Assembly: GCF_054482595.1 (NCBI RefSeq) | Contig: NZ_CM137008.1 | DNA length: 64,000 bases | Direction: 5' to 3' (one strand) | Shown here: piece by piece, positions 1 to 64,000 of the stretch | How the letters are laid out: the number at the start of each line of letters is the position of its first letter | Numbering within the stretch: the first letter of the stretch is position 1 | Translations under genes and position numbers: made by a program | The notes under the pieces: generated by a model | The model's database searches: none | What the model was told of the DNA's origin: nothing | The model's input: only the letters and a program-made list of their open reading frames with translations

Positions 1-533
1 GTTTCCACCGTCACTTCCAGCGGATCGTTAGTTGCAGAAGCCGAAGGCGGTACGATGCGATCAACGGCGGAATCGACAAAGCCAACGTGTTCTTCTACCC
101 ACGCTTTGGCGTCTTCCTGCAGGGCGTTCATCACATGGCCTTTCAGCTGCGTGGTGCCGCGGACCATGTTTTCACAAGCGATGATGTTCAGCGGAGATTC
201 ATTACCTTGTTCTTTACGTTTCACCAGCCCTTTGGCGATAGCCGGAGCAATACGTTCCAGCACTACCGGGCCAACGGCGGTAGTGACTAAATCAACCTGA
301 GCAATGAGATCAACGACATCATCACCAATGCTGCTGACAGCATTGACGCCGGAAACGGTATCTACCTGCTCGGTTTCACCTACCACATGAACCTGATAGC
401 TATGACGGGCATTCAGGGCATCAAGTACCACCTGATTGACATCGGCAAACGTCAGTTGTATACCCGCGTCTGCCAGCAGTTTACCGATAAAGCCACGACC
501 GATATTACCTGCGCCAAAATGTAATGCTTTCAT
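1..533 (-). CDS. mtlD: mannitol-1-phosphate 5-dehydrogenase, 5' part (3' end lies beyond the left edge)
   Basis: Reverse-strand ATG at 531-533 opens [34 protein letters not shown]... (Rossmann GxGxxG). I recognise this as E. coli MtlD. It lies directly downstream of mtlA on the same strand. Confidence 0.9.
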
Positions 534-559
534 AGTATTAACCTTCATCAATGTTTTTA

Positions 560-762
<203 letters not shown>

Positions 763-2676
763 TTACTTATGACCTGCCAGCAGTTCCAGCACTTCATCCA
801 CGCTGGTGGTGTGTGCCAGACGCTCGATGACGGACTCATCATCCAGTGCATTGGTCAGGCTGGTGATAACCTGAATGTGCTCGTTGTTACGGGCAGCAAT
901 ACCAATCACCAGACGGGCAATGTCATCTTCTTCTTCACCGAAGCGCACGCCTTCCGGGTACTGGCAGAACACCACGCCCGTTTTCAGTACGCGATCTTTC
1001 GCTTCAACCGTACCGTGTGGCACCGCGATAGACTCACCCAGATAAGTCGGGGTCAGTTTTTCACGATCCAGCATCGCCTGAACGTATTCCGGCTCAACGT
1101 AACCGCCTTTCACCAGCTGCTCGCCAGCAAAACGAATCGCTTCTTCTTTGGTGGCCGCTTTGCGACCGAGGAAGATGTTCTCCGCGCCCAGTTTGAACAG
1201 GTTAGCACTGGAATCGTCAAAGCTGTCTTTCAGACTGTCTTTCACTTTCACTTCGTTTTCAGTATGGCGCTGGGCAGCAACCAGACGTTCGGTCAGGCTG
1301 GTGTACAGGCCGCTGTCGAGGAAGTTGGTCAGCGAAATATGCTGTGCCTGCGGAACCTGGCGCATAGCGCGTTCGGTCAGGTCACGGTGAGTGATGACGA
1401 GGTCCACATCTGGCGGCAGGTTGTTGATCGCACTGTTAGTGACCGAAATCTGCGACAGACCTGCATCCTGAATTTTCTTACGCAGCACGCCTGCGCCCAT
1501 CGCACTTGAACCCATACCGGCGTCACAGGCAACGATGATTTTACGTACGTGGCTCAGGTCGTTAGTCACATCGCCCGCAGACAGCGGAGATGCACCTTTA
1601 GACTCAGCTTTCATGTCCTGCATACGACGAGTTGCTGCTTCAATATCATCTTCTTCTTTCACTTTGCTGGTTTTCAGCAAAATAGCAGAGACAACAAAGG
1701 AGACAGCCATCGCCGCACACACACCCGCGATGTTAGCGAAATAAGCACCTTTTGGTGTCATCGCCAGTACAGCAAGGATAGAACCCGGAGATGCCGGAGA
1801 AACCAGACCACCGCCCAGGATAGTCAGCGTGAACACGCCAGTCATACCGCCGAGGATAACGGCCAGGATCAGACGCGGATTCATCAACACATACGGGAAG
1901 TAAATTTCGTGGATACCACCCAGGAAGTGGATAATTGCCGCACCGCCCGCAGACTGTTTAGCGCTACCACGACCAAAGAACATGTACGCCAGCAGCACGC
2001 CCATACCCGGACCTGGGTTAGCTTCAATCAGGAAGAATATGGATTTACCCAGTTCATGGGACTGCTGAATACCCAGCGGCGAGAAGATACCGTGGTTAAT
2101 GGCGTTGTTGAGGAACAGGATTTTCGCCGGTTCAACAAAGATAGACGCCAGCGGCAGCATGTCATGGACAACCATGAAGTTAACGCCCGCAGCCAGCATT
2201 TTGGACAGGGCTTCAACAATCGGGCCAATGCCGAGAAATGCCAGAATGGCGAGGATCATCCCGATGATGCCTGCGGAGAAGTTATTCACCAGCATCTCAA
2301 AACCGGATTTGATCTTACCGTCTACCCAGCGGTCGAAGTGCTTAATGCACCAGCCGCCCAGCGGACCTGCAATCATAGAACCGAGGAACATCGGCATGTC
2401 TGCGCCGACGATAACGCCCATGGTGGTGATGGCACCGACTACGCCGCCACGTTCGCCGCCTACCAGCTTACCACCGGTATAACCGATCAGCAGCGGCAGG
2501 AGATAAGTGATCATCGGCCCGACCAGCTTCGCCAGCGTCTCGTTCGGTAACCACCCTGTTGGAATAAATAACGCGGTGATGATACCCCACGCGATAAACG
2601 CGCCGATATTTGGCATCACCATGTTGCTGAGGAAACGACCAAAGCTTTGCACTTTGATCTTAATATCGGATGACAT
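763..2676 (-). CDS. mtlA: PTS mannitol-specific EIICBA component
   Basis: The 637-aa ORF opens [20 protein letters not shown]. Sequence and length match my memory of K-12 MtlA, with polytopic N-terminal, IIB and IIA segments. Confidence 0.95.
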
Positions 2677-2819
2677 AAAAACACCCCTTCTTATGTTTGC
2701 TGTCGCGCAGGCTGGAAGCCCGAGGTTTTTTGTTAATGTGGCGGCAGAGGTAGCCGGACCTTGTAGATACTGCGAAATCTGGCACTGAATCGGTTAACTG
2801 TCCAGTCGACGGCCTTTTG

Positions 2820-3039
2820 TGTGATATCAGTCACATAAATATAGGGGGTAGAGAGGTAATTGACGTGATACTCATCACAAAACGCTTGTGTAAAAAAGCA
2901 ACAAGACGGCGATTTTCGCTAAAAATGGCATTTAAATGTGAGTAGTGTCACATTTTTGTTTTGATGGTTTGTTGAATCTTTGTGATCTGAATCACAAGAT
3001 ATTTTCTTACGGCGTTCACCTGATGTGATCTACAGCATG
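2820..3039 (-). promoter_or_regulatory. mtl operon control region with a cluster of CRP-type sites
   Basis: TGTGA-N6-TCACA matches lie at 2820-2835, 2937-2952 and 2981-2996 (all perfect). Another lies at 2864-2879 (cGTGA-N6-TCACA), and a half-site at 3024-3039. All are upstream of the mtlA start at 2676. The mtl promoter is known to carry multiple CRP sites. Confidence 0.75.
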
Positions 3040-3212
3040 TTATGCCTTCGTCATACAATCGTTATGTAACTAAGCAACTCATCACCTCTAAAAATTATTC
3101 TTTGGTGTTATGGCGAGAATCGCGAACCCGGATTATTGTCAAAATATCAGCCTGACTCCCTTCTGGCTGCCAGCCCAAAAACAACACTGATAAACGTGAA
3201 TCCGAGGCAGAT

Positions 3213-3575
3213 ATGTTTCTAAACTATTTCGCGTTGGGAGTGCTGATCTTCGTCTTTCTGGTGATTTTTTATGGAATCATCGCGATACATGACATCCCTT
3301 ATCTGATTGCCAAAAAGCGCAATCACCCCCATGCCGACGCTATTCATACGGCGGGCTGGGTGAGCCTGTTTACTCTGCATGTTATCTGGCCGTTTCTGTG
3401 GATCTGGGCGACGCTCTATCAACCGGAGCGTGGCTGGGGTATGCAGTCACATGTTGCGTCGCAGGAGAAAGCAACTGACCCGGAAATCGCCTCACTTTCT
3501 GACCGAATTTCCCGGCTGGAGCATCAACTCGCCGCCGAGAAAAAGACTGACTATTCCACGTTCCCGGAGATCTAA
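3213..3575 (+). CDS. yibI: small inner-membrane protein (DUF3302 family), partner of YibH
   Basis: The 120-aa ORF opens [45 protein letters not shown]. It is a paralogue of the yiaW product at 21791 and ends 2 nt before yibH. Confidence 0.85.
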
Positions 3576-3577
3576 TT

Positions 3578-4714
3578 ATGGATCTATTGATTGTTTTAAC
3601 TTACGTGGCGCTGGCGTGGGCGGTCTTTAAAATCTTCCGCATTCCGGTAAATCAGTGGACGCTGGCGACGGCGGCGCTGGGAGGCGTGTTTCTGGTGAGT
3701 GGTTTGATTTTGTTGATGAACTACAACCACCCTTACACTTTTACCGCGCAAAAGGCAGTGATAGCGATCCCTATCACGCCACAGGTGACGGGAATTGTTA
3801 CTGAAGTCACTGACAAGAATAATCAGCTTATTCAAAAGGGCGAGGTGCTTTTTAAGCTCGACCCGGTTCGTTACCAGGCGCGAGTTGACAGACTTCAGGC
3901 TGACCTGATGACGGCGACGCATAATATAAAAACGCTGCGCGCCCAGCTCACTGAAGCGCAGGCCAACACCACCCAGGTTTCAGCGGAGCGCGACCGTCTG
4001 TTTAAAAATTATCAACGTTACCTGAAAGGCAGCCAGGCGGCGGTGAATCCGTTCTCGGAACGTGACATCGACGATGCGCGGCAAAATTTCCTCGCGCAGG
4101 ATGCGTTAGTGAAAGGCTCGGTGGCGGAGCAGGCGCAGATCCAGAGTCAGCTCGACAGTATGGTCAACGGCGAGCAATCGCAGATTGTGAGCTTAAGAGC
4201 GCAACTTACTGAAGCAAAATATAATCTTGAGCAGACTGTCATTCGCGCACCAAGCAATGGCTACGTCACTCAGGTACTGATCCGCCCAGGCACATACGCA
4301 GCTGCCTTGCCGTTGCGTCCGGTGATGGTTTTCATCCCCGAGCAAAAACGGCAAATTGTCGCCCAATTTCGGCAAAACTCGCTGTTACGTCTGAAACCTG
4401 GCGATGATGCGGAAGTGGTGTTTAACGCGCTACCTGGGCAGGTGTTCCACGGCAAACTGACCAGTATTTTACCTGTCGTGCCAGGCGGTTCTTATCAGGC
4501 GCAGGGGGTATTGCAATCATTAACGGTCGTGCCCGGCACGGACGGTGTGCTGGGAACCATTGAACTGGACCCTAACGATGATATCGATGCCTTACCCGAC
4601 GGCATTTACGCCCAGGTGGCAGTTTACTCCGACCATTTCAGCCATGTTTCGGTGATGCGAAAAGTGCTGCTAAGAATGACCAGCTGGATGCATTATCTTT
4701 ATTTGGATCATTGA
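3578..4714 (+). CDS. yibH: HlyD-family membrane-fusion-like protein
   Basis: The ORF is 378 aa, with an N-terminal TM segment, a long coiled-coil-like middle and a shared C-terminus ...[31 protein letters not shown]. It is a clear paralogue of yiaV at 22120. Confidence 0.88.
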
Positions 4715-5173
4715 GGGGGAAGGGGGAGATTATGGAACTTTGCTCCCTGTAAGGACTAATTATTTTTGCATATTATTTCATCGGCTGTGATGATTTTTCG
4801 TTAATATCCATTATGTTAAGAAGTTCGGGATGAGTGTGAACTCATTGGATTTTTTATCCGTCTTGATCTGCCGAAGGATCAGACTATACATTGTCGAGAT
4901 CGCAATGATGATATGAGTTGTTCCTCCTGCGACGGCTCTAATCAAAAAAGAGCAGGAGTGCTTTTCCATCTATTGCGATGATGGCTTTATTATCTGAAGG
5001 ATGACAGTCACATTTAAAAAATATTTAATCTATAGATCACAATGTAGGGTCATGGAATATATGTATACAACTATTTTCTTCTTCACTTTTAATTATCGTG
5101 TTCATTATAAAACCAAGTTAAAAAAACTCCTGGAGAGTGACTTATTAATATATTTTTAAATAAAATTAAGTTA

Positions 5174-5695
5174 TTATTCATCGATGCATTTTATAGAATC
5201 ATCAATGGCCATAATAGTACTATTAACTCTCCACTTTATATTTTTATCATCACTACAAATATTAACTGAATTTATATCAATGATTTTTTTATTCTTATCT
5301 TTTGTTTTATTTACTGTTTCAATGCAATCAGCGGCAAGTTGGAGTGGATTTAGATTTTTCAGATATGGTCTTATGATCTTTCCCTTACTTAATAAATAGC
5401 ATGTATAGGATTCGGAAAGTCCAGCATCTATTTTGTACCTCATTATATTAGATAAGGATGTGAGAAATTCCTTGTTATCATTCGCAGCCATATATGCCAG
5501 TCCGAGTTCAGCCTCTGCGGCCTTACAGGCAAAATAGCTAAGTGAACACGCTTTTCGTCCCTCTTTAGTACTGGCTGATATTAGTGCCCATAATATTGCT
5601 TTGTCTGCCAAATCTAACTCTCTCTGAAATTGTCTTGCAGTAACTGCACTCGCAGAAATAGAGAAAAAAAATACAATTGTTAATAACTTTGCCAT
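5174..5695 (-). CDS. putative secreted (periplasmic) immunity protein for the downstream-most orphan Rhs toxin
   Basis: The 173-aa ORF starts 5 nt after the orphan toxin stop (5701-5703). Its N-terminus MAKLLTIVFFFSISASA/VTA looks like a Sec signal peptide with an AxA site. It is AT-rich like the adjacent toxin tail. I recognise no catalytic motif. Confidence 0.6.
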   Translation of the reverse strand: MAKLLTIVFFFSISASAVTARQFQRELDLADKAILWALISASTKEGRKACSLSYFACKAAEAELGLAYMAANDNKEFLTSLSNIMRYKIDAGLSESYTCYLLSKGKIIRPYLKNLNPLQLAADCIETVNKTKDKNKKIIDINSVNICSDDKNIKWRVNSTIMAIDDSIKCIDE

Positions 5696-5700
5696 ATTTT

Positions 5701-6594
5701 TTAGTCCGTAACTGTTAATGTGCTATCTGGCTCTGAAAATATTAACTCATTTAATTTTTGCATGTCATTAGATGAACCAGTTATACAACCCTCGGAACAG
5801 AATCGAGGTCCTAAAGACGGACCGAAAGCGTTTAAACAACTATGTGTTAAAAATCCATCACGATTATATGTTTCTGTATTTGCTGACGGTACTAAACGTA
5901 TACCATTAGGTTTTCTATTGGTTGCTCCAGGACCATTAACATTCCAGCTCCATACCCCTTGAGGTATTGGACCTCTATTTTGTAAGTGTGTACAACCAGG
6001 ATTATTTTTACATTGCATATTATTACCATTATTACCAGAGGCGACAGGAATAGTAAGCACATCATAAGAGTTATCATCATTTTGCGTATCTGAAACGCAT
6101 GAAAGCATACTTAAAGTTATGCTGTATAAACAGGTCGCTAATCCCAACGGGTCAATATCAGTTATCGGATTCAACGGATACTGATAAAAATTCCATCCCC
6201 CTTTCAGCCCAATCGGATCCTGAGTGATATATCGCCCCTGCAGCGGGTCATAATAGCGGTGGCGGTTGTAATACAGGCCGGACTCCTCATCATACTGCTG
6301 CCCCGGCAGGCGGATAAGCTGCTGCAGCTGATGCGGGTTCTCTTCATTCAGCAGGTTGCCCCACTCATCGTATTCTGCGCACCATTCTGTAGCACCTTCC
6401 GTGCTGATAAGCGCCAGCGGCAGGCCGCGATGGTCGCAGTGGTACAGGTGGATTTTTCGCGCCGGCGTGTACACCGGGTCCATCTGGTTTTGCATCTGCG
6501 CCACCGTCAGGCCGCACGATGCCAGCCAGCGGCGGCTTTCCTCACTCACCCGGTCAGCCAGGATTTCACTTTCCAGCCGGTCGAGCATCTGCAC
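5701..6594 (-). CDS. orphan Rhs C-terminal fragment: about 150 aa of Rhs core, DPLGL, then a 145-aa toxin tail with an L,D-transpeptidase-fold (Tlde1/DUF2778-like) signature
   Basis: Residues (M)[23 protein letters not shown]...[27 protein letters not shown] repeat the rhsA core 3' end. DPLGL lies at 6139-6153. The tail (5704-6138) contains GPIPQGVW and FLTHSC-x13-SEGCI. There is no ATG with a Shine-Dalgarno at the 5' end; the frame opens just after a TGA and the first starts are GTG 6594 and ATG 6588. It occupies the position of K-12 yibJ. Confidence 0.75.
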
Positions 6595-6620
6595 CGTGCC
6601 GGCGGGAATCCCCCACTGTG
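6154..6620 (-). repeat. third copy of the rhsA core 3' segment (about 0.45 kb)
   Basis: It is near-identical at nucleotide level to 10319-10790 and 8448-8915. For example, ggatcctgagtgatata.cgcccctgcagcgggtcataatagcggtggcggttgtaatacaggcc is present in all three. Confidence 0.9.
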
Positions 6621-6635
6621 CATAGGCAACTCACG

Positions 6636-7478
6636 CTATGAACGCTTCAGCTTATCAATAGCGGAAGTTATAATTTCATTGTCATCAAACTTGTACAACA
6701 TAGTATCTAAAACAGGAAGTAGCGTTTTATCACCTAATTCACCCGCAGCTTCAATGATATCATCATAAACAGTATTTTTTTTTAACTCATCGCATAAAAC
6801 AGATAAAACCCTTTTATCTTTTCTGTAGGAAAGTCAGATTATTGCTTCAATACGGACTTCCTCATTTTTATCCTGAAGCATCTCCACAAAATAATCCCTA
6901 ATATCACTATTATCATATTTATTGATATTTATTGCAAATGCGGCCCAGTTTCTGACATCTCCATTTGGATCTTTTAACAGATTAATCAATAGTGGAATTG
7001 TTGCTTTATCATTGATAACAGAAATAGCAAATGCTGTAGCACGTCTGACATTAGTCGATTTATCAAAAGCAGTAATTTGAGATTGTTCTACTATTTTAGG
7101 TGAATAATTTGGGTTTTTCTTGCATCGCTGAGCCGTTGACTCGATTGCCGTAGCTCGAACGCAAGCGCTCTTATCATTCAATGCCATATTGTTCAAAATA
7201 TTAAAAACATTATCTTCGCATTTTTTGCAAATTTTTATTTGCCCGAGTATAAATGCTCCGATATCTCTACGGATATAATTTTTATCAGAGCAGAACTCAA
7301 TTGCCAATCTAACAGCGTCTTGCCCACCTCTTAACTGTAATACTCTGGCAGATGAAATCCTTTTCAAGGAATTGTGATCATCAAGTAAGCGAAATAATTC
7401 ATCATCATTTAGTTTCTTACATTGATTATATAAACCATACTCTTTACTTGCCTTTCTTTTCTGGTATGTATTTGACAT
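6636..7478 (-). pseudogene. yibA: HEAT-repeat protein YibA (K-12 RhsA-associated immunity-type gene) interrupted by an in-frame TGA
   Basis: MSNTYQKRKASKEYGLYNQCKKLNDDELFRLLDDHNSLKR... matches my memory of K-12 YibA (280 aa). The frame reads ...GAA GCA ATA ATC TGA CTT TCC TAC AGA AAA GAT, with TGA at 6834-6836. It continues in the same frame to TAG at 6636-6638, encoding ...LSYRKDKRVLSVLCDELKKNTVYDDIIEAAGELGDKTLLPVLDTMLYKFDDNEIITSAIDKLKRS. The total is 281 codons, the K-12 length. Confidence 0.85.
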
Positions 7479-7498
7479 TGCAGGAACCTCCACAAAGG

Positions 7499-7540
7499 CT
7501 ATCTTTTTTTATCGTTTGACTGTCTGGAGTCCTCCACCTA
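7499..7540 (-). other. relic of the 3' end of a K-12-type rhsA toxin tail, still 20 nt upstream of yibA
   Basis: The reverse strand reads TAG GTG GAG GAC TCC AGA CAG TCA AAC GAT AAA AAA AGA TAG, encoding ...SRQSNDKKR*. I recall this as the C-terminus of K-12 RhsA. The 20-nt spacer to the yibA ATG matches the K-12 arrangement as I remember it. Confidence 0.6.
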
Positions 7541-7582
7541 CTCTGCCATCAGCGCACACGATGTTTGATTATCCTTACATAC

Positions 7583-7966
7583 TTATTTTCCGTGGCCAAA
7601 ATTCAGAATTCTCCCATCATTTTTGCCTATTTCTATAATAAAAACCCCACCAGCAATTTGGTCTGAGTGAATGGTACCTTCAACAACCCAACTTGTTGTT
7701 AACTCAGTGATTTCGTATGGTTTTTCTTCTTCTGCGGCATCCTGTCCATAACGATTCTTAACATATATCTCAGCTAATTCCAATGCTATAGCTTTATTTT
7801 TAACCAAATTTCTAACGGTATATTTACCTTCACTTTCATACTTGCGCATTATTTTAATATTATTATTACACTGCGCCCATGTGTTGTATGTAAAAACAAA
7901 CAAAGATACAATGACACATTTCCTAAACAATATTTTTTTACATATTACCATGAACTCTGCAGACAT
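7583..7966 (-). CDS. YbbC/YhhH-type (NTF2-fold) Rhs immunity protein with probable signal peptide
   Basis: The 127-aa ORF contains ...[42 protein letters not shown]...[22 protein letters not shown]. This closely resembles K-12 YbbC/YhhH, the genes immediately 3' of rhsD and rhsB. The hydrophobic N-terminus is [24 protein letters not shown]. It overlaps the upstream toxin ORF by 29 nt, so the true start is uncertain (7966 or 7951). Confidence 0.75.
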
Positions 7967-9407
7967 TAGGTAATCCTTTTCCGTTTGTTATTTCCTTCCC
8001 GTGGTTATCTATTGCTTTAAAATTACCACTGGGCGTACCTAAATAAAATGACTTGATATTGTTATCTTTACTTTTAACTATTTTCTCATCTTTACCTGAA
8101 AATATTTCGTCCCAATATTCTCCATGACTATCTGCACCATGAGTATGATAAGCTGATACTTTCTCAGTACCATTAGGGCAAGGGCTATTGAATGGATATG
8201 ATCCTTTTCTTTCTCCTCGGTTAGGTGCTGTTGAGAAATATCTGCCACTATTATCCTTACATATTAAACCAGCGAACTCTTTATCTTCGCAAATAGATTG
8301 GCTATTTATTTTATTTAAGGCGTCATATGCGGTGCTATCTATAGAATCAAATTTATCTGGACCTATCATAGCGGATAGTGTGCCGCAAAGACCATTAGTA
8401 CATGCCCCCGATTTTGCATCCTCCCACATAGATAAACCCAGGGGGTCGATGTCTGATATCGGATTCAATTGATATCCATACAGGTTCCATCCCCCCTTCA
8501 GCCCAATCGGATCCTGAGTGATATACCTCCCCTGCAGCGGGTCATAATAGCGGTGGCGGTTGTAATACAGGCCGGACTCCTCATCATACTGCTGACCCGG
8601 CAGGCGGATGAGCTGCTGCAGCTGGTGCGGGTTCTCTTCATTCAGCAGGTTGCCCCATTCATCGTATTCTGCGCACCATTCTGTAGCCCCTTCCGTGCTG
8701 ATAAGCGCCAGCGGCAGGCCGCGATGGTCGCAGTGGTACAGGTGGATTTTTCGCGCCGGCGTGTACACCGGGTCCATCTGGTTTTGCATCTGCTCCACCG
8801 TCAGGCCGCACGATGCCAGCCAGCGGCGGCTTTCCTCACTCACCCGGTCAGCCAGGATTTCACTTTCCAGCCGGTCGAGCATCTGCACCAGCACCGGCGG
8901 GAACACCACACTGCCACCGTCTTCGCCGCCGGACTGCTGAAGGGCATCCGCCAGGCTGCGGCGCTGCGTTTTCGCCAGCTCACCGGTGGCAGTTTCGACC
9001 CTGATGAGTGGCGTGAAGCTCCCCGGCTGATAAATCGTCTGGATGCGGCTCCTGTCGTTCTGTATCGTGGTCAGCCGGTCGCCGTCCCAGCCGTACCAGG
9101 TCACTTGCGGTTTCCGTGACAGCGACATCCAGCCCGTCAGGTCCCGTTCACGCCGCCACACCCGTTTTGCCACCCTGCGGCCCAGCGGGTCGTAAAGATA
9201 GCGACTTTCGACCAGCGGCTCTGCATATTGTGTCCGCGTGTAGTGCACCAGCCGGTGCTGACTGTCGTAATGGTACCGGTGGGTGCGCTCATCATCCGTG
9301 CGGATAACCCCTTCCGGGATGAGGTCGGTTTTCTCCGTCAGCCTGCCGTGACGGTCATACCGGTAAAGATAGTGCGCGTCACGGGCGATACGGTTATCCG
9401 GCCACAT
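7938..9407 (-). CDS. orphan Rhs C-terminal fragment: about 325 aa of Rhs core, DPLGL, then a 164-aa RhsD/RhsB-type tail (DUF4329-like)
   Basis: [29 protein letters not shown]... duplicates the rhsA core. DPLGL lies at 8433-8447. The tail [17 protein letters not shown]...[15 protein letters not shown]...[23 protein letters not shown] resembles the K-12 RhsD C-terminus as I recall it. The first ATG is an internal core Met with no Shine-Dalgarno, so the fragment is probably silent unless recombined. Confidence 0.8.
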
Positions 9408-9497
9408 GCTGAGGGCGCTGTCCGGGTGCAGCTCCGGGTCGGGCAGGCGGTTACCTGCCGGGTCTGTGGCATACGGGATATCAATGCCCAGGTTACA
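8448..9497 (-). repeat. second copy of the rhsA core 3' segment (about 1.0 kb)
   Basis: It aligns with 10319-11367 with only scattered substitutions. Protein-level differences include RHGRL/RYGRL, EGVIRT/EGGIRT, ELAKTQ/ELARTQ and ATEWC/ATAWC. Similarity decays at [10 protein letters not shown] versus [10 protein letters not shown]. Confidence 0.9.
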
Positions 9498-9524
9498 TAT
9501 AATAATAAGAGCAATTAACTTAAT

Positions 9525-9851
9525 TTATTTGTTTATAATGCGCTTACTTAATACAAACCATTGAATATACCCTCCTGACAGAAAATAAAGCCATATTATT
9601 ATCGCCATAATATACTTACTATCAATCCTTACGCCAATAATGTCTGATACAGTCCCTATAAATATTAGAGCAATAAAGAATACTATGCCTGTTGGAAAAC
9701 ATATTACCATCATTCCATAAGACATGAGACTAATTAACTCGCTCACATCACGAGTGGAGTCTAATAGTGAAAGTCTATGCATGGAAAAGAATAGTATTAA
9801 AAGCGATAAAGCCAGCCATATAGCTCTGAATAAAAAAATAATATATTTCAT
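9525..9851 (-). CDS. small polytopic membrane protein, presumed cognate immunity (RhsI) for the rhsA C-terminal toxin
   Basis: The 108-aa ORF has three hydrophobic segments (IIFLFRAIWLALSLLILFF, MSYGMMVICFPTGIVFFIALIFIG, IMAIIIWLYFLSGGYIQWFVL). Its ATG (9849-9851) shares one nt with the rhsA TAA (9851-9853), reading TAATG. It is AT-rich. Confidence 0.7.
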   Translation of the reverse strand: MKYIIFLFRAIWLALSLLILFFSMHRLSLLDSTRDVSELISLMSYGMMVICFPTGIVFFIALIFIGTVSDIIGVRIDSKYIMAIIIWLYFLSGGYIQWFVLSKRIINK

Positions 9852-12800
9852 TACATCACTCCGGTGAATACAAATCTAATAAAACGTCCAATGTTATTTC
9901 CGGAGCACTTCATCTTACATGTTTCTAAAGAATCATTAGACCAGTCTTGGCAGTTTTTAAATAGCCCTAAATTTATAGGTGTGAATATATCAGGCAATAC
10001 AGAATAACGCGGCCTTACCTCTTTAAACTTCCCTTTTAAACAGTTCTCCACACAACTATTATCGGTTTCAACGAGGTCACAACGGCCAGCAGCTTCTTTT
10101 GTATCATTACTTGCTTTACCTGGCCCCCATAGACCATCTCCTTTTGATTCTCCCCGTTGGTCTTGGCCACCACAAGTATAGTCCCCTTTACCATCTGGGA
10201 CACAAAGATATTGATGATAGAACGGATTCCCCCATATATCTGGACCGCTTCTTTCACCAGTTCCGCCCATTGAATGCAGTGGCTTAATGCATTTTAGTGT
10301 TTCTAATCCTAATGGATCTATATTTGAGATCGGATTCAACGGATACTGATAAAAATTCCATCCCCCCTTCAGCCCAATCGGATCCTGAGTGATATACCGC
10401 CCCTGCAGCGGGTCATAATAGCGGTGGCGGTTGTAATACAGGCCGGACTCCTCATCATACTGCTGCCCCGGCAGCCGGATAAGCTGCTGCAGCTGATGCG
10501 GGTTCTCTTCATTCAGCAGGTTGCCCCATTCATCATATTCTGCGCACCACGCTGTTGCCCCTTCCGTGCTGATGAGCGCCAGCGGCAGGCCGCGATGGTC
10601 GCAGTGGTACAGGTGGATTTTTCGCGCCGGCGTGTACACCGGGTCCATCTGGTTTTGCATCTGCTCCACGGTCAGGCCGCACGATGCCAGCCAGCGGCGG
10701 CTTTCCTCACTCACCCGGTCAGCCAGGATTTCACTTTCCAGCCGGTCGAGCATCTGCACCAGCACCGGCGGGAACACCACACTGCCACCGTCTTCGCCGC
10801 CGGACTGCTGAAGCGCATCCGCCAGGCTGCGGCGCTGCGTTCTGGCCAGTTCACCGGTGGCAGTTTCAACTCTGATGAGTGGTGTGAAGCTCCCCGGCTG
10901 ATAAATCGTCTGGATGCGGCTCCTGTCGTTCTGTATCGTGGTCAGCCGGTCGCCGTCCCAGCCGTACCAGGTCACTTGCGGTTTCCGTGACAGCGACATC
11001 CAGCCCGTCAGGTCCCGTTCACGTCGCCATACCCGTTTTGCCACCCTGCGGCCCAGCGGGTCGTAAAGATAGCGACTTTCGACCAGCGGCTCTGCATATT
11101 GTGTCCGCGTGTAGTGCACCAGCCGGTGCTGACTGTCGTAATGGTACCGGTGGGTGCGCTCATCATCCGTACGGATACCCCCTTCCGGGATGAGGTCGGT
11201 TTTCTCCGTCAGCCTGCCGTAACGGTCATACCGGTAAAGATAGTGCGCGTCACGGGCGATACGGTTATCCGGCCACATGCTGAGGGTGCTGTCCGGGTGC
11301 AGCTCCGGGTCGGGCAGGCGGTTGCCCGCCGGGTCCGTGGCATACGGGATGCGGATATCCAGATTCGCTGCGGTGGTGTGAACGCCGGTCAGCCTGCCGG
11401 TGGTGCTGTAGCTGTAACTCCGGGTCTGGCGCGGGCTGCTGATGCGGATGAGTTCGCCGTTGTCGTTCCAGGTGTAATCGCGGTCATACTGCAGGCTGTT
11501 CAGGTGCTGACGCTGTAACTGCCCGGCAGGGGTGTAAGCGGTGGTGAGTTCATAACGACCGAAGCTGCGCAGCGTTTCCCGGTGCAGGCGGTCGCGGGTG
11601 AAATCCACCAGCGGTGTGTCGCCGAGCTTCATGCCTGCCAGCCAGCCGCTGCCGTAGGTCAGCCATTCCACGGCGGGCAGGCTGTCCGGTATACAGCGGT
11701 TCGCCAGTCCCTGCGCGTTGTACGCATGTCTGGTCTCATGCTGCCAGAGCAGTGCTTCCGTCTGCGGGTGATGCACCGTCTGGCGCTCACCGGTCAGGCG
11801 GCCTTTCTCATCATACCTGTAATGCACCGCTACCCGGTGCCCTTCGCTGATATGGCTGATGTCTGTCAGCCAGCCACGTTCGTCATACCGCCACCGCTCT
11901 GCGGTTTCACCCTTCACGGTGCGGTGCGTGAGGCGGTCTGCTTCGTCATAGTGCCAGTGGGTGACCAGACCCTCATCCTCGCTGCGGATAAGTTTGCCGG
12001 TCAGGTCGTGGTGATAACGCTGTGTGCGGCCGTCAAAGCCGGTTTCCTGTATCAGCCGGTCAAGTACATCGTAACGGAAGGTGGTGTGGCTGCCGTTTTC
12101 ACTGGTCAGGCGGATGACCCGTCCGGCAGCATCGTATTCCATACTGCGCGTCAGCCCGCCCTGCGTGGTACGGACGGCCTTTCCCCACGCATCGTACTGT
12201 GTCCCGTTTCTGCTGCCGTCCGGGGCAATGACGGCGGTCAGGTCACCGGCGATGTTGTATTCATACCGCGTTTCATGGCCCTGCGTGTCTTTCACGGCAA
12301 TTAACTGTCCACGGCTGTCGTATGCGCGGTACTGGCTCAGCCCTTCCTCGCGGTGCACCGCCGTCATCTGCCCGAAGCGGTCATGGTCATAACGGGTCTG
12401 GTAGCCGGAACAGTCGGTGAAGCTCAGCAACTGGCCGTAACGGCTCCACGTCATGGTTTTCCGGCTGCCGGTGGCATCGTCCGTTGCGCAGGGGAGGTCA
12501 CTGTGTGGATTATCATAACGGTAGCGGGTGATATCGCCGTCAGGGGCGGTTTCCTGAATCAGACGGCCGGATTCATCATATTCCCGGCGCAATTCCAGCC
12601 CGTCAGGCCCGGTGGCTGACGTTAACTGGTTGTGGTGGTTATAGTAAAACGCCGATGCCCTGCCATCCGGCGTGGTTATGCGCGTGATGAGGCCCGTCAC
12701 CACATCCGGGCTGTACTCTGTTGTCCTGCCTGCGGCATCCGTCTGTGCCCTGAGCCTGCCCACGGCGTCAAACTGACTCTGCGTGACGCTGCCGTCCGCG

Positions 12801-14035
12801 TGTTCCTTTTTCACCACCCGCTTCAGCCCGGCTTCGCCCTGCGTGTGCAGCACTTCACGGCGGTCCAGGCTGTCGGTGATGGTGATGCGGTCTTTCTCAT
12901 ACTGATACGTGTAGCTTAAGCCTGCCGGGTTTAGCTGTTCTGTCACCCGCCCGTCGCTGTCGTAACGGTAACGGATTTCCGGCCGGCCCGTGTGACGGTG
13001 CGCCACCATCCGGCCCCGGTATTTATCATCGTAAGTAAAGCTGCGCACCTGTGTATTGCTGCGGTCATACACTGCCGCCAGTTCGCCGCGCGGCGTCCAG
13101 CCATAGCGCACCAGCGGCGCGGCAGGTAAATTCTCCGGGTATTCCGGGTCGTGCGTCAGCCACACGGCAGACAGACGGATGCCGTTGTCCCGGCCATATT
13201 CGGTGTAACCCGGCAGGGTATCAGGAAAAGCGGACGGTTCCGTCCCGCCGGAAATGGCCTGCTGCCGGGCTTCTTCTGCCTGCTGCGCCTGCGTGGTCAG
13301 TACCAGCCGGAAGTGACGCCCGGCACCATCCGTCACGCCGGTGATTTCGCCGCTGAATTCACCGGCGGCTTCGCGGTGGAACGTCTGTGTGCGCCCGAAG
13401 CGGTCCACCAGCCCGGTCAGTACCCGGTACGGCGGCAGCGGCGCAGGCAGCACCTCATCCGCTTCCGGCACCCGCTCACACCACCACCACGGCCCCTGCG
13501 GACTGTTTGTCGCCAGATAACGATGCGGACTTAAGCGGAGTTCTTCCGGCAGCGCCTGCCAGAGTGCGGCCAGCCGGTGACCTTCATCCAGTTTCGCCAC
13601 GCCGCCGCGCACCAGCCACAGTGACTCGCTGCGGCTGTAACCGTCCTCACCGGGAAACAGGTGCTCAAAATACAGGCTTCTGCCGCCGTTATCACTGAGT
13701 ATCAGTGTGTTATCGCGCAGCTGTAAGCGGATATCCGCAGGCATTTTCCAGCCGGGGCCGAGGCTCCCCACCGGCGCGGGCGTTTTTGTCCGGTAACTGC
13801 TGTAGGTGCGGGAGAGGATGAACGGCAGCGGGGCGGGCAGGGCGATGTCGGTTTCACCGGGAAGGACCTTTGCACCGAGCAGGGGATTGACCGGATGGCC
13901 GGACGTCACTCCGCCGGGGCACCCCGAACAGGCCACACCGGTTGGGGCACCGATGCGCACCCCGGCTGAACCCTGAACAATGCTACCGCCATACTGCGTC
14001 ATGTCGCCCTGACGCGCCGCCGGTTTTCCGCTCAT
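9851..14035 (-). CDS. rhsA: Rhs family polymorphic toxin (PAAR-like N-terminus, YD-repeat shell, DPLGL, variable 150-aa Cys-rich C-terminal domain)
   Basis: The ORF is 1394 aa. The N-terminus is [29 protein letters not shown] (literal PAAR). Many YD-type repeats (xYxYDxxGRL) follow, then the core end ...[40 protein letters not shown] (DPLGL at 10304-10318) and the tail at 9854-10303. It is called rhsA from its position next to yibF and yibA, as in K-12. Confidence 0.93.
10319..11367 (-). repeat. rhsA core 3' segment, the master copy of the three direct repeats
   Basis: See 8448-9497 and 6154-6620. All three copies are in the same (minus-strand) orientation. Confidence 0.9.
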
Positions 14036-14263
14036 CTGCTCATCCTTGTTTTATCGAGTTATTTGTCTGCTTCCAGGCAAAACCCTACAGATTTATAAGA
14101 AAGCCTTAAGTGAGATATCCATCAGATAGAAACAATTAGGAAAATATTTATATCACCATGATAAATATGTGATTTATTTGGAAGTAACAAACCATCAACA
14201 TTTTCTGCCCTTTTTCCCATCACCAGGCCATACTGATATTTTTCCTCGCACAAAGGACTCGGC

Positions 14264-14872
14264 ATGAAACTCGTCGGTAGCTACACCAGCCCGTTTGTAC
14301 GCAAACTTTCTATTCTGTTGTTAGAAAAGGGCATAACTTTCGAATTTATTAATGAACTGCCCTATAACGCGGACAACGGCGTGGCGCAATTTAACCCGTT
14401 AGGAAAAGTGCCGGTGCTGGTGACCGAAGAGGGCGAATGCTGGTTTGATTCGCCGATCATCGCTGAATATATTGAATTAATGAATGTCGCTCCGGCGATG
14501 TTACCGCGCGATCCGCTGGAGTCGTTGCGGGTGCGCAAAATTGAGGCGCTGGCGGATGGCATTATGGATGCCGGGCTGGTATCGGTGCGTGAACAGGCGC
14601 GTCCAGCGGCGCAGCAGTCTGAAGATGAATTGTTACGCCAGCGGGAGAAAATCAACCGTAGTCTGGATGTGCTGGAAGGATATCTGGTCGATGGCACACT
14701 TAAAACCGATACGGTCAATCTGGCGACTATCGCCATTGCCTGTGCCGTCGGATATCTCAATTTCCGCCGCGTTGCGCCAGGCTGGTGTGTCGACCGCCCA
14801 CACTTAGTCAAACTGGTCGAAAACCTGTTTAGCCGCGAAAGTTTTGCTCGCACCGAACCGCCAAAGGCTTGA
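14264..14872 (+). CDS. yibF: glutathione S-transferase family protein
   Basis: The 202-aa ORF opens [31 protein letters not shown] (GST N-terminal thioredoxin-like motif). Length and context match K-12 YibF. Confidence 0.9.
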
Positions 14873-14969
14873 TGCGCGATATGTCCTCCTGACCCATCTC
14901 ACGTTACAATCCGTGGTTATGTTAAACGCCCTTCTCCGTGTGAGAGGGCCTTGATCAGCCAGGTTTCCT

Positions 14970-16361
14970 ATGACAACCGAAACGCGTTCCCTCTATAGTC
15001 AACTTCCGGCTATTGATCGCTTATTGCGCGATAGCTCCTTCCTTTCTTTGCGTGATACTTATGGTCACACCCGCGTGGTGGAATTGTTGCGTCAGATGCT
15101 TGACGAAGCGCGAGAAGTGATTCGTGACAGCCAGATGCTGCCCGCGTGGTGTGAAAACTGGGCGCAAGAAGTCGATGCCCGGTTGACGAAAGAGGCGCAG
15201 AGCGCGCTGCGTCCGGTGATCAACCTGACGGGAACCGTGCTGCATACCAATCTTGGGCGAGCTTTACAGGCGGAAGCTGCGGTGGAAGCCGTTGCGCAGG
15301 CTATGCGTTCGCCAGTGACCCTCGAGTACGATTTGGACGACGCCGGACGCGGACATCGCGATCGGGCGCTGGCGCAGCTGCTGTGCCGCATTACCGGCGC
15401 GGAAGATGCCTGTATCGTTAATAACAATGCGGCGGCGGTGTTATTGATGTTGGCGGCCACTGCCAGCGGGAAAGAGGTGGTGGTTTCTCGCGGCGAACTG
15501 GTGGAGATTGGCGGCGCGTTTCGTATTCCCGATGTTATGCGTCAGGCAGGCTGCACCCTACACGAAGTAGGGACCACCAACCGCACGCACGCGAATGATT
15601 ATCGTCAGGCGGTGAATGAAAATACCGCACTGTTGATGAAAGTACATACCAGTAACTACAGCATTCAGGGGTTCACCAAAGCGATAGACGAAGCTGAACT
15701 GGTGGCGCTCGGCAAAGAGCTGGATGTTCCCGTAGTGACTGATTTAGGCAGTGGCTCGCTGGTCGATCTTAGCCAGTACGGTTTGCCGAAAGAGCCAATG
15801 CCGCAGGAGTTGATTGCGGCGGGCGTCAGTCTGGTGAGTTTCTCCGGCGACAAGTTGTTAGGCGGGCCGCAGGCAGGAATTATCGTTGGTAAAAAAGAGA
15901 TGATCGCCCGCCTGCAAAGCCACCCGCTGAAACGTGCATTACGCGCGGATAAAATGACCCTCGCGGCGTTGGAAGCCACGTTGCGTCTTTATTTACACCC
16001 TGAAGCTCTGAGTGAAAAATTACCGACCCTGCGCCTGCTTACCCGCAGCGCAGAGGTCATTCAAATCCAGGCACAACGTTTACAGGCTCCCCTTGCCGCA
16101 CATTACGGCGCGGAGTTTGCGGTACAGGTTATGCCATGTCTTTCGCAGATTGGCAGTGGTTCGCTGCCGGTTGATCGCCTGCCGAGCGCGGCATTAACGT
16201 TTACACCCCATGATGGACGCGGTAGCCACCTTGAGTCATTAGCCGCCCGCTGGCGTGAATTGCCAGTGCCGGTGATTGGTCGTATTTATGACGGACGATT
16301 GTGGCTGGATTTACGCTGCCTTGAAGATGAGCAACGGTTTTTGGAGATGTTGTTGAAATGA
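14970..16361 (+). CDS. selA: L-seryl-tRNA(Sec) selenium transferase
   Basis: The ORF is 463 aa and contains ...[18 protein letters not shown] (PLP-Lys region). It overlaps selB by ATGA at 16358-16361. Confidence 0.95.
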
Positions 16362-18202
16362 TTATTGCGACTGCCGGACACGTTGACCACGGCAAAACAA
16401 CCTTATTGCAGGCGATTACTGGCGTAAATGCCGATCGTCTGCCGGAAGAAAAAAAGCGCGGCATGACCATCGATCTCGGCTATGCCTACTGGCCGCAGCC
16501 GGATGGTCGTGTGCCTGGTTTTATCGACGTACCCGGTCATGAAAAGTTTCTTTCCAACATGCTGGCGGGCGTTGGTGGTATCGATCACGCGCTGTTGGTG
16601 GTGGCGTGCGATGACGGCGTGATGGCACAGACCCGTGAGCATCTGGCGATTTTGCAGCTGACCGGTAACCCGATGCTGACAGTGGCGCTGACCAAAGCCG
16701 ATCGCGTGGACGAAGCGCGTGTTAATGAGGTTGAACGCCAGGTAAAGGAGGTGCTGCAGGAATACGGTTTTGCTGAGGCAAAACTGTTTATCACCGCAGC
16801 AACCGAAGGTCGGGGAATTGATGCCCTGCGCGAGCATCTGCTTCAGTTACCAGAACGTGAACACGCCAGCCAACATAGTTTCCGCCTCGCGATCGACCGC
16901 GCATTTACCGTAAAAGGTGCCGGGCTGGTCGTCACCGGTACGGCGTTAAGCGGGGAAGTGAAGGTAGGCGATTCACTATGGCTGACTGGTGTAAATAAAC
17001 CGATGCGCGTGCGTGCGCTGCATGCGCAAAACCAGCCAACAGAAACCGCTCATGCCGGGCAGCGTATCGCGCTTAACATCGCGGGGGATGCGGAAAAAGA
17101 GCAGATTAACCGTGGCGACTGGCTGCTTGCCGATGTGCCGCCAGAGCCGTTCACGCGGGTGATTGTCGAGCTTCAAACCCATACGCCGCTGACCCAGTGG
17201 CAGCCGCTGCATATTCACCACGCCGCCAGCCACGTTACGGGACGCGTTTCGCTGCTGGAAGATAACCTTGCCGAGCTGGTGTTCGACACGCCGCTGCGGC
17301 TGGCGGATAACGATCGCTTAGTGTTGCGCGATATCTCGGCCCGCAATACGCTGGCGGGGGCGCGTGTGGTGATGCTTAACCCGCCGCGTCGCGGTAAACG
17401 TAAGCCGGAATATCTGCAATGGCTGGCGTCTCTTGCACGGGCGCAGAGCGATGCCGATGCGTTATCTGTTCATCTGGAACGCGGAGCGGTTAACCTTGCG
17501 GATTTCGCCTGGGCGCGCCAGCTCAACGGCGAAGGGATGCGCGAACTGCTGCAACAGCCGGGCTATATTCAGGCTGGTTATAGCTTGTTGAATGCGCCAG
17601 TTGCCGCCCGCTGGCAGCGGAAAATTCTTGACACATTAGCGACTTATCATGAGCAACATCGCGATGAACCTGGTCCTGGGCGCGAACGTCTGCGACGTAT
17701 GGCGTTGCCAATGGAAGATGAAGCGCTGGTACTGCTGCTGATTGAAAAAATGCGCGAAAGCGGCGACATCCACAGCCATCACGGCTGGCTGCATCTGCCA
17801 GATCACAAAGCGGGCTTCAGCGAAGAGCAGCAGGCCATCTGGCATAAAGCAGAGCCGCTGTTTGGTGACGAACCGTGGTGGGTGCGTGACCTGGCAAAAG
17901 AGACGGGAACCGACGAGCAGGCAATGCGTCTGACGCTACGCCAGGCGGCCCAACAGGGGATAATTACCGCGATCGTCAAAGATCGTTATTACCGTAACGA
18001 TCGGATTGTCGAGTTTGCCAATATGATCCGCGATCTCGATCAGGAATGTGGTTCAACCTGCGCGGCGGATTTCCGCGATCGCTTAGGGGTTGGGCGAAAA
18101 CTGGCGATTCAAATCCTGGAATATTTTGACCGCATTGGCTTTACGCGGCGTCGCGGAAATGATCATTTATTGCGCGACGCATTATTATTTCCGGAAAAAT
18201 AA
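16358..18202 (+). CDS. selB: selenocysteine-specific translation elongation factor
   Basis: The ORF is 614 aa with G-domain motifs [16 protein letters not shown] and TKAD. Length matches K-12 SelB. Confidence 0.95.
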
Positions 18203-18255
18203 GGAAATGATTAATTAAGTTTTAAAATAAATTAATACAAAATTCTTATGATTTT

Positions 18256-18296
18256 AAAAAAAGCACATTGTTTAATGAATACAATGTGCTTTTTAT
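18256..18296. terminator. bidirectional-looking intrinsic terminator after selB
   Basis: A perfect 10-bp stem (agcacattgt at 18262-18271, acaatgtgct at 18281-18290) has a 9-nt loop. An A-run lies upstream and TTTT downstream. Confidence 0.7.
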
Positions 18297-18391
18297 TAGA
18301 TTAATTTTGCTAAACAATAATACTGATCATATTTTCGAATGAAAATCCTCAGTAAGCTGCCCGCCCTTTTTTACACTTTCAGGAGTGTGTT

Positions 18392-19543
18392 ATGGCAGCT
18401 TCAACCTTTTTTATTCCTTCTGTGAATGTCATCGGCGCTGATTCATTGGCTGATGCAATGAATATGATGGCAGAATATGGGTTTCGCCGTACATTGATTG
18501 TCACTGACAGTATGTTAACGAAATTAGGTATGGCGGGCGATGTGCAAAAAGCACTGGAAGAACGCAATATTTTTAGCATTATTTATGATGGCACCCAACC
18601 TAACCCCACCACGGAAAACGTCGCCGCAGGTTTGAAATTACTTAAAGAAAATAATTGCGATAGCGTGATCTCCTTAGGCGGTGGTTCTCCGCACGACTGC
18701 GCAAAAGGTATTGCGCTGGTGGCAGCCAATGGCGGCGATATTCGCGATTACGAAGGCGTTGACCGCTCTGCAAAACCGCAGCTGCCGATGATCGCCATCA
18801 ATACCACGGCGGGTACGGCCTCTGAAATGACCCGTTTCTGCATCATCACTGACGAAGCGCGTCATATCAAAATGGCGATTGTTGATAAACATGTCACTCC
18901 GTTGCTTTCTGTCAATGACTCCTCTCTGATGATTGGTATGCCGAAGTCACTGACCGCCGCAACGGGTATGGATGCCTTAACGCACGCTATCGAAGCGTAT
19001 GTTTCTATTGCCGCTACGCCGATCACTGACGCTTGCGCACTGAAAGCCGTGACCATGATTGCCGAAAACCTGCCGTTAGCCGTTGAAGATGGCAGTAATG
19101 CGAAAGCGCGTGAAGCAATGGCTTATGCCCAGTTCCTCGCCGGTATGGCGTTCAATAATGCTTCTCTGGGTTATGTTCATGCGATGGCGCACCAGCTGGG
19201 CGGTTTCTACAACCTGCCACACGGTGTATGTAACGCCGTACTGCTGCCGCATGTTCAGGTATTCAACAGCAAAGTCGCCGCTGCACGTCTGCGTGACTGT
19301 GCCGCTGCAATGGGAGTGAACGTGACAGGTAAAAACGACGCGGAAGGTGCTGAAGCCTGCATTAACGCCATCCGTGAACTGGCGAAGAAAGTGGATATCC
19401 CGGCAGGCCTGCGCGACCTGAATGTGAAAGAAGAAGATTTCGCGGTTCTGGCGACTAATGCCCTGAAAGATGCCTGTGGCTTTACTAACCCGATTCAGGC
19501 AACTCACGAAGAAATTGTGGCGATTTATCGCGCCGCAATGTAA
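18392..19543 (+). CDS. yiaY: iron-containing (group III) alcohol dehydrogenase
   Basis: The ORF is 383 aa, with [11 protein letters not shown] and HxxxH-type metal-binding regions ([15 protein letters not shown]). AGGAG lies upstream of the ATG. Confidence 0.9.
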
Positions 19544-19707
19544 TCATCATTCCAACAACGGCTGGCAAATTGTCAGCCGCTTTTTCAACTATCTCTGTAA
19601 TCCTTGCCCGTAAATTCGTGATAGCTGTCGTAAAGCTGTTACCGACTGGCGAAGATTTCGCCAGTCACGTCTACCCTTGTTATACCTCACACCGCAAGGA
19701 GACGATC

Positions 19708-21246
19708 ATGACCAACAATCCCCCTTCAGCACGTGTTCAGCCCGGCGAGTATGGTTTTCCTCTTAAGTTAAAAGCACGCTACGACAACTTTATTGGCGGC
19801 GAATGGGTAGCCCCTGCCGACGGCGAGTATTACCAGAACCTGACGCCGGTGACCGGGCAGCTGCTGTGCGAAGTGGCGTCTTCGGGCAAACGAGACATCG
19901 ATCTGGCGCTGGATGCTGCGCACAAAGTGAAAGATAAATGGGCGCACACCTCGGTGCAGGATCGTGCGGCGATTCTGTTTAAGATTGCCGATCGAATGGA
20001 ACAAAACCTCGAGCTGTTAGCGACAGCTGAAACCTGGGATAACGGCAAACCCATTCGCGAAACCAGTGCTGCGGATGTACCGCTGGCGATTGACCATTTC
20101 CGCTATTTCGCCTCGTGTATTCGGGCGCAGGAAGGTGGGATCAGTGAAGTTGATAGCGAAACCGTGGCCTATCATTTCCATGAACCGTTAGGCGTGGTGG
20201 GGCAGATTATCCCGTGGAACTTCCCGCTGCTGATGGCGAGCTGGAAAATGGCTCCCGCGCTGGCGGCGGGCAACTGTGTGGTGCTGAAACCCGCACGTCT
20301 TACCCCGCTTTCTGTACTGCTGCTAATGGAAATCGTCGGTGATTTACTGCCGCCGGGCGTGGTGAACGTGGTCAACGGTGCAGGTGGGGAAATTGGCGAA
20401 TATCTGGCGACCTCGAAACGCATCGCCAAAGTGGCGTTTACCGGCTCAACGGAAGTGGGCCAACAAATTATGCAATACGCAACGCAAAACATTATTCCGG
20501 TGACGCTGGAGCTGGGCGGTAAGTCGCCAAATATCTTCTTTGCTGATGTGATGGATGAAGAAGATGCCTTTTTCGATAAAGCGCTGGAAGGCTTTGCACT
20601 GTTTGCCTTTAACCAGGGCGAAGTTTGCACCTGTCCGAGTCGTGCCTTAGTGCAGGAGTCAATCTACGAACGCTTTATGGAACGCGCCATCCGCCGTGTC
20701 GAAAGCATTCGCAGCGGTAACCCACTCGACAGCGTGACGCAAATGGGTGCGCAGGTTTCTCACGGGCAACTGGAAACCATCCTCAACTACATTGATATCG
20801 GTAAAAAAGAGGGCGCAGACGTGCTCACCGGCGGGCGGCGCAAGCTGCTGGAAGGCGAACTGAAAGACGGCTACTACCTTGAACCGACGATTCTGTTTGG
20901 TCAGAACAATATGCGGGTGTTCCAGGAAGAGATTTTTGGCCCGGTGCTGGCGGTGACCACCTTCAAAACGATGGAAGAAGCGCTGGAGCTGGCGAACGAT
21001 ACGCAATATGGCCTGGGCGCAGGTGTCTGGAGCCGCAACGGTAATCTGGCCTATAAGATGGGGCGCGGCATTCAGGCCGGGCGCGTGTGGACCAACTGTT
21101 ATCACGCTTACCCGGCACATGCGGCGTTTGGCGGCTACAAACAATCAGGCATTGGACGCGAAACCCACAAGATGATGCTGGAGCATTACCAGCAAACCAA
21201 GTGCCTGCTGGTGAGCTACTCAGATAAACCGTTGGGGCTGTTCTGA
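19708..21246 (+). CDS. aldB: aldehyde dehydrogenase B
   Basis: [33 protein letters not shown]... gives 512 aa from the ATG at 19708, preceded by AAGGAG. The ALDH motifs ELGGKSP and EVCTCPSR are present. The 558-aa track ORF is a 5' over-extension. Confidence 0.93.
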
Positions 21247-21249
21247 TGT

Positions 21250-21365
21250 AAGAAGCTGGTCGCATCGGGTATTCATTGCCTGATGCGACGCTTACGCGTC
21301 TTATCATGCCTACGGGGACCTGACCGTAGGCCGGATAAGGCGTACACGCCGCATCCGGCATAAAC
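21250..21365. repeat. REP/BIME elements downstream of aldB
   Basis: gcctgatgcgacgcttacgcgtcttatcatgcctac and gtaggccggataaggcgtacacgccgcatccggca are canonical REP palindromic units. Confidence 0.8.
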
Positions 21366-21464
21366 AAAGCGCACGTTGTTACAATTTACGTTTTAAACCT
21401 ACGTGTGCAATAACCCAGACTACGCCAACAAAAGTGCGTTTCTGGGGCGTGTTTTGCCAGGAGT

Positions 21465-21608
21465 TTAATCTCGCGTTTCGATGGTGAGCGGGCAAACCAG
21501 ACCGTAAATCACCATTGGTATTCCGAGGACAATCAGCAATAAACGGTAGATTATTGAAGGTTTAATACGCTTAATCTGCATTGTGGATGTTTTACGGTTT
21601 TTAATCAT
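21465..21608 (-). CDS. candidate 47-aa single-TM small protein (hypothetical)
   Basis: My own translation gives MIKNRKTSTMQIKRIKPSIIYRLLLIVLGIPMVIYGLVCPLTIETRD*. It has a basic N-terminus and one hydrophobic helix. It is below the ORF-track cutoff and I see no convincing Shine-Dalgarno. Confidence 0.25.
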   Translation of the reverse strand: MIKNRKTSTMQIKRIKPSIIYRLLLIVLGIPMVIYGLVCPLTIETRD

Positions 21609-21790
21609 AAATTTGGCCAATAGTTCCATTATTTCAATATGATAAGCCTCGACCTGTTAAAAAGCCAGGCAGCACACTTCAGGAAGTATATAAAAAACAA
21701 TATGTCGTTATATAAATAAGGAAATTGCACTGCATCATGGCATTTCATAATATGCGTTAATTGTTCTTTTTTATATTCTCTGAGGGAAAT

Positions 21791-22114
21791 ATGTTCCTGG
21801 ACTATTTTGCACTGGGAGTGCTTATTTTTGTATTTCTGGTGATATTCTATGGGATTATTATTTTACATGATATTCCCTACCTGATTGCTAAAAAACGTAA
21901 TCATCCTCATGCCGACGCCATTCATGTTGCAGGTTGGGTGAGTCTTTTTACGTTACATGTTATCTGGCCGTTTTTGTGGATTTGGGCCACGCTTTACCGC
22001 CCGGAGCGGGGATGGGGAATGCAAAGCCATGATTCATCCGTTATGCAACTGCAACAGCGCATTGCCGGGCTGGAGAAACAGCTCGCCGACATCAAATCCT
22101 CTTCTGCCGAGTAA
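21791..22114 (+). CDS. yiaW: small inner-membrane protein (DUF3302 family), partner of YiaV
   Basis: [45 protein letters not shown]... gives 107 aa from the ATG at 21791, with GAGGGA upstream. Confidence 0.88.
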
Positions 22115-22119
22115 TACTT

Positions 22120-23256
22120 ATGGATTTACTGATTATTTTGACCTATGTGGCTTTTGCATGGGCAATGTTTAAGATCTTCAAAATTCCCGTAAATAAATGG
22201 ACCATTCCCACAGCGGCCTTGGGTGGAATATTTATTGTCAGCGGTCTAATTCTGTTAATGAACTATAACCATCCGTATACCTTTAAAGCGCAAAAAGCGG
22301 TTATTTCTATTCCTGTTGTCCCACAGGTGACTGGTGTGGTGATTGAAGTGACGGATAAGAAAAATACGCTGATTAAAAAAGGTGAAGTGCTATTTCGACT
22401 GGACCCGACGCGTTATCAGGCGCGGGTGGATCGGCTGATGGCGGATATCGTTACCGCAGAACATAAACAGCGGGCGTTGGGCGCAGAGTTAGATGAGATG
22501 GTGGCGAATACTCAGCAGGCAAAGGCCACGCGGGATAAATTCGCTAAAGAGTATCAGCGTTACGCACGCGGCAGCCAGGCGAAAGTAAACCCGTTTTCAG
22601 AACGCGATATCGATGTGGCGCGGCAAAATTATCTGGCGCAGGAAGCCTCCGTAAAGTCATCGGCAGCGGAACAAAAACAGATCCAGAGCCAGCTGGATAG
22701 CCTGGTGTTGGGTGAACATTCTCAAATCGCCAGCCTGAAAGCGCAGCTCGCGGAAGCAAAATATAACCTTGAGCAGACGATAGTGCGTGCGCCGAGCGAT
22801 GGTTATGTGACCCAGGTACTGATTCGTCCGGGTACCTATGCCGCGTCGCTGCCGCTACGTCCGGTGATGGTGTTTATACCCGATCAGAAACGACAAATCG
22901 TGGCGCAGTTCCGTCAGAACTCCTTGCTGCGCCTGGCTCCCGGCGATGATGCGGAAGTGGTATTTAACGCTCTGCCAGGCAAAGTGTTCAGCGGTAAGCT
23001 GGCAGCCATTAGTCCAGCTGTTCCCGGCGGAGCTTATCAGTCGACCGGCACCTTACAGACGTTAAACACAGCGCCGGGTTCAGATGGCGTTATCGCGACC
23101 ATTGAACTGAATGAGCACACTGATTTGAGCGCTTTACCAGACGGTATTTACGCCCAGGTGGCGGTCTACTCTGATCATTTCAGCCATGTCTCGGTGATGC
23201 GCAAAGTGTTATTACGTATGACCAGCTGGGTGCATTACCTTTATCTCGATCATTAA
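22120..23256 (+). CDS. yiaV: HlyD-family membrane-fusion-like protein
   Basis: The ORF is 378 aa and a paralogue of yibH, with the same length and C-terminus. Confidence 0.9.
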
Positions 23257-24227
23257 TCTTCGCTTTCCGCCGCTTGTTCAGGCCGCAATTGCTGCGACTG
23301 AGCAAGCTGGTGGCGAATTTCACGCAGCATTTCATCCAGCACATACTGGACCCGCCAGGGCTGGTATTCCCGTTTACGGAAGATAGCCACCAGATCCAGC
23401 CACCATTCATACGGGTGCTGAAAGCAGGGCACCAGCGTGCCGTCTTGCAGATCGCTCTGCACACTTTTGTCTGGCGCAAACACAATCCCCAGGTGATTTC
23501 GTGCCAGCTCCAGCGCCGATTGCGTGTTGTCGCAAACGTAATTTCCCTTCACGCGATAATCCCGCACCTCTTTACTCCCGGCGACGTTGAAGCGCCAGAT
23601 ATTCGCGTCGTCGATCATCATCGAGTCGATCAAAATACAGGAGTGATGTTCGAGTTCGTCAGGACGGCTAATAGGATGTTTCTCAAGATAGCGCTGGCTG
23701 GCATAAGCGGTTACGGCATATTGTGTAATAAAACTGGCAACCAGCGATTCATCTTTTGGTGGAGCGTAGCTGATTAAAACATCACAGTCATCAGGAAATT
23801 CGACGCCTTCATAAAAGGCATTACGCTCAAGATTGCAGGTTTTTAGCGATAAGGTGATATCACCGATATCTTTAATTTTATCGATTACATGTTTGGATAA
23901 ATAGGTAATTATGCCGGTTGGGGCGTAGATGGTGACCCGACCACGTTTCTCATGCTTATAATCTGCAATAAAATTATTAAGCTGCTCGTTTCTGTCCAGC
24001 ATGTCGTTGATGTACGGTAACAGCGCGGTACCAAAAGGTGTGAGCATCAGCTGCCGGGTGGTTCGGTCAAAGACTTTTAAACCCACTTTTGATTCAAAAT
24101 CAGCAAGATATTTGCTGACGTTGGCCTGTGCGATGCCAAGTACAGTCGCGGCATGGCTGATATTTTCACTGGCAGCGATTACCGAGATAATTTTTAACTC
24201 CCGGTACTTAAGTTGTAATTTTGTCAT
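23253..24227 (-). CDS. yiaU: LysR-family transcriptional regulator
   Basis: The ORF is 324 aa with an N-terminal wHTH ([32 protein letters not shown]). It is convergent with yiaV and overlaps it by 4 nt. Confidence 0.9.
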
Positions 24228-24350
24228 CGCAACAGCCCAATTATATATAATTTTATATATTACTATATAAATATGAATCTTGCACCGGAGAAATTGTAAG
24301 CATTACTATGCCGACTCTTTTTTATCTTATTTTAAAATGGAATACCGGAC

Positions 24351-25091
24351 ATGTTAATTAACCGCAATATTGTGGCGTTATTTGCGTTGCCTTTTATGGC
24401 AAGCGCAACTGCTTCTGAATTATCCATTGGTGCTGGTGCGGCTTATAATGAATCGCCTTATCGCGGTTATAATGAAAATACAAAGGCAATTCCGCTGATT
24501 AGCTATGAAGGTGATACTTTTTATGTTCGTCAGACCACGTTAGGTTTTATTCTGTCGCAAAGTGAAAAAAATGAACTTAGCCTGACCGCATCCTGGATGC
24601 CGCTGGAATTTGACCCTGCCGATAATGACGATTATGCCATGCAACAGCTTGATAAGCGTGATAGTACGGCTATGGCGGGGGTTGCCTGGTATCACCACGA
24701 GCGTTGGGGAACCGTGAAAGCCTCTGCAGCTGCGGACGTTCTGGATAACAGCAACGGCTGGGTGGGGGAGCTATCGGTATTCCACAAAATGCAGATAGGT
24801 CGTCTGTCGCTGACACCTGCGCTGGGCGTTCTCTATTATGACGAGAATTTCAGTGACTATTACTATGGCATTTCAGAGAGTGAGTCCCGTCGTAGCGGTC
24901 TGGCAAGTTATTCCGCGCAGGATGCCTGGGTGCCCTATGTCAGCCTGACGGCAAAATACCCGATAGGAGAGCACGTCGTATTGATGGCGAGCGCAGGATA
25001 CAGCGAGCTGCCGGAAGAGATTACCGACAGCCCGATGATTGATCGTAATGAGAGTTTTACCTTCGTCACCGGCGTGAGCTGGCGTTTTTAA
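24351..25091 (+). CDS. yiaT: MipA/OmpV-family outer-membrane protein
   Basis: The ORF is 246 aa with signal peptide MLINRNIVALFALPFMASATA. It has beta-barrel-like alternation ending in ...FVTGVSWRF. Confidence 0.9.
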   Translation: MLINRNIVALFALPFMASATASELSIGAGAAYNESPYRGYNENTKAIPLISYEGDTFYVRQTTLGFILSQSEKNELSLTASWMPLEFDPADNDDYAMQQLDKRDSTAMAGVAWYHHERWGTVKASAAADVLDNSNGWVGELSVFHKMQIGRLSLTPALGVLYYDENFSDYYYGISESESRRSGLASYSAQDAWVPYVSLTAKYPIGEHVVLMASAGYSELPEEITDSPMIDRNESFTFVTGVSWRF

Positions 25092-25094
25092 TTC

Positions 25095-25222
25095 ACCGGT
25101 GGATGTCGGTGCGGCTGGCCTACGCTCTCGCACCGACTTGTATGCCTGATAAGACGTGTTAAGCGTCGCATCAGGCAATGTGCTCCTTACGTTGGATGCG
25201 GCGCGAGTGCCTTATCCAACCT
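25095..25222. repeat. REP elements at the left border of the sugar island
   Basis: gcctgataagacgtgttaagcgtcgcatcaggc and ggatgcggcgcgagtgccttatccaacctacgg are present. The second abuts the GH127 stop codon. Confidence 0.75.
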
Positions 25223-27191
25223 ACGGATGGCAATGCTTTTCCTCATTCACCCAGATCCGCATTTCGCCTTCACCCCGGTTGGCCCAGCTAAACCACGGGA
25301 TAAAGGTCAGAGTTTGCGTCTGGCGTTTGGCTGGCGCGCTGTCGTAATGCCACAGCGGTTGCTGCTCTGGATTGCTCTGTTCATACCGGTAACCCGGTGC
25401 CTGGATTAAGATCTTATGGCTAAACAATCCATTGCCTTCAAATGTCGTAAATGGCGCATCGGTGGGCAGCCACAGATTATGCAGTGACTCGCCGTTGTCG
25501 GCCTGTTCCAGGCAATACACCAGCGGGCCGCGCTGAATCGCCACTTTTCCGGCGACGTGACGCACCAGCGGGTTACCGTAAACGCGACGTACTGGCATCG
25601 GCAAAGTCAGATTCAGCGTGTCGCCCTCCTGCCATTCGCGGGTAATGTGCAAATACCCTTTACGAATATCCTGCTCGACCTCTTCCCCATTCAATATGAT
25701 CTGCGGCTGTGTGCACCAGTCCGGCAGACGTAAAGCAAGTGTATGACGCACCGGCTGGGGCGATTCGACCGCAATCGTCACCTGTTCCTGCCACGGATAG
25801 TTCCCGCTAACCCGCAGGCGCAGCGTGCCATTTTCTACCGGCACTTCCATGCTGTTTCCTGCGTATATGTTGATATACAACGCATCTTCTCGCGGCGTGT
25901 AGAGATAATGACCAATCGAGGTCAGCACGCGGGCGATATTTGGCGGACAACAAGCGCAGCCAAACCAACGCTGGCGGATCGGTTTAACGTGATCGTAGAT
26001 ATGGTTGAATTTCAGCGATTTTGGATGTACTTCCAGCGGATTCACATAGAAGAAATGTTTGCCATCCAGCGCCATGCCGCCGAGCACGGTGTTGTACAGT
26101 GCGCGCTCCATCACATCGGCATATTGACTGTCGCCTTCCATTTCCAGCATTCGTCGGGCAAACATCATCAGGCCGATGGAGGCGCAACTTTCAGCGTATA
26201 CCGTGTCATTCGGCAGATCGTAATCGCTGCTGAACGCTTCACCGCTGCTCTGTGAGCCAATGCCGCCGGTAATATATAACTGACGCTGGGCCATATTGTT
26301 CCACAGCCGCAGGCAGTTCTGACGCTTGCTGTCATCGTGACTTAAACGCGCGAGATGCGCGACGCCGGTCATCAGATAGACAAAACGTACCGCGTGACCG
26401 ATGGCGGTTTGCTGTTGCGCAAGGGGCAAATGTGCCTGGCTGTAGGCTTTGTCTTTCACCATCCACGCCGGGCCGTAGGTGTGCCAGTGCGATGTCTGCC
26501 CGCGCTTTTCATATTCCTGGTCGTAATAGTGCGGTTGCGCACCACGTTGTTCGACAAAATAGTTCGTCAGTGCCAGGTAGCGCGGCTCTTCGGTCACTTC
26601 ATACAGACGCATCAGTGCCAGTTCAATTTCCGGGTGACCAGGGTAACCGTGTAACTTACTTTCATCTGGACCAAACACGCTGTCGATATGATCGGCCAGA
26701 CGGCAAACCACTTCCAGCAAGCGCCGCTTGCCCGTGGCCTGGAAGAAGGCGACTCCAGCTTCAATCAGATGACCTGCGCAGTAAAGTTCATGACACTCCG
26801 CCAGATTGCTCCAGCGTTCTTCGGGTGCTTTTACCGTAAAGTAAGTATTGAGATAGCCGTCTTCGCATTGGGCGGAGGCGATCAGTTCGATTACCTCGTC
26901 GGCGGTTTTTTCCAGTTCGGCGTCTGGCTTCTGGCACAGCGACCAGGCTACCGCTTCCAGCCATTTGGCGACATCGCTGTCCTGAAACACCATCCCGTAA
27001 AATTCACCCTCCTGAAGTCCGGCGGCAATGCGAAAGTTTTCAATCGCATGGCTGGGTTCCGCTTCTGGTATACGATCGTTCAAGGCATCCCACTGATAAG
27101 GAATCACCACGTCGCGGACCAGTTGTTGGTACTGACCGAGAAACGGATCGCTGACCGTCAGTTTATGCAGATCGACTTCCGAAATGTTCAT
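25221..27191 (-). CDS. glycoside hydrolase family 127 (DUF1680; beta-L-arabinofuranosidase-type)
   Basis: The CDS is 656 aa from the ATG at 27189-27191, with AAGGAG 6 nt upstream overlapping the transporter stop. It contains AESCAS and FGCACCPPN. I recall these as the Glu/Cys Zn-site and catalytic-Cys motifs of GH127 (HypBA1). The 672-aa track ORF is over-extended. Confidence 0.8.
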   Translation of the reverse strand: MNISEVDLHKLTVSDPFLGQYQQLVRDVVIPYQWDALNDRIPEAEPSHAIENFRIAAGLQEGEFYGMVFQDSDVAKWLEAVAWSLCQKPDAELEKTADEVIELIASAQCEDGYLNTYFTVKAPEERWSNLAECHELYCAGHLIEAGVAFFQATGKRRLLEVVCRLADHIDSVFGPDESKLHGYPGHPEIELALMRLYEVTEEPRYLALTNYFVEQRGAQPHYYDQEYEKRGQTSHWHTYGPAWMVKDKAYSQAHLPLAQQQTAIGHAVRFVYLMTGVAHLARLSHDDSKRQNCLRLWNNMAQRQLYITGGIGSQSSGEAFSSDYDLPNDTVYAESCASIGLMMFARRMLEMEGDSQYADVMERALYNTVLGGMALDGKHFFYVNPLEVHPKSLKFNHIYDHVKPIRQRWFGCACCPPNIARVLTSIGHYLYTPREDALYINIYAGNSMEVPVENGTLRLRVSGNYPWQEQVTIAVESPQPVRHTLALRLPDWCTQPQIILNGEEVEQDIRKGYLHITREWQEGDTLNLTLPMPVRRVYGNPLVRHVAGKVAIQRGPLVYCLEQADNGESLHNLWLPTDAPFTTFEGNGLFSHKILIQAPGYRYEQSNPEQQPLWHYDSAPAKRQTQTLTFIPWFSWANRGEGEMRIWVNEEKHCHP

Positions 27192-27201
27192 CTTGTGCTC
27201 C

Positions 27202-28602
27202 TTAAGGCTGTACATGACGCTGACGCAGGTCGGTAGCAATGCGTGACATCATAGGGTTATTGAGTTTGCAAAAGCGGATCGCCCCTGCCAGCAGCAGGTG
27301 GAATAGCGCAGGCAGTAATGTTTCCATCGCCGTGATCCCGCCAAGCGAACTGGTGGTCTGGTTTTCCACGCCTGGCTGGTAGGCGACAAAAATAAACAGC
27401 AGGCTGATGATCCCGGCGCTGGAGGCCCAGGCCAGCTTGATGAAAAACAGATTGAAGGCGAAGTTCATGCCGGAAGAACGTACGCGGGTTTTCCACTCGC
27501 CGTAGTCATCGGCAAAGGCCATCAATGAGAAGTGCAGTGGCAATGTGAAGCCAAGAATCACGCCATTACCGAGGATCACCGCCAGCCACAGCGTTTGATA
27601 AGCCGGGCCGGAGGGCAGGAACCACATCAACACCGCCAGTGCAGCGAGGAGCAGGTTGGTGTAGTAATAAATTTTGACGGTATCGAAACGCCGCGTTAAC
27701 GGGCTGACAATCACCGAGCCGATAATGGAGGCGAAGGTGACCATGGTGAAGAACAGCGACGTGTAGCCCGTGCTGCCTTGTAAGACGTAGGTAATGAAGT
27801 ACATATACCCACCGCCGCGAATATTAAAGACGTTAATCAGCAGGAAAGACATGACCAGCATCAGCAGCAGTTGGTCGTTGTTCCGCAGCCCGGCAAGATG
27901 TTCGCGCAGGGTAAATTTCCCCATTGTGGAGAGTGGCACCCGTTCACGAACCCAGAAAAAACAGCACAGGAACATCACCACGGCAATGGCGCACAGCACG
28001 CCGACGCCCAATTGATAGCCGCGCGCGGCATTACCCTGACCGAAGAGATCTACCATCCACGGTAAGCCTACCGAAACCAGAAATCCCGCTACGCCACAGA
28101 GAACGAATCGCCAGGACTGGCAGGAGATCACTTCATTGTGGCGGGTGGTCATGGTGTTGATCAGCGCGCAGTACGGTACGTTGATGGCGGTATAACCGAC
28201 TGAAAGGAGCAGGTAAGTACCGAACGCCCAGGCGATTTTTACTCCCATGCTGGCATCTGGCACGGTGAACGTCAGGATGCCGATAATGCCGATGGGAATG
28301 GCAATCCATAGCTGCCACGGACGAAAGCGCCCCCAGCGACTTTGCGTCCGGTCGGCAATGACGCCCATCACCGGGTCGGAGATGGCATCAAACACGCGCA
28401 GTGCAATAAACAGCGTGCCAACCAGCGCCGGAGTTAATCCAAAAACGTCGGTGTAGAAAAAGGTGAGAAAGTTCATGATCAGGCAAGTTATTACGGTGCC
28501 GCCTGCGTCACCCAGGCCGTAGCCTATTTTTTCCCGTACCGATAACGCATCGTCAATTTTACCTTTAGCGATATCAGCGGTAGTAATCGGTGTAGAGGTC
28601 AT
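27202..28602 (-). CDS. glycoside-pentoside-hexuronide (GPH) family sugar:cation symporter
   Basis: The 466-aa polytopic ORF carries an N-terminal [13 protein letters not shown] motif typical of the MelB/YicJ/UidB family. It forms a tight operon with the GH127 gene. Confidence 0.85.
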
Positions 28603-28740
28603 AGATATTCCTCGTGAATAGGGAGCAATTTTTAGTTTTATTGAAATGACCTGATTAATTCTGCCGTGAACGGGAATATCAACAAGGCGAGAAAAGAGTA
28701 AAAAAAGGTGACGATTCCGACCTGAATTTAAAAGTGTGAA

Positions 28741-29643
28741 ATGGATCAGGTGAAATTAATGTTTTTTATTAATAATCAAAAGGTAATGTGTTTTGTCATT
28801 AATGAAGAAGCGGGAAATTACATATCAATGCTCGAATTATCCATGACGTTACCGATTAAAGTGCAAAATGGTGGATTATTTATTTCCCGTGGCGTAGGGA
28901 GGCATCCTGCAAGGCGGCTGGAGTCATGGGAAATTATCTTTGTCGAAAAAGGTCGATTAACGATTCAGGAAGAAGAACGGATATTTCTGGTCGATGCGGG
29001 AGAGAGTTTATTACTCTGGCCGAACCGACAACATGTTGGGGTGGAGGATTTTCCCGCCGATCTCAAATTTTACTGGCTGCATTTTGAGGTTAAAGCGCCG
29101 GACAACGACCCTCGCTGGCTTACTCATCTTAGCGTGCCGCAACAAACGAAGGTTGTCGATCCGCAGGCGCTGGTGGCCCTGTTTCGCCAGTTCTTAAGCG
29201 AACAGGAAAAGCATCAACGCACTCCGGCGCTGGAGTTTATTGTGCTGCTCATTTTGCAGCAGCTCACCCGTGACGCGCGTCTTGATGAACAGGCCGATGG
29301 CGCAGGCACCACCCTTGCCTGGAAAGCGCAGAAACTGATCCGCACGCAATATCATCGCCCGCTTTCTACGGTGCTTCTGGCCCGCGAGCTGTACTGCAAT
29401 GCCGATTATCTTGGGCGCGTCTACCGGCGGGTGTTTCATCTGACGTTAACAGAAGCAATCCATCGCCAGCGGGTGCGCGAAGCCGAAAAGCTGTTAATTA
29501 GCGAAGCGCGATCGCTCACGGAAGTGGCGGCGTTGTGCGGGTTTAATGACGTTGGCTATTTCCGGCAGATTTTTCGCAAACACACCGGTTTAACGCCAGC
29601 AGCGTGGAAGCGGCGTTACAGCAAGGAACATATCAATTCGTAG
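28741..29643 (+). CDS. AraC/XylS-family transcriptional regulator (cupin sensor plus C-terminal double HTH)
   Basis: The C-terminus reads ...[81 protein letters not shown]. It is divergent from the transporter/GH127 operon. The start is uncertain; in-frame ATGs at 28828 and 28843 are alternatives. Confidence 0.8.
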
Positions 29644-29785
29644 TGCCGTGTCGATTTCGCTTTCGACATCACGTCTGAAACAGGTGGGGGAGAAAAATCT
29701 CCTGAAACCACTGCGTGAAACCGCGCAGGCTATTTCTAATGAACTGGGATTTACTGTCAGGGATGACCTTGGCGCGATCACATAA
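29642..29785 (+). pseudogene. yiaJ: 47-codon relic of an IclR-family regulator 3' end (presumed yiaJ remnant)
   Basis: The frame gives [47 protein letters not shown]. This is an IclR effector-domain C-terminal pattern with no upstream remainder. It begins at the AraC stop codon and lies immediately upstream of ysaA on the same strand, which is where yiaJ sits in K-12. Confidence 0.65.
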
Positions 29786-29886
29786 CGCTTTGGACAAGTG
29801 CCAAAACTTTAACATTTCCTTCGTTGGATCAAAGCAGTAGGGACGTGCTCTCTGGCACTCTGCTGTTTTAGTGCAAAGGAGTGATC

Positions 29887-30360
29887 ATGAACCGGTTTAT
29901 TATTGCGGATGCGACGAAATGTATCGGTTGCCGTACCTGTGAAGTGGCTTGCGCAGTGTCGCATCAGGAGAATCAGGATTGCGCTGCGTTGTCACCAGAC
30001 GAGTTTATTTCCCGTATTCGTGTTATTAAAGACCACAGCTGGACCACGGCAGTAGCCTGTCATCAGTGTGAAGATGCACCGTGCGCGAATGTCTGCCCTG
30101 TTGACGCGATAAGCCGCGAACATGGGCATATTTTCGTTGAACAATCACGTTGCATTGGCTGTAAAAGCTGTATGCTGGCTTGCCCGTTTGGTGCGATGGA
30201 GGTCGTTTCTTCGCGCAAAAAGGCGAGGGCGATTAAGTGCGATCTGTGCTGGCATCGGGCGACGGGACCGGCCTGTGTTGAAGCCTGCCCGACAAAGGCG
30301 TTGCAGTGCATGGATGTCGAGAAAGTGCAGCGGCATCGGCTACGGCAGCAGCCTGTTTGA
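29887..30360 (+). CDS. ysaA: 4Fe-4S ferredoxin-type protein
   Basis: MNRFIIADATKCIGCRTCEVACAVSH... gives 157 aa with several CxxCxxCxxxC(P) clusters. AAGGAG lies upstream of the ATG at 29887. Confidence 0.9.
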   Translation: MNRFIIADATKCIGCRTCEVACAVSHQENQDCAALSPDEFISRIRVIKDHSWTTAVACHQCEDAPCANVCPVDAISREHGHIFVEQSRCIGCKSCMLACPFGAMEVVSSRKKARAIKCDLCWHRATGPACVEACPTKALQCMDVEKVQRHRLRQQPV

Positions 30361-30398
30361 AACGTTTTTCCGGCGTTTCTCAACGCCGGAATAGCGTA

Positions 30399-31652
30399 TT
30401 AATGGCTTTCAGCCCAGGCGCGTTCAATCTCTTCCGCCAGAATCTTCACACCCGCCTCAATTTTCTCCGGCTCCGGCACGTAGTTCATGCGCATACATTG
30501 ATGTGTATGTGGCCACGGTTTATCCAGTCCTGGGAAGAAGTTGTGCCCCGGCACCATCAGCACGCCGCGTGCTTTCAGGCGCTGATAGAGCTGCTCGGTC
30601 GTAATGGGCAAATCCTTAAACCATAGCCAGAGGAAAATGGCTCCTTCCGGTTTATGAATCAGGCAGCGATTTTCCGGTAAATAGCGGCGAATGATGGCGA
30701 TAGTTTCCTGAACACGCTGGTAGTAAAACGGTTTGATGACTGTTTCAGACAGGCGCAGCAGATCGTTACGCTTAATCATTTCACACATCATCGCCGGACC
30801 AATACCGCCAGGTGCCAGGCTGATAATGCCGTTCATATTGGTGATGGCGGTGATGATTTTTTCATTGGCGATGATAATGCCGCAGCGGGAGCCAGGTAGA
30901 CCCAGCTTGGAAAGACTCATGCACAGCACGATATTCGGATTCCATAGCGGGCGCGCTTCACTGAAGATGATACCCGGGAACGGGACGCCATAAGCGTTAT
31001 CAATCACCAGCGGAATGCCGTGTTGATTCGCCAGCGCGTCAAGCTTCAGCAACTCTTCGTCAGTAATCACATTGCCTGTTGGATTCGTCGGCCGGGAGAC
31101 GCAAATCATCCCGGTTTCTTCGCCAATATGCAGATGCTCAAAATCGACGTGGTATTTAAACTGGCCTTCAGGCAGCAGTTCAATATTCGGACGCGCAGAG
31201 ACAAACAGATCTTCTTCCAGTCCGGCGTCAGCGTAGCCAATGTATTCCGGTGCCAGCGGGAACAGCACTTTTTTGACCCGACCATCGGCACGGCGTCCGG
31301 CAAATAGATTAAATAAGTAGAAAAACGCGCTCTGGCTGCCGTTTGTTAGTGCAATATTCTGTGGTTCGATATCCCAACCCAACTTCTCGTGCAGCATTCC
31401 GGCAAGCAGTGTGAGTAGCTCCGTTTTCCCCTGTGGACCGTCGTAATTGCACAGTGCATCAGTCGCTTTGCCACTTTCCAGCATGTCGGTCAGTAGCGTC
31501 TGGAAGTAGTCCTGCATTTCCGGGATCTGCGCCGGATTACCGCCGCCGAGCATAATCGCGCCAGGCGTGCGTAAACCGTCGTTCAGATCTTCCATCAGCA
31601 GCGTAATGCCGGAGTGGCGGGTAAATTTGTCACCAAAAAGGGAGAATGTCAT
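30399..31652 (-). CDS. avtA: valine-pyruvate aminotransferase
   Basis: MTFSLFGDKFTRHSGITLLMEDLNDGL... gives 417 aa from the ATG at 31650-31652, with a PLP-Lys region SLSKLGLPG. The track ORF is over-extended by 35 codons. Confidence 0.93.
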   Translation of the reverse strand: MTFSLFGDKFTRHSGITLLMEDLNDGLRTPGAIMLGGGNPAQIPEMQDYFQTLLTDMLESGKATDALCNYDGPQGKTELLTLLAGMLHEKLGWDIEPQNIALTNGSQSAFFYLFNLFAGRRADGRVKKVLFPLAPEYIGYADAGLEEDLFVSARPNIELLPEGQFKYHVDFEHLHIGEETGMICVSRPTNPTGNVITDEELLKLDALANQHGIPLVIDNAYGVPFPGIIFSEARPLWNPNIVLCMSLSKLGLPGSRCGIIIANEKIITAITNMNGIISLAPGGIGPAMMCEMIKRNDLLRLSETVIKPFYYQRVQETIAIIRRYLPENRCLIHKPEGAIFLWLWFKDLPITTEQLYQRLKARGVLMVPGHNFFPGLDKPWPHTHQCMRMNYVPEPEKIEAGVKILAEEIERAWAESH

Positions 31653-31829
31653 AGCGGGATATCTGTCGAACTCTGTAGCAAGGAAGGTAACAATAACGCT
31701 ACATTTGCTGGGGTGCAAATCAGTCTGTTGAAGAGTGAGTGGTGCTTTATCCTGCAACGCTGATTAGGGCTGACATTTTATCCTGGTTGGCGGCTTCCCG
31801 AGGTACTGACTAACGGGAAGCCGGAAAAG

Positions 31830-33860
31830 TCACTGTTGCCCAGCCCAGATGACCAGCACTTTATCGTCGCCATGCTCACGAACAAAGCCGTAGCCCTGCT
31901 TCAGCGAAAGTGTCGTTTGTTTGCCCGCGCCAATTGCGGGATGACGGGCGCGGAACTGGCTGATTTTCTGCCAGTGCGCGACGCTGGTGGCAGATTTACC
32001 GCTAACATCCTGCCAGTTCATATCCGAACGCGTACCTTGCAGCGGATCAGAACCGGTAGGACCGAACGGACGCGAGGATTCATCACCATAAAAGATTTGT
32101 ACCGCGCCTGGCGCTAATAATAATAACTCTGCTGCTTTGTCGCCCCCTTCACGGAACAGGCGGGTATCATGCGACGAGAGGTAGCTCAACACGTTGAAAC
32201 CCTGCAATTTCTCCGCCATTTGCTGCCAGGTCGTATCCATCTGCGCCAGACAATCGACTGCTTTCGCCGCCTGCTCCTGATAATCGAAATTGATCATCGC
32301 ATCGAAGCCGTGGCGATAGTAGTCACTTTGCATCACGCCGTGGCCCCAGGCTTCACCGGTCATCCAGAAAGGTTTGTCATCTAATGCTTTGTCGGGGTTA
32401 GCTTTTTTCCATTCGCGAAGCGCGGCGCTGGCTTCGGTTTTCAGTTGCTGCCAGGCGGGCAACTCAACATGTTTGGCGGTATCGACTCGAAAACCATCAA
32501 TCCCATAGTCGCGGACCCACTGACTTAACCAGTGGGTTAAGTAATCGCGAGGGGTAAAGCCGTCGATGACTTTAGCGTGGGTATCCGTTTTGTTTTTATA
32601 GAACACCGGCAGACCAGAAGCGGTCGTTGATTCGGTTTTGATATCCGGCAAAAAGGCCAGCGACATAGTGAGATCGTCAAATCCAGGATTGTCGTAATCG
32701 CCGATATCCGTTCTGATCCAGTTTTTTCCCCACCATTTATCCCAGCCTGTTTTGTCGCTGAAATTAATGTAATCGTTAAAGCTATGCCAGGTTTGCCCGG
32801 CGGCAGGTTTCCAGTCACTCCAGCGTTCACCCAGCGTTTTTTTCAGCTCGTCACCAGAAAGATATAACGCGCCAAACTGATACTCCTGCATATCCGCCAG
32901 CGTGGCATAGCCGGTGTGGTTCATCACGACATCAAAGAGAATACGAATACCGCGCTGATGCGCGCTATCAACCAGCGTCCGTAGATCGGCTTCGTTGCCC
33001 ATATTGGCATCAAGATTCGTCCAGTCCTGTGTGTAATAACCGTGGTAGGCATAATGCGGGAAATCACCTTTTGTACCGCCGCCGACCCAGCCGTGAATTT
33101 GCTCAAATGGGGCGCTTATCCACAAAGCATTGACGCCCAGCTGCTGGAGATAATCCAGTTTGTTGGTCAGGCCGCGTAAATCGCCGCCGTGAAAAGTACC
33201 TATTTCCGCCATACCGTCTTTATGACGTCCGTAACTCTGGTCATTACTGGGATCGCCGTTTTCGAAACGATCTGTCAGCACAAAGTAAACCGTGGCGTTA
33301 TGCCAGTCGAAAGGGGCAGGGGCGTCAGTTTCTGCCCGTTCCAGCAGGAGTAAACCGTTGCTGGTGGCAGCGGGTTGTAACGTTATTTGACCGTTCTTCA
33401 CTATCGCAATTTGCTGGCTGTAATAATCCCGTACGGCGGCTCCTTCCGGAAAAGTGGCGCTGACATCCAGCGTGAGCGGTAATCCATCCCATTTCGGGCA
33501 TACACGGACCTGGCTTGCTACCGGTTCGGCGGCGTTCTGGATGGAAATCATCAATGTTGGCGTGCCGGAGCGGGTGTCTATTTGCAGCGTATATTCGCCG
33601 TCCCTGAACAATCGCCATTGAGGCGGCGTGTTGCTACAAGGTTGCAGGGAAAGCATCTGATTGAGTTTTATCGCATCCGCAGGCTGCCAGCACTGTTGGT
33701 CAAAATTTAGCGTTAGTGGACGCGTACCTTTGGGCAACTGCGCGTGGCTGACAAATGTTCCCGTTCCCTGTTCACTAAAGGCAGGGAACCCCGGAGAAGT
33801 CCAGCTGGCGGCAACGGCGAAGCCAGGAAGGAGTGTCAGAAAACAGGCGGCGAGTTTCAT
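31830..33860 (-). CDS. malS: periplasmic alpha-amylase
   Basis: The ORF is 676 aa with signal peptide MKLAACFLTLLPGFAVA and GH13 motifs DVVMNH, GFRVDTAKH and EAWGH. Confidence 0.95.
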   Translation of the reverse strand: MKLAACFLTLLPGFAVAASWTSPGFPAFSEQGTGTFVSHAQLPKGTRPLTLNFDQQCWQPADAIKLNQMLSLQPCSNTPPQWRLFRDGEYTLQIDTRSGTPTLMISIQNAAEPVASQVRVCPKWDGLPLTLDVSATFPEGAAVRDYYSQQIAIVKNGQITLQPAATSNGLLLLERAETDAPAPFDWHNATVYFVLTDRFENGDPSNDQSYGRHKDGMAEIGTFHGGDLRGLTNKLDYLQQLGVNALWISAPFEQIHGWVGGGTKGDFPHYAYHGYYTQDWTNLDANMGNEADLRTLVDSAHQRGIRILFDVVMNHTGYATLADMQEYQFGALYLSGDELKKTLGERWSDWKPAAGQTWHSFNDYINFSDKTGWDKWWGKNWIRTDIGDYDNPGFDDLTMSLAFLPDIKTESTTASGLPVFYKNKTDTHAKVIDGFTPRDYLTHWLSQWVRDYGIDGFRVDTAKHVELPAWQQLKTEASAALREWKKANPDKALDDKPFWMTGEAWGHGVMQSDYYRHGFDAMINFDYQEQAAKAVDCLAQMDTTWQQMAEKLQGFNVLSYLSSHDTRLFREGGDKAAELLLLAPGAVQIFYGDESSRPFGPTGSDPLQGTRSDMNWQDVSGKSATSVAHWQKISQFRARHPAIGAGKQTTLSLKQGYGFVREHGDDKVLVIWAGQQ

Positions 33861-34179
33861 GGCGGATGAGTCCTTATTGCTGCGATTTCAGACAGTTTGC
33901 CAGCGATAAGCCATACAAAACTCATCCCTGAGCGGTAAGTCCACAGGATGAGAAGCAAGGGTGAGCGATCTCGCGCAAAAAACGGCTGAATTTTGCGATA
34001 AACCCCACATTTTCTGCGATTTAGCGCCAATCTGAATCGTTAACACGTGACATAGTTTCAGATTTGGACTATTCCTTGGGGTGCTCTTGACAGCTATTTT
34101 TGATATGATTTGAGATTCAACTCTCAAATTTGTGAAAAATATAAGGTGTTGGAATGATTAAATCCGACCAGGAGACCTG

Positions 34180-35004
34180 ATGATTTTGACTCCCATACGA
34201 CGATATGGGGCGATGATTCTTATGTTACTCACTCTGGTGTTTTCGAGTGAGGTGTTAGCGAAGACGCACACAACAACAGCGAGTCAAAAGTCCCACTTAA
34301 CTAAAGCTAGTAATAAACAGGTAAGCAGTAAACAAGAGTATTCTCGCAATAGTGCAAAGAGTAGTTCACTTCCTGATTTGCGAAAATACCCTTCCGGAAC
34401 ACCAAGGAAAAAGGCGTTTCTCCGGACCGTAATGCCTTACATTACCAGCCAAAATGCAGCCATTACTGCAGAACGTAACTGGCTGATTTCAAAACAGTAT
34501 CAGGGCCAATGGTCACCTGCTGAGCGTGCGCGTCTGAAAGACATCGCCAAACGCTACAAGGTGAAGTGGTCTGGTAATACGCGAAAAATCCCGTGGAATA
34601 CCTTGCTTGAACGCGTAGACATTATCCCTACCAGTATGGTGGCGACGATGGCTGCAGCAGAAAGCGGTTGGGGAACGTCGAAGCTGGCGCGCAACAACAA
34701 CAATCTTTTCGGCATGAAATGCATGAAAGGACGTTGTACCAATGCGCCGGGTAAAGTGAAAGGGTACTCACAGTTTAGTTCTGTCAAAGAATCGGTGAGC
34801 GCCTATGTCACTAACCTCAATACGCATCCGGCTTACTCTTCGTTCCGTAAATCGCGTGCGCAGCTGCGTAAAGCTGATCAGGAAGTGACTGCCACAGCGA
34901 TGATTCACAAGCTGAAGGGCTACTCGACCAAAGGGAAGAGTTATAACAACTACCTGTTCGCAATGTACCAGGATAACCAACGGTTAATCGCGGCGCATAT
35001 GTAA
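34180..35004 (+). CDS. bax: Bax protein (glucosaminidase-domain family)
   Basis: The ORF is 274 aa and contains ...AAAESGWGTSKLARNNNNLFGMKC.... Length and context match K-12 bax. Confidence 0.88.
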   Translation: MILTPIRRYGAMILMLLTLVFSSEVLAKTHTTTASQKSHLTKASNKQVSSKQEYSRNSAKSSSLPDLRKYPSGTPRKKAFLRTVMPYITSQNAAITAERNWLISKQYQGQWSPAERARLKDIAKRYKVKWSGNTRKIPWNTLLERVDIIPTSMVATMAAAESGWGTSKLARNNNNLFGMKCMKGRCTNAPGKVKGYSQFSSVKESVSAYVTNLNTHPAYSSFRKSRAQLRKADQEVTATAMIHKLKGYSTKGKSYNNYLFAMYQDNQRLIAAHM

Positions 35005-35009
35005 TTGTA

Positions 35010-35105
35010 TTTCCTCGAGCCTTATCCGACTTGTCGGTCGGATAAGGCTTTTGATCGCATCAGGTGGTTGTGCTGAGTTACCTGATGCGACGCCGACAAT
35101 TCTCA
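35010..35105. repeat. hairpin and REP-like sequence between bax and xylR
   Basis: gccttatccgacttgtcggtcggataaggc is a perfect palindrome. gcatcaggtggttgtgctgagttacctgatgcgacgc is REP-like. Confidence 0.65.
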
Positions 35106-35111
35106 TCATCG

Positions 35112-36290
35112 CTACAACATGACCTCGCTATTTACATCGCGATACTCTTTTGGCGTCGTGTCATATGCTTTTTTAAAAACAGAGTAGAAATATTGCAGCG
35201 ATGGATAACCGCACATTTGCGATATCTCATTGATCGACAAGGTGGTTGAAATCAGCAGACTGCGCGCTTTCTCCAGCTTCTCGGCATGAATCATGGCATG
35301 GATGGTTTCACCCACCTCTTCTTTAAAACGCTTCTCAAGATTGGAGCGCGAGATCCCGACCGCATCGAGTACCTGATCCACTTTAATCCCTTTACAGGCG
35401 TGATTACGAATGTAATGCATGGCCTGAATAACGGCGGGATCGGTCAGCGAACGGTAATCTGTTGAGCGCCGTTCAATGACGCGAACTGGAGGGACCAAAA
35501 TCCGCTGTAGCGGCATTTCTTCTTTATCTAATAATCGATGCAACAGTTTTGCCGCCTGATAGCCCATTTGCCGCGCGCCCTGAGCGACCGAAGAAAGGGC
35601 GACACGCGACAGATAGCGGGTCAGTTCTTCGTTATCGATGCCAATCACGCATAATTTTTCCGGTACGGGAATGTGTAGATGTTCACATACTTGCAGAATA
35701 TGCCGCGCCCGGGCGTCAGTAACGGCAATAATCCCGGTTTGCGGTGGCAGCGTTTGTAGCCAGTCTGCCAGCCGATTTTGCGCGTGTTGCCAGTTCTCTG
35801 GTGCGGTTTCTAACCCCTGATAAACCACTCCGCGATACTTTTCTTCGGCGACAAGCTGACGAAATGCATATTCGCGTTCAGTGGCCCAACGTTTGCCGCT
35901 TGATTCCGGAAGACCATAAAAAGCAAAGCGGTTAACGCCTTTCTCTTTTAAATGCAAAAATGCGCTTTCAACCAGCGCATAGTTATCGGTGGCAATGTAA
36001 TGAACGGGTGGGTAACTTTCTGCAAGGTGATACGAGCCGCCAACCCCAACAATGGGGACGTCGACATCAGCCAGCGCTTGCTCGATTTGTTTGTCGTCGA
36101 AGTCGGCAATGACGCCATCTCCTAACCAGTCCTTGATTTTATCAATGCGGGCGCGGAAATCTTCTTCAATGAAAATATCCCATTCCGATTGTGACGCCTG
36201 TAAATATTCCCCTACGCCTTCTACTACCTGCCGGTCATAGGCTTTATTGGCATTGAACAGTAATGTGATGCGGTGACGTTTAGTAAACAT
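35112..36290 (-). CDS. xylR: xylose-responsive AraC-family activator
   Basis: The ORF is 392 aa with a periplasmic-binding-protein-like N-domain and a C-terminal AraC HTH (...INEISQMCGYPSLQYFYSVFKKAYDTTPKEYR). Confidence 0.95.
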   Translation of the reverse strand: MFTKRHRITLLFNANKAYDRQVVEGVGEYLQASQSEWDIFIEEDFRARIDKIKDWLGDGVIADFDDKQIEQALADVDVPIVGVGGSYHLAESYPPVHYIATDNYALVESAFLHLKEKGVNRFAFYGLPESSGKRWATEREYAFRQLVAEEKYRGVVYQGLETAPENWQHAQNRLADWLQTLPPQTGIIAVTDARARHILQVCEHLHIPVPEKLCVIGIDNEELTRYLSRVALSSVAQGARQMGYQAAKLLHRLLDKEEMPLQRILVPPVRVIERRSTDYRSLTDPAVIQAMHYIRNHACKGIKVDQVLDAVGISRSNLEKRFKEEVGETIHAMIHAEKLEKARSLLISTTLSINEISQMCGYPSLQYFYSVFKKAYDTTPKEYRDVNSEVML

Positions 36291-36317
36291 GGTTCTTTTC
36301 CTGCTGAATCATGCAAA

Positions 36318-36350
36318 AACTCAAAACCGGTAATACGTTACCGGCTTTGA
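36318..36350 (-). terminator. intrinsic terminator after xylH
   Basis: The reverse strand reads aagccggtaacgtattaccggttttgagttttt, a GC stem followed by a U-run. Confidence 0.6.
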
Positions 36351-36367
36351 GAAAATTTTTATCAAAA

Positions 36368-37549
36368 TCAAGAACGGCGTTTGGTTGCGGAGTCCATCCA
36401 TACTGCCAGCAACAGAATCGCACCTTTAACGATATACTGCCAGAAGGTCGGTACATCCATCATACTCATACCGTTATCCAGTGAAGCCATGATGAATGCC
36501 CCCATTACCGCTCCAGCCACGCTCCCGACGCCGCCTGCCAGACTGGTGCCGCCAATCACGCATGCTGCAATTGCGTCCAGCTCGGCGATATTCCCCGCAG
36601 AAGGTGAACCAGCGCCAAGTCGAGAACTGAGGATTAATCCGGCGATGGCTACCATTAATCCGTTAATAGCGAACACGGCAAGTTTGGTGCGTTCAACGTT
36701 AATCCCGGAGAGACGTGCTGCTTCCAGATTGCCGCCGATGGCATAAATGCGTCGTCCAAATGCTGTCCGCGTTGCCATAAACATTCCGCCGAGTAACAGC
36801 AACGTCAGCAGCAGAACAGGAGTGGGAACGCCACGATAATCATTCAACAGCCAGATTGCGCCTAATACGATGATAGCGGTTAAAGCCTGGCGACCGACTA
36901 CTGCGGTAGAGGCCGGAGACTGCAAACCCAAAGCCTGACGGCGCATTCTTCCGCGCCATTGCCAACCAACAAAAGCCATTAAGCCAAGCGCGCCAATGAT
37001 GAAGCCGGTGCTGGCGGGGAGATAGCTTTGCCCAATTTGTGACATCGCGGCGCTGGTGGGGGATACTGTCGTGCCGTTGGTGATGCCAATGAGTATGCCG
37101 CGAAATGCCAACATGCCCGCGAGGGTGACAATAAATGAAGGAACTTTACGATACGCGACCCACCATCCGTTCCAGGCACCGAGAAGCAGTCCCAGAACCA
37201 GCGTCACAATGATGGTAAGTGGTAAAGGCCAGCCTAGCCAGACGTCACAAATCGCCGCGACGCCACCTAATAGCCCCATCATTGAGCCGACGGAAAGGTC
37301 GATTTCAGCAGAAATTATGACGAACACCATTCCTACCGCGAGGATGCCGGTAATCGCGGTCTGGCGTAACAGGTTGGAGACGTTACGGGCGCTTAAGTAG
37401 GCACCATCGGTGGTCCAGGTAAAGAACAGCATGATTGCGATGATAGCTGCAATCATCACGAAGACCTGCAAATTCAGTGATTTCAGCCCGGAGAAGCCAC
37501 CGGATGTCGGTACGGCCAATTTCACTTCAGACGGATTGCTTTTCGACAT
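36368..37549 (-). CDS. xylH: xylose ABC transporter permease
   Basis: The ORF is 393 aa and polytopic. It overlaps the xylG 3' end by 23 nt. Confidence 0.95.
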
Positions 37550-39068
37550 GATGTTCGCTCCTCAATGCGGCTTCCATCACCTGCTCCTGAGTCAGGTTAT
37601 GATTTATCAGGTTGGCTTTTAGTTTCCCTTCATGCATCACTAGTACACGATCGCTAAGGCCGAGCACTTCAGGTAATTCAGAAGAGATGACAATAACGGC
37701 AATACCCTGCTGGACGAGTTGGTTAATTAATTTGTAGATCTCGTATTTCGCGCCAATATCGATACCCCTGGTGGGTTCATCAAGAATGAGAATGCGCGGG
37801 TTAAGTAACAGACAGCGAGCGAGGATCGCTTTTTGCTGATTGCCGCCGCTCAAACGTCCAATAGCAAGGTCGGGGGACGACGTTTTAACTTTGAGTTGCT
37901 GGATTGATTCCAGAATACATTTTTGCTCTGCCGCGTCATCAAGCTGGCTAATGCCACCGGTAAATTTATTGAGTGCGGCGAGGGTAATATTTTTACCAAC
38001 CGCCATTACCGGAACGATGCCGTCGCGCTTTCTGTCTTCGGGGACCATCGCAATCCCCTGGGCGATGGCTTGCTGACAGTTACGAATATCTACCTGTTTG
38101 CCATCAATATAAATTTTTCCTTCCCATTGTCCGGGCCACACACCAAACAGGCACTGAATGGTCTCGGTACGTCCGGCACCAACGAGTCCGGCAATACCCA
38201 GTATTTCGCCACGTTTCAGGGAAAACGAGACATCATTAACTCGTTTAATATGACGATTAACCGGATGCCATGCCGTCAGATGTTCAATACGTAATATTTC
38301 ATCTCCGGTGGTATGTGGTTCATTAGGGTAAAGCGCGGTTAACTCTCGCCCGACCATCATGGTGATAATATCGTCTTCACTCATTCCGGCAGCATCACGC
38401 GTACCAATGTGCTGTCCGTCGCGAATAACGCAAATCGTATCGGAAATCGCTTTGACTTCGTTGAGTTTGTGCGAAATATAAATACAGGCGATACCGTGCT
38501 GTTGTAGATCGCGAATAATATCCAGTAAAACCGACGTTTCCTGCTCAGTTAATGAGGCTGTCGGTTCATCGAGAATTAACAAGCGCACCTGTTTATTAAG
38601 TGCCTTGGCAATTTCAACCAGTTGTTGTTGCCCAAGCCCTAAATCGCCAACGCGGGTATCAGGTGAAATGGATAAACTGACCTGTGCGAGCAGCTTCTGA
38701 CAGCGTAGCGTCATCAGGTCATAATCCATAATGCCATTGTGGGTTATTTCGTTACCCAGGAAGATATTTTCCAGCACGGTCAATTCTTTCACCAGGGCCA
38801 ATTCCTGGTGAATGATGGCGATACCTTTGCGTTCGGTATCGCGGATGTGACTCGCCTGAATCTCTTCTCCCGCAAAAATAATTTCGCCTTCGTAGGAGCC
38901 ATGGGGATAAATACCACACAGCACTTTCATCAGCGTTGATTTACCAGACCCATTTTCCCCACAGAGTGAGACGATTTCGCCAGCATTCAACCGCAAGCTG
39001 ACGTTATCAATCGCCTTCACACTGCCGAAGGTTTTGGTAATGTTCTTCATTTCAAGTAGATAAGGCAT
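37527..39068 (-). CDS. xylG: xylose ABC transporter ATP-binding protein (duplicated ABC domains)
   Basis: The ORF is 513 aa with Walker [10 protein letters not shown], signature LSGGNQQK and two LILDEPT Walker B motifs. Confidence 0.95.
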
Positions 39069-39145
39069 AACGACTCCACCTAAGCCAATTCATTCACGCG
39101 GCATGGAGAGAAATCACGCCCCCGCTCCGCGCTGGGGCGTAACGC

Positions 39146-40138
39146 TTACAACTCGCTCTCTTTGTGGAATCCGTCTTTAATTACCGTATCTTTGATGTTG
39201 TTTTTATTCACATCTATCGGTGTCAGGAGGCGGGAGGGGACATCTTTCAAGCCATTATTCAGTGAGGTATCTGCTTTTGGCTCCTGACCATTGCCCAACT
39301 CAACGGCAATTTCTGCGGCAGTATTTGCCAGCAATGTAATAGGTTTATATACCGTCATAGTTTGCGTACCGGCAGCAATACGTTTAATACCTGCGAGATC
39401 CGCATCCTGGCCGGAAATTGCTACTTTCCCTGATAAACCTTGCGCGCTTAATGCCTGAATTGCCCCACCTGCGGTGGCATCGTTTGAGGCAACTACAGCA
39501 TCAATTTTGTTATTATTGGCGGTTAGCGCGTTTTCCATAATTTTCAATGCGTTTTCCGGTAACCAGCCATCAACCCATTGGTCACCAACGACTTTAATTT
39601 TTCCGGAATCAACGTAAGGTTTTAACACTTTCATTTGTCCGGCGCGGAACAGCTTGGCGTTGTTATCTACCGGCGAGCCGCCCATCAGGAAGTAATTACC
39701 TTGTGGAACAATATCGACCAGGGCTTTTGCCTGCAGTTCACCGACTTTTTCGTTATCGAAAGAAATATAAAAATCGATATCCGCATCGTTAATCATACGG
39801 TCGTAAGCTAATACTTTAATGCCTTCTTGTTTGGCTTCTTTTACAACGTTACTTAATACCTGACCGTTATACGGAATAATGACAAGAACATCGACACCCC
39901 GGTTTATCATGTTTTCAATCTGCGACATTTGTGTTTCTTCATTGCCATTTGCAGACTGTACAAATACTTTCGCGCCGAGAGATTCTGCCTTTTTCACAAA
40001 GATATCTCGATCTTTTTGCCAGCGTTCAAGACGGAGATCATCAATCGCCATACCTATTTTGACTTCTTTGGCGTGTGCAGCAACGTTGGTAAGCAGGAGT
40101 GAGGTGCAAAGGGTGAGTAGAATGTTCTTTATTTTCAT
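39146..40138 (-). CDS. xylF: periplasmic D-xylose-binding protein
   Basis: MKIKNILLTLCTSLLLTNVAAHA/KEVKIGMAIDDL... gives 330 aa from the ATG at 40136-40138. The track ORF is over-extended by 26 codons. Confidence 0.95.
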   Translation of the reverse strand: MKIKNILLTLCTSLLLTNVAAHAKEVKIGMAIDDLRLERWQKDRDIFVKKAESLGAKVFVQSANGNEETQMSQIENMINRGVDVLVIIPYNGQVLSNVVKEAKQEGIKVLAYDRMINDADIDFYISFDNEKVGELQAKALVDIVPQGNYFLMGGSPVDNNAKLFRAGQMKVLKPYVDSGKIKVVGDQWVDGWLPENALKIMENALTANNNKIDAVVASNDATAGGAIQALSAQGLSGKVAISGQDADLAGIKRIAAGTQTMTVYKPITLLANTAAEIAVELGNGQEPKADTSLNNGLKDVPSRLLTPIDVNKNNIKDTVIKDGFHKESEL

Positions 40139-40216
40139 GGTGTAGGGCCTTCTGTAGTTAGAGGACAGCTTTAATAAGTAACAATCACCGCGATAAACGT
40201 AACCAATTTTTAGCAA

Positions 40217-40503
40217 CTAAACAGGGGAAAACAATTACAGATTTTTATCTTTCGATTACGATTTTTGGTTTATTTCTTGATTTATGACCGAGATCTTACT
40301 TTTGTTGCGCAATTGTACTTATTGCATTTTTCTCTTCGAGGAATTACCCAGTTTCATCATTCCATTTTATTTTGCGAGCGAGCGCACACTTGTGAATTAT
40401 CTCAATAGCAGTGTGAAATAACATAATTGAGCAACTGAAAGGGAGTGCCCAATATTACGACATCATCCATCACCCGCGGCATTACCTGATTATGGAGTTC
40501 AAT
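40217..40503. promoter_or_regulatory. divergent xylA / xylF control region (CRP site plus XylR-binding region)
   Basis: A CRP-like site TGTGAattatcTCAAT lies at 40391-40406, in an AT-rich region between the divergent operons. XylR operators are known to flank it but I cannot place them precisely. Confidence 0.6.
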
Positions 40504-41826
40504 ATGCAAGCCTATTTTGACCAGCTCGATCGCGTTCGTTATGAAGGCTCAAAATCCTCAAACCCGTTAGCATTCCGTCACTACAATCCCGACGAACTGG
40601 TGTTGGGCAAGCGTATGGAAGAGCACTTGCGATTTGCCGCCTGCTACTGGCACACCTTCTGCTGGAACGGGGCGGATATGTTTGGTGTGGGGGCGTTTAA
40701 TCGTCCGTGGCAGCAGCCTGGTGAGGCACTGGCGTTGGCGAAGCGTAAAGCAGATGTCGCATTTGAGTTTTTCCACAAGTTACATGTGCCATTTTATTGC
40801 TTCCACGATGTGGATGTTTCTCCTGAGGGCGCGTCGTTAAAAGAGTACATCAATAATTTTGCGCAAATGGTTGATGTTCTGGCAGGCAAGCAAGAAGAGA
40901 GCGGCGTGAAGCTGCTGTGGGGAACCGCTAACTGCTTTACAAACCCTCGCTATGGCGCGGGTGCGGCGACGAACCCAGATCCAGAAGTCTTCAGCTGGGC
41001 GGCAACGCAAGTTGTTACAGCGATGGAAGCAACCCATAAATTGGGTGGTGAAAACTATGTCCTGTGGGGCGGTCGTGAAGGTTACGAAACGCTGTTAAAT
41101 ACCGATTTGCGTCAGGAGCGTGAACAACTGGGCCGCTTTATGCAAATGGTGGTTGAGCATAAACATAAAATCGGCTTCCAGGGCACGTTGCTTATCGAAC
41201 CGAAACCGCAAGAACCGACTAAACATCAATATGATTACGATGCTGCGACAGTCTATGGCTTCCTGAAACAGTTTGGTCTGGAAAAAGAGATTAAACTGAA
41301 CATTGAAGCTAACCACGCGACGCTGGCAGGTCACTCTTTCCATCATGAAATTGCCACCGCCATTGCGCTTGGCCTGTTTGGTTCTGTCGACGCCAACCGT
41401 GGCGATGCTCAACTGGGCTGGGACACCGATCAGTTCCCGAACAGTGTGGAAGAGAATGCGCTGGTAATGTATGAAATTCTCAAAGCAGGCGGTTTCACCA
41501 CCGGCGGTCTGAACTTCGATGCCAAAGTACGTCGTCAAAGTACTGATAAATATGATCTGTTTTACGGTCATATCGGCGCGATGGATACGATGGCACTGGC
41601 GCTGAAAATTGCAGCGCGCATGATTGAAGATGGCGAGCTGGATAAACGCATCGCGCAGCGTTATTCCGGCTGGAATAGCGAATTAGGCCAGCAAATCCTG
41701 AAAGGCCAAATGTCACTGGCAGATTTAGCCAAATATGCTCAGGAACATAATTTGTCTCCGGTGCATCAGAGTGGTCGCCAGGAGCAACTGGAAAATCTGG
41801 TAAATCATTATCTGTTCGACAAATAA
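40504..41826 (+). CDS. xylA: xylose isomerase
   Basis: [31 protein letters not shown]... gives 440 aa from the ATG at 40504. Confidence 0.96.
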
Positions 41827-41847
41827 CGGCTAACTGTGCAGTCCGTT

Positions 41848-41884
41848 GGCCCGGTTATCGGTAGCGATACCGGGCATTTTTTTA
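41848..41884 (+). terminator. hairpin plus T-run between xylA and xylB (possible partial terminator or stabiliser)
   Basis: gcccggttatcggtagcgataccgggc is followed by attttttt. Confidence 0.45.
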
Positions 41885-41897
41885 AGGAACGATCGAT

Positions 41898-43352
41898 ATG
41901 TATATCGGGATAGATCTTGGCACCTCGGGCGTAAAAGTTATTTTGCTTAACGAGCAGGGTGAGGTGGTTGCTTCGCAAACGGAAAAGCTGACCGTTTCGC
42001 GCCCGCATCCACTCTGGTCGGAACAAGACCCGGAACAGTGGTGGCAGGCAACTGATCGCGCAATGAAAGCTCTGGGCGATCAGCATTCTCTGCAGGACGT
42101 TAAAGCATTGGGTATTGCCGGCCAGATGCACGGAGCAACCTTACTGGATGCTCAACAACGGGTATTGCGCCCTGCCATTTTGTGGAACGACGGGCGCTGT
42201 GCGCAAGAGTGCACTTTGCTGGAAGCGAGAGTTCCGCAATCACGAGTGATTACCGGCAACCTGATGATGCCCGGATTTACTGCGCCTAAATTGCTATGGG
42301 TTCAGCGGCATGAGCCGGAGATATTCCGTCAAATCGACAAAGTATTATTACCGAAAGATTACTTGCGTCTGCGTATGACGGGGGAGTTTGCCAGCGATAT
42401 GTCTGACGCAGCTGGCACCATGTGGCTGGATGTCGCAAAGCGTGACTGGAGTGACGTCATGCTGCAGGCTTGCGACTTATCTCGTGACCAGATGCCCGCA
42501 TTATACGAAGGCAGCGAAATTACTGGTGCTTTGTTACCTGAAGTTGCGAAAGCGTGGGGTATGGCGACGGTGCCAGTTGTCGCAGGCGGTGGCGACAATG
42601 CAGCTGGTGCAGTTGGTGTGGGAATGGTTGATGCTAATCAGGCAATGTTATCGCTGGGGACGTCGGGGGTCTATTTTGCTGTCAGCGAAGGGTTCTTAAG
42701 CAAGCCAGAAAGCGCCGTACACAGCTTTTGCCATGCGCTACCGCAGCGTTGGCATTTAATGTCTGTAATGCTGAGTGCAGCGTCGTGTCTGGATTGGGCC
42801 GCGAAATTAACCGGCCTGAGCAATGTCCCAGCTTTAATCGCTGCAGCTCAACAGGCTGATGAAAGTGCCGAGCCAGTTTGGTTTCTGCCTTATCTTTCCG
42901 GCGAGCGTACACCACACAATAATCCCCAGGCGAAAGGGGTTTTCTTTGGTTTGACTCATCAACATGGCCCCAATGAACTGGCGCGAGCAGTGCTGGAAGG
43001 CGTGGGTTATGCGCTGGCAGATGGCATGGATGTCGTGCATGCCTGCGGCATTAAACCGCAAAGTGTTACGTTGATTGGTGGCGGGGCGCGTAGTGAGTAC
43101 TGGCGTCAGATGCTGGCGGATATCAGCGGTCAGCAGCTCGATTACCGTACGGGGGGGGATGTGGGGCCAGCACTGGGCGCAGCAAGGCTGGCGCAGATTG
43201 CGGCGAATCCAGAGAAATCGCTCATTGAGTTGTTGCCGCAGCTACCGTTAGAACAGTCGCATCTACCAGATGCGCAGCGTTATGCCGCTTATCAGCCACG
43301 ACGTGAAACATTCCGTCGCCTCTATCAGCAACTTCTGCCATTAATGGCGTAA
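41898..43352 (+). CDS. xylB: xylulokinase
   Basis: The 484-aa ORF opens MYIGIDLGTSGVKVILLNEQGEVVASQ (FGGY kinase N-terminal motif). Confidence 0.96.
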   Translation: MYIGIDLGTSGVKVILLNEQGEVVASQTEKLTVSRPHPLWSEQDPEQWWQATDRAMKALGDQHSLQDVKALGIAGQMHGATLLDAQQRVLRPAILWNDGRCAQECTLLEARVPQSRVITGNLMMPGFTAPKLLWVQRHEPEIFRQIDKVLLPKDYLRLRMTGEFASDMSDAAGTMWLDVAKRDWSDVMLQACDLSRDQMPALYEGSEITGALLPEVAKAWGMATVPVVAGGGDNAAGAVGVGMVDANQAMLSLGTSGVYFAVSEGFLSKPESAVHSFCHALPQRWHLMSVMLSAASCLDWAAKLTGLSNVPALIAAAQQADESAEPVWFLPYLSGERTPHNNPQAKGVFFGLTHQHGPNELARAVLEGVGYALADGMDVVHACGIKPQSVTLIGGGARSEYWRQMLADISGQQLDYRTGGDVGPALGAARLAQIAANPEKSLIELLPQLPLEQSHLPDAQRYAAYQPRRETFRRLYQQLLPLMA

Positions 43353-43520
43353 ACGTTATCCCCTGCCTGACCGGGTGGGGGATAATTCACATCTATATAT
43401 CTCAGCAATTAATTAATATTTAGTATGAATTTATTCTGAAAATCATTTGTTAATGGCATTTTTCAGTTTTGTCTTTCGTTGGTTACTCGTAATGTATCGC
43501 TGGTAGATATGGAGATCGTT

Positions 43521-43862
43521 ATGAAAACCTCAAAAACTGTGGCAAAACTATTATTTGTTGTCGGGGCGCTGGTTTATCTGGTTGGGCTATGGATCTCATG
43601 CCCATTGTTGAGTGGAAAAGGCTATTTTCTTGGCGTGTTAATGACAGCAACTTTTGGCAACTATGCATATCTTCGCGCAGAAAAACTCGGGCAACTGGAT
43701 AATTTTTTTACCCATATTTGCCAGTTAGTTGCGTTAATCACTATCGGTCTCTTGTTTATCGGTGTTTTAAATGCACCTATCAATGCTTATGAAATGGTGA
43801 TCTACCCCATCGCCTTTTTTGTCTGCTTGTTTGGTCAAATGCGTTTGTTTCGCTCGGTATGA
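43521..43862 (+). CDS. yiaB: inner-membrane protein YiaB
   Basis: MKTSKTVAKLLFVVGALVYLVGLWISCPLL... gives 113 aa from the ATG at 43521, with GGAG upstream. Confidence 0.85.
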   Translation: MKTSKTVAKLLFVVGALVYLVGLWISCPLLSGKGYFLGVLMTATFGNYAYLRAEKLGQLDNFFTHICQLVALITIGLLFIGVLNAPINAYEMVIYPIAFFVCLFGQMRLFRSV

Positions 43863-43907
43863 GCAACATAAAGCTCTTACACATTCAGGAATGAAAGGAA
43901 TACTGTG

Positions 43908-44345
43908 ATGGACAACAAAATATCAACCTATTCACCGGCCTTTAGTATTGTGTCATGGATAGCTCTCGTTGGTGGTATCGTTACCTATCTGTTAGGGCTA
44001 TGGAATGCAGAGATGCAGTTAAATGAAAAAGGATATTATTTTGCCGTACTGGTATTAGGACTGTTTTCTGCGGCGTCTTATCAAAAGACCGTTCGGGACA
44101 AGTATGAAGGCATACCGACCACTTCCATTTATTATATGACCTGCCTGACTGTCTTTATTATCTCTGTTGCATTACTGATGGTAGGTCTGTGGAATGCGAC
44201 ATTATTACTCAGCGAAAAAGGTTTTTATGGACTGGCTTTCTTCTTAAGCTTGTTTGGTGCAGTAGCGGTGCAGAAAAATATTCGTGATGCCGGAATAAAC
44301 CCACCAAAAGAAACACAGGTTACCCAGGAAGAATACAGCGAATAA
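43908..44345 (+). CDS. yiaA: inner-membrane protein YiaA (tandem YiaAB domains)
   Basis: [45 protein letters not shown]... gives 145 aa from the ATG at 43908. Confidence 0.85.
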
Positions 44346-44351
44346 CTCACG

Positions 44352-44386
44352 TAAGCCCGGTCAGTCCAATGTGACCGGGCTTTTAC
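44352..44386. terminator. hairpin shared by the convergent yiaA and wecH genes
   Basis: aagcccggtcagtccaatgtgaccgggctttt is present. Confidence 0.6.
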
Positions 44387-45382
44387 TTAACTCACTAATC
44401 TGTTTCTGTCGATTCGTTGTACCAGCATAGAAAGTAACAAACTCGCTGCCAACGTCGCGCAAAAAATCCAAATAATATCCAGTATTGGCCAATTTTTAAG
44501 CTCAATTCCCCGGGTGCGCAGCGCATGAATAATCAAGGCGTGGAATCCGTATATACCCAACGAATGGCGGGAGATTAAGCCAAGTCCGCGAATGGTACGC
44601 GTATCCAGCGTGTTTTTAACCAGAGTCAATAGCGCGATTGCGCAGATAAAAACCATCGGCCCACTGTAAAGATACCAGGTATCGGCAAAATTTCCGCGCC
44701 ACTGCAATTCATATAATGTCCCGCGAGAGATAATAAAAACTCCCGTCGCAAACAGTGCGGCGCTCACCCACGACAGTGCTTTATGCTGTGTGTCCATCAT
44801 CCCTATAGCGCGGCCCAACATGCCATACAGAATGTAGTAAAAAGTATCGCCATTGATATATAAGTTAATTGGCAGCCATTCAAAACCGTCGATTTTCTGC
44901 GGCACGGTGTTTGGGTTAGCGATGATACCAATCACCACCATTAGCACCAGCAACATTTTTCCGCCGACGTTCTTCACCTGAATCAGCGGTGAAACCAGAT
45001 AAATCACCGCAATCGCGAAGAAAAACCATAAGTGGTAAAACACTGGCTTTTGCAGCAGGTTTTTCAGCGCTAACTCCACATTAATGGAGGTAAACAGTGC
45101 AATGTAGAGCAGCGCGATTGCGCTATAAAAAAACAGACATAAGCCGATACGCAAGAAATGGCGCGGCTGGGCGCTGCGTTCGCCAAAAAAGAGATAGCCG
45201 GAAATCATGAAAAATAGCGGCACGCTGACACGAGAGGCAGAGTTCAGAACATTGGCGATATCCCAGGTGACGGGGCTAACACTATGAGCATTGGTCACAT
45301 ACCAGGTAGTGGTGTGAATCATCACCACCATTAAACACGCTATCCCTCGCAGGTTATCAATCCAGTAAATTTTGGGCTGCAT
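44387..45382 (-). CDS. wecH: O-acetyltransferase of enterobacterial common antigen (acyltransferase-3 family)
   Basis: The ORF is 331 aa and polytopic, opening [25 protein letters not shown].... Confidence 0.9.
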
Positions 45383-45556
45383 CTGTGTCTCTGTATCTGG
45401 TTAAAAAAAGTCTGACCGATAAATCATTCAGTTGGCGCACTGGAATAATCTGAGTTTTAACACTACAGCTTATAGAGGCTTAAGGAAATTCGTAAGATAT
45501 CAGCCACTATACCGATATAAATAATAAGACTCACCTGCAAACCAGACGGTAATTTA

Positions 45557-45856
45557 ATGATGATGAACGCTTTCTTTCCGGCAATGGCGCTTATGGTGCT
45601 AGTGGGTTGTTCTACACCGTCACCCGTGCAGAAAGCACAACGGGTAAAGGTTGATCCTCTGCGTTCGTTGAATATGGAAGCGTTATGCAAGGATCAGGCG
45701 GCAAAACGTTATAACACCGGCGAGCAAAAAATCGACGTCACCGCCTTCGAACAGTTCCAGGGAAGCTATGAAATGCGCGGTTATACCTTCCGTAAAGAGC
45801 AGTTTGTCTGTTCTTTTGACGCAGATGGCCATTTTTTGCATCTTTCCATGCGTTAA
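45557..45856 (+). CDS. ysaB: small lipoprotein YsaB
   Basis: The ORF is 99 aa with a lipobox LVGC in MMMNAFFPAMALMVLVGCSTP. Confidence 0.85.
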   Translation: MMMNAFFPAMALMVLVGCSTPSPVQKAQRVKVDPLRSLNMEALCKDQAAKRYNTGEQKIDVTAFEQFQGSYEMRGYTFRKEQFVCSFDADGHFLHLSMR

Positions 45857-45950
45857 GCCCTGCTTTTTCCCGTTTCATACTGTATATCTTCCATCCAGCG
45901 GGTATACTGATCCCTTCCTTTAAATCCACACGTATCCAGCACGAAATAAT

Positions 45951-46862
45951 ATGCAAAAGTTTGATACCAGGACCTTCCAGGGCTTGATCCTGACCTTACA
46001 GGATTACTGGGCTCGCCAGGGCTGCACCATTGTTCAACCATTGGACATGGAAGTCGGCGCGGGAACCTCTCACCCAATGACCTGTCTGCGCGCGCTGGGG
46101 CCAGAACCGATGGCGGCTGCTTATGTTCAGCCTTCTCGTCGCCCGACCGATGGTCGCTACGGCGAAAACCCCAACCGTTTACAGCACTACTATCAGTTCC
46201 AGGTGGTCATTAAGCCATCGCCGGACAATATTCAGGAGCTGTACCTTGGTTCTCTGAAAGAGCTGGGCATGGACCCGACTATCCACGATATCCGTTTCGT
46301 GGAAGATAACTGGGAAAACCCGACGCTGGGTGCCTGGGGACTGGGCTGGGAAGTGTGGCTAAACGGCATGGAAGTGACGCAGTTCACTTACTTCCAGCAG
46401 GTTGGTGGTCTGGAGTGTAAACCGGTTACCGGCGAGATCACCTACGGTCTGGAACGTCTGGCCATGTACATTCAGGGCGTAGACAGCGTTTACGACCTGG
46501 TCTGGAGCGACGGCCCGCTGGGTAAAACCACCTACGGCGACGTGTTCCATCAGAACGAAGTGGAGCAGTCCACTTACAACTTCGAATACGCGGACGTGGA
46601 CTTCCTGTTCACCTGCTTCGAGCAGTACGAGAAAGAAGCGCAGCAGCTGCTGGCGCTGGAAAATCCGCTGCCGCTGCCAGCTTACGAGCGTATTCTGAAA
46701 GCCGCCCACAGCTTCAACCTGCTGGATGCGCGTAAAGCCATCTCCGTCACCGAGCGTCAGCGCTACATTCTGCGCATTCGCACCCTGACCAAAGCAGTGG
46801 CAGAAGCATATTACGCTTCCCGTGAAGCCCTCGGCTTCCCGATGTGCAACAAAGATAAGTAA
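45951..46862 (+). CDS. glyQ: glycine--tRNA ligase alpha subunit
   Basis: The 303-aa ORF opens [39 protein letters not shown].... Confidence 0.97.
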
Positions 46863-46871
46863 GAGGCGGCT

Positions 46872-48941
46872 ATGTCTGAGAAAACTTTTCTGGTGGAAAT
46901 CGGCACTGAAGAGCTGCCACCAAAAGCACTGCGCAGCCTGGCAGAGTCCTTTGCTGCGAACTTTACTGCGGAGCTGGATAACGCAGGCCTCGCACACGGC
47001 ACCGTTCAATGGTTTGCTGCTCCGCGTCGTCTGGCGCTGAAAGTAGCTAACCTGGCGGAAGCGCAACCGGATCGTGAAATCGAAAAACGCGGCCCGGCGA
47101 TTGCCCAGGCGTTCGACGCTGAAGGCAAACCGAGCAAAGCGGCAGAAGGTTGGGCGCGTGGTTGCGGTATTACCGTTGACCAGGCTGAGCGTCTGACTAC
47201 CGATAAAGGCGAATGGCTGCTGTATCGCGCCCATGTGAAGGGCGAAAGCACTGAAGCACTGCTGCCGAATATGGTTGCGACTTCGCTGGCGAAACTGCCG
47301 ATTCCGAAACTGATGCGCTGGGGTGCAAGCGACGTGCACTTCGTGCGTCCGGTGCACACCGTGACCCTGCTGCTGGGCGACAAAGTCATTCCTGCAACCA
47401 TTCTGGGCATTCAGTCCGATCGCGTGATTCGCGGCCACCGCTTTATGGGCGAGCCGGAATTCACCATCGATAACGCCGATCAGTATCCGGAAATTCTGCG
47501 TGAGCGTGGGAAAGTCATCGCCGATTACGAAGAACGTAAGGCGAAGATTAAAGCCGATGCCGAAGAAGCAGCGCGTAAGATTGGCGGTAACGCTGACTTA
47601 AGCGAAAGCCTGCTGGAAGAAGTGGCTTCGCTGGTGGAGTGGCCGGTCGTTCTAACCGCGAAATTTGAAGAGAAATTCCTCGCGGTGCCGTCTGAAGCAC
47701 TGGTTTACACCATGAAAGGTGACCAGAAGTACTTCCCGGTGTATGCGAACGACGGCAAACTGCTGCCGAACTTTATCTTCGTTGCCAACATCGAATCGAA
47801 AGATCCGCAGCAAATTATCTCTGGTAACGAGAAAGTCGTTCGTCCACGTCTGGCTGATGCCGAGTTCTTCTTCAACACCGACCGTAAAAAACGTCTGGAA
47901 GATAACCTGCCGCGTCTGCAAACCGTGCTGTTCCAGCAACAGCTGGGTACGCTGCGTGACAAGACTGACCGCATCCAGGCGCTGGCTGGCTGGATCGCCG
48001 AACAGATTGGCGCTGACGTTAACCACGCAACCCGTGCGGGCCTGCTGTCTAAGTGTGACCTGATGACCAACATGGTCTTCGAGTTCACCGACACCCAAGG
48101 CGTTATGGGGATGCACTATGCGCGTCACGATGGCGAAGCGGAAGACGTAGCCGTGGCGCTGAATGAGCAGTATCAGCCGCGTTTTGCTGGTGATGACCTG
48201 CCGTCCAACCCGGTAGCTTGTGCGCTGGCGATTGCTGACAAGATGGATACTCTGGCGGGTATCTTCGGTATCGGTCAGCATCCGAAAGGCGACAAAGACC
48301 CGTTTGCGCTGCGTCGTGCCGCGCTTGGCGTGCTGCGTATTATCGTTGAGAAGAACCTCAACCTTGATCTGCAAACGCTGACCGAAGAAGCGGTGCGTCT
48401 GTATGGCGATAAGCTGACTAATGCCAACGTAGTTGATGATGTTATCGACTTTATGCTCGGTCGCTTCCGCGCCTGGTATCAGGACGAAGGTTATACCGTT
48501 GACACCATCCAGGCGGTACTGGCGCGTCGTCCGACTCGTCCGGCTGATTTCGATGCCCGCATGAAAGCGGTATCGCACTTCCGTACCCTGGAAGCAGCTG
48601 CAGCACTGGCGGCGGCGAACAAACGTGTATCTAACATCCTGGCGAAATCTGACGAAGTGCTGAGCGATCGCGTGAATGCCTCTACTCTGAAAGAGCCGGA
48701 AGAAATTAAACTGGCGATGCAGGTTGTGGTGCTACGTGACAAGCTGGAGCCGTACTTTGCGGAAGGTCGTTACCAGGATGCGCTGGTCGAACTGGCAGAG
48801 CTGCGTGAACCGGTCGATGCCTTCTTCGATAAAGTGATGGTCATGGTTGATGACAAAGAATTGCGTATCAACCGTCTGACCATGCTGGAGAAACTGCGCG
48901 AACTGTTCCTGCGCGTTGCGGATATTTCGCTGTTGCAGTAA
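46872..48941 (+). CDS. glyS: glycine--tRNA ligase beta subunit
   Basis: The 689-aa ORF opens [27 protein letters not shown]... and starts 9 nt after glyQ. Confidence 0.97.
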
Positions 48942-48954
48942 TAACGCCGTTATT

Positions 48955-48985
48955 AAAAAGCCTGCCATCTGGCAGGCTTTTTTTA
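48955..48985 (+). terminator. glyQS intrinsic terminator
   Basis: agcctgcc-atct-ggcaggct is followed by ttttttt. Confidence 0.8.
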
Positions 48986-49162
48986 TCGCTAAATAATACA
49001 GCAACCTTTAATAATCTTCTGCTGAATAAAGATTATCTCATATATTAATTTTATGAGATTTTTTAGGATTATATCAAGGAGAAGAAACAAACTTATTAAG
49101 CTAGAATAGCCACGGGTGCTTGAGACTGTTTGTCTCAGGTATTCACCGAAAGGCAGACAGAG

Positions 49163-49230
49163 AAAAGCCCCACCTGACTATAAATCAAAGTGAGGCCCCT
49201 CTATGCATAGACACCATAAGGTTAGCCTCT
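49163..49230 (-). ncRNA. sokA: candidate SokA antisense RNA of the hokA locus (approximate coordinates)
   Basis: The reverse strand gives ...GCCTCACtttgatttatagtcagGTGGGGCtttt, a stem-loop with a U-run. It is antisense to the leader just upstream of hokA, which is the position expected for Sok RNAs. The ends are not determinable by eye. Confidence 0.4.
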
Positions 49231-49262
49231 TACTCGTTGGAAATCAACACAGGGGGCTGGGA

Positions 49263-49415
49263 ATGCCGCAGAAATATAGATTGCTTTCTTTAATAGTGAT
49301 TTGTTTCACGCTTTTATTTTTCACCTGGATGATAAGAGATTCACTGTGTGAATTGCATATTAAACAGGGGAGTTATGAGCTGGCGGCATTTTTAGCCTGC
49401 AATTTGAAAGAGTAA
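49263..49415 (+). CDS. hokA: Hok-family type I toxin (small membrane peptide)
   Basis: MPQKYRLLSLIVICFTLLFFTWMIRDSLCELHIKQGSYELAAFLACNLKE is 50 aa and matches the Hok family and K-12 HokA closely as I recall. A GC hairpin (ggcgggaagttattcccgcc) lies just downstream. Confidence 0.85.
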   Translation: MPQKYRLLSLIVICFTLLFFTWMIRDSLCELHIKQGSYELAAFLACNLKE

Positions 49416-49544
49416 GAGTCTTCGGCGGGAAGTTATTCCCGCCTTTCTTACGGCGTTGCGCATTCTCATTGCACCCAAATTTATTTTTCACAAAAATAAT
49501 ACTAGATTTTATTACGCGATCGATTATTTATTTCCTGAAAAACA

Positions 49545-49576
49545 AATAAAAAAATCCCCGCCAAATGGCAGGGATC
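49545..49576 (-). terminator. cspA intrinsic terminator
   Basis: The reverse strand reads atccctgccatttggcggggat followed by tttttttattt. Confidence 0.8.
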
Positions 49577-49602
49577 TTAGATTCTGTGCTTTTAAGCAGA
49601 GA

Positions 49603-49815
49603 TTACAGGCTGGTTACGTTACCAGCTGCCGGGCCTTTAGCGCCGCTTTCGATGGTGAAGGACACTTTCTGACCTTCGTCCAGAGATTTGTAACCATCGT
49701 TCTGGATAGCAGAGAAGTGTACGAACACGTCTTTAGAGCCATCGTCAGGAGTGATGAAGCCGAAGCCTTTGTCAGCGTTGAACCATTTTACGATACCAGT
49801 CATTTTACCGGACAT
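49603..49815 (-). CDS. cspA: major cold-shock protein
   Basis: The 70-aa product [70 protein letters not shown] matches CspA as I recall it. Confidence 0.98.
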
Positions 49816-49974
49816 AGTGTATTACCTTTAATAATTAAGTGTGCCTTTCGGCGATATGGCGTGCTTTACAGATTTTGAAGCGTTAAAGGAATGTGCACTA
49901 CGAGGGGTATCAACGATAACTCTTGAAGGGACTTGCCTTACTACACTGCTTTAATGGTCTGTACGTCAAACCGT
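49816..49974 (-). promoter_or_regulatory. cspA 159-nt 5' UTR (cold-box / RNA thermosensor leader)
   Basis: The reverse strand from 49974 reads ACGGTTTGACGTACAGACCATTAAAGCAGTGTAGTAAGGCAAG.... This is the known cspA mRNA 5' end, exactly 159 nt before the ATG. Confidence 0.85.
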
Positions 49975-50040
49975 TGATGTGCATTAAGCCACGCATTGGC
50001 GGGTGATGCAACAATTATTTTTCATATTTATGATTAATCG
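49975..50040 (-). promoter_or_regulatory. cspA promoter (-10 CTTAAT, -35 TTGCAT, AT-rich UP element)
   Basis: The reverse complements lie at 49983-49988 (attaag) and 50006-50011 (atgcaa). An AT-rich tract lies immediately upstream. Confidence 0.8.
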
Positions 50041-50095
50041 GTTGGAAAACGGTCCTGTCATCAGGACCGTAAACCGCAATAAAGTGGATAAAAGT

Positions 50096-50386
50096 CTATT
50101 CCATCAACTGCTTACTTAATGCCGGGTTGGCTTGAATCAAACGCATCAATTTTAGTTCGGCACTTGAAGGCTTCACGCGTCTGGATTCCCATTCCTTTAC
50201 CATGGCGACTGATACGCCCAAAACCCGGGCGAAATCATCGATTTTTAATCCTGTCCCTTTTCGTAACTGCTCAATTTCGGTACAGGACGTTGTTCTGTGC
50301 GTCAGGGTAATTTTCTGCGTTTCATCTTTAAAAACAATCTGTTCCAGGCTGCTCAACAGCTCATGCATTGGATCTTTATATTCCAT
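50096..50386 (-). CDS. yiaG: XRE-family HTH protein
   Basis: The ORF is 96 aa with an HTH region (GLKIDDFARVLGVSVAMVKEWESRR). Confidence 0.88.
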   Translation of the reverse strand: MEYKDPMHELLSSLEQIVFKDETQKITLTHRTTSCTEIEQLRKGTGLKIDDFARVLGVSVAMVKEWESRRVKPSSAELKLMRLIQANPALSKQLME

Positions 50387-50819
50387 TGAAAACTCCTCAA
50401 ATCACACTGCGGGATCGTGAATTGCATCGAAGCTCATTAAGAATAGTCGGGAAAAGCAGACACAGCGGGGTGAAGTCAGGGCATGCTCTGGCTATGATTC
50501 GATTCAGCCAGTCATTTAGCGTGACTTATAGCCACCTAACGATCTGATAAATGCCGATATATCTCTTACCACTCCTGGTTTGTAAAGATTTCGAAAATCT
50601 AACCTTCTGCGAAGGCGTAAATCTCTGGCTACAAAAAAGGCAACGGCAATATCATTTTTTAACAATGAAACAACAAATTAACCTTGTTTCATTTTCTCCA
50701 TGATTTTACCAGGAAGATTACGTAGAAAGGGTATCCTGCAAGCCTGTCCTGGACTATCCTTGTCACGTCAGACACGCGTGTGTCGTTGTGCGCTTTTTTT
50801 GGGTGAAAGGAGTAAGAAA

Positions 50820-51530
50820 ATGGCGACAGGAAAGTCCTGCTCTCGCTGGTTTGCGCCTCTTGCGGCGTTATTAATGGTAGTTAGCCTGAGTGGGTGTTTT
50901 GATAAAGAAGGCGATCAGCGTAAAGCGTTTATCGACTTCCTGCAGAATACAGTGATGCGTAGCGGTGAACGTCTACCAACCCTGACTGCCGATCAGAAAA
51001 AACAGTTTGGTCCTTTTGTCTCTGATTACGCGATTCTGTATGGTTATTCTCAGCAGGTGAATCAGGCGATGGATTCCGGTCTGCGCCCGGTTGTAGACAG
51101 CGTTAACGCAATTCGCGTACCGCAGGATTACGTTACGCAAAGCGGTCCGCTGCGTGAAATGAATGGTTCGCTGGGTGTGCTGGCGCAACAACTGCAAAAT
51201 GCGAAGTTGCAGGCCGATGCTGCGCACTCTGCGCTAAAACAGAGTGATGACCTGAAACCGGTCTTTGATCAGGCATTCACCAAAGTGGTAACGACGCCAG
51301 CTGATGCATTGCAACCATTGATTCCGGCGGCACAAACTTTCACGCAACAACTGGTGATGGTTGGAGACTACATTGCCCAACAAGGTACTCAGGTGAGCTT
51401 TGTAGCAAATGGCATCCAGTTCCCGACTTCACAGCAGGCAAGTGAATATAACAAACTGATTGCGCCATTACCGGCACAGCATCAGGCGTTTAATCAGGCC
51501 TGGACTACAGCAGTTACTGCAACCCAATAA
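50820..51530 (+). CDS. yiaF: DUF3053-family lipoprotein
   Basis: MATGKSCSRWFAPLAALLMVVSLSGC/FDKEG gives 236 aa from the ATG at 50820, with a lipobox LSGC and AAGGAG upstream. The track ORF is over-extended. Confidence 0.88.
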   Translation: MATGKSCSRWFAPLAALLMVVSLSGCFDKEGDQRKAFIDFLQNTVMRSGERLPTLTADQKKQFGPFVSDYAILYGYSQQVNQAMDSGLRPVVDSVNAIRVPQDYVTQSGPLREMNGSLGVLAQQLQNAKLQADAAHSALKQSDDLKPVFDQAFTKVVTTPADALQPLIPAAQTFTQQLVMVGDYIAQQGTQVSFVANGIQFPTSQQASEYNKLIAPLPAQHQAFNQAWTTAVTATQ

Positions 51531-51579
51531 AGAGTAAAAGCCCGAGTGATTATCGGGCTTTACTCCACGCAGTCGCGGC

Positions 51580-52554
51580 TTAGTCCGCGACGTGCGGATT
51601 CACACAGTTCTTCTCAACCTTTCCTAGTAACGCATCAATCAAATTATCCACGGCACAGGCGGCCATGCCATAACGCGTCTCATGGGTGGCAGATCCAATA
51701 TGCGGTACTGCGACGACGTTGGCCATTGAGAGCAACGGCGAATCTACGGAAAGTGGCTCTTGTTCGAAGACATCCAGCCCGGCGGCGTGAATTTCGCCTT
51801 TCTGCAATGCAGCAATCAGTGCATTTTCATCAACCACCGGGCCACGTCCGGCATTAATGAATATGGCGGAGGATTTCATTTTGGCGAATTGTTCTGCGCC
51901 AAATAGATGATACGTCTCATCAGTTAACGGCAGGATCAGGCAAACGAAATCTGACTCTTGTAACAGTGTATCCAAATCGCAGTAGCGGGCGTTGAAGCGT
52001 TCTTCTGCTTCTTTATGGTGGCGGCGCGCGTTATAGAGGATGGGCATGTTGAAGCCAAAGTGCGCACGTTGTGCCAGCGCCATACCGATCCGTCCCATCC
52101 CGACAATGCCCAGTGTTTTATGGTGAACGTCAGTGCCGTACCAGTCCGGGCCTATGCTCGCGGTCCATTCGCCTGCTTTTACCCGTTCTGCTACCTCCAC
52201 AACCCGACGAGCGGTAGACAACATCAGCGCCATCAGCGTATCGGCGACGGTTTCTGTTAATACGGTTGGCGTGTGCATGAGCAGAATTTTTCGGGCGGTA
52301 AGCGCATCGACATCAAAATTGTCATAGCCGACGGAGATCGTTGATGTGGCACGCAGTTTCGGCATTTTTTCCAGCAATGCGGCATCTACATTCTCGTTTG
52401 AACCCAGTAAACCTTCAGCTTCTGCAAAAATTGCTGCATTTTGATCGACGGTTTGTGGGCTGAGGTTTGCCACCTGGTGAACGGTGAAATGCTCTTGCAG
52501 GCGTTGCAGTAAATCATCAGGTAAGGCTTTGTAGAGGATAACGGACGGCTTCAT
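51580..52554 (-). CDS. ghrB: glyoxylate/hydroxypyruvate (2-ketogluconate) reductase B
   Basis: [28 protein letters not shown]... gives 324 aa, with the D-2-hydroxyacid dehydrogenase NAD motif GIVGMGRIG. Confidence 0.93.
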
Positions 52555-52657
52555 GCTTCTCTCCATTCACTGATAAGGCGATCACCTTAGCCTGAAATAT
52601 GATGAAGGAAAACTGAAGAATGCCAGGTGATTTCTGCATCACCTGGCATGAAAGGGA

Positions 52658-53317
52658 TTACAGCGGGCTTAAGGTAATTTCTACACGGCGGTTTTGCGCC
52701 TTACCTTCTGCGGTGCTGTTGCTGGCGATTGGGTTAGCCGGGCCAAGGCCCTGAGTACGGATGCGGCTGGCGTCCACGCCCTGGGTGATCAACGCGCTGG
52801 CAACGGAATCCGCACGCTGCTGGGAGAGACGCATGTTCAGATCGTGACCACCCGTGCTGTCGGTATAACCAATCACGTTAACCGCCGTTTTCGGATACTC
52901 TTTCAGCACCATTGCCACGCCGGTCAGGGTGTTAGCGCCCGCAGGTTTCAGGGTCGCGCTGCTGCTGTCGAAGGTCACATTGTTCGGCATATTGAGGATA
53001 ATGTTATCCCCGCTGCGGGTTACGCTAACACCAGTGCCGCGCATTTTGTCACGCAGCTTCGCTTCCTGCACATCCATGTAATAACCCACGCCGCCGCCCA
53101 GAGCTGCGCCTGCTGCTGCGCCAATCAGCGCGCCTTTACCGCGATCTTTCTTAGAAGAAGAGAGCGCTCCAATACCCGCGCCCACGAGAGAGCCCAGACC
53201 TGCGCCGATAGCAGATTTACCTGCTTCGCGTTCGCCGGTGTAAGGGTTAGTTGTGCAGCCAGATACCGCCAGAGCGCCACTCACTACGGCGGCAATAAGA
53301 TAAACACGTTTCTTCAT
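52658..53317 (-). CDS. yiaD: OmpA-domain lipoprotein
   Basis: The ORF is 219 aa with a lipobox AVSGC, a Gly-rich segment and a C-terminal OmpA-like domain (...NRRVEITLSPL). Confidence 0.92.
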   Translation of the reverse strand: MKKRVYLIAAVVSGALAVSGCTTNPYTGEREAGKSAIGAGLGSLVGAGIGALSSSKKDRGKGALIGAAAGAALGGGVGYYMDVQEAKLRDKMRGTGVSVTRSGDNIILNMPNNVTFDSSSATLKPAGANTLTGVAMVLKEYPKTAVNVIGYTDSTGGHDLNMRLSQQRADSVASALITQGVDASRIRTQGLGPANPIASNSTAEGKAQNRRVEITLSPL

Positions 53318-53469
53318 TGTTAATCCTTAATAACCTTTTTATTCTTTGCCACGGGTTCCGTGGCGGGAGATTATGCCGCGTGAACATGAAGATTATTCCT
53401 GGGAATACTCGGAAATTTGTAAGTAATATTTAACTGCTCAATACATCTAACCTTTCAGGAGTCTTCGGT

Positions 53470-55803
53470 TTGGCCAACTCATCCTCACGATATTCCGTTC
53501 TGACTGCCGCCCATTGGGGGCCCATGCTGGTTGAAACCGACGGCGAAACCGTGTTTAGCTCGCGTGGCGCGTTAGCCACAGGAATGGAAAACTCCTTGCA
53601 GAGCGCGGTTCGCGACCAGGTTCACAGCAATACGCGGGTACGATTTCCAATGGTGCGCAAAGGCTTTCTCGCGTCACCGGAAAACCCGCAAGGCATTCGT
53701 GGGCAGGATGAATTTGTTCGCGTGAGTTGGGATGAGGCGCTGGATCTTATTCACCAACAACATAAACGCATTCGTGAGGCTTATGGTCCGGCATCGATTT
53801 TTGCTGGTTCCTACGGCTGGCGTTCAAACGGCGTGCTGCATAAGGCCTCGACATTATTACAACGCTATATGGCGCTGGCAGGCGGTTATACCGGGCATCT
53901 GGGGGATTATTCGACCGGTGCGGCACAGGCGATCATGCCGTATGTCGTGGGTGGCAGCGAAGTTTATCAACAGCAAACCAGTTGGCCGCTGGTGCTGGAA
54001 CATAGCGATGTCGTGGTGCTGTGGAGTGCTAACCCACTCAATACGCTGAAAATTGCGTGGAATGCATCTGATGAGCAGGGGCTTTCTTACTTTTCCGCAC
54101 TGCGTGACAGCGGGAAAAAGCTGATCTGCATTGATCCAATGCGATCGGAAACCGTCGATTTCTTTGGCGATAAAATGGAGTGGGTGGCACCGCACATGGG
54201 CACCGATGTTGCGCTGATGCTGGGGATCGCCCATACGTTGGTGGAAAATGGTTGGCACGACGAAGCGTTTCTGGCGCGTTGCACCACCGGTTATGCCGTC
54301 TTCGCCTCTTATTTGCTGGGCGAGAGTGACGGAATAGCGAAAAACGCCGAATGGGCGGCAGAGATTTGTGGTGTTGGCGCAGCGAAAATCCGCGAGCTGG
54401 CGGCTATTTTCCACCAAAATACCACCATGCTGATGGCAGGCTGGGGAATGCAGCGCCAACAGTTTGGTGAGCAAAAACACTGGATGATCGTCACGCTGGC
54501 AGCAATGTTGGGGCAAATCGGCACACCCGGCGGCGGTTTTGGTCTTTCTTATCATTTTGCCAATGGTGGTAACCCCACGCGGCGTTCTGCGGTGCTCTCT
54601 TCCATGCAGGGCAGCTTGCCGGGTGGCTGCGATGCGGTGGATAAAATCCCTGTTGCCCGCATTGTTGAAGCACTGGAAAACCCTGGTGGCGCATATCAAC
54701 ACAACGGTATGAACCGACATTTCCCGGATATTCGTTTTATCTGGTGGGCGGGCGGTGCCAACTTTACTCATCATCAGGATACCAATCGCCTGATCCGTGC
54801 CTGGCAAAAACCGGAGCTGGTGGTGATCTCTGAATGCTTCTGGACGGCGGCGGCAAAACACGCGGATATCGTTCTGCCTGCGACTACCTCTTTTGAGCGT
54901 AATGATCTCACCATGACCGGTGATTACAGTAATCAGCATCTGGTGCCGATGAAGCAAGTGGTGCCGCCACGCTATGAAGCGCGTAATGATTTTGATGTTT
55001 TTGCCGAGTTAAGTGAACGCTGGGAGAAGGGCGGTTATGCACGTTTTACGGAAGGAAAAAGTGAGCTGCAATGGCTGGAAACGTTTTATAACGTTGCCCG
55101 ACAGCGCGGGGCAAACCAGCAGGTTGAATTGCCGCCATTTGCTGAGTTCTGGCAAGCCAATCAGTTAATTGAGATGCCGGAAAACCCGGACAGCGAGCGG
55201 TTTATTCGCTTCGCTGATTTTTGCCGCGATCCGCAGGCGCATCCATTAAAAACCGCCAGCGGTAAGATTGAAATCTTCTCGCAGCGTATTGCCGATTACG
55301 CTTATCCGGATTGCCCGGGGCATCCAATGTGGCTGGTGCCGGACGAATGGCAGGGCAATGCCGAACCGGAACAGTTACAGGTACTTTCTGCTCATCCGGC
55401 GCATCGTCTGCACAGCCAGCTGAATTACAGTTCTCTGCGCGAATTGTACGCGGTGGCAAACCGTGAGCCTGTCACCATTCATCCTGACGATGCCCAGGCG
55501 CGCGGCATACAAGATGGCGATACTGTTCGGCTGTGGAACTCACGCGGGCAAATTCTTGCCGGAGCGGTCATTAGCGAGGGAATTAAACCTGGCGTGATTT
55601 GCATTCACGAAGGGGCATGGCCGGATCTGGATTTAACCGCTGACGGTATTTGTAAAAACGGCGCAGTGAACGTGCTGACCAAAGATCTCCCCAGCTCGCG
55701 GCTGGGGAATGGCTGTGCGGGTAATACGGCGCTGGCATGGCTAGAAAAATACAACGGTCCGGAACTGACACTTACAGCGTTTGAACCACCGGCCAGCTCA
55801 TAA
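53470..55803 (+). CDS. bisC: biotin sulfoxide reductase (molybdopterin oxidoreductase)
   Basis: The ORF is 777 aa from a TTG start, with AGGAG 8 nt upstream, opening (M)[25 protein letters not shown].... Its 3' end overlaps convergent yiaC by 32 nt. Confidence 0.93.
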
Positions 55804-56212
55804 TCCAGGTGGGTAGTTGGGTTTCATCCTGCCATGCGCAATCGACAATGTGAAAACCCTGCGCCTGGTAAAAATCTATCGCCGGTTGATTTTTTTGATA
55901 AACCTCCAGCATCAGATGGGGATGGCGCTGTTGCACATACTGCATCAGCGCCTTACCAATACCGCGCCTGACGGCCTTCGGTGCGACAAACATCGCTGCC
56001 AGAAATCGGCCTTCCATAATGCTGACAAAACCAAGAAGCTTACTGTCTTCTTCCCAGACCCAGTTTTGTGCGTTGGCAAGATAGGCATCCCGCACCAGCG
56101 GAATGCACTCGCGCCAGTAATTCGCTTTTATAAAGGGATGGCCCCAGGTTGTACTTTCCAGCCACAGTTCGAGGATCGCGGGGAGTTCTGAACGTTGCGC
56201 TTCCCTAATCAT
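55772..56212 (-). CDS. yiaC: GNAT-family N-acetyltransferase
   Basis: The ORF is 146 aa with the GNAT motif [12 protein letters not shown]. Its start overlaps the tag stop (ATGA). Confidence 0.9.
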
Positions 56213-56772
56213 GGTTTATTTCCCGGATAGCAACAGCAGCCAACCACATGATCATTCACCAGCCCACATGCCTGCATAAAGGAGTAACAGATTGTGGTAC
56301 CGACAAACTTAAAACCACGTTTTTTCAGTGCCTTAGATAGGGCGTCGGAGGCGGGCGTAGATGTGGGGATTTCGCTCAACGTTGTGGCTTGTGTCACCTG
56401 TGGCTGATGATTTACAAACGACCAGACAAAGTCGGCAAACGGTTCGCCGTTCTGTTCCATTTGCAGGTACGCCCGCGCATTACCAATAATTGCCTGAATT
56501 TTCCCGCGATGGCGGATAATCCCGGCGTCCTGTACCAGTCTTTCGACATCCTCTTCCTGCATTGCGGCAACCTTCACCGGATCGAACTGATGAAAGCAGG
56601 CGCGATAGTTTTCGCGTTTTTTGAGGACGGTGATCCACGATAACCCAGCCTGCTGCCCTTCCAGGCAGATCATTTCGAACAGTTTTTTACTGTCAGTTTC
56701 AGGCACGCCCCACTCATTATCATGGTAGGCAATATAAAGCGGGTCCTGACTCACCCAGCCGCAACGTTCCAT
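56209..56772 (-). CDS. tag: 3-methyladenine DNA glycosylase I
   Basis: MERCGWVSQDPLYIAYHDNEWGVPETDSKKLFEMICLEGQQAGLSW... gives 187 aa from the ATG at 56770-56772. The 266-aa track ORF is over-extended. Confidence 0.95.
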   Translation of the reverse strand: MERCGWVSQDPLYIAYHDNEWGVPETDSKKLFEMICLEGQQAGLSWITVLKKRENYRACFHQFDPVKVAAMQEEDVERLVQDAGIIRHRGKIQAIIGNARAYLQMEQNGEPFADFVWSFVNHQPQVTQATTLSEIPTSTPASDALSKALKKRGFKFVGTTICYSFMQACGLVNDHVVGCCCYPGNKP

Positions 56773-56929
56773 ACTTTCCCTCGCTATGTACCCGATCGTA
56801 AAAATTTCAGCCGCTTTTCTTGACGCATCGGTGAAAAAGTCAATATTTAATACAGGGCTACTATGCCCGATATCCTTCATACAATGACAATAATATTGCC
56901 GAATTCGGCTCTTCCCTGGAGTCGTGTTA

Positions 56930-57628
56930 ATGATCATAAAAAAAAGCGGTGGTCGCTGGCAGCTAAGCCTGCTGGCGAGTGTGGTAATCAGTGCCTTTTT
57001 TCTCAACACAGCTTACGCCTGGCAACAAGAATATATCGTTGATACGCAACCCGGGCATTCCACAGAGCGTTACACCTGGGATAGTGATCATCAACCTGAT
57101 TACAACGATATTTTGTCGCAACGTATTCAAAGTAGCCAAAGGGCGCTGGGACTGGAAGTCAATCTGGCGGAAGAAACCCCTGTGGATGTGACCAGCAGTA
57201 TGAGTATGGGCTGGAATTTTCCTTTATATGAACAGGTTACAACTGGCCCGGTCGCGGCATTACATTACGATGGCACAACCACCTCGATGTATAACGAGTT
57301 TGGCGACAGTACTACCACTCTGACCGATCCGTTATGGCATGCCAGCGTGAGTACCTTAGGCTGGCGTGTTGACTCCCGGCTTGGCGATCTCCGACCCTGG
57401 GCGCAAATCAGCTATAACCAGCAATTTGGCGAGAATATCTGGAAGGCGCAATCAGGCCTGAGCCGGATGACGGCGACAAACCAGAACGGCAACTGGCTGG
57501 ATGTCACCGTAGGCGCTGATATGTTGCTCAATCAAAATATTGCCGCCTATGCCGCGCTATCTCAGGCAGAAAATACCACTAACAATAGCGATTATCTGTA
57601 TACGATGGGGGTTAGTGCCAGATTTTAA
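56930..57628 (+). CDS. yhjY: autotransporter-beta-domain-like outer-membrane protein
   Basis: MIIKKSGGRWQLSLLASVVISAFFLNTAYA... gives 232 aa and ends in ...YTMGVSARF (terminal Phe). Confidence 0.88.
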   Translation: MIIKKSGGRWQLSLLASVVISAFFLNTAYAWQQEYIVDTQPGHSTERYTWDSDHQPDYNDILSQRIQSSQRALGLEVNLAEETPVDVTSSMSMGWNFPLYEQVTTGPVAALHYDGTTTSMYNEFGDSTTTLTDPLWHASVSTLGWRVDSRLGDLRPWAQISYNQQFGENIWKAQSGLSRMTATNQNGNWLDVTVGADMLLNQNIAAYAALSQAENTTNNSDYLYTMGVSARF

Positions 57629-57742
57629 CGTAACAATCACAATTAAAACCATTGAATAACAATAGTTGTGGCGATAGTGGGTGCTAACTTACCAAATAAT
57701 AAATTTGGTGAATAATTGTCGCGTCATTCATTCCTGAACTAA

Positions 57743-57773
57743 GGCATTTCATTCCGTTCTGATGGCATTTCAT
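57743..57773 (+). promoter_or_regulatory. YpdB (PyrR) response-regulator binding site in the yhjX promoter
   Basis: A perfect direct repeat GGCATTTCAT (57743-57752) - N11 - GGCATTTCAT (57764-57773) is present. It matches the published YpdB motif and lies about 85 nt upstream of the yhjX ATG. Confidence 0.8.
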
Positions 57774-57856
57774 GCCGTTTTTCCCCAGGCATAAAGTGCA
57801 CTTCGTTATGGTTGTCGGCAGAGATTTTTCCTTTTTATTACTGCAGGAATACTGCC

Positions 57857-59059
57857 ATGACACCTTCAAATTATCAGCGTACCCGCTGGTTGACACTCAT
57901 CGGTACTATCATTACCCAGTTTGCGCTGGGGTCGGTTTATACCTGGAGCCTGTTTAACGGCGCGCTTTCCGCCAAGCTGGATGCGCCGGTAAGCCAGGTC
58001 GCTTTCTCTTTCGGCTTGTTAAGTCTGGGGCTGGCAATATCGTCTTCTGTTGCGGGCAAATTGCAGGAACGTTTTGGTGTTAAACGCGTCACCATCGCTT
58101 CCGGCATTTTGCTGGGATTAGGGTTCTTCCTGACAGCGCATTCTGACAACCTGATGATGCTGTGGTTAAGCGCCGGTGTGCTGGTCGGTCTGGCGGATGG
58201 CGCGGGTTACCTGCTGACGCTCTCTAACTGCGTGAAATGGTTCCCGGAGCGTAAAGGTCTGATCTCCGCGTTCGCTATCGGTTCTTATGGTCTGGGTAGC
58301 CTGGGTTTCAAATTTATCGACACGCAGCTGCTGGAAACGGTCGGTCTGGAAAAAACCTTTGTGATTTGGGGAGCGATTGCGCTGGTGATGATTGTTTTCG
58401 GCGCAACATTAATGAAAGACGCACCAAAACAGGAAGTGAAAACCAGCAATGGCGTAGTGGAGAAAGATTACACGCTGGCAGAGTCGATGCGTAAACCGCA
58501 GTACTGGATGTTAGCGGTAATGTTCCTGACTGCCTGCATGAGCGGCCTGTATGTGATTGGGGTAGCGAAAGATATCGCCCAAAGTCTGGCACACCTTGAT
58601 GTGGTTTCCGCAGCCAATGCAGTCACTGTTATTTCCATCGCCAACCTTTCAGGTCGTCTGGTGCTGGGCATTCTGTCTGACAAAATCGCCCGTATCCGTG
58701 TTATCACCATTGGTCAGGTAATTTCGCTTGTGGGTATGGCGGCCCTGCTGTTTGCACCATTGAATGCAGTGACGTTCTTTGCAGCGATTGCCTGCGTGGC
58801 ATTTAACTTTGGCGGCACTATTACCGTCTTTCCGTCACTGGTCAGTGAGTTCTTCGGCCTCAATAACCTGGCGAAAAACTACGGTGTGATTTACCTCGGT
58901 TTCGGTATCGGTAGCATTTGTGGTTCGATTATCGCCTCACTGTTTGGCGGCTTCTATGTGACGTTCTACGTCATCTTTGCTCTGCTGATTCTGTCATTGG
59001 CGCTTTCTACGACGATTCGTCAGCCAGAGCAGAAAGTATTGCGTGAGGCGCATATTTAG
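57857..59059 (+). CDS. yhjX: MFS (oxalate/formate antiporter-like) transporter, pyruvate-inducible
   Basis: MTPSNYQRTRWLTLIGTIITQFALGSVYTWSLFNGAL... gives 400 aa from the ATG at 57857. The product is polytopic. Confidence 0.92.
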   Translation: MTPSNYQRTRWLTLIGTIITQFALGSVYTWSLFNGALSAKLDAPVSQVAFSFGLLSLGLAISSSVAGKLQERFGVKRVTIASGILLGLGFFLTAHSDNLMMLWLSAGVLVGLADGAGYLLTLSNCVKWFPERKGLISAFAIGSYGLGSLGFKFIDTQLLETVGLEKTFVIWGAIALVMIVFGATLMKDAPKQEVKTSNGVVEKDYTLAESMRKPQYWMLAVMFLTACMSGLYVIGVAKDIAQSLAHLDVVSAANAVTVISIANLSGRLVLGILSDKIARIRVITIGQVISLVGMAALLFAPLNAVTFFAAIACVAFNFGGTITVFPSLVSEFFGLNNLAKNYGVIYLGFGIGSICGSIIASLFGGFYVTFYVIFALLILSLALSTTIRQPEQKVLREAHI

Positions 59060-59082
59060 CCAGGAACTACAGATTTTGAACG

Positions 59083-59110
59083 AAAGGGGGAGGAAATCCT
59101 CCTTTTTTAT
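59083..59110 (+). terminator. yhjX intrinsic terminator
   Basis: gggaggaaatcctcc is followed by ttttttatt. Confidence 0.65.
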
Positions 59111-59403
59111 TGCATTTTAAAGAATAAAAATGAAAATATTTTATCTTATTATTTGTGTGGTGAATGTTTTTGTTTTGTTTAATTGATATTTTATATTTAT
59201 TTATTCCTAAAAATAAACGATGGCTTTTTATGTGAAAATGTAACGCAATGATTTTTTTTAAGATTTAAAGTTGGATGCGCTATTAATATATTATTCGTAT
59301 AATTTTATTATTCGTATTTCATTGTATAATCCTTCCTTCAAAGTTGTCGATTTTGATACATCAAGATTTTCTTTTTAATGTAATTTTTTAAATGGAGTTT
59401 TTC

Positions 59404-59928
59404 ATGAAAAAGGTCGTTTTTGCCTTAACCGCACTGGCGTTAACTTCTGGCACTGTATTCGCAGCAGAGTCTGGTGACGGCACGGTTAAATTTACAGGCG
59501 AGATCGTGGATTCACCTTGCGTACTGTCCGTTGACTCTCAGAACCAGGAAGTTGTGTTGGGTCAGGTACAAAAATCTGTATTTGCTGCGGTTGGTGACAA
59601 ATCCCCGGCAAAACCTTTCGAAATCAAACTGGAAGATTGCGATACCACCACGATGAAAAAAGCCAATGTGAGCTTTAGCGGTGTTGGTGATGCAGATCAA
59701 TCTGATCTGATTTCTGTTAGTACTGAAGCCGGTGCGGCGAAAGGTGTTGGTATCGGTATTTATGATAACAGCAACACCCTGGTCGCTCTTAACGGTGGTA
59801 AAGCAAGTGTTGATCTGAGTAAAGGCCAGACGGTTCTCTACTTTACCGCCAACTACGTTTCAACTCTGGCAACGGTAACGACCGGTTACGGCAATGCGCA
59901 GGTCGATTTCAACCTGTCTTACGAGTAA
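59404..59928 (+). CDS. lpfA: long polar fimbriae major subunit
   Basis: MKKVVFALTALALTSGTVFA/AESGDGTVKFTGEIVDSPCV...GYGNAQVDFNLSYE has a type-1-like pilin layout and is very similar to E. coli LpfA as I recall. GGAG lies 6 nt before the ATG at 59404. Confidence 0.88.
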   Translation: MKKVVFALTALALTSGTVFAAESGDGTVKFTGEIVDSPCVLSVDSQNQEVVLGQVQKSVFAAVGDKSPAKPFEIKLEDCDTTTMKKANVSFSGVGDADQSDLISVSTEAGAAKGVGIGIYDNSNTLVALNGGKASVDLSKGQTVLYFTANYVSTLATVTTGYGNAQVDFNLSYE

Positions 59929-59980
59929 TCGTCTGTTTTACCCATGGCGGCGTAATTGCCGCCATTAGTCGTCAAAATTC

Positions 59981-60679
59981 ATGGATCGAATGATGAAAAG
60001 TAAATTTGTTGCGTTGGCTCTGTCTCTGTTCCTCTCCCAGTCAGTTCTGGCGGGGGGCGTTGGGCTTAGTGCTACCCGTGTGATTTATGATGGCAGTAAG
60101 AAAGAAGCCTCGCTGACCGTACAGAATAAAAGTAAGACGGAAGAGTTTCTGATCCAGTCCTGGGTGGATGATGCCGCGGGCAGCAAAAAAACACCGTTTA
60201 TAATTACCCCGCCGTTGTTCAGGCTCGATCCTGGAAAAAACAATATATTGCGTATTGTAAATACTACCCCTGGCCTGCCGCAGGATCGCGAATCGGTCTA
60301 CTGGGTTAATGTGAAAGCCATTCCGTCTAAAAGTGACGACAGCGAAAACAAAAATGTATTACAGATTGCTGTTCGCACCCGAATCAAACTTTTTTATCGC
60401 CCGGCAGGTTTAAAGGGTGATGTAAAAACCGCGCCAAATGAACTGCGATTTACGCGTAACGGTAATCAGCTCCGCGTTGATAATCCGACAGTTTTTAATA
60501 TTACCTTTAATCAATTTTTTGCGAATGACAAAGAAATTGAAAAAGCAGGCATGGTACCCGCTAAAGGGGCATTAAATATCACATTACCCGCCGGGGTAGG
60601 TAGCGTTTCTAAAATTAAATATAACGCCATCAATGACTTTGGATCGTCAGCGGAAATGATGACTAAAAATGTTGATTGA
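59981..60679 (+). CDS. lpfB: fimbrial periplasmic chaperone (PapD-like)
   Basis: The ORF is 232 aa and contains ...GGVGLSATRVIYDGSKKEASLTVQNKS...FLIQSWVDD...YWVNVKAIPS (chaperone signature). The start may be at 59990 or 59993. Confidence 0.88.
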   Translation: MDRMMKSKFVALALSLFLSQSVLAGGVGLSATRVIYDGSKKEASLTVQNKSKTEEFLIQSWVDDAAGSKKTPFIITPPLFRLDPGKNNILRIVNTTPGLPQDRESVYWVNVKAIPSKSDDSENKNVLQIAVRTRIKLFYRPAGLKGDVKTAPNELRFTRNGNQLRVDNPTVFNITFNQFFANDKEIEKAGMVPAKGALNITLPAGVGSVSKIKYNAINDFGSSAEMMTKNVD

Positions 60680-60707
60680 TTAATATCTTTTCAGGAGAAA
60701 TAGCTCA

Positions 60708-63281
60708 ATGTCACGGAAGACCGTTTCACGTACTTTTTCTTCCTTTTCTATCTCTGTGGTGGCGGTTGCTGTTGCCAGCACGTTTTCTGCACATGCCGGA
60801 AAGTTTAACCCCAAATTCCTGGAGGACGTTCAGGGTGTGGGCCAGCATGTCGATTTAACGATGTTCGAAAAAGGCCAAGAACAGCAGTTACCCGGCATCT
60901 ATCGTGTCTCTGTTTACGTCAATGAACAGAGAATGGAAACCCGCACACTGGAATTTAAAGAGGCCACAGAAGCACAGCGCAAAGCGATGGGGGAATCCCT
61001 TGTGCCTTGCCTTAGCCGGACGCAACTGGCAGAGATGGGCGTGCGCGTTGAAAGCTTTCCGGCCCTCAATCTGGTGCCTGCCGAAGCCTGCGTACCGTTT
61101 GACGAAATCATTCCCCTGGCCTCAAGCCATTTCGACTTCAGTGAACAAAAGCTGGTATTAAGTTTCCCTCAGGCGGCGATGCACCAGGTGGCGCGTGGCA
61201 CGGTGCCGGAATCTTTATGGGACGAAGGTATCCCTGCGTTGCTGCTGGATTACAGTTTTAGCGGGAGCAACAGTGAATATGACTCGACGGGGTCTTCCAG
61301 CAGTTATGTCGATGATAATGGCACTGTTCATCATGATGATGGTAAAGATACGCTAAAGAGCGACAGCTACTACCTCAACTTACGCAGCGGGCTGAACCTT
61401 GGCGCTTGGCGGTTACGGAATTACAGTACCTGGAGCCATTCCGGTGGCAAAGCGCAGTGGGATAATATCGGTACGTCTTTGAGTAGGGCCATCATCCCTT
61501 TCAAAGCGCAATTAACAATGGGGGATACGGCGACCGCGGGGGATATTTTTGACAGCGTTCAGATGCGTGGCGCGATGTTAGCCTCCGATGAAGAGATGCT
61601 GCCCGACAGCCAGCGAGGCTTTGCACCCATCGTTCGTGGGATCGCCAAAAGTAACGCCGAAGTCAGTGTTGAACAAAACGGCTACGTTATTTATCGCACC
61701 TATGTGCAGCCTGGTGCCTTTGAAATAAACGATCTTTACCCCACTGCAAACAGCGGTGATCTCACGGTCATTATTAAAGAAGCGGATGGCAGTGAACAAC
61801 GCTTTATTCAGCCATTCTCATCGGTGCCAATTTTCCAGCGTGAAGGCCATCTCAAATATAGCTTTGCCGCAGGTGAATATCAGGCCGGGAATTATGACAG
61901 CGGCTCGCCGCGTTTCGGGCAGCTTGATCTGATTTATGGTTTACCGTGGGGGACGACCGCCTACGGCGGCGCATTAATCTCCAATAATTACAATGCGTTT
62001 GCATTAGGGATAGGTAAAAACTTTGGTTATATCGGGGCGATTTCCATCGATGTGACACAGGCGAAAAGCGAGCTGAATAACGATCGCGATAGCCAGGGAC
62101 AATCTTATCGCTTCTTATATTCCAAGAGCTTCGAAAGCGGCACCGATTTCCGCCTCGCGGGCTATCGATACTCTACCAGCGGTTTCTATACCTTCCAGGA
62201 AGCCACCGATGTTCGCAATGATGCCGACAGCGACTATAACCGTTATCACAAGCGCAGCGAAATACAGGGTAACCTGACGCAGCAATTAGGGTCATATGGC
62301 TCTGTTTATTTAAATTTAACGCAGCAGGATTACTGGAACGACGCAGGTAAACAGAACACGGTATCGGCGGGTTACAACGGACGTATTGGCAAGGTCAGTT
62401 ACAGTATTGCATATAGCTGGAATAAAAGCCCTGAATGGGATGAAAGCGATCGCTTGTGGTCTTTCAATATTTCCGTTCCACTAGGCCGGGCCTGGAGTAA
62501 CTATCGCGTCACGACCGACCAGGATGGTCGTACCAATCAACAGGTTGGGGTCAGCGGAACGCTGCTTGAGGATCGCAACCTGAGCTACAGTGTCCAGGAA
62601 GGCTACGCCAGCAACGGTGTGGGTAACAGCGGTAATGCTAACGTTGGCTATCAGGGTGGGTCCGGTAATGTCAACGTAGGCTATAGCTACGGGAAAGATT
62701 ACCGGCAGCTCAACTACAGCGTTCGCGGCGGCGTGATAGTTCATAGCGAAGGCGTGACGCTTTCCCAACCGCTAGGCGAAACCATGACGCTCATCTCCGT
62801 ACCCGGTGCGCGCAATGCCCGCGTGGTGAATAACGGCGGCGTTCAGGTTGACTGGATGGGTAACGCGATCGTGCCTTACGCCATGCCGTATCGTGAAAAC
62901 GAAATCTCACTGCGTAGCGATTCGTTGGGTGACGATGTTGACGTTGAAAATGCGTTCCAGAAAGTGGTGCCAACGCGTGGAGCGATTGTCAGAGCGCGTT
63001 TTGATACCCGCGTTGGTTACCGCGTATTAATGACGCTGCTTCGTTCCGCGGGCAGCCCGGTGCCCTTTGGAGCAACGGCAACGCTAATCACCGATAAACA
63101 AAACGAGATGAGCAGTATCGTTGGTGAAGAAGGACAGCTCTATATTAGCGGAATGCCAGAGGAAGGACGGGTATTGATTAAATGGGGTAATGACGCGTCG
63201 CAGCAATGCGTGGCGCCTTATAAATTATCCCTGGAATTAAAACAGGGCGGAATTATTCCTGTTTCGGCCAATTGCCAGTAA
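60708..63281 (+). CDS. lpfC: fimbrial outer-membrane usher, uninterrupted
   Basis: A single 857-aa ORF with AGGAG upstream and a signal peptide. Usher hallmarks are present (...FNPKFLED...; C-terminal ...QQCVAPYKLS...ANCQ). Confidence 0.9.
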   Translation: MSRKTVSRTFSSFSISVVAVAVASTFSAHAGKFNPKFLEDVQGVGQHVDLTMFEKGQEQQLPGIYRVSVYVNEQRMETRTLEFKEATEAQRKAMGESLVPCLSRTQLAEMGVRVESFPALNLVPAEACVPFDEIIPLASSHFDFSEQKLVLSFPQAAMHQVARGTVPESLWDEGIPALLLDYSFSGSNSEYDSTGSSSSYVDDNGTVHHDDGKDTLKSDSYYLNLRSGLNLGAWRLRNYSTWSHSGGKAQWDNIGTSLSRAIIPFKAQLTMGDTATAGDIFDSVQMRGAMLASDEEMLPDSQRGFAPIVRGIAKSNAEVSVEQNGYVIYRTYVQPGAFEINDLYPTANSGDLTVIIKEADGSEQRFIQPFSSVPIFQREGHLKYSFAAGEYQAGNYDSGSPRFGQLDLIYGLPWGTTAYGGALISNNYNAFALGIGKNFGYIGAISIDVTQAKSELNNDRDSQGQSYRFLYSKSFESGTDFRLAGYRYSTSGFYTFQEATDVRNDADSDYNRYHKRSEIQGNLTQQLGSYGSVYLNLTQQDYWNDAGKQNTVSAGYNGRIGKVSYSIAYSWNKSPEWDESDRLWSFNISVPLGRAWSNYRVTTDQDGRTNQQVGVSGTLLEDRNLSYSVQEGYASNGVGNSGNANVGYQGGSGNVNVGYSYGKDYRQLNYSVRGGVIVHSEGVTLSQPLGETMTLISVPGARNARVVNNGGVQVDWMGNAIVPYAMPYRENEISLRSDSLGDDVDVENAFQKVVPTRGAIVRARFDTRVGYRVLMTLLRSAGSPVPFGATATLITDKQNEMSSIVGEEGQLYISGMPEEGRVLIKWGNDASQQCVAPYKLSLELKQGGIIPVSANCQ

Positions 63282-63295
63282 GCAAGGAGAGCGAA

Positions 63296-64000
63296 ATGAA
63301 AGCGGCAATAGCATTATCCTTATTAGGATGCGTATTCGGATTTTCTGGCAAGGCATTTGCCGGAGATGCGTGGGGGCCATGTACCCCCGCGGATGGCACG
63401 ACTTATCACTATAATGTCGATGTGGATGTTGGTATACCTGATGCGGCAAAAAACGTCGCAGGAACGGTTTTACCGGATGTCCTTAACTGGTCTAATGGAC
63501 AAAACGTATCGCTAATTTGTGAATGTCCTGATTCTTATAAGAATGAAAAAGATACTCTAGTACAAGGGGTGAGTATGCTTCCCCCTTCTGGCCGTTCGGT
63601 TGACAGTATGAAATATTATACTTTGACGGAGGAACTGGAGGTTGCGACGAAAATTCGCATCAGTACCAGTGTGTATGGATTTGTTCCTTTCAAAAACCAG
63701 CAGGCGCTGCAAACAACCGGATGCAACAAAGTCATTACTACGCCCTATATGGGCGGCGCAGGTCTACTTTCCTTTGCTATTACTAAACCCTTTATCGGCG
63801 ATTCAGTCATCCCTCCCACGTTAATTGCCGAACTGTATGCCTCCAAAACAAATAAAGATTACGGAACAATGCCAATATCTTCCGTATCTATTCAGGGCCG
63901 CGTCACCATAACCCAGGATTGCGAAATTAAACCTGGCACGGTGCTGGATGTGCCATTTGGTGAATTCCCCTCCTCGGCATTCAAAAACAGGCAAGGGCAA
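63296..64000 (+). CDS. lpfD: fimbrial minor or tip subunit, 5' part (runs off the right edge)
   Basis: My own translation from the ATG at 63296 (AAGGAG upstream) gives MKAAIALSLLGCVFGFSGKAFA/GDAWGPCTPADGTTYHYNVDVDV.... It stays open to the window end (235 codons). It is absent from the ORF track because no stop is reached. Confidence 0.8.
   Translation, partial: MKAAIALSLLGCVFGFSGKAFAGDAWGPCTPADGTTYHYNVDVDVGIPDAAKNVAGTVLPDVLNWSNGQNVSLICECPDSYKNEKDTLVQGVSMLPPSGRSVDSMKYYTLTEELEVATKIRISTSVYGFVPFKNQQALQTTGCNKVITTPYMGGAGLLSFAITKPFIGDSVIPPTLIAELYASKTNKDYGTMPISSVSIQGRVTITQDCEIKPGTVLDVPFGEFPSSAFKNRQGQ

Follow-up and report, generated by a model that had tools for sequence, protein, structure and literature searches.

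A deletion of ~9 kb, from a two-module state like that of E. coli BL21, most likely gave rise to the single-module layout between yiaT and ysaA in the 64-kb stretch of DNA analysed here (all of it hereafter called the window), and no swap of one module for another took place; taken jointly with the functional reading of the module set out below, we put the probability of this at roughly 0.8.

Organisation of the yiaT-ysaA interval

The window is 100% identical to the XH990 genome, and the interval holds a three-gene unit (the cassette) which is already in the RefSeq annotation and in which all three reading frames are intact. Its contents, a GH127 enzyme, a GPH symporter and an AraC-type regulator, had been assigned to positions 25092-29785 in an initial annotation from the sequence alone, and Pfam/TIGRFAM matches bear these out, as does the strand of each gene its statement that the regulator diverges from the two-gene operon.

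24351-25091, + strand: yiaT, MipA/OmpV family outer-membrane protein (PF06629 at E 5e-52; RefSeq annotation of XH990); left flank, outside the cassette
25221-27191, - strand: GH127 glycoside hydrolase, 656 aa, a predicted cytoplasmic beta-L-arabinofuranosidase (three GH127 Pfam domains; matches to PDB 4qjy and 3wkw)
27202-28602, - strand: GPH:cation symporter, 466 aa, first gene of the two-gene operon (PF13347 at E 6e-73; TIGR00792)
28828-29643, + strand: AraC/XylS-family transcriptional regulator, 271 aa (PF02311, PF12833; RefSeq start codon)
29644-29655, no strand: deletion junction (11-bp blastn overlap between two BL21 segments; three-way alignment; the same in Escherichia sp. E1V33)
29645-29785, + strand: yiaJ 3′ remnant, a pseudogene (RefSeq; tblastn; blastn against BL21)
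29887-30360, + strand: ysaA, 4Fe-4S protein (Pfam Fer4 families; RefSeq annotation); right flank, outside the cassette

K-12-type genomes have, as the initial annotation stated, a yiaT-ysaA interval of ~9.5 kb with yiaJ, yiaKLMNO, lyxK and sgbHUE. It was also right that the yia-sgb operon is missing here: no yiaK...sgbE homologue is found anywhere within the 64-kb window, including between yiaT and ysaA. Nor did we find these genes moved elsewhere, an outcome which had been raised as a check; a composite lyxK-yiaO probe has no match genome-wide in XH990 or in 59 others, together the best 60 of the 426 genomes bearing the window's junction. The interval of 4.5 kb that had been ascribed to the cassette does contain it, but the final 141 bp are a truncated yiaJ, which had been overlooked.

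A deletion junction between the regulator gene and yiaJ

The yiaJ remnant comprises the last 49 of 282 codons (residues 234-282; 94% amino acid identity by tblastn), and RefSeq labels it a pseudogene, ‘IclR ... C-terminal domain, missing N-terminus’. Up to the end of the AraC-type gene the window runs collinear with BL21; it then jumps, with an 11-bp overlap, to yiaJ codon 234. It is the BL21 arrangement minus ~9 kb, and the two are 98.8% identical in nucleotides from yiaJ to ysaA and 98-99.6% identical in their cassette proteins. The microhomology at the junction is exactly GCCG (29645-29648), inside an imperfect 11-nt match and 2 nt past the regulator stop codon. To its left lies the 5′ arm of the AraC/sgbE terminator hairpin, to its right the interior of yiaJ, and there is no REP at the junction.

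Of the complete E. coli genomes surveyed (5,426 in all), 2,317 (43%) had the cassette and 4,905 had lyxK-yiaON, with both modules adjacent in 1,893, including BL21, where the order is yiaT, GH127-GPH, AraC, sgbE...yiaK, yiaJ, ysaA. The junction seen in the window is shared by 426 genomes (~8%), among them O157:H7, O145:H28 and many other serotypes. The scar of the K-12-type deletion, which is the commonest allele, is found in 2,461 genomes, MG1655 itself included; what K-12 still has of the cassette is 190 bp of GH127 and 116 bp of AraC. With a yiaJ remnant in the window and GH127 and AraC remnants in K-12, we therefore read the two layouts as reciprocal deletions from the both-module state, and the absence of yiaK-sgbE here is an ordinary strain-to-strain difference. 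The window's ancestor carried both modules, as BL21 does, and one illegitimate deletion at the GCCG microhomology removed ~9 kb, beginning 2 nt past the regulator's stop and ending with yiaJ codon 233; K-12 is the reciprocal derivative, in which the GH127 unit was lost and yia-sgb retained.

The initial annotation had instead proposed cassette exchange at a conserved, REP-bordered hotspot, with the GH127 unit and yia-sgb as alternative occupants swapped via flanking REPs. Comparison of K-12 with the window (or with O157) alone does show one module each in the same interval, and REP elements do adjoin yiaT.

25105-25227, no strand: intergenic hairpin and REP cluster, overlapping the GH127 stop codon

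This cluster consists of a hairpin with a 9-bp stem at 25105-25137 (inverted-repeat analysis, I1-I3), a canonical REP at 25144-25176 (- strand), which matches perfectly the consensus used for the scan, where 0 matches are expected by chance, and a degenerate second REP at ~25190-25227. The cluster resembles the REP downstream of aldB. The REPs placed at 25095-25222 by the initial annotation are thus real, but they are found on the yiaT side only, and the junction lies elsewhere, in a terminator hairpin and inside yiaJ. The comparison of E. coli genomes at yiaT-ysaA that it advised also went against replacement: the modules are not mutually exclusive, standing side by side in the 1,893 genomes and in 30 of 80 loci from other enterobacterial species, and each single-module layout retains truncated remnants of the other module. 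Recombination substrates common to both borders are lacking; near the cassette RefSeq annotates neither an integrase nor an IS element or tRNA, and its G+C (0.53-0.56 in the composition profile) is like that of the flanks and not anomalous. Exchange is already refuted by the both-module genomes and the remnants, and we give it practically no weight. The window's layout is that of O157:H7 and O145:H28, and in the two-genome view from which the K-islands and O-islands of K-12 and O157:H7 are known it looks like island replacement; across thousands of genomes it is instead seen as two neighbouring modules with reciprocal deletions, neither an exchange nor a mobile island.

Conservation beyond E. 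coli

The three-gene unit belongs to the aldB-avtA neighbourhood of the Enterobacteriaceae and keeps its gene order and its neighbourhood in 79 of the 80 loci examined from enterobacterial species, with GH127 proteins 80-96% identical across the 80 species. The neighbour of the AraC-type gene is sgbE in 30 of these loci, ysaA in 19 and avtA in 7. This patchy occurrence of yia-sgb beside the cassette (sgbE adjoining in 30/80 loci, ysaA or avtA in 26/80), together with the lack of a yiaJ remnant in the ysaA-adjacent loci outside Escherichia, could mean that Escherichia started from the cassette-only layout and that yia-sgb was inserted later in other lineages. However, the ‘empty’ site of the window and of Escherichia sp. 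E1V33 holds the last 49-54 yiaJ codons in frame and the native yiaJ-ysaA spacer, for which truncation of a complete yiaJ is the sole explanation, and we consider such a polarity within Escherichia highly improbable; a gain of yia-sgb at the level of the family is possible.

E1V33 has the identical AraC-yiaJ junction at ~90% nucleotide identity to the window (~10% diverged), and because the allele is found in ~8% of E. coli, in many serotypes and in a different Escherichia species, it is either old or spread by recombination.

The GH127 enzyme

All three Pfam domains of the 656-aa protein score above their gathering cut-offs (PF07944, 377.6 bits, E 8e-113; PF20736, 84.2 bits; PF20737, 89.0 bits), so that the family match on which the initial annotation had staked its assignment is secured. 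PF07944 corresponds to the catalytic (alpha/alpha)6 domain of GH127 enzymes, PF20736 to the beta-sandwich in the middle and PF20737 to the domain at the C-terminus; the complete architecture of the family is present. The best full-length solved relatives are two beta-L-arabinofuranosidases: Geobacillus Ara127N (PDB 4qjy; E 5e-234, 55% identity, aligned end to end over residues 11-650) and HypBA1 (3wkw; E 2e-151). Other GH127 structures match with much lower scores, over the C-terminal two-thirds only. In HypBA1, C417 is the nucleophile, E322 the acid/base and E338, C340, C417 and C418 form a (Cys)3-Glu zinc site (PMC8106489). HypBA1 residues E322/E338/C340/C417/C418 align to identical E318/E334/C336/C414/C415 in the window's enzyme, every catalytic and zinc residue being kept, and the AESCAS and GCACCPPN motifs that had been picked out earlier are both seen in the alignment. 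The N-terminus (MNISEVDLHK...) is without a hydrophobic signal sequence and no signal peptide was found in the protein. Homology to these two characterised or crystallised enzymes suggests that it hydrolyses terminal beta-L-arabinofuranosyl residues (EC 3.2.1.185).

A different substrate, whether aceric acid, a 3,6-anhydro-D-galactoside or another furanoside, would make the cassette serve a different glycan. GH127 is a polyspecific family, listed also in carrageenan catabolism (PMC5698469), and there is a partial match to the aceric acid hydrolase model (NCBIfam NF049879, an equivalog). That match scores 458 bits against a cut-off of 950, less than half, with its best stretch at residues 252-649 only, and aceric acid hydrolase was rejected as a name for the protein; the full-length relatives described above are both beta-L-arabinofuranosidases, and we regard another substrate as unlikely.

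Symporter, regulator and the divergent promoter region

The symporter matches TIGR00792 (GPH) over profile positions 1-437 of 437 at 331.7 bits (cut-off 231.35), and thus belongs to the GPH family. Its nearest named NCBIfam subfamily is YagG, but it scores under the equivalog/subfamily cut-offs of YagG, MelB and UidB alike and was rejected as any of the three; it therefore represents a separate GPH subfamily. Its gene and that for GH127 meet at a translational coupling joint.

27192-27204, - strand: translational coupling joint (sequence read directly)

Here the symporter stop TAA (27204-27202) overlaps an AAGGAG Shine-Dalgarno, 6 nt before the GH127 ATG (27191), the 3′ end reading ...CCT TAA GGAG CACAAG ATG; this overlap had been pointed out from the start, and direct reading of the sequence agrees with it.

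The regulator has a C-terminal double helix-turn-helix and an N-terminal AraC-type cupin ligand-binding domain (PF12833, 69.6 bits; PF00165, 39.1; PF02311, 38.8; all above cut-offs), and so is a member of the AraC/XylS family, although none of the named equivalogs, AraC, RhaS/R and MelR among them, is matched above its cut-off. A longer reading frame opens at 28741, but translation probably does not begin there; in a MAFFT alignment of 19 enterobacterial loci, conservation of the N-terminal coding sequence across genera runs from the ATG at 28828. Upstream, the footprint of the same 19 loci has blocks conserved across genera.

28603-28827, no strand: divergent regulatory region, low G+C of ~0.40 (composition profile; MAFFT footprint of 19 enterobacterial loci)
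28735-28750: CRP-like site TGTGAAATGGATCAGG, conserved across genera (same footprint)
28697-28724: putative regulator site, block …AAAAAGGTGACGATTCCGACCT, conserved across genera (same footprint)
28681-28686 (-35) and 28659-28664 (-10), - strand: putative weak promoter of the transporter operon, a candidate assignment to conserved blocks

The CRP site and promoter are suggested by this conservation and by weak consensus matches; a promoter consensus scan reported nothing in the 28603-28827 region.

Likely function and related systems

We consider it probable that the cassette serves the uptake of small beta-L-arabinofuranosides and their cytoplasmic hydrolysis to L-arabinose. The symporter would import a small beta-L-arabinofuranoside, a likely candidate being Araf-beta1,2-Araf or a similar di- or trisaccharide, which other gut or plant microbes may free from plant extensins or pectic arabinan. 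The GH127 protein, as a cytoplasmic, zinc-dependent retaining hydrolase with a cysteine nucleophile, would then cleave it to L-arabinose, which could enter the araBAD pathway, and the AraC-type protein, probably with CRP, would respond to the glycoside by activating the weak promoter of the operon. A GH121-type enzyme for the release of beta-arabinobiose is absent from the E. coli locus, and the substrate would therefore have to come from other organisms. Our literature search found no experiment on the E. coli GH127 enzyme, transporter or regulator.

The enzyme resembles Bifidobacterium longum HypBA1 in its three-domain architecture, cysteine nucleophile, acid/base Glu and (Cys)3-Glu zinc site. 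HypBA1 acts inside the cell after import of beta-Ara2 (PMC7263609), and for the window's enzyme, too, the prediction is a cytoplasmic location and action on a small oligosaccharide once it has been imported. The bifidobacterial hypBA system has, however, an ABC importer and extracellular GH121 and GH43 partner enzymes (PMC7263609), whereas the window has a GPH symporter and an AraC-type regulator, with no partner hydrolase encoded near the cassette (RefSeq annotation), and the E. coli activity is a predicted one. The closest solved relative, Ara127N (PDB 4qjy/4qk0), is from a Gram-positive thermophile, Geobacillus stearothermophilus T6, and has another gene context, which we take to be an arabinan utilisation cluster. 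E. coli melR/melAB, K-12 yicJ-yicI and yagG-yagH share the design of the cassette, each pairing a GPH:cation symporter in one transcript with a glycoside hydrolase of the cytoplasm; a divergent AraC-family activator works with CRP in the mel system. The hydrolase family and presumed substrate differ in the window, where the order is transporter, then hydrolase.

Could the locus be cryptic, its three genes no longer expressed or useful and heading to loss as in K-12? The 57% of complete E. coli genomes without the cassette, and the predominance of the K-12-type deletion, would fit with this. Against it, the intact reading frames, the protein identity between the window and BL21 and across the 80 species, and the conservation of the promoter motifs indicate purifying selection, and we think decay quite improbable.

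Since the exact AraC-yiaJ junction is common to E. coli lineages and to an Escherichia species ~10% diverged, we suggest, very tentatively, that the three alleles (both modules, GH127 unit only, yia-sgb only) might be a long-lived cross-species polymorphism under niche-dependent selection, with beta-L-arabino-oligosaccharide cross-feeding as a corollary. Cassette-bearing E. coli (the 43%, including O157:H7 and O145:H28) would then cross-feed on such oligosaccharides, freed from plant extensins or pectin by bifidobacteria or by microbes living with plants, and E. coli would have a carbon source not described for it so far.

Gene content of the yiaT-ysaA interval

The window is E. coli DNA, 100% identical over 24300-30400 to strain XH990 (NZ_CP019359.1). 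Its ORFs, its Pfam matches and the genes that RefSeq annotates in XH990 agree on what the interval contains.

Genes of the interval
24351-25091, + strand: yiaT
25221-27191, - strand: GH127 protein, 656 aa
27202-28602, - strand: MFS_2/GPH transporter, 466 aa
28828-29643, + strand: AraC-family regulator, 271 aa
29645-29785: pseudogene fragment, 141 bp (RefSeq: 'IclR family ... C-terminal domain, missing N-terminus')
29887-30360, + strand: ysaA, followed by avtA and malS

What the initial annotation had observed here is confirmed. The 656-aa protein carries all three GH127 domains (Pfam) together with the AESCAS and GCACCPPN motifs; the 3′ end of the transporter gene reads CCT-TAA-GGAG-CACAAG-ATG, so that the GH127 Shine-Dalgarno sequence does overlap the transporter stop codon; and REP elements do lie beside yiaT, where a 33-nt consensus found one perfect match (25144-25176; 0 expected by chance), next to which lie a hairpin and a second, degenerate REP. 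The last 141 bp of 25092-29785, which the initial annotation did not set apart, are a piece of yiaJ.

Other features of the surrounding DNA were also seen. The aldB-yiaW gap (21250-22250) has a low G+C of 0.36-0.43 and holds a 47-aa hypothetical gene on the - strand (WP_152936587.1). BL21 has ~120 bp of extra REP-like DNA in its ysaA-avtA gap (29079-29198 of our BL21 sequence, L002), missing from the window at 30392-30398 and resembling the REP at 21326-21377, 3′ of aldB. The yibI/yibH genes (DUF3302/HlyD-family, 3213-4714) encode 75-77% (amino acid) paralogues of yiaW/yiaV (21791-23256), a duplicated gene pair ~18 kb apart. Upstream of yibF, an Rhs region (5174-14035) with an intact rhsC, a truncated rhsB, RHS core fragments, an Imm57 immunity gene and a yibA with an internal stop has a layout unlike those of BL21 and K-12-type genomes.

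A deletion joins the cassette to a yiaJ remnant

BL21 carries both modules in tandem, in the order yiaT, GH127, GPH, AraC, sgbE-sgbU-sgbH-lyxK-yiaONMLK, yiaJ, ysaA. By blastn the window is collinear with BL21 from 20000 to 29655, that is to 12 nt beyond the AraC stop codon, and a second segment, overlapping the first by 11 bp, begins at 29645 and corresponds to the 3′ end of BL21 yiaJ and to ysaA. In a three-way alignment the joint reads ...TCGTAGT-GCCG-TGTCGATTTCGC..., its left side coming from the AraC/sgbE terminator hairpin (5′ arm) and its right side lying within yiaJ; the exact microhomology is GCCG, inside an imperfect 11-mer. Residues 234-282 of the 282 of YiaJ are matched at 29636-29782 with 94% identity (tblastn). 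Because the truncated yiaJ runs on into its native downstream spacer, the arrangement, judged from these alignments, can only come from deletion of ~9 kb in the lineage of the window.

It had been proposed that the cassette was exchanged for the yia-sgb module at a REP-bordered hotspot. This proposal was right about the gene identities and about the missing yia-sgb module, but neither the mechanism nor the hotspot is supported: 1,893 genomes, BL21 among them, carry both modules, the window keeps a yiaJ remnant, and the junction joins a terminator hairpin to the interior of yiaJ. Movement of yia-sgb to another part of the genome was also considered. A composite probe, in which 2 kb from the window junction was joined to 1.2 kb of lyxK-yiaO, matched a single place in XH990 and in 59/59 other best-ranked junction genomes, so lyxK-yiaO is absent from those 60 genomes rather than relocated, and no yia-sgb homologues occur within the 64-kb window; on these grounds relocation is rejected.

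K-12 and the other structural alleles

K-12-type genomes agree with BL21 but have lost most of the cassette; what is left of it is a 190-bp GH127 fragment of ~89% identity and the final 116 bp of the AraC gene. Both pieces are annotated as pseudogene fragments in the sgbE-yiaT gap of MG1655 (NZ_CP032679.1 3745308-3745601; 9809-10102 of our MG1655 sequence, L086), the GH127 scar as a 189-bp 'hypothetical protein' with ~89% identity to the intact gene, against ~98% in the flanks, and the other as an AraC-family 3′ fragment. K-12, with its scars, is itself a deletion derivative and the mirror image of the window.

Structural features among 5,426 complete E. coli genomes
Cassette core present: 2,317 genomes
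Intact AraC-sgbE junction (both modules): 1,893 genomes
AraC, yiaJ remnant, ysaA junction of the window (601-bp probe): 426 genomes
K-12 scar: 2,461 genomes
lyxK-yiaON present: 4,905 genomes

The two cassette-bearing junction classes add up (1,893 + 426 = 2,319) to nearly the 2,317 genomes with a cassette core. A 44-bp junction probe found 77 genomes only, a low figure because short megablast queries demand near-perfect identity. Strains with the window junction come from many hosts and include O157:H7, O145:H28, O157:H16, O169:H41, O78 and a large number that are untyped.

Nissle shows a fourth allele, in which aldB leads straight into a divergent yia-sgb operon and both yiaWVUT and the cassette are missing. 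The Nissle-type sequence NZ_CP172017.1 (our L084, 4529-16716) has an extra DUF4862 gene between yiaM and yiaL. In ~1,053 genomes lyxK-yiaON is merely 80-90% identical to the BL21 allele, and this divergent allele may be the one at the Nissle-type locus. E. coli IH5 (our match H100, NZ_CP168949.1 5061920-5062873) has, as the one such genome, a lone 954-bp GH127 piece beside a DUF2207 gene, and two genomes have the cassette core at two places (2,319 places in all, against 2,317 genomes); such further rearrangements are rare.

The cassette is an old resident of the Enterobacteriaceae

With one genome scanned per species, close GH127 relatives (79-96% amino acid identity) turned up at 80 loci, spanning Citrobacter, Kluyvera, Klebsiella, Raoultella, Enterobacter, Lelliottia, Leclercia, Scandinavium, Phytobacter, Kosakonia, Pantoea and others. 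The AraC-GPH-GH127 order is kept in 79 of these 80 loci, and the flanks usually belong to the same neighbourhood, with yiaT, aldB or yiaY at one side and sgbE (30/80 loci), ysaA (19/80) or avtA (7/80) at the other. Given this order and shared neighbourhood, the cassette is an old syntenic resident rather than a recent import, and yia-sgb is its patchier neighbour. A mobile genomic island is rejected on account of this family-wide synteny, a normal G+C (0.53-0.56 in the cassette, like that of its flanks) and the lack of mobility genes, there being no integrase, IS element or tRNA annotated near the cassette in RefSeq.

Escherichia sp. E1V33 (NZ_RHJI01000013.1), a different species of the genus with ~90% nucleotide identity to the window across the locus, has the identical deletion junction between AraC and a yiaJ remnant (~7250-7700 of our sequence L004). 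The allele is therefore either old, or has crossed lineages via homologous recombination. In E1V33, yiaT does not follow the 3′ side of GH127.

Predicted function and regulation

The GH127 protein aligns end-to-end with 4qjy, the crystallised Geobacillus GH127 beta-L-arabinofuranosidase (E 5e-234, 55% identity), and the existence of so similar a crystal structure settles the fold. It also aligns end-to-end with HypBA1 of Bifidobacterium longum (E 2e-151), whose E322, E338, C340, C417 and C418 correspond to its E318, E334, C336, C414 and C415; in HypBA1, C417 is the nucleophile, E322 the acid/base, and zinc is bound by (Cys)3-Glu (PMC8106489). The protein scores below the profile cut-off of the aceric acid hydrolase equivalog, and it lacks a signal sequence at its N-terminus (MNISEVDLHKLTVSDPF...). 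The transporter scores above the cut-off for GPH:cation symporters, among which it lies closest to the YagG type.

We suggest that the symporter would import a small beta-L-arabinofuranoside from which the cytoplasmic GH127 enzyme would free L-arabinose for araBAD. Such cleavage after import parallels that by HypBA1, which is intracellular and acts on imported Araf-beta1,2-Araf (PMC7263609). Since no GH121-type releasing enzyme is encoded at the locus, other organisms or plant turnover would supply the substrate. The design, a regulator with a GPH symporter and a cytoplasmic glycosidase, is a standard one, and the enzyme family is known.

Alignment of the divergent intergenic region across 19 enterobacterial genera shows invariant blocks within 28658-28750, which read, on the transporter-sense strand, GATCnnnnTCACAnTTT, AGGTCGGAATYGTCAYCTTTTTWTACT, CCTTGTTG and GCAGAAT.

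Candidate regulatory features (from cross-genus conservation)
28735-28750: CRP-like half-site pair
28697-28724: 28-nt block, putative regulator site
Within 28658-28750: putative weak -35/-10 pair for the operon

In the divergent region a sigma-70/terminator consensus scan picked out no convincing promoter, and promoter-like sites were fewer than in shuffles. Judged by cross-genus conservation, the putative promoter would be activator-dependent, the conserved blocks fitting one of the melR/melAB type.

Relation to earlier work and significance

RefSeq already names the GH127, MFS transporter and AraC genes and the yiaJ pseudogene fragment. One published comparison lists GH127 among the accessory CAZymes that vary between E. 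coli clades (bioRxiv 10.1101/2021.10.19.464957), and another notes that it co-segregates with invasive IBD isolates (PMC11879602), both papers inferring its function from HypBA1. Our literature search turned up no study, biochemical or genetic, on the enzyme, the transporter or the regulator of any enterobacterium, and a paper on arabinose in O157 leaves the cassette locus unmentioned. A further reading, which we consider unlikely, is that the structural polymorphism is trans-species and that the cassette allows cross-feeding on beta-L-arabino-oligosaccharides. Beyond correct bookkeeping the significance is slight: what appears as an island swap when K-12 is compared with O157-type genomes comes down to reciprocal deletions in two adjacent catabolic modules, and such reciprocal gene loss is an ordinary kind of structural polymorphism.
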